A stretch of 19,143 nt of DNA from Verrucomicrobiales bacterium (GCA_046075565.1 JBJTQJ010000084.1:1-19143); one strand, 5' to 3'. Positions 1 to 19,143 are shown, counted from the stretch's first letter. Notes: a model not told the origin generated them from the sequence alone. Made by a program: numbers and translations.

Positions 1-1533
1 GGCGGGTTTGCCTCCATGATCAAACGGGCCGATGAGCCGCCATTCGAGATCGGTCTGGCGGATGTAGGGGAATGGCTCCTTGGCAAAAAATCGATCACGC
101 TGGGCGAGCACGCGCTTTTCCAAATCAACCGCACGCGCAAAAAGGGAAGTGTCGGCCCCGGGCAAGCGGCACCACCATTCGGGCTCATCGGCGGGACGTC
201 CGCGCCATCCATTGTCGCTGAAGAACAGCATCCCGGGATAAACATGGTTCATCAGGATGACGTCGTCACCATTTCGCGCCCGATCATCGTGCCAAACACA
301 GGCAATCGGGCCGAGTTTCATGTCTGCTTCGCCCCAGCGGCAAGGTTGCTGGAAACTCATGGCCGGGAGCATCTCGAAAGGATCGATGTGGTTGAGATAA
401 TAATTGGCCTGCGAATCGAAATACGGTTTTCCCGGCCACGGGCGCGACTGTCCCGTCCACAGTTGCTGGGCCATGGGGCCCTTTGCTGGGATACGGATGC
501 CGGGGTTCCAGCCAATGACGGTCCGGCCATGGCGATGGGCGACGGCCACACAAGCCTCCAGCCATTCCATGGGCACACGCTCATTCGGCTTCACCTCGTC
601 GGTGCCGAGGTGGATGTAGGGCATTTGCTCGGCCGGAAGCATCGAACAGAGTTCATCGACCAGATCGATGAGGCGTTCGCGCACCCCGGGCGAGTCCATC
701 TTTTCGAGACCATAGGCCCGGCGGAAGGCGGCGGTGTGGCCGGGCATATCAAGTTCCGGAATGACCAGCATCTGCCGGGCGCGCGCGAAGGCGACGATGT
801 CGCGGAACTGCTCTTGGGTGTAATACTTGCCTTCATGAAGCGAAAACGAGCGGGCAGACTGCAACTCAGGATGGCGCTTCGATTCAATCCTCCAGCCAGG
901 ATTGTCGGTGAAGTGGAAATGGAAGACATTGATCTTGTAACGGGCGAAAACTTCGATCTGTTTTTTCAACAGGGCGAGTTCCTGGAAATTCCGCCCGGTG
1001 TCGTGCATGAAGCCACGGTAGGGAAAAGCCGGCCAATCGGTGATTGTCAGTTCCCGGATTTTGCCGCCCGGGGATGGAAGCAACTGCCGGAAGGTTTGAA
1101 TTGCATAGTAGGCACCGGCCTCGTCGGAGGCCGTGATGCGCAACAAACCGGGACGGAGAACCAATTCATAGGCCTGCCCGGCTACCCGCGCGGGTGCGCC
1201 TTCGATTGGACCCTTGATGATCTCGACCTGCATCGGAACAGCGGCAGCGACTTTTTCACCCGGGTATCCTTGTTCCTTCAACACTGCGGCCAGTTCTGCC
1301 CGCATCGCCGTGAAGGCCGGGTCCACTTTCGCGTCATTCAAGTCGTTGAAGGCCGCGATCCATTCCTTTTTGCCTTCATCCACCCGGAGCGGCGCGGGAA
1401 GCAATTCGTTGGTGGCCAGAGCACGCTCGTGTGTCGCCTCATCCTTCGCCCCGGGAACAAAGATGGGGTCCGCTTGGGAATGGACGAGTGTCACCGAGCA
1501 AAGAAGAATGGGGAGGAGGAATTGCCGAAACAT
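1..1533 (-). CDS. GH20 beta-N-acetylhexosaminidase, secreted; 3' end truncated by window edge
   Basis: Translated by hand from ATG at 1533 (MFRQFLLPILLCSVTLVHSQAD, signal-peptide-like), open to base 1. GH20 motifs: DWPAFPYRGFMHDTGRNF, KINVFHFHFTDNPGWRIES, IPELDMPGH and catalytic YIHLGTDEV. Absent from the ORF track because there is no stop in the window. Confidence 0.93.
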   Translation of the reverse strand, partial: MFRQFLLPILLCSVTLVHSQADPIFVPGAKDEATHERALATNELLPAPLRVDEGKKEWIAAFNDLNDAKVDPAFTAMRAELAAVLKEQGYPGEKVAAAVPMQVEIIKGPIEGAPARVAGQAYELVLRPGLLRITASDEAGAYYAIQTFRQLLPSPGGKIRELTITDWPAFPYRGFMHDTGRNFQELALLKKQIEVFARYKINVFHFHFTDNPGWRIESKRHPELQSARSFSLHEGKYYTQEQFRDIVAFARARQMLVIPELDMPGHTAAFRRAYGLEKMDSPGVRERLIDLVDELCSMLPAEQMPYIHLGTDEVKPNERVPMEWLEACVAVAHRHGRTVIGWNPGIRIPAKGPMAQQLWTGQSRPWPGKPYFDSQANYYLNHIDPFEMLPAMSFQQPCRWGEADMKLGPIACVWHDDRARNGDDVILMNHVYPGMLFFSDNGWRGRPADEPEWWCRLPGADTSLFARAVDLEKRVLAQRDRFFAKEPFPYIRQTDLEWRLIGPFDHGGKPA

Positions 1534-1599
1534 GGGGGATAGGGGCGTAAGTTTAGTGAAGCTTAAGCCGAGTGGTGGACTCGTGCCATGGACACTCGG

Positions 1600-1618
1600 T
1601 GGTTTGATATGCCAACCA
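1600..1618. promoter_or_regulatory. Candidate operator, motif A (TGGTYTG-N5-CMAACCA), copy 1
   Basis: TGGTTTG-ATATG-CCAACCA, an imperfect palindrome about 67 nt upstream of the GH20 start. Similar copies at 10123 and 18861. Confidence 0.45.
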
Positions 1619-1684
1619 GATGGTCCTGCGGATGATTGGCCCGGCCAATGCACCGGACCGTGTGTATCTCACACGCAGTGGGAG

Positions 1685-2569
1685 TTACCGTCGTTCGTTT
1701 GCGTCGCTCCTGTCCATCGGAGCAGATTCGGTCACTCCCATCCGTATGAACTCCAGGACCACATGATCCCCGTTTTTCAACGAATGATGCGGCACAGCTT
1801 CCAATTTGACCTCGCCGGAAGCGATTCCCTCGTGCGCCACACGCAGGACCGAATCATGGGCATGCCAGAAGATCGCGAGATCCCCGCTCAGATCGGGGGA
1901 ATAGACGCCTTTGTAGTCACTACCGCTGAATTCCCACGAGAGTGGGTCAGGTAGTTTTTCCTCGCCTTTGGCACGGAGGAGGGAATGAACGGGAATGCGG
2001 ATTCCATCTCCGGTCAGAACATCGATGCGGAAGCGGGCTCCCTCCTCGCCTTTGGCATGGCCGCACAGGTGGAGCAGCAGTTCCAGGTGAAGCGGTCGCG
2101 ATTGCGTGATGAACAGCGTCTCATGGGTCCTTCCTGTTTCGGCGCAAAGGAACAATTCCACTTCGCCGGGATGACGTTCGTCGCCGGGATCTGGGAAATG
2201 GACTTTCGCGGGTAGGGAGAGTCGACCGTCCTTCTTGTCGCAGATGATGCCACCGAGTTCCAGGCGGGATCCCTCGGCTTTAAAGGGATGACGGTTCCGC
2301 AATTTTTCGCTCAGCATGGTGACGGCCTGATCGGCAGCGACACGTTCGGATGGGAAGGCGGTCGCTAGTTTTGCTTCCGCTTCCTGCAGTTCTTTCCAAA
2401 GCACGGGTTCGATGAGCGGAAGGAGAGGGAAATTCCGCGCCAAAGCTTCGCTGTCCGTCGATTTTGCTGCCGTCGGATTCAGATCCGCCGGTTTTTCTTG
2501 AACGGATTGCGGCGGGGCGCAGGAGAAGAGAAGAAATCCGGCCGCCGGAAGGATCATCACGGCTCTCAT
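1685..2569 (-). CDS. YdjY-domain-like lipoprotein (294 aa)
   Basis: Start moved to ATG 2569, which forms an ATGA overlap with the upstream stop. MRAVMILPAAGFLLFSC is a lipoprotein signal ending in Cys. GEVELFLCAETGRTHETLFITQSRPLHLELLLHLCG resembles the YdjY domain core (recognised by eye). Confidence 0.7.
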   Translation of the reverse strand: MRAVMILPAAGFLLFSCAPPQSVQEKPADLNPTAAKSTDSEALARNFPLLPLIEPVLWKELQEAEAKLATAFPSERVAADQAVTMLSEKLRNRHPFKAEGSRLELGGIICDKKDGRLSLPAKVHFPDPGDERHPGEVELFLCAETGRTHETLFITQSRPLHLELLLHLCGHAKGEEGARFRIDVLTGDGIRIPVHSLLRAKGEEKLPDPLSWEFSGSDYKGVYSPDLSGDLAIFWHAHDSVLRVAHEGIASGEVKLEAVPHHSLKNGDHVVLEFIRMGVTESAPMDRSDANERR

Positions 2570-5500
2570 GGAGATGGCACGAGTTGGATCGGTGGCCGGT
2601 ATTGTTTCTCGATGGACTGCGGGAGCGGCTTCCGCTCCATGATGGTGTTCGGATTCTGATAGTAACGGAGGGTCTGTATATCCAGTTGGCCATCGAAGCG
2701 CATTTCCAACCGCCAGCGTTGCGCGGTGGTTTCGGGGAAGACCGGATGATGACCGGTGCCAACCGAGTAATTGTCCCACACGAGTGGCACCCAATCCGCA
2801 CCGTCGTGATAGTAGACACGAAGGAAGCGTGAGCCGGGGTAATCGGCATCAAGGCCATTCAAGGCGATCGCCTGGGCAAATTCGGTTTCGAGGATCAGAC
2901 GTCCATTCTCCGCATGGAAGCGACATTTGGTGTCGAGCGAAAAGTCGGCGAGATGGGCGGGATCGCCTTCCATGCGGCCGACAACGGTTGCTTGCCTGAC
3001 CGGACGTGCGATGCGGACTTGGGTGGGTTGTTCGAATTTCACGGCGTGGATCCACGGGCAGATGAAATTCTCGCTGGCCAGATTGACGAGCACCCGGTCG
3101 CCCTCGTGGGATTTGACGTATACACCGGGCTCGGGCCCGAGAATCTCCATCATCCGTTCCGCCGGATACATGCAGTCAAAGGGGATGCCCGCGATCATCA
3201 TCGCTTGCGTCTGGAAGTAGGCGCGCGGCGCGACCCGCAGGTGCAGATTCAGGCGACGAAGATTGTAATTGCTCGAGTGCGCGAACTCGATGTTGAACTT
3301 GAGCGGGCGAGAGTAGGAAATGGTGTGTTCACCGATTTTGAAGGCGATATTGGCGTTGCCATCAAAGGTTTCCTGGCTGGCGTTTTTGATTGGCTGGGAA
3401 GCGGAGAACTTCCGGATTCCTTCATCGAGATCAAATCCGTCCAGTCCGTCGGTTTCAAAAGCCATCGGCGCGGCCAAATAGTCGGCGACGATTTCAACTT
3501 TGGTCCGCAATGGGAACGGTGACTTCTCGTGCATGATCTTCTTGTCTTCATCCTGCCAATTGAGCTGGTGCATGGGCAAGGTGATCTGGAGGTCCACTTT
3601 CTGGCGATCGTTTTCTTTTTTGGCGACTATCCGGAAATCGACTCCGGTGATGAGTTCAATGGCGTGGGCCTTGGTAATGGCGGGCAGGGTGGTGTCGGCG
3701 GCGAGGGACGCAACAAGTCCGGGGGCCAGGCGTTCGACGATGGCGCGGGTGGCGGGCACGAGGTTCATGTCGCGACGCAGGGCGTGAATCTCGGCCACGC
3801 CTTGCGGGAGGTTCGCCGGGGTTTTCTCGCCCAGCAGTTCGGTGGCGAGCGCCCAGTTGCGGAGGTAGTAGGAATGGACCTGGTTGCCCCATTCGCAAAC
3901 CGGCGGGTAGTCGACTCTTTCCTGGTTCCAGAGGTCGCGTTTGCCGGTGATCGCCATATTGTGCTTGAGCGCGTTCAGCACGAGGATGGTTCCCGCCGTG
4001 CGAATCCAATTCGCGGTCACTCCTTCGCCACCTTGGAAATCGAGAGGGAAAGCGGATTTCAGGAATCCGCCATCCCAACAATCGTCGAGGGCCAGCTTGT
4101 AGCGGAAGTTTTGCATGTGCTTGAGAAAGACCGCCTCGTCCGCCGATGCGAGGGCGATGGACGCGAAGATGAAAGCGAGCGAGCTGGTGGCATGCGAGTT
4201 GTCGCCGTCGCCGATGGAGGCGTCCATACGTTCGACGAACTCCTGGACCGCGCTGGCGTGACCGCCGCCGATTTGCACGCCCAGCAATCCGGACCCGGAC
4301 ATGGCATTGCCACCGCCAAACTCCCGCTCATCCGAGCGGGCCATGCGCCGCCCGCGTCCGTAAGCATAGGTGCCGTTCACACAAACCACACCGGCATGCT
4401 GGATGATGTTAGCGACAAACTTTTTGTCATAAGTAATGGGAGTTCTTGAAGCGAGGGCCATGCCGAGGGCGAGATGCCCGGTGCCGTAGTGCTGCCCGGC
4501 TATGCCATAACCAAACCCATTGACCTTATGACCGGCCATGAAGTCGTTTTTGCAAACATCGGCCATTTGCAGGTAAGCGGCCTGAATGCCCGCGACGATG
4601 CCGGGATCCTTGCTCCGGAGATAATACTCGCTCAGGAACATGAGGCGCATTGTGCGCTCGGCCGTCCATTCACTGGGAGCCTGCTCGTAGGCGAGTCGAT
4701 AGGCGGCCTTGCGGATTTGTCCGTCGTATTTCGCATCGCCACTCGAAAGGAGGGCCAACCCGCACCACGCGGTGTCCCAGCCGTCGGTGGTGTAACCAGC
4801 GAGCCGTGGCCAGCTTCCATCCTCACGCTGTTGTGCCGCCAGCCATTCGGTGTGACGCCGGACGGTGATTTCCGTCTTGGCGCAATTCTTTGGATAGGTT
4901 TCACTGAAGCTGCCCGTCTTGCCAATCGGGAAGCGGAGTTCGACCACATGATCCTTGTGGGCACCGGTCAACGGCAGAGCGGAGTTGGTGTGATGAATCC
5001 TCGGCTGCACTTTGCCGTAGCTCAGGGCCGCGAAGTGTCCTTTGATCCTCTTGGTTCCTTCTGGCAGGGTCCATTTGCCAAAACCGGTGGCATGGAGATT
5101 GAGGCTTTGTTGGTAGGTCTTTCCCGCGACTTCGATTGGCTTCGCGGTTTCGATGGATGCTCTCCCGTATCCCGCCTGCAAAGCTTCGGGAGTAATTTCC
5201 AGAAGATTCTTCACCCCGTAGTCTCCTTCGAGAGTGACATCCATCCAAAGGGAACCATCACCATGGATATTGTCGTCGAATTGATGCGATTCGATGGTGA
5301 GCAATCCAGCGCCGGGAATTTCGACACCAAAATCCTGGACGCCAACTGATTGGTTGCCGCCGGTTCCTTGCCAGAGTTGCTTGCGTCCAACCGGCAAGGG
5401 TTGGGCGGATCCCTCCGGCACGCGCAGCACGGTCAGCCGTATGTCGCCACGCCCTTGTGCTTGATCGATCTTCTCTCCAAGCATTATCTGGATCTCGCGT

Positions 5501-6291
5501 GCGTCCTTGTGCATGAAGTTCCACTCTGGCCGGTATTGGTTGCCAGATTTTAGCATTTCGCCCTCGATGCCGATGATCAAATCTCCGGGCAAGAGATGGC
5601 CATCGGCGGGCGATCCCGGTGCCACGGAAACGACTTCTGCGGCGGTGAGGGCCAGCTCTCCGGTCGTCGCACGGAGACTCACCGGCACGATGGCGGCGAA
5701 GGCCGGACGGTTTTGCAATTGCGGAACATGGGAGCGGACTCTCACGCCGAGCGGGCCGAGGTGGCTGCCCCAGCGTTTGGCTTCCTCGGCTTGATCCGCC
5801 CCATTGGGCATCCACCCCTGTCCGACATCAGGGTAAGTTGCACGGTACTCACGGATATCGATGGGCTTGAACCCCTGGCGCACGGCAAAGCTCGTTTCCA
5901 GTGGGGCAAGTTGCTCCGCTGGTGATTGGGGAACATTGGGCGAGGTAGCCGGTTGAGTGTTCTCCTTTTCAACGGTCTTCGACGGAGATTTCGGTTCGGC
6001 GGCTTGCTCCGTGGTTTTTGGTTTGTCCTGGTTCCGCGAGTGGAGCCAATACCCCGCACAAGCAAGCAGGACCAATGCGAGCGCCACCGGAAGAAAGCCC
6101 GGAGACGAAGTTTTTGAGGATCTAGGTGGTGGCGTCGGCGTTCCGACGAGCTTGGGCCGCGAGGATGACTCCATGAGGAACTTTTCCCCGCAGCTTTCGC
6201 ATCGACCGTGGCGACCTGCAAGTGTCGCGTCCACTTCATATGTCTTGGAACAATTCGGGCAGGTAATAGGGATGGTGGTCTCGGTTGTCAT
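2566..6291 (-). CDS. Membrane-anchored multidomain protein: Zn-ribbon, TM helix, PDZ, permuted NPCBM, DUF6288-like alpha/alpha barrel, C-terminal beta-sandwich (1241 aa)
   Basis: Likely start ATG 6291 (MTTETTIPITCPNC...CESC). TM FLPVALALVLLACAGYWL; HLGPLGVR (DUF6288-like); PDZ VVSVAPGSPADGHLLPGDLIIGIEG; prenyltransferase/squalene-cyclase-type repeat WLAAQQREDGSW; C-terminal discoidin-like segment. Confidence 0.75.
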   Translation of the reverse strand: MTTETTIPITCPNCSKTYEVDATLAGRHGRCESCGEKFLMESSSRPKLVGTPTPPPRSSKTSSPGFLPVALALVLLACAGYWLHSRNQDKPKTTEQAAEPKSPSKTVEKENTQPATSPNVPQSPAEQLAPLETSFAVRQGFKPIDIREYRATYPDVGQGWMPNGADQAEEAKRWGSHLGPLGVRVRSHVPQLQNRPAFAAIVPVSLRATTGELALTAAEVVSVAPGSPADGHLLPGDLIIGIEGEMLKSGNQYRPEWNFMHKDAREIQIMLGEKIDQAQGRGDIRLTVLRVPEGSAQPLPVGRKQLWQGTGGNQSVGVQDFGVEIPGAGLLTIESHQFDDNIHGDGSLWMDVTLEGDYGVKNLLEITPEALQAGYGRASIETAKPIEVAGKTYQQSLNLHATGFGKWTLPEGTKRIKGHFAALSYGKVQPRIHHTNSALPLTGAHKDHVVELRFPIGKTGSFSETYPKNCAKTEITVRRHTEWLAAQQREDGSWPRLAGYTTDGWDTAWCGLALLSSGDAKYDGQIRKAAYRLAYEQAPSEWTAERTMRLMFLSEYYLRSKDPGIVAGIQAAYLQMADVCKNDFMAGHKVNGFGYGIAGQHYGTGHLALGMALASRTPITYDKKFVANIIQHAGVVCVNGTYAYGRGRRMARSDEREFGGGNAMSGSGLLGVQIGGGHASAVQEFVERMDASIGDGDNSHATSSLAFIFASIALASADEAVFLKHMQNFRYKLALDDCWDGGFLKSAFPLDFQGGEGVTANWIRTAGTILVLNALKHNMAITGKRDLWNQERVDYPPVCEWGNQVHSYYLRNWALATELLGEKTPANLPQGVAEIHALRRDMNLVPATRAIVERLAPGLVASLAADTTLPAITKAHAIELITGVDFRIVAKKENDRQKVDLQITLPMHQLNWQDEDKKIMHEKSPFPLRTKVEIVADYLAAPMAFETDGLDGFDLDEGIRKFSASQPIKNASQETFDGNANIAFKIGEHTISYSRPLKFNIEFAHSSNYNLRRLNLHLRVAPRAYFQTQAMMIAGIPFDCMYPAERMMEILGPEPGVYVKSHEGDRVLVNLASENFICPWIHAVKFEQPTQVRIARPVRQATVVGRMEGDPAHLADFSLDTKCRFHAENGRLILETEFAQAIALNGLDADYPGSRFLRVYYHDGADWVPLVWDNYSVGTGHHPVFPETTAQRWRLEMRFDGQLDIQTLRYYQNPNTIMERKPLPQSIEKQYRPPIQLVPSP

Positions 6292-6391
6292 GGGTCTGAC
6301 GGCTGATCGCAATATGGCTCAATCAAGAAAGGAACAGGAAGAAGAACGAGGCGATTGATTGGAATGAAGATAGCAGTTTGCCAGGGACGGA

Positions 6392-8713
6392 TCAAGGTGC
6401 GGGCAGCACGCCGATTTCCGCGGCGGCAGCATACGGTTTGCCAGCGGCGCCGACGCTGGATTTGAAGCGGACAAAACGTGCTTCGACAGTTCTGTCATCA
6501 AGTAGGATGGTGCGTTCCGATGGGTCATTCACCAGATTGCCGAGACGGAAAGGTTGCGGGGTGGTCCAGGATTTCCCATCCAGGCTGAGGGAGATTTCTC
6601 CGGCTTCGACCATTCCATCGGGCACCGCTTTGTCTTGGCGGGGCAGGTAGGTGAGACCATCAATCTTGTATGAACGGCCGAGATCGATTTCCAAAAGGTG
6701 AGGATGTGGATCGGCTGGTGACCAGCGCGAATGCCAGAAGGTCGAGGGATCGCCATCGATTGCCTTCGTCCCCGAGAACTCGGCGCTTTGTTCGCTGGAA
6801 CAAGTGTGGATTTTCCATTCTGTCGGATCGATGGAAAGCCGGGTGTCGCATGCGGGACCGGTCTGGCCGCCCGCGATGGCAATGGCCCGGATGCGTCCGC
6901 CGTCCGGCAGCAGGATGGGTTTTTCATAACGCGGTGACGCCACCGTGGGGGCGCTGCCATCGGTGGTATAATGGATTTGCAAGGCGCCGGCGGATGATGG
7001 ATCCCCTTGTCCATGGGGTTTCCAGGAGAATCCCGCGGTGGCTGGCGGCTGGATGACGACGAGACCATCGAGGCCTCTTTTCACGACGAGTGAAGGCGGC
7101 GGGATCTGGTAAAGATGTGCGGCAAAGGTGGCGATGGTGGGTTGAGCCCGCGACTCGAGGATCCGGACGCGAAAAGCAGAGGTCTTCACGCTTGGGAAGC
7201 GAAGGATGCGCTTGTAGCCGATGGTTTCGGCGGTGGCGACTTCTTGCCATTTCCCATTGATTTCCGCGTCCACCGCATGGCGGATCACCCGCTGTCCGAC
7301 TTTGCCAATCGCTTCCTGCAGAACCACGCGATTCACCGCCCGTGGCGAGGGGAAGCGGACGGTGAATTCTCCGGCGGTTGAATTCGGCTGCCAGTAAGTT
7401 TGCAAATCCTCATCTAGAACCGCCGGAGCGTCGCTGGTGGCACCGGTCGTGAGTTCGCGTGTGCCGTAGGTCGCGCGGATGCGACGCCCGGTCTCTTTGA
7501 GCGAGGCTTCGTCGCGGGGCGCGATTCTCCCCGATTTGTCCGGCGGAACATTGAGCAGGAATACCCCGTTGCCCCCGGCGGCGCGTTCATAGATATCGAA
7601 GATGTCATCGGGGCTGCGCACCGCTTGTTCATGTTCATTGCGCCAGAACCATCCGGCGCGGATCGAGGTGTTGATTTCCGGGACGAGATAAAAAAGTTCA
7701 CGTGCGGCATACTTTTCCCCGTATACCTTGTATTCCGGTAGAACCACCTTCGAGTTGGATCCGATGTCGTCATCCGGGCGGTCCACCCCTGACTCGGATT
7801 CTCCCTGCACGGGGATGATATTCCATTCGGCGGCGCGGGTCCGACCGGCTTCGTTGCCGCACCAACGCACGTCCGGACCGCCGAAGATCACGGCTTCCGG
7901 TGCAAGCTGGCGGATCAGGTCGAACCACTCCTGCTTGAGGTATTGCTGGTTGCCCTTGCGTTTGGGATGGGCACCATCGAACCAGACCTCGTGGATCGGA
8001 CCGTATTCGGTGAGGAGTTCATAAAGCTGGTTCATGAAATAGCGATTGTAGTCGTCCGCCTTCACGCGGATGACCGGGGAGTCCGCCGGCTTGTCGGCGC
8101 GCACGCGGTCCGGAGCAGCGTGGAATGAAGCGGGATCGGTAGGAATGACGGATTCGACGGAAGCGCTTTGGTTTCCGTAGAGACCATCGGGATGTTCGAT
8201 CTGGTAGAGGTCGGCCGGCGAGAGATAGACACCCAATTTGAGATCGTGTTTGCGGCAGGAATCGGCCAGTTCGCGCAGCACATCGCCCTTGCCATCGCGC
8301 CACCGGATGCCGCGCACGGAGAATTGATCATTGTATCGGGTTTGCCAGAGGCAGAAGCCGTCGTGATGCTTCACCGTAATCAGCATCATGCGCATGCCCG
8401 CTTCCTTGGCGACGCGGCACCACTGGTCGGTATCGAGATAGTCGCCCGGATGGAAAACGGCGGGGTTTTCTTTGCCATTGCCCCATTCGACTCCGGTAAA
8501 GGTATTCGGGCCGAAGTGAATGAAACATGTGAACTCCAACTCATGGAAAGCAAGCTGCCGGGGGGAGGGGACCAGATTGGCGGCTTTGCCGAGGATTTGG
8601 TCGGGGCTCTCGCCGGGTTCCAGTGGCACCCGATGCACAAAGGGTTGAGCGGCGACAGGCAGGTTCAGGCTGAGCATGATGGAAGGAAGGACTGTCCGGA
8701 GGAATGTTCTCAT
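6392..8713 (-). CDS. GH29 alpha-L-fucosidase (GH29-B-like, possibly alpha-1,3/4) with two F5/8-type C domains and an Fn3-associated domain (773 aa)
   Basis: Start ATG 8713 with signal peptide MRTFLRTVLPSIMLSLNLPVAAQ. Motifs FIHFGPNTF, KHHDGFCLW, nucleophile WFDGA, RWCGNEAG, LLNVPPD. Accessory domains: IHYTTDGSAPT and AIDGDPSTFWHSRW. Confidence 0.93.
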   Translation of the reverse strand: MRTFLRTVLPSIMLSLNLPVAAQPFVHRVPLEPGESPDQILGKAANLVPSPRQLAFHELEFTCFIHFGPNTFTGVEWGNGKENPAVFHPGDYLDTDQWCRVAKEAGMRMMLITVKHHDGFCLWQTRYNDQFSVRGIRWRDGKGDVLRELADSCRKHDLKLGVYLSPADLYQIEHPDGLYGNQSASVESVIPTDPASFHAAPDRVRADKPADSPVIRVKADDYNRYFMNQLYELLTEYGPIHEVWFDGAHPKRKGNQQYLKQEWFDLIRQLAPEAVIFGGPDVRWCGNEAGRTRAAEWNIIPVQGESESGVDRPDDDIGSNSKVVLPEYKVYGEKYAARELFYLVPEINTSIRAGWFWRNEHEQAVRSPDDIFDIYERAAGGNGVFLLNVPPDKSGRIAPRDEASLKETGRRIRATYGTRELTTGATSDAPAVLDEDLQTYWQPNSTAGEFTVRFPSPRAVNRVVLQEAIGKVGQRVIRHAVDAEINGKWQEVATAETIGYKRILRFPSVKTSAFRVRILESRAQPTIATFAAHLYQIPPPSLVVKRGLDGLVVIQPPATAGFSWKPHGQGDPSSAGALQIHYTTDGSAPTVASPRYEKPILLPDGGRIRAIAIAGGQTGPACDTRLSIDPTEWKIHTCSSEQSAEFSGTKAIDGDPSTFWHSRWSPADPHPHLLEIDLGRSYKIDGLTYLPRQDKAVPDGMVEAGEISLSLDGKSWTTPQPFRLGNLVNDPSERTILLDDRTVEARFVRFKSSVGAAGKPYAAAAEIGVLPAP

Positions 8714-8732
8714 GGGGATCTCGGGAGTCGGA

Positions 8733-9914
8733 TCACTTCGCCACCGCTTGGCCGAGTCGTTCGCCGATCGGTCGTTTGTCGGGCGGATGCACGTCCGGGC
8801 TGTCCCAACCCAGATCGATGGTCTGGATAAGCGAGACATGGGGCAATTCTTTCACCACGGTGGCTTGGACGGCGCGGAACTGCGGCCAACCTTTGCGCAA
8901 TGGGTCATCGCCGCCGATACGGGGAAGCTGGACCATAAAGAATGGAAGCTCCGTTTGCCCGAGAACTTTGCGCCAGCCACTTACCAGGTCGGTCAGGAGC
9001 AGCTTATTCCATTCATCATCGATGATCTCGGCATTGGTTTCGCCTTGATACCAAAGAACACCGGTGAGAGGGAATTTCGCCCAATCCCGCGTCCCCGCAT
9101 CGAAGAGGAAACCGGGACGGAAAGGGTGATCGATGGTGGATGCCCCGCCAAGGTTGAGTTTCGCCCGGCCACGTGCCCATGCACTGACCCGCGGGGATTC
9201 AAGCCAGTTGTCGCCCATCAGACTCGTGTAGTCATGACGAGACAAAAGCATTTCCTGTGGCAGCCACGCTTCGGCACCGCTGCCGCCGACAGAGTTGTCG
9301 ATCAGGCCGACTGGCACGCCTTTGGCTCGGTGGATGGTTTTTCCCGCCCACCAACCGACGGCGGAGAAGGTGGAGGCCGACTCCGGTGTGACCGTCTGCC
9401 ATTTTCCTTCGAAGAACTTACCCGGGGTCAGACGGTTGAGTTCGGCCGGGGTGTAGGCGCGTGCCGAAGTGTGGGTTCCTGTTAGGTTGAGCAAACGGAT
9501 GGCGGGGAATTCAGCCGCGAGCGTGGCTTCTTCTTTCCCACCCACGGCTTTTGCCAGAGGGAAATCCATGTTGGACTGACCGGAGCACAGCCAAACCTGT
9601 CCCACCAGAATATCGCGCAGGACAAGGGTTTCGTTTCCGGAAACAATGGTGAGGTCCCGCCCGCCGGATGATGCAGACAAGGCGGGCAATACGAGCGACC
9701 ACTTGCCCTCTGCGTCGGCCTTGCCACGCATGACATGATCGGCGAAGCGGATTTCCACTTCGGCAAAGGGCGAAGCCTTGCCCCAGATCGGTGCCGGTTT
9801 CTCCATTGGCAAAACCATATGGTCGGCGAAAGGACGCGCGGGAATCAATGTTGGCTCCCCGATGGAGAGAGATGCCACGGTGAAGAAGATGAAAACTGCG
9901 CGGATCATTTTCAT
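8733..9914 (-). CDS. Sialate O-acetylesterase (SASA/SGNH family), secreted (393 aa)
   Basis: Signal peptide; FADHMVLP; VGQVWLCSGQSNM (catalytic Ser); FSAVGWW; VPVGLI; VLWYQGETN; FFMVQLP; DVHPPDK (catalytic His). Confidence 0.9.
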   Translation of the reverse strand: MKMIRAVFIFFTVASLSIGEPTLIPARPFADHMVLPMEKPAPIWGKASPFAEVEIRFADHVMRGKADAEGKWSLVLPALSASSGGRDLTIVSGNETLVLRDILVGQVWLCSGQSNMDFPLAKAVGGKEEATLAAEFPAIRLLNLTGTHTSARAYTPAELNRLTPGKFFEGKWQTVTPESASTFSAVGWWAGKTIHRAKGVPVGLIDNSVGGSGAEAWLPQEMLLSRHDYTSLMGDNWLESPRVSAWARGRAKLNLGGASTIDHPFRPGFLFDAGTRDWAKFPLTGVLWYQGETNAEIIDDEWNKLLLTDLVSGWRKVLGQTELPFFMVQLPRIGGDDPLRKGWPQFRAVQATVVKELPHVSLIQTIDLGWDSPDVHPPDKRPIGERLGQAVAK

Positions 9915-10122
9915 TTCAATTTGGAATGCTCCAGGCTCGGCTCCGGTAATCTATAGTCGCTTTGCTCGCCGAGATCCACGCGTTCTCCGAATCGCCGGGA
10001 GCGGGCATGGAATTTTCGGGGGGAGAAAACGGGCATAATCAGAATCAACAGGATGGGAATTGCCAAAACCTGTGCCATACGCCAATTTGCATCCGTAAGT
10101 TTGTTCAGCGAGGAGATCCAAC

Positions 10123-10141
10123 CGGTTTGATAAACAAACCA
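10123..10141. promoter_or_regulatory. Candidate operator, motif A, copy 2
   Basis: CGGTTTG-ATAAA-CAAACCA, containing a perfect GGTTTG/CAAACC inverted repeat. Positions 10124-10141 are 15/18 identical to 1601-1618. Confidence 0.5.
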
Positions 10142-10158
10142 TCGGATTTGTATTGAGG

Positions 10159-10169
10159 TAAACCGATTG
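10159..10169. promoter_or_regulatory. Candidate LacI/GalR-type operator, motif B (TAAACCGATTG)
   Basis: Exact 11-mer repeated at 13982-13992. A related inverted copy, CAACCGGTTT, is at 10119-10128. Confidence 0.45.
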
Positions 10170-10290
10170 TATTGGAATCTTGATAGGGGCCTGCGGAGTC
10201 ATCTTTGAGTCGGGTTCGCCTAACCTGCTTGGTCCGTCCGGTGGTCTGCCTCGACCACGAGGTGAATTCCCGGCCGAGAAACCCACCAAT

Positions 10291-13200
10291 ATGCCCGCCG
10301 CAGATTCAATCAACCTGTTTGCTCCCGAGACCAGGGGGGCGAGACGTCTTTGTGGAGGATTTGCGCTCATCTCCACTCTGAGTGTGATGGCTCTGGTGGT
10401 GCTTCTCCTCTTGGCATTGCTCTCGCTTTCCGCATCTTCGGTGCGCATTTCACGCCAGGAAGTGGCGATGGCGCAAGCAAGGGCCAGCGCACGGCTCGGC
10501 TTGATGATGGCGCTTGGGCAGCTTCAGCAGACTTCCGGCCCGGACCAGAGTGTGACGGCCACCGCGGGCATGCTTGCCCAACCGGCCAACGGCAAGAAGC
10601 ACTGGACCGGGGTGTGGTCCACGCGGAATTGGGATGTGACCAAACCCAACGAGCGCGAATTTCTCGGCTGGCTGGTTTCGGATTCCCAGATCAACTCCGG
10701 CACTCCGATGGGAATCAATGATCCCGCGACTCCGGTGGCTGCCGACGGCGTGGTCACGCTGGTTGGCAGCGGAACGGCTGCCGACTCTCCGGAAGATGAA
10801 GTCAAGGCGCGTATCGTGCCGGTGGCCGGAGCGACCGGACGGACCACCTCCGCTTATGCCTATTGGGTCGGTGACCAAGGGGTGAAAGCGAGTTATGCCA
10901 TCACAGGCCAAGGCGTGCCCGACCCATGGAATGATGCCGCCCAGCTTGCCATCTTGAAGCGTGTGGGCATCGAGTCATCGAAGGTCGCGAGTCTCAACAG
11001 CTACAAGGACCTCACGGACGAGCAAATCCGCGTGGCTGGCAGTTCATTCCCCAGCATCGATTTGGCGCACGGCGCGGGCACCTCCAGACAGGTTTATCAT
11101 GACTACGTTCCTCGTTCGTTCTCTTTGCTCACCGACACCCGTCTCGGTGGCTTCGCACGCGATCTCTCGACAGCATTCGAACTGACGAATACTCAATTCA
11201 ACACTCTTTCCGAATTCCATGCCACCCGCGAGCGCAACACCACCGATGCCTACAATGACTTTGGCTCGGCCTACCGCGACGTGAAGTTCTATGGTGACCG
11301 CGAACGAAGCACCCTTGGATATCTCGCGGAAATCCGCAATGGCACTACCCTCTTTCGCGGACCGACATGGGATCTGCTGCGGAACCACTATCGCCTTTAC
11401 AAACGTGAGTGGGATACGGCGAATTCGTGGACGCGAGCCTACGCTCCGGTTGGCAACGAAAGCTTCGCGGCCCGTGGGTCCCTGCCTCTTAGTTATTCGA
11501 AGAAATACAGCGGTCCCGGAGCTCTTCCGCCCTCCTTCGATTACCGCCCCGGGATTCCATGTTTTTACCGCCGGGCCAACCGGGGGAACCCGGATTGGGT
11601 GCGGCCATACCTCCTCGACCGTCCGCGCAATGGCTTCGATACGAGCGTCGCGGATGCCATGATTCACGCGCGTTCGCCGCGACTGATGCCGATTGTGAGC
11701 CGGATTACCATCGGGTTCAGCGTCCTGCAGGTGCCGACGCCGAGCGCGCAAGACTGGAGTCTCGGTATCGCCTTCGATCCCTATGTGACGCTGGTCAATC
11801 CCTACAATGTCCCCATTTCTTTCCAATCGATCGGGCTCTTCACCGCGAAACTCAATCCCTTCAGCGGCCGAATCCGTTTCACCGACCGCGCGAACGGTCA
11901 ACGACGGGAAGCTCCCCTGGGTGATTACTTTTCTGCTAATTTTTATAACCAGGGCTCATTCTCCTTGCGGATTCCCCCGCCCGTAGGACAGAGCGCATGG
12001 GTGCTCCAGCCTGGCGAAGTCAAAGTGATCAGCCCCGTGAAAACCGGCCGCCAGGACATCAACCGCAACATCATCAACCGGGTGCGGGGCCAGTTCGAAT
12101 ACAGCGAGGACGCCGGACTCTACTTCTACTACTCGCAAAACAACAAGTGGCAGTGCAAACCCCAGGAGGGGACGACGGTTGAGTTCGAGATCACTGGCAA
12201 TGATGGCAACGAGCAGGACATGTTCACCGTCCATCTTCTCCATGCAAAGGACCATACCGGCGGCACTCGTGATGTCATGACGCACATTCCGCCGCGCGAT
12301 ATGTTCTCCGAAGACGACAGCTTCGACGACCCGCATGTAACGAAGATTTCCTACGCTCGAGGCAACACTGGTCCCGAAGGGCCGATCCTCGTCCGCCGTT
12401 CGCTGAATACCAGCCAGATACCTCGTGAGGTGAACGGTCCGCAGGCCATTGCAGCCATCGACATCAAAATGAAATCGGCCAAGGATGACACGCCGGTTTT
12501 CTGGTTGAACCCCCGCGGGCAGGCTTTTGACACCCGCGACTACGATGGCGGACAACGCACCTCGCCACTCTTCGATTCGCGCGTCTTCCCCATCGGCGAC
12601 CTGTCCGAGATCCAACTCGTCGCCAATCCGGCTGGCAATGGATTCTGGGGCGGTGGCCACACCGCTTCGAATGGCTCCATGCGTGTTGTTCTTTACGAGG
12701 TGCCGCAAATTCCCCTGACCTCCCCGGCCCAACTCCAGCATGCGGATTTCTCCCTCACCGGGAGCGGCGGGTCTTTGGTGCTTGGCAACTCGTTTGCCCA
12801 TCCCGGCATCGCCGACCGCGGATCCATCATCAGCCGGCGCAACCGTGTGGCCAACGCCCACACCGATTTCAACCAGCTCCAAACCCTCGCCGACATGGCG
12901 TGGGCCGGTAATGAAATGCTTTGGGATCGTTATTTCTTTTCCGGCATGAACTGGGGTTCGTCGAATCTTCCCGTCCTTGGTGGAACCCAGGCCTACACCA
13001 CGCAGGACACGGCAATCAATGCTCTGCTCGCCGGCAATCCGGCGGCCAAATATCCTCTGATGAATCCGAGGATGCAGCTTCTCGATCGTGTCTACTCCTC
13101 CGCTCGGCGGGATGATCTGAAGGATTATGCGAAAATCGCCGCGCATCTCGCCGTGGAAGGAGGATTCAATGTCAATTCGACTTCCGAACGCACCTGGCGC

Positions 13201-13974
13201 GCCCTCTTCTCGACCTTGCGTTCCGCTGCCATCAGCTATGCCGACAAGGGCAACGCCCGCACCGGGAAGGTTGACAATGCCTTCAGCCGTTTCACCATCC
13301 CCTCCGCTGGTGCGTCCAACTTGTGGGAAGGCGGCTTCCACAACCTGACTGACAAACAAATCGAAGATCTGGCCAAGGCCATGGTCGAGCAAGTCCGCGA
13401 ACGTGGGCCGTTCATGGGACTGTCGGACTTTGTCAATCGCCGGCTCGATGCCGGCAGAGGCCGACTTGGAACCGATGTCGGCGTGCTAGGTGCAATGCAG
13501 GCGGCCATTGAAAAGGCCGGTCTCAATGATCGCCCGGCGGTATCAAATCCGGTGACCGCCGGTTACATCGAACACCGCAATTATCAGGTCGCGGGCGCGA
13601 ACAAGTCCCTCGGCACTTTTATCGGAACCCCGGGATATGTCATGCAGGGGGACATTCTCTCCGCGCTCGGTTCCAATCTGCGCGCCCGTTCGGATACTTT
13701 TGTGATTCGCGCCTATGGGGAATCCCGGGATGCCAACGGCAGGGTGCTTGCACGGTCGTGGTGCGAGGCCACGGTCCAGCGCACCCCGGAGTTGATCGAG
13801 CCCACCACGATTGAACCCACGATTCTGGATAGTTCCTACACGGGCAACAATCCAGCCGGTGACGTGGTCCTGCGGCCGTGGCGAGCCAACCCGGCCCTGC
13901 CCGCGTCCGCAAAAAAATTTGGCCGCGATTACCAGATAGTGGATTTCCGTTGGCTTTCACCTTCCGAGATCTGA
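10291..13974 (+). CDS. Giant GspK/PilX-like pseudopilin-family protein, Verru_Chthon cassette protein A-like (1227 aa)
   Basis: ATG 10291. Class III-like leader ARRLCGG|FALISTLSVMALVVLLLLALLSLS with no Glu at +5, followed by the PilX-type helix AQARASARLGLMMALGQLQ and YAYWVGDQGVKA. C-terminal RGPFMGLSDFVNRRL, RSDTFVIRAYGE and FRWLSPSEI are typical of this verrucomicrobial family (recognised by eye). Confidence 0.8.
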   Translation: MPAADSINLFAPETRGARRLCGGFALISTLSVMALVVLLLLALLSLSASSVRISRQEVAMAQARASARLGLMMALGQLQQTSGPDQSVTATAGMLAQPANGKKHWTGVWSTRNWDVTKPNEREFLGWLVSDSQINSGTPMGINDPATPVAADGVVTLVGSGTAADSPEDEVKARIVPVAGATGRTTSAYAYWVGDQGVKASYAITGQGVPDPWNDAAQLAILKRVGIESSKVASLNSYKDLTDEQIRVAGSSFPSIDLAHGAGTSRQVYHDYVPRSFSLLTDTRLGGFARDLSTAFELTNTQFNTLSEFHATRERNTTDAYNDFGSAYRDVKFYGDRERSTLGYLAEIRNGTTLFRGPTWDLLRNHYRLYKREWDTANSWTRAYAPVGNESFAARGSLPLSYSKKYSGPGALPPSFDYRPGIPCFYRRANRGNPDWVRPYLLDRPRNGFDTSVADAMIHARSPRLMPIVSRITIGFSVLQVPTPSAQDWSLGIAFDPYVTLVNPYNVPISFQSIGLFTAKLNPFSGRIRFTDRANGQRREAPLGDYFSANFYNQGSFSLRIPPPVGQSAWVLQPGEVKVISPVKTGRQDINRNIINRVRGQFEYSEDAGLYFYYSQNNKWQCKPQEGTTVEFEITGNDGNEQDMFTVHLLHAKDHTGGTRDVMTHIPPRDMFSEDDSFDDPHVTKISYARGNTGPEGPILVRRSLNTSQIPREVNGPQAIAAIDIKMKSAKDDTPVFWLNPRGQAFDTRDYDGGQRTSPLFDSRVFPIGDLSEIQLVANPAGNGFWGGGHTASNGSMRVVLYEVPQIPLTSPAQLQHADFSLTGSGGSLVLGNSFAHPGIADRGSIISRRNRVANAHTDFNQLQTLADMAWAGNEMLWDRYFFSGMNWGSSNLPVLGGTQAYTTQDTAINALLAGNPAAKYPLMNPRMQLLDRVYSSARRDDLKDYAKIAAHLAVEGGFNVNSTSERTWRALFSTLRSAAISYADKGNARTGKVDNAFSRFTIPSAGASNLWEGGFHNLTDKQIEDLAKAMVEQVRERGPFMGLSDFVNRRLDAGRGRLGTDVGVLGAMQAAIEKAGLNDRPAVSNPVTAGYIEHRNYQVAGANKSLGTFIGTPGYVMQGDILSALGSNLRARSDTFVIRAYGESRDANGRVLARSWCEATVQRTPELIEPTTIEPTILDSSYTGNNPAGDVVLRPWRANPALPASAKKFGRDYQIVDFRWLSPSEI

Positions 13975-13981
13975 GAATATC

Positions 13982-13992
13982 TAAACCGATTG
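13982..13992. promoter_or_regulatory. Candidate LacI/GalR-type operator, motif B, second exact copy
   Basis: TAAACCGATTG(CA) in the 28-nt gap, 10 nt before ATG 14003. Confidence 0.4.
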
Positions 13993-14002
13993 CAAGCACG
14001 CT

Positions 14003-14728
14003 ATGAACTGGAATCCCTTCGCGACTATATTCTTCCTCTTTGCCTGTGTTCTTTGCCACGTCAGCATCGGGCAAGCGCAGGAGGCCCCGGAAAAAAAGCC
14101 CGTCGCCCGTTTCACCGTCTGGGGTAATTGGAGTGGCAAAGAGTTTTACATCAGAGATCCAGAAAAGCCCGACAAGGCGAAAGACGCCTTCATCAAAGTC
14201 GATCTCCTCGATCTCGGTTATTCTGCCGAGGTTGCCTTTTCCCGGGCACAGCCGATTGAACTGTGCACTCCCGAGCAGGTGGAAGGCGAAACGATCTGGC
14301 AACCCGTGATCAAAGTCGCCATCCCGGCCGACATCCGCCAGCCATTGGTCATGATCATGCCCGACGAGAAAGCAGAGCCCGGAATCAAGATCTACGATCT
14401 CGATCCCGCCACCTTTCCTTATGGCAGCTATCAAATCATCAATATGACCGAGATGAGGTTGTTCGCCAAACTCGACGACACCGGCTTGTTGCTCAAGCCG
14501 GGAGAGCATGGTCATTTCAAGGGCACCGCCCAGAGCACTCTCAATGTCTGGCTGCGGGTCGCGGCCGAGAAGCCCGACAAGGATGCCCAGGTTGTCTATT
14601 CCTCCATGATGAAGAACCGCAACGACAAACGGATGTTCATGTTCTTCAGCACGCCGAAAGATGATCCCGACGCCGAGGTTGCTGTCCGGACTCTTGTCGA
14701 TTTCGCGCCCCTTCCGGCGCAGCCTTAA
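14003..14728 (+). CDS. Secreted hypothetical protein (241 aa), probably beta-rich
   Basis: Signal peptide MNWNPFATIFFLFACVLCHVSIGQA. Fills the gap between co-oriented genes (28 and 11 nt spacers). Contains DLDPATFPYGSYQIINMT. No catalytic motif recognised. Confidence 0.8.
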   Translation: MNWNPFATIFFLFACVLCHVSIGQAQEAPEKKPVARFTVWGNWSGKEFYIRDPEKPDKAKDAFIKVDLLDLGYSAEVAFSRAQPIELCTPEQVEGETIWQPVIKVAIPADIRQPLVMIMPDEKAEPGIKIYDLDPATFPYGSYQIINMTEMRLFAKLDDTGLLLKPGEHGHFKGTAQSTLNVWLRVAAEKPDKDAQVVYSSMMKNRNDKRMFMFFSTPKDDPDAEVAVRTLVDFAPLPAQP

Positions 14729-14739
14729 GTGAGTTTAAC

Positions 14740-16737
14740 ATGAAAACAATGATTCTTGCCGCATCCCTCGCGGCCATGCCAACCTTGGGCGCGGCCCAAA
14801 ACCTCCCCATCATCCCCAAACCCTTCGAGGAAGCCCTCCTCGCCGGGGAGTTCCCCCTCACGCCGGAAACGGTCATCCGTTTCGATTCCCGGTTGCGCGC
14901 CGAAGCCGAACTCTTCGCCGTCGATCTCGGCAAACGCCTCGGTCGCGAAGTGAAGACCGTGGATGAACGACTGCGGATTTTCACTCCGAGCGCAATTTAT
15001 CTTGATCTCTCCGACAGCCCGGGGGCCAAGGAAGCCTATCTCATGGAAATCCAGCCGGAGTCGGCGAGAATCACCGGGCACGATGCCGCCGGGGCATTCT
15101 ACGGCACGCGGAGTTTCCTCCAATTGCTGCCTTCCGATGGACCGCCAACGATTCCGGCTTGTCGGTTGAAGGACGCACCGCGTTTCGGTTGGCGAGGAAT
15201 GATGCTCGATGTGGGCCGCCACTATCAGAAAACGGAGGACATCAAGAAGTTCATCGACTCGCTCGCTTTCCACAAGATGAATGTCTTCCACTGGCATCTG
15301 ACCGAAGACCAAGGTTGGCGCATCGAGATCAAGAAGTATCCCAAACTCACCGAAGTAGGCGCATGGCGCGAATCAAGCCCGCCTTATGGGAATCGCAATG
15401 GTTCCGACGGCATCCGCTATGGTGGCTTCTACACGCAGGATGAAATCAGGGAGATTGTCGCCTACGCGAAGGCTCGCCACATCACGGTCGTGCCGGAAAT
15501 CGAAATGCCCGGTCATGCCGCCGCAGCCATCGCCGCTTATCCGGAATTCGGCAACAAGGACATACCCGGTTACGCACCCAAGGTGGAAACAAGCTGGGGC
15601 GTCAAGCCCTATACCTTCGCCCCCACCGAAGAGACCTTTGTTTTCCTCGAAAACGTGCTCACCGAAGTGCTTGCCCTCTTTCCTTCGAAATACATTCATA
15701 TCGGGGGAGACGAGGCACCGAAGGACCAATGGAAAAAATCCGCCACCGCCCAAGCGGTCATCAAACGCGAGCACCTCAAGGACGAACACGAGTTGCAGAG
15801 CTGGTTCATCCGCCGGATCGAAAAATTCCTCGCCTCGAAAGGCCGGCGCCTCATCGGCTGGGACGAAATCCAGGAGGGTGGATTGCCGAAAACCGCCACC
15901 ATGATGGTCTGGCGCGATAGCAATTGGGCAAAACACGCGCTCGATCTCGGCAACCAGGTCGTCATGGCACCCACCAGCCACACCTACTTCGATTATTACC
16001 AGGAGCCGGCGGAACAGGCTCTCGCCAAAGGTGTCGAATACGAGGCCATCGCCGGATTCCTTCCCATTGAGAAGGTTTACTCATTCGACCCGGCATTCGT
16101 CGCGACGGATGAGAATCAGAAGAAACTGATCCTTGGAACGCAGGCCCAGCTTTGGGCTGAGTATTTCAAGACCTGGGACAAGGTGGAATACATGGCATAC
16201 CCGCGTATGGCCGCGCTCGCCGAAGTCGCATGGTCACCGCTTGCTAAAAAAGACTACGAGGATTTCCTCGCCCGCCTCGAGCCGATGCTAGCACGCTATC
16301 GCGCGGACGGCATCAAGGTCGGGCCGGTCTTTTACCCGCCGAAGAGGGAAACCCGCGACGGCTCGACAGTGGCCACCTCGCTCGGCACCTATTCGAACAA
16401 CTGGCCGGAACTCGCCTTCGACGGTCGTCATGACACCTTCTTCTGGGCCGACCGCGATCTGCGCGTCGATGATCATTTTACCCTCCGGCTCAAGCAACCC
16501 GCGCGGGGCGGAAAAGTGACCGTCGCAACCGGTGGTCCGGCCAGCCGCAACCTCGACAAACTGGAGAATGGCTTGCTCGAAGTTTCAACGGAGGGAACTG
16601 CCTGGACAAAGATCGCCGACTTCGCTGACGGCACCGCCACCGGTGAAGTTCCTCCTGGCACAAAGCATCTTCGCCTGCGGGTCACCAAAGCACAGACCAA
16701 CTGGCTCATTCTCCACGAGATCCAATTCGAACCATGA
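14740..16737 (+). CDS. GH20 beta-N-acetylhexosaminidase with C-terminal F5/8-type C (CBM32-like) domain (665 aa)
   Basis: Signal peptide; IIPKP; DAPRFGWRGMMLDVGRHY; MNVFHWHLTEDQGWRIEI; PEIEMPGH; catalytic YIHIGGDEA; IGWDEI; AQLWAEY; YPRMAALAEVAW; C-terminal AFDGRHDTFFW. Confidence 0.96.
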   Translation: MKTMILAASLAAMPTLGAAQNLPIIPKPFEEALLAGEFPLTPETVIRFDSRLRAEAELFAVDLGKRLGREVKTVDERLRIFTPSAIYLDLSDSPGAKEAYLMEIQPESARITGHDAAGAFYGTRSFLQLLPSDGPPTIPACRLKDAPRFGWRGMMLDVGRHYQKTEDIKKFIDSLAFHKMNVFHWHLTEDQGWRIEIKKYPKLTEVGAWRESSPPYGNRNGSDGIRYGGFYTQDEIREIVAYAKARHITVVPEIEMPGHAAAAIAAYPEFGNKDIPGYAPKVETSWGVKPYTFAPTEETFVFLENVLTEVLALFPSKYIHIGGDEAPKDQWKKSATAQAVIKREHLKDEHELQSWFIRRIEKFLASKGRRLIGWDEIQEGGLPKTATMMVWRDSNWAKHALDLGNQVVMAPTSHTYFDYYQEPAEQALAKGVEYEAIAGFLPIEKVYSFDPAFVATDENQKKLILGTQAQLWAEYFKTWDKVEYMAYPRMAALAEVAWSPLAKKDYEDFLARLEPMLARYRADGIKVGPVFYPPKRETRDGSTVATSLGTYSNNWPELAFDGRHDTFFWADRDLRVDDHFTLRLKQPARGGKVTVATGGPASRNLDKLENGLLEVSTEGTAWTKIADFADGTATGEVPPGTKHLRLRVTKAQTNWLILHEIQFEP

Positions 16738-18803
16738 AAGCCGCCCATATTCTTTTCCTGCTTCCCCTGGTGCTCAACGCTGCCTGGGAACTCCCCGCAG
16801 CGCAGGCGGTCGGCACCCCGCCCGCCGCCACTTTCCCGGTGGACGTTAAAATACCCGGCCTGATTCCCACGCCGCAGCACGTCGAGTGGAAGGACCAAGT
16901 CGCTGCCATCACCGCCGTCTCGATGGAATTCAAGAGCGACAAAGTGACCCCGTTCGCCAAACAAAGGCTCGCGGATATCCTGCGCGAAAATCAACTCAAT
17001 CCCAGCGGCGGCGACTATCGGATTCTCTTCCAGGACGGTCCTCTCAACGTTCCGCGAAACCGCAACGAAGCCTACCACCTGCAAACATCCGCCAGCGGTG
17101 CCGTCCTCACTGCCGAAACCACCGCCGGTTTCTTCTATGGTATAGAGACTTTGCGCCAACTCCTCGTGCGCAACGAAGGAAAAACAACCATTGCCCATGC
17201 GGAAGTCCTAGACTACCCGGCCTTCCAAATCCGCGGCTTCATGCACGATGTCGGCCGGAATTTCCTCTCCCTCGATCTGCTCAAGAAGCAGGTCGATCTG
17301 ATGAGCCGCTACAAATACAACGTCTTCCACTGGCATCTGACCGAATACCACGGCTGGCGTTTGGAGAGCAAAGTCTTCCCGGAGTTGCAATCCGAACGGA
17401 CATTCCAGCGCTTCCCCGGCAAATACTACACGCAGCGTGAATTCATCGATTTTGTCAAATACTGCCACGATCGGAACATCACCGTTATCCCGGAATTTGA
17501 TACGCCCGGCCACTCCGATGCCTTCCGCGCCGGCTTGAATATCCCGAACATGCGCGACCCCCGTGCCCGCGAGGCCATGATCAAGTTGATCGACGAACTT
17601 TGCTCGCTCGCTCCCGCCGAAATCATGCCCTACATCCACCTGGGCACGGACGAGGTGCGCAACGAAGCCGAGCGTGTTGATGCCGACTACCTGCCCGCCC
17701 TCTTTGATGCGGTCCGCCGCAACAATCGCGAAGTCATTGGTTGGTGGAAGGGCATGACCGTGTCCGGAGACACAAAACAGATCCAACAGACGTGGGCCGA
17801 AATTGATCCCCGACGCGGCATCCGTCACATCGATTCACGCGGGAATTACATCAATCACATCGATCATCTCACCTTCAAAACCTTTGTCACTTTCCAGCAA
17901 CCCTGCCGCGTCCCGCACGGGGACGACAACAACCTCGGCGGCATCCTCTGCTACTGGCCCGACCTCTATGCTCCGGATGAAAACACCAGCATGCTCAACG
18001 CACCTGTCTGGCAGATGTTGGTCGCCTACCCAGAAGTTGTCTGGAAAGGTGTGCCGAAGAACGATGGTCGCTACTGGTCCACCGTTCCGCCTCCGGATAC
18101 TGCCGAGGGCCGCCGCTATCGCGACATCGAGAAGCGTCTCATCGAACACCGCGACCGCTTCCTCGCTGGCATTCCGTTCATGACTGTCGCCAATTCCCAT
18201 ATCGAATGGCGATTGCTCGGCCCGCTCGATGCCGACGAACTCGCCGCCATCGATCCTGTCAGGATCCAGGCCAGCTATCAGGAAAACGGCAAAACCTTCG
18301 CTTGGTCCGAACCCGTATATGGAGGCACTATCGAGATCCGCCATCCCTTCAGCGGCACCCGCATGCCCTATGGCGGCCACTTCGCCAAGGCACCTGCGGT
18401 AAAGACCAAAGCGTATGCCTTCACGCGGATTTACTCGCCCGAGGACCAGACGGTGGATTTCTGGATCAACTTCAATACCATCTCGCAGTCCGACGACCGC
18501 GCTGGTCGTCCGGTCAAAGGACAATGGCATGCCAACCGGCAGTGCAATGTTTGGATCAACGGCAATTCGATTCCCCCGCCGGATTGGAAAAGTCCCGGCA
18601 AGGCTGGCAAGGAAATGGCCCTCATCGACGAGGTTTACACCAACCGCCCGCCCACACCCGTCGCTCTCAAAAAAGGCTGGAACACCGTGCTTGTCTCCGC
18701 CGGTCGGCAGTTCAAATGGCACTTCACATTCTGCCCCGTCCGTCTAGAAAATGGCCATGCCCGTGAAGTCCCCGGCTTGAGGTTTTCGTCGGAACTCGAG
18801 TAG
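16734..18803 (+). CDS. GH20 beta-N-acetylhexosaminidase (HLGTDE subtype) with C-terminal jelly-roll-like domain (689 aa)
   Basis: ATGA overlap with the upstream stop; signal peptide; DYPAFQIRGFMHDVGRNF; YNVFHWHLTEYHGWRLES; IPEFDTPGH; YIHLGTDEV; C-terminal VWING...LKKGWNTVLV. Confidence 0.94.
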   Translation: MKAAHILFLLPLVLNAAWELPAAQAVGTPPAATFPVDVKIPGLIPTPQHVEWKDQVAAITAVSMEFKSDKVTPFAKQRLADILRENQLNPSGGDYRILFQDGPLNVPRNRNEAYHLQTSASGAVLTAETTAGFFYGIETLRQLLVRNEGKTTIAHAEVLDYPAFQIRGFMHDVGRNFLSLDLLKKQVDLMSRYKYNVFHWHLTEYHGWRLESKVFPELQSERTFQRFPGKYYTQREFIDFVKYCHDRNITVIPEFDTPGHSDAFRAGLNIPNMRDPRAREAMIKLIDELCSLAPAEIMPYIHLGTDEVRNEAERVDADYLPALFDAVRRNNREVIGWWKGMTVSGDTKQIQQTWAEIDPRRGIRHIDSRGNYINHIDHLTFKTFVTFQQPCRVPHGDDNNLGGILCYWPDLYAPDENTSMLNAPVWQMLVAYPEVVWKGVPKNDGRYWSTVPPPDTAEGRRYRDIEKRLIEHRDRFLAGIPFMTVANSHIEWRLLGPLDADELAAIDPVRIQASYQENGKTFAWSEPVYGGTIEIRHPFSGTRMPYGGHFAKAPAVKTKAYAFTRIYSPEDQTVDFWINFNTISQSDDRAGRPVKGQWHANRQCNVWINGNSIPPPDWKSPGKAGKEMALIDEVYTNRPPTPVALKKGWNTVLVSAGRQFKWHFTFCPVRLENGHAREVPGLRFSSELE
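16808..16827 (+). repeat. 20-bp direct repeat GGTCGGCACCCCGCCCGCCG, copy 1 (copy 2 at 19012-19031)
   Basis: Exact match read from the sequence. Both copies encode VGTPPA just after the signal peptide. Confidence 0.9.
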
Positions 18804-18860
18804 GGGGAAACTAAGGTTGCAGTGAGCGATCCTCGCACCGGCAATCGACGCTCGGCCGGG

Positions 18861-18879
18861 TGGTCTGCCGCTCCAACCA
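18861..18879. promoter_or_regulatory. Candidate operator, motif A, copy 3
   Basis: TGGTCTG-CCGCT-CCAACCA, 55 nt upstream of ATG 18935. 13 of 14 arm positions are identical to the 1600 copy. Confidence 0.45.
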
Positions 18880-18934
18880 GTGAGCCCCGGTTGTTTTCCA
18901 AACCCGCCATGGATAAAGTCACTTTTATATCCCG

Positions 18935-19143
18935 ATGAAAACACCCACCATCGCCCTTCTGCTCCTCCCTTTGGCGCTCCATGCTGCCTCTGATTTCCCA
19001 GCGCCGCGGGTGGTCGGCACCCCGCCCGCCGACGCAGGACGCGGACTCGTGCGCGTGAACGCCACCGAGATCCGCCACTACGATGGGGATCGCAAGCAGC
19101 CCGGTTTCCTCGTCAGTCGCGACAATGGGGAAACATGGAAGTA
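18935..19143 (+). CDS. Secreted BNR/Asp-box sialidase-like protein, 5' part only
   Basis: Hand translation: MKTPTIALLLLPLALHAASDFPAPRVVGTPPADAGRGLVRVNATEIRHYDGDRKQPGFLVSRDNGETWK. Signal peptide plus Asp-box SRDNGETW (S-x-D-x-G-x-T-W). Not in the ORF track because it runs off the window. Confidence 0.75.
   Translation, partial: MKTPTIALLLLPLALHAASDFPAPRVVGTPPADAGRGLVRVNATEIRHYDGDRKQPGFLVSRDNGETWK
19012..19031 (+). repeat. 20-bp direct repeat, copy 2
   Basis: Identical to 16808-16827. Confidence 0.9.

Follow-up and report, generated by a model that had tools for sequence, protein, structure and literature searches.

A giant protein with a minor-pseudopilin-type N-terminus and its exported partner head a hexosaminidase operon in a Verrucomicrobiales bacterium

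In the 19,143-nucleotide stretch of Verrucomicrobiales DNA analyzed here (the window), a two-gene unit, A and p241, stands first in an operon whose further genes encode two sugar-cleaving enzymes. A and p241 form a conserved, widespread and undescribed two-gene module of Verrucomicrobiota and Kiritimatiellota. This position suggests that the unit might form a pilus tip with a part in glycan use, a link that is only partly supported. We tentatively favor a reading, to which we give somewhat less than an even chance, in which A is an exchangeable tip subunit of the GspK class that acts together with p241 on a pilus or pseudopilus machine encoded elsewhere, and which is here co-expressed with hexosaminidases. 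The features of the window are as follows.

1-1653, minus strand: GH20, open end (left arm, context; the whole left arm is 1..9914)
1685-2569, minus strand: YdjY-domain protein (left arm, context)
2566-6312, minus strand: DUF6288 protein (left arm, context)
6392-8839, minus strand: GH29 fucosidase with F5/8-C domains (left arm, context)
8733-9914, minus strand: SASA esterase (left arm, context)
9915..10290, no strand: intergenic region flanked by the divergent genes for the SASA esterase (minus) and A (plus), presumed promoter region from the ORF layout
10291..13974, plus strand: gene A, encoding 1,227 aa that begin with a prepilin-type N-terminus, then about 1,150 residues without recognized fold
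10291..10359, plus strand: leader peptide of A, residues 1-23, with G-G preceding Phe+1
10360..10455, plus strand: mature N-terminus F-A-L-I-S(+5) and hydrophobic helix of A, residues 24 to ~55
11458..12660, plus strand: least conserved central part of A, residues ~390-790, from the conservation profile
13138..13974, plus strand: best conserved C-terminal block of A, residues ~950-1227, from conservation and invariant motifs
14003..14728, plus strand: gene p241, 241-aa partner protein with Sec signal; family without Pfam model
14740..16737, plus strand: GH20 beta-N-acetylhexosaminidase with signal peptide and C-terminal F5/8-type-C/MGAT4-like domain
16734..18803, plus strand: second GH20 with signal peptide, overlapping the first by 4 nt

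The frame of gene A runs over 1,227 codons from an ATG at 10291 to its end at 13974, and p241 and the two GH20 genes follow at spacings of 28, 11 and -4 nt, which reproduces the gene order given in the initial annotation. Between the A, p241 and GH20 genes we looked for a terminator-like site and found none. Both GH20 proteins were assigned by PF00728 (E 3e-119 for the first and 6.5e-37 for the second), and signal peptides are present on all enzymes of the operon. In the presumed promoter region we found neither a sigma-70-like site nor an Rfam match, only short palindromes at 10116-10131 and 10267-10280. Domain searches of the nine large ORFs of the window detected no other pilin, secretin or ATPase domain, in agreement with the initial annotation, and no SusC or SusD domain.

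The N-terminus of A is the part most readily placed. Codons 22-24, GGA GGA TTT, encode G-G|F with the Phe codon at 10360-10362, and residue +5 is Ser, not Glu; both features had been pointed out before, and both proved to be conserved throughout the family. The prepilin-type motif is not a chance occurrence: of the 203 family members with a length of 1000 aa or more, 183 carry it. Among these motif-bearing proteins, G stands at -1 in 176/183 and F at +1 in 175/183, and none has E or D at +5 (0/183). Leaders of 103 homologues had a median length of 17 aa and were net positive in all cases, and the single hydrophobic segment of A spans residues ~19-55. Moreover, hhalign of the A alignment against a GspK alignment matched residues 17-81 with a probability of 92% (E 6.6e-7). 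The motif counts and this alignment thus support the proposed assignment of the N-terminus to the minor-pseudopilin type that lacks Glu5. Leader, G|F site, absence of Glu+5 and long helix together characterize the GspK-type class of minor (pseudo)pilins, which form the cap.

Beyond residue ~81, A shows no significant likeness to GspK, and this speaks against the reading that we favor. In hhalign, four sub-regions of A reached probabilities of at most 1% against GspK; measured against 60 shuffles of the columns, the comparison with the GspK globular part had a z value of 0.4 in global and 1.9 in local alignment, and a co-linear, motif-level likeness of the C-terminal block was not significant. 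The Pfam models T2SSK_1st and T2SSK matched neither A (E<=10) nor 26 relatives; for A, Pfam at E<=10 returned nothing but a 15-bit NOMO1-like match, and a PDB profile search returned no match. Among language-model clusters with Pfam annotation, taken as leads only, the nearest were HHH_3 (0.90), T2SSK_1st (0.79) and T2SSK (0.79). By score, A belongs to none of the three model families to which the initial annotation had pointed. GspK (NF037980) gave 22.6 bits against a cut-off of 130 over residues 23-98 only, TIGR02600 gave 20.1 bits against 332.3 over residues 23-83 (profile positions 1-61 of 1296), and PilX_N (PF14341) did not match A. Since all of these matches are partial and N-terminal, and hhalign extends no further, the family-like C-terminus once ascribed to A was not confirmed. 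Among 26 relatives, weak NCBIfam matches were seen to GspK in 16 and to TIGR02600 in 19 (best TIGR02600 E 2.4e-9). PilX_N matched three of the relatives, all with E>=0.0057.

The C-terminal block is the best conserved part of A and carries the invariant motifs FNVNS, RGPF..DFVNR, RSDTF.IRAYGE and WCEA.VQR. The top-residue frequency is about 0.3 in the center (~390-790) versus 0.5-0.6 in the flanks. A central richness in Arg, Asn, Tyr, Trp and Phe, as claimed originally, was weakly confirmed for the five residues together, which make up 25.9% of residues 331-800 versus 16.9% of the N part, 22.4% of the C part and 19.3% of six other window proteins; Trp, however, is not enriched in this region.

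A resembles GspK in its prepilin-type leader with Gly at -1, a hydrophobic residue at +1, no Glu+5 and a long N-terminal helix. It differs from GspK (NF037980; T2SSK_1st PF21687 and T2SSK PF03934) in being four times larger and multi-copy, without significant match to the globular domains; it stands outside any gsp operon with no gspI or gspJ beside it, and it pairs with a Sec-exported partner. With the Verru_Chthon cassette protein A (TIGR02600) it shares size (profile 1,296), phylum and kind of N-terminus, and several A homologues carry this name in UniRef. In contrast to the cassette, neither the window nor the sample of 80 loci has B, C or D prepilin genes beside A. A was rejected as a TIGR02600 member on its score and the lack of adjacent B, C and D genes.

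The partner, p241, carries a signal of the Sec type at its N-terminus and gave no match to any family. Exported by Sec, it is a compact protein of ~215 residues. Its family is large, with 4,995 representative clusters when searched at E<=1e-3, and carries signal peptides; no Pfam match occurred in 86 members, and a PDB profile search with p241 found nothing below E 0.07. A predicted structure from the p241 family in the Atlas is confident (pTM 0.74), and its feature score to AlgF (PF11182), 0.78, is at a level rated as often due to chance. The tip of type IV pili is formed by minor pilins joined by the non-pilin PilY1. The A-p241 pair might follow the same logic of a pilin-anchored tip with a Sec-exported non-pilin protein, although PilY1 exceeds 1,000 residues and no sequence relation to p241 was found.

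Searches recovered 257 A homologues at E<=1e-3, and at least 594 relatives were confirmed in genome contigs. Our locus sample comprised 80 loci of Verrucomicrobiota and Kiritimatiellota with 94 A family ORFs, of which 73 are directly followed by a same-strand p241 homologue (median gap 12 nt). The secreted 241-aa protein, as the initial annotation had it, is hence a true conserved partner. Several A copies per genome were likewise found, with two or more in 16/72 assemblies when counted among the 80 loci only, and tandem modules occur in three loci (L040, L047, L080). The description of A as an orphan of other pilin genes holds for the entire family: the 80 loci contain only seven canonical prepilin genes, none within two genes of an A family member. 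In one Rubritalea locus, an A-p241 module lies 5-7 kb from a group of genes that comprises gspG, pseudopilin genes of the H-like and J-like types and a 143-aa ORF without annotation, but no K gene. Roughly every second module stands alone, an opposite-strand gene follows 32/64, and many modules have housekeeping neighbors such as purH, pnp, gyrBA, hisG and aroA.

The linkage of the module to CAZymes, also part of the original proposal, is partly supported. It stood for co-directional genes after the module, where 10/21 encode CAZymes or sulfatases versus 12/132 far genes (p=6e-5), or 8/20 counted by Pfam only and without the window (p=0.001), for a subset that was defined after the data had been seen and with gaps that rest on longest-ORF starts. 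Overall, however, enrichment was only about 2-fold, with CAZymes at 43/260 near neighbors (16.5%) versus 12/132 (9.1%) of genes five or more genes from the module (p=0.047, or 0.084 without the window). A CAZyme or sulfatase lies within two genes in 29/78 loci, and CAZyme adjacency does not cluster on the A family tree (25 changes vs 26.2 in shuffles). In the 12-row subclade of the window, CAZyme neighbors occur only at the window and at L005, and most members (L002-L004, L006-L008) have housekeeping neighbors. The A-p241-GH20 order recurs in L005 at 40% identity distance, with a GH20 that is 39% identical to the first GH20 of the window. The true start of this L005 gene is probably ~150 nt further on than its longest-ORF start. 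PUL-like operons were seen in L024 (SASA-A-p241-GH10-SSF-unknown-LacI) and L047 (three sulfatases, two modules, GH29 and MFS). Classes of secreted hydrolases downstream of modules include GH20, GH10, GH16, GH29, DUF2961, PL, sulfatase and S8 protease.

In the mechanism that we favor, prepilin peptidase would cleave A, which would then be loaded first, as the tip of a fiber like that of type II secretion or of type IV pili, the other parts being encoded elsewhere. In analogy to PilY1, p241 might join A in the periplasm as co-tip or adaptor, and the divergent copies in a genome could serve as alternative tips. In the window, co-transcription of the module with the genes for the two secreted GH20 hexosaminidases would supply tip and enzymes at the same time. 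As its output we prefer binding of polymer substrate at the cell surface, with enzyme selection for secretion a close second. As no pilin, secretin or ATPase genes lie nearby, the machine itself is hypothetical. The idea of a swappable tip draws on the N-terminus, the orphan state, the partner, the paralogues and the CAZymes and sulfatases among co-directional downstream genes, whereas the C-terminus, the TIGR02600 result and the weak CAZyme enrichment stand against it.

A more specific role, which we regard as unlikely, is that of a substrate-specific glycan capture and import device, a functional analogue of SusCD, in which the variable center of A and/or p241 binds glycan and fiber retraction delivers it to the periplasm. 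Both the center and p241 are highly divergent, some PUL-like operons that contain the module also encode transporters and LacI regulators (L024, L025, L047), CAZymes and sulfatases are frequent among the co-directional downstream genes, and the window is devoid of SusC and SusD domains. Like SusC/SusD, A and p241 are a conserved multi-copy gene pair, in some loci amid CAZymes, transporters and regulators (L024, L047 and the window). There is no homology, however, as the TonB-dependent barrel and the SusD fold domain are absent from A and p241, and for half of the modules there is no CAZyme context at all. Furthermore, no carbohydrate-binding domain was detected in 26 A and 86 p241 family members, and CAZyme adjacency is limited to a minority of loci and phylogenetically unstable. 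In Akkermansiaceae, pilus-like MUL2 genes and selfish glycan uptake have been described (PMC13174399), and both selfish uptake and a dependence on pilus-like mul genes are reported for this family (PMC13174399, PMC12418764). An Opitutales isolate has pulG-like pseudopilins in an alginate cluster (PMC13274419). The type IV-like pilus locus MUL2 (amuc_1099-1102) and the Opitutales genes likewise tie Verrucomicrobiota pilus or pseudopilin genes to glycan use, but they encode small pilins, PilM and unrelated proteins, unlike the giant A. The text examined of PMC13174399 and PMC13274419 makes no mention of a giant Glu5-less pilin or a p241-like partner, and the terms PilX, pseudopilin, GspK, Verru_Chthon and minor pilin have 0 occurrences in one supplementary file of PMC13174399.

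We assign a similarly low probability to a tip of a pilus or pseudopilus that serves a general purpose, such as adhesion, motility or an envelope function, CAZyme adjacency being a by-product of CAZyme-rich genomes. The weak overall enrichment, the unclustered tree, the housekeeping neighbors in most of the window's subclade and the 9.1% background in far genes would agree with this, but neither the downstream enrichment in the conservative count nor the distant recurrence of the A-p241-GH20 order does.

Still less probable is a role in cargo selection, with the module as tip or adaptor of the type II secretion pseudopilus. In this case, the module would push the Sec-exported hydrolases encoded beside it, in the window both GH20s, out through the secretin. 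In the Pseudomonas Xcp system, substrates are contacted by the GspK-I-J tip. The GspK-type signature of A, the Rubritalea operon without K, the signal peptides on the operon's enzymes and the several secreted hydrolase classes downstream of modules fit such a function. It shares the gaps of glycan capture, however, and stand-alone modules have no obvious cargo; moreover, in the model of PMC11790493 the periplasm is the expected site of action for many enzymes from loci of this kind. That A is no fiber subunit at all, its helix being the uncleaved inner-membrane anchor of a large periplasmic protein with p241 as periplasmic partner, is very improbable: pilin likeness is limited to the first ~80 residues, pilin genes are absent from the neighborhood and a 130-kDa protein is large for secretin passage, but G at -1 and F at +1 are conserved far beyond the need of a plain anchor, leaders are short and positive in every case, and type IV pili display proteins as large as PilY1.

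We may speculate, with considerable doubt, that these modules are the missing outer-envelope device for glycan capture and uptake of Verrucomicrobiota and Kiritimatiellota. They would then be interchangeable, substrate-specific tips of retractile fibers with a SusCD-like role in both phyla, and the window copy would be tuned to GlcNAc-containing host or chitin-type glycans.

Our analyses showed that A, the 1,227-residue protein with a prepilin-type N-terminus, and p241, its 241-residue partner, form a conserved two-gene module that is real and widespread. In the window, whose G+C content is even (0.56–0.61 across 19 kb), the pair heads the right one of two divergent arms:

1–1653, − strand: GH20, left arm, running off the window end
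1685–2569, − strand: YdjY-domain protein, left arm
2566–6312, − strand: 1,248-residue DUF6288 protein with an N-terminal zinc ribbon and a weak PDZ match, left arm
left arm, − strand: GH29 fucosidase with F5/8-type-C domains
left arm, − strand: SASA-type esterase
10291–13974, + strand: A, 1,227 residues from its ATG, right arm
14003–14728, + strand: p241, 241 residues, right arm
14740–16737, + strand: first GH20, right arm
16734–18803, + strand: second GH20, right arm

The spacing of 28, 11 and −4 nt along A, p241 and the two GH20 genes is as the initial annotation had given it, and every enzyme of the window carries a Sec-type signal peptide. No further pilin, secretin or ATPase domain was found in the window, again as claimed; it has no Rfam match, and a promoter and terminator scan gave matches at chance level. 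PDB sequence and profile searches with the DUF6288 and YdjY proteins returned nothing usable, and no paper on DUF6288 was found in the literature searched. The DUF6288 and YdjY gene pair (clusters c48 and c49) recurs in L002, another locus with an A relative, on the upstream side of the module, and DUF6288 proteins adjoin modules in L044 and L063 too.

A scan across 185,579 species genomes yielded at least 606 matching stretches, at least 594 of which encode an A relative. The best 80 of these loci were kept with 10-kb flanks, a set that leaves out the A orthologues at 70% identity or more (P0004–P0015); ORFs were called with our own script (longest ORFs, greedy, then clustered), and their starts are possibly over-extended. 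Nearly all of the best 80 loci are labelled Verrucomicrobiota, and one is a complete Kiritimatiellota genome. One locus, L011 (CAZPYE010000016.1), is labelled 'uncultured Enterobacteriaceae bacterium', probably wrongly, since the tree places its A member, fully supported, as sister to one from an Opitutales MAG; the lake MAGs of L038 and L059, titled 'Akkermansia muciniphila', also look mis-assigned. Among the best 80 loci, the window p241 fell into an ORF cluster of 71. According to both family profiles, a p241 homologue lies directly 3′ and on the same strand for 73 of 94 A-family ORFs with a downstream neighbour, a total that includes fragments, and the median gap is 12 nt. Among the 21 ORFs without a partner, several represent fragments or the leading gene of a tandem; tandem modules occur in L040, L047 and L080. 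The initial annotation had proposed a count of paralogues of A, and two or three copies were found in 16 of 72 assemblies within the best 80 loci alone. Distances among p241 proteins correlated alike with those of three parts of A (Spearman 0.19–0.24), an uninformative result. The module is apparently undescribed: neither a description of the pair nor a paper on the Verru_Chthon cassette was found in the literature searched, which covered few subscription papers.

The p241 family is highly divergent (mean column identity 14%), and its members begin with a hydrophobic stretch that, judged by eye, is signal-like. None of 86 members has a Pfam match, and sequence and profile searches of the PDB gave none for p241. 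Searched against 1.84 billion representatives, the p241 profile matched 4,995 clusters at E ≤ 1e-3 (4,233 at E ≤ 1e-10), almost all of them stand-alone proteins of 210–270 residues. Invariant in the window subfamily are W43, S74, N147, S200, R206, K209, R210, F215 and D233. The ESM Atlas model of the window protein is confident (pTM 0.74); its Atlas neighbours are unnamed Verrucomicrobiota proteins, with AlgF at 0.78 as a weak lead. A second, longer family gene (304–338 residues) directly follows the first in L011 (10190–11206), L037 (15030–15986) and L046 (14357–15271), with lipoprotein-like Cys motifs in L011 and L037, and tandem-domain forms also exist (P0250, P0289, P0275). P0394, a secreted protein of 1,094 residues with a p241-type domain at its C-terminus, was considered as an A–p241 fusion and rejected: the preceding ~880 residues have no Pfam match and are unrelated to A. 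Hence it provides no Rosetta-stone evidence for a link between A and p241.

The prepilin motif is a trait of the whole A family. In A itself, codons 22–24 read G-G-F with the Phe codon at 10360, which bears out the prepilin-like site first noticed in the DNA; the mature N-terminus would be F-A-L-I-S, so that Ser occupies position +5 and the reported absence of Glu+5 holds as well. The only hydrophobic segment of A spans residues ~19–55. The motif occurs in 183 out of 203 relatives with 1000 residues or more; 176 of these 183 have Gly at −1, 175 have Phe at +1, and at +5 they carry V, L, A, I, S, T, M or G, but E or D in no case. Most of the other 20 come from gene calls truncated at the N-terminus or from the ends of contigs. 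In 103 database homologues the leader has a median length of 17 residues and is net positive in every case. P0003, the gene-caller version of A, starts at Met33 within the hydrophobic helix and thereby loses the G|F site, and the same truncation affects the database homologues P0005, P0030, P0064, P0066 and others; such gene-call starts thus hide the pilin signature from annotation. In the Kiritimatiellota-type copies of L024 and L025, G-S-V/A-L-L-L-T-L-L-V replaces G-F-A-L-V.

Judged by model scores, A falls outside both GspK and TIGR02600. An HMM comparison gave weak N-terminal matches to both, 22.6 bits for the NCBIfam GspK model (residues 23–98) and 20.1 bits for TIGR02600 (residues 23–83), but these lie far below the cut-offs of 130 and 332.3, and PilX_N gave no match, Pfam finding no domain in A. 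In 26 diverse relatives, TIGR02600 matched 19 and GspK 16, always weakly and N-terminally; Pfam added three marginal PilX_N matches and nothing else. Against a GspK reference alignment that we assembled around the E. coli K-12 protein with homologues of it, residues 17–81 of A align with the GspK helix at a probability of 92% in profile–profile comparison, and four sub-regions of the remainder reach at most 1% (hhalign). Local alignments showed three co-linear short motifs, FNVNS with FNLN, RGPF..DFV with RP..GW..FL, and RSDTF.IRA with the last GspK strands, whose score was not above column-shuffled controls (z = 0.4 global, 1.9 local). The family-like C-terminus of the initial annotation was therefore not upheld: beyond the N-terminal helix no significant likeness of A to GspK or TIGR02600 was found. 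PDB sequence and profile searches with A and with a 1,995-residue long form returned nothing usable. In the ESM Atlas, the nearest Pfam-bearing clusters to A are HHH_3 (0.90), T2SSK_1st (0.79) and T2SSK (0.79), rated as leads only. Enrichment of the centre in Arg, Asn, Tyr, Trp and Phe was confirmed weakly (25.9% in residues 331–800 versus 19.3% in the other window proteins), but Trp is not enriched. From the NCBIfam, profile–profile and prepilin-motif results, we assign to A an N-terminal signature like that of cap pseudopilins, the class that lacks Glu5; the remaining ~1,150 residues have no recognised fold. The closest named relative, from Haloferula sp. A504, is 71% identical, which places the source of the window within the Verrucomicrobiota. 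Database names on A homologues ('Verru_Chthon cassette protein A', 'PilX family', 'FAD-binding oxidoreductase') are unreliable; the last, given in NCBI and UniRef to P0019 of Sulfuriroseicoccus oceanibius, a full-length homologue (48% identity, 98% coverage), probably reflects a mistake in annotation.

That A is an orphan among pilin genes proved correct: only seven canonical prepilin genes (GFTLxE type) occur in the 80 loci, none within two genes of an A member. Prepilin genes are thus scarce beside the family, and missing B/C/D or I/J genes are its rule. In L004, the Rubritalea tangerina locus, an operon at 18585–20592 (− strand), 5–7 kb from a module, has the order gspG (a true one, 125 bits), H-like gene, unannotated 143-residue ORF, J-like pseudopilin gene, regulator. 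This operon lacks a gspK-like gene, a single anecdote, although one that fits the idea of a K protein supplied in trans.

The link between the module and glycan use is genuine in a subset of loci, not general. Two sets were scanned with Pfam: a near set of 257 genes lying no more than two genes from a module, together with three window genes, and a far set of 132 genes drawn at random from positions at least five genes away. The strict CAZyme and sulfatase count comprised GH, PL, SASA, AXE, sulfatase, GxGYxYP and DUF2961, which we take to be GH172; outside it were GDSL esterases, a BD-FAE esterase, CBM-only proteins and one GH42 match (E 4e-8). The proposed CAZyme enrichment was found with the window included (43/260, 16.5%, versus 12/132, 9.1%; odds ratio 2.0, p = 0.047) but not clearly without it (p = 0.084), both counts being lower bounds because Pfam misses some CAZymes, such as the heparinase-like lyase of L060, recognised only via PDB 8khv (E 2.7e-96). 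At least one strict CAZyme or sulfatase lies within two genes in 29 of 78 loci. On a tree of 84 A-family members (hmmalign, FastTree), this adjacency required 25 changes versus 26.2 when shuffled; 165 of 500 shuffles were as low, so the label is not clustered, and in the window's 12-row subclade it is confined to the window and L005. Housekeeping genes (purH, pnp, hemE, ubiE, gyrB/A, hisG, aroA, folP) account for many of the neighbours.

After 32 of the 64 modules with a downstream gene, the next ORF is on the opposite strand (under 100 residues in six cases), and 21 of the 64 have a co-directional non-family gene of at least 100 residues within 250 nt. CAZymes or sulfatases make up ten of these 21: GH20 (window and L005), DUF2961, GH16, two GH10, a sulfatase, SASA, GH29 and the heparinase-like lyase. 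The other eleven are two S8 proteases, an MFS and an SDF transporter, an ABC ATPase and six unknowns. Compared with the far set this gives p = 6e-5, or p = 0.001 for a conservative 8 of 20 (Pfam only, without the window), for a class picked after the data were seen and with gaps that depend on longest-ORF starts; the L005 GH20, for instance, has its probable start at the signal peptide, 52 codons further downstream. This enzyme is 39% identical to the first GH20 of the window, so the A–p241–GH20 order is common to two members with 40% identity between their A proteins. Clear PUL-like examples are the Kiritimatiellota locus L024, with SASA, A, p241, GH10, SSF symporter, an unknown and LacI all co-directional, and L047, with three sulfatases, two modules, GH29 and MFS. 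Co-directional subtilases (Peptidase_S8) lie just downstream in L038 (4507–6069), L067 (14251–15846) and L076 (5576–7465), directly in the first two; downstream hydrolases are hence not only glycan-active.

A thus combines a pilin-type signature with a conserved Sec-exported partner and several copies. In the window the pair and two GH20 genes are spaced as in an operon, and co-directional secreted hydrolases frequently follow it in a subset of loci. We tentatively suggest, at somewhat less than even chances, that A and p241 constitute an exchangeable tip module. A prepilin peptidase would cleave A, which might then be incorporated as the tip of a fibre whose machinery is encoded elsewhere; p241 would bind A, and specificity could be located in the divergent centre of A, in p241, or in both. 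As such a tip, the module might be a glycan capture device, a reading that we hold to be unlikely taken singly; the SusCD-analogue role of the initial annotation is still a hypothesis. A tip with a generic role seems similarly doubtful. Cargo selection for secretion by the tip is rather improbable and ranks a little below glycan capture. That A is no fibre subunit at all, being a membrane-anchored periplasmic protein, we consider very unlikely.

The nearest known kinds are GspK and the TIGR02600 proteins, which have only the N-terminus in common with A. PilY1-type proteins are non-pilin tip partners, and p241 may be likened to them by analogy only, as the module may be to SusCD pairs in function. 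Selfish glycan uptake has been observed in Verrucomicrobiota and depends in Akkermansia on mul genes, according to a study that also describes MUL2 (amuc_1099–1102) and a Sus-like MUL1 (PMC13174399); one of its supplementary files has no mention of PilX, pseudopilin, GspK, Verru_Chthon or minor pilin. Other reports state that MUL genes code for pili and periplasmic complexes (PMC12418764), that mul1A is a mucin transport gene (PMC12570417), and that a pulG-like pseudopilin with 67 paralogues lies within an alginate cluster (PMC13274419). These published pilus and glycan studies concern genes other than A and p241.

Two protein families without a Pfam model are hereby delimited, one of them with ~5,000 representative clusters, and the labels of the A family in databases need to be read with caution. 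The pair may bear on how Verrucomicrobiota bring large glycans into the periplasm without SusCD. It is a concrete, abundant, multi-copy pair with a pilin-type anchor, in some loci inside CAZyme operons. It could serve in glycan capture or, alternatively, in enzyme secretion, and is open to testing.
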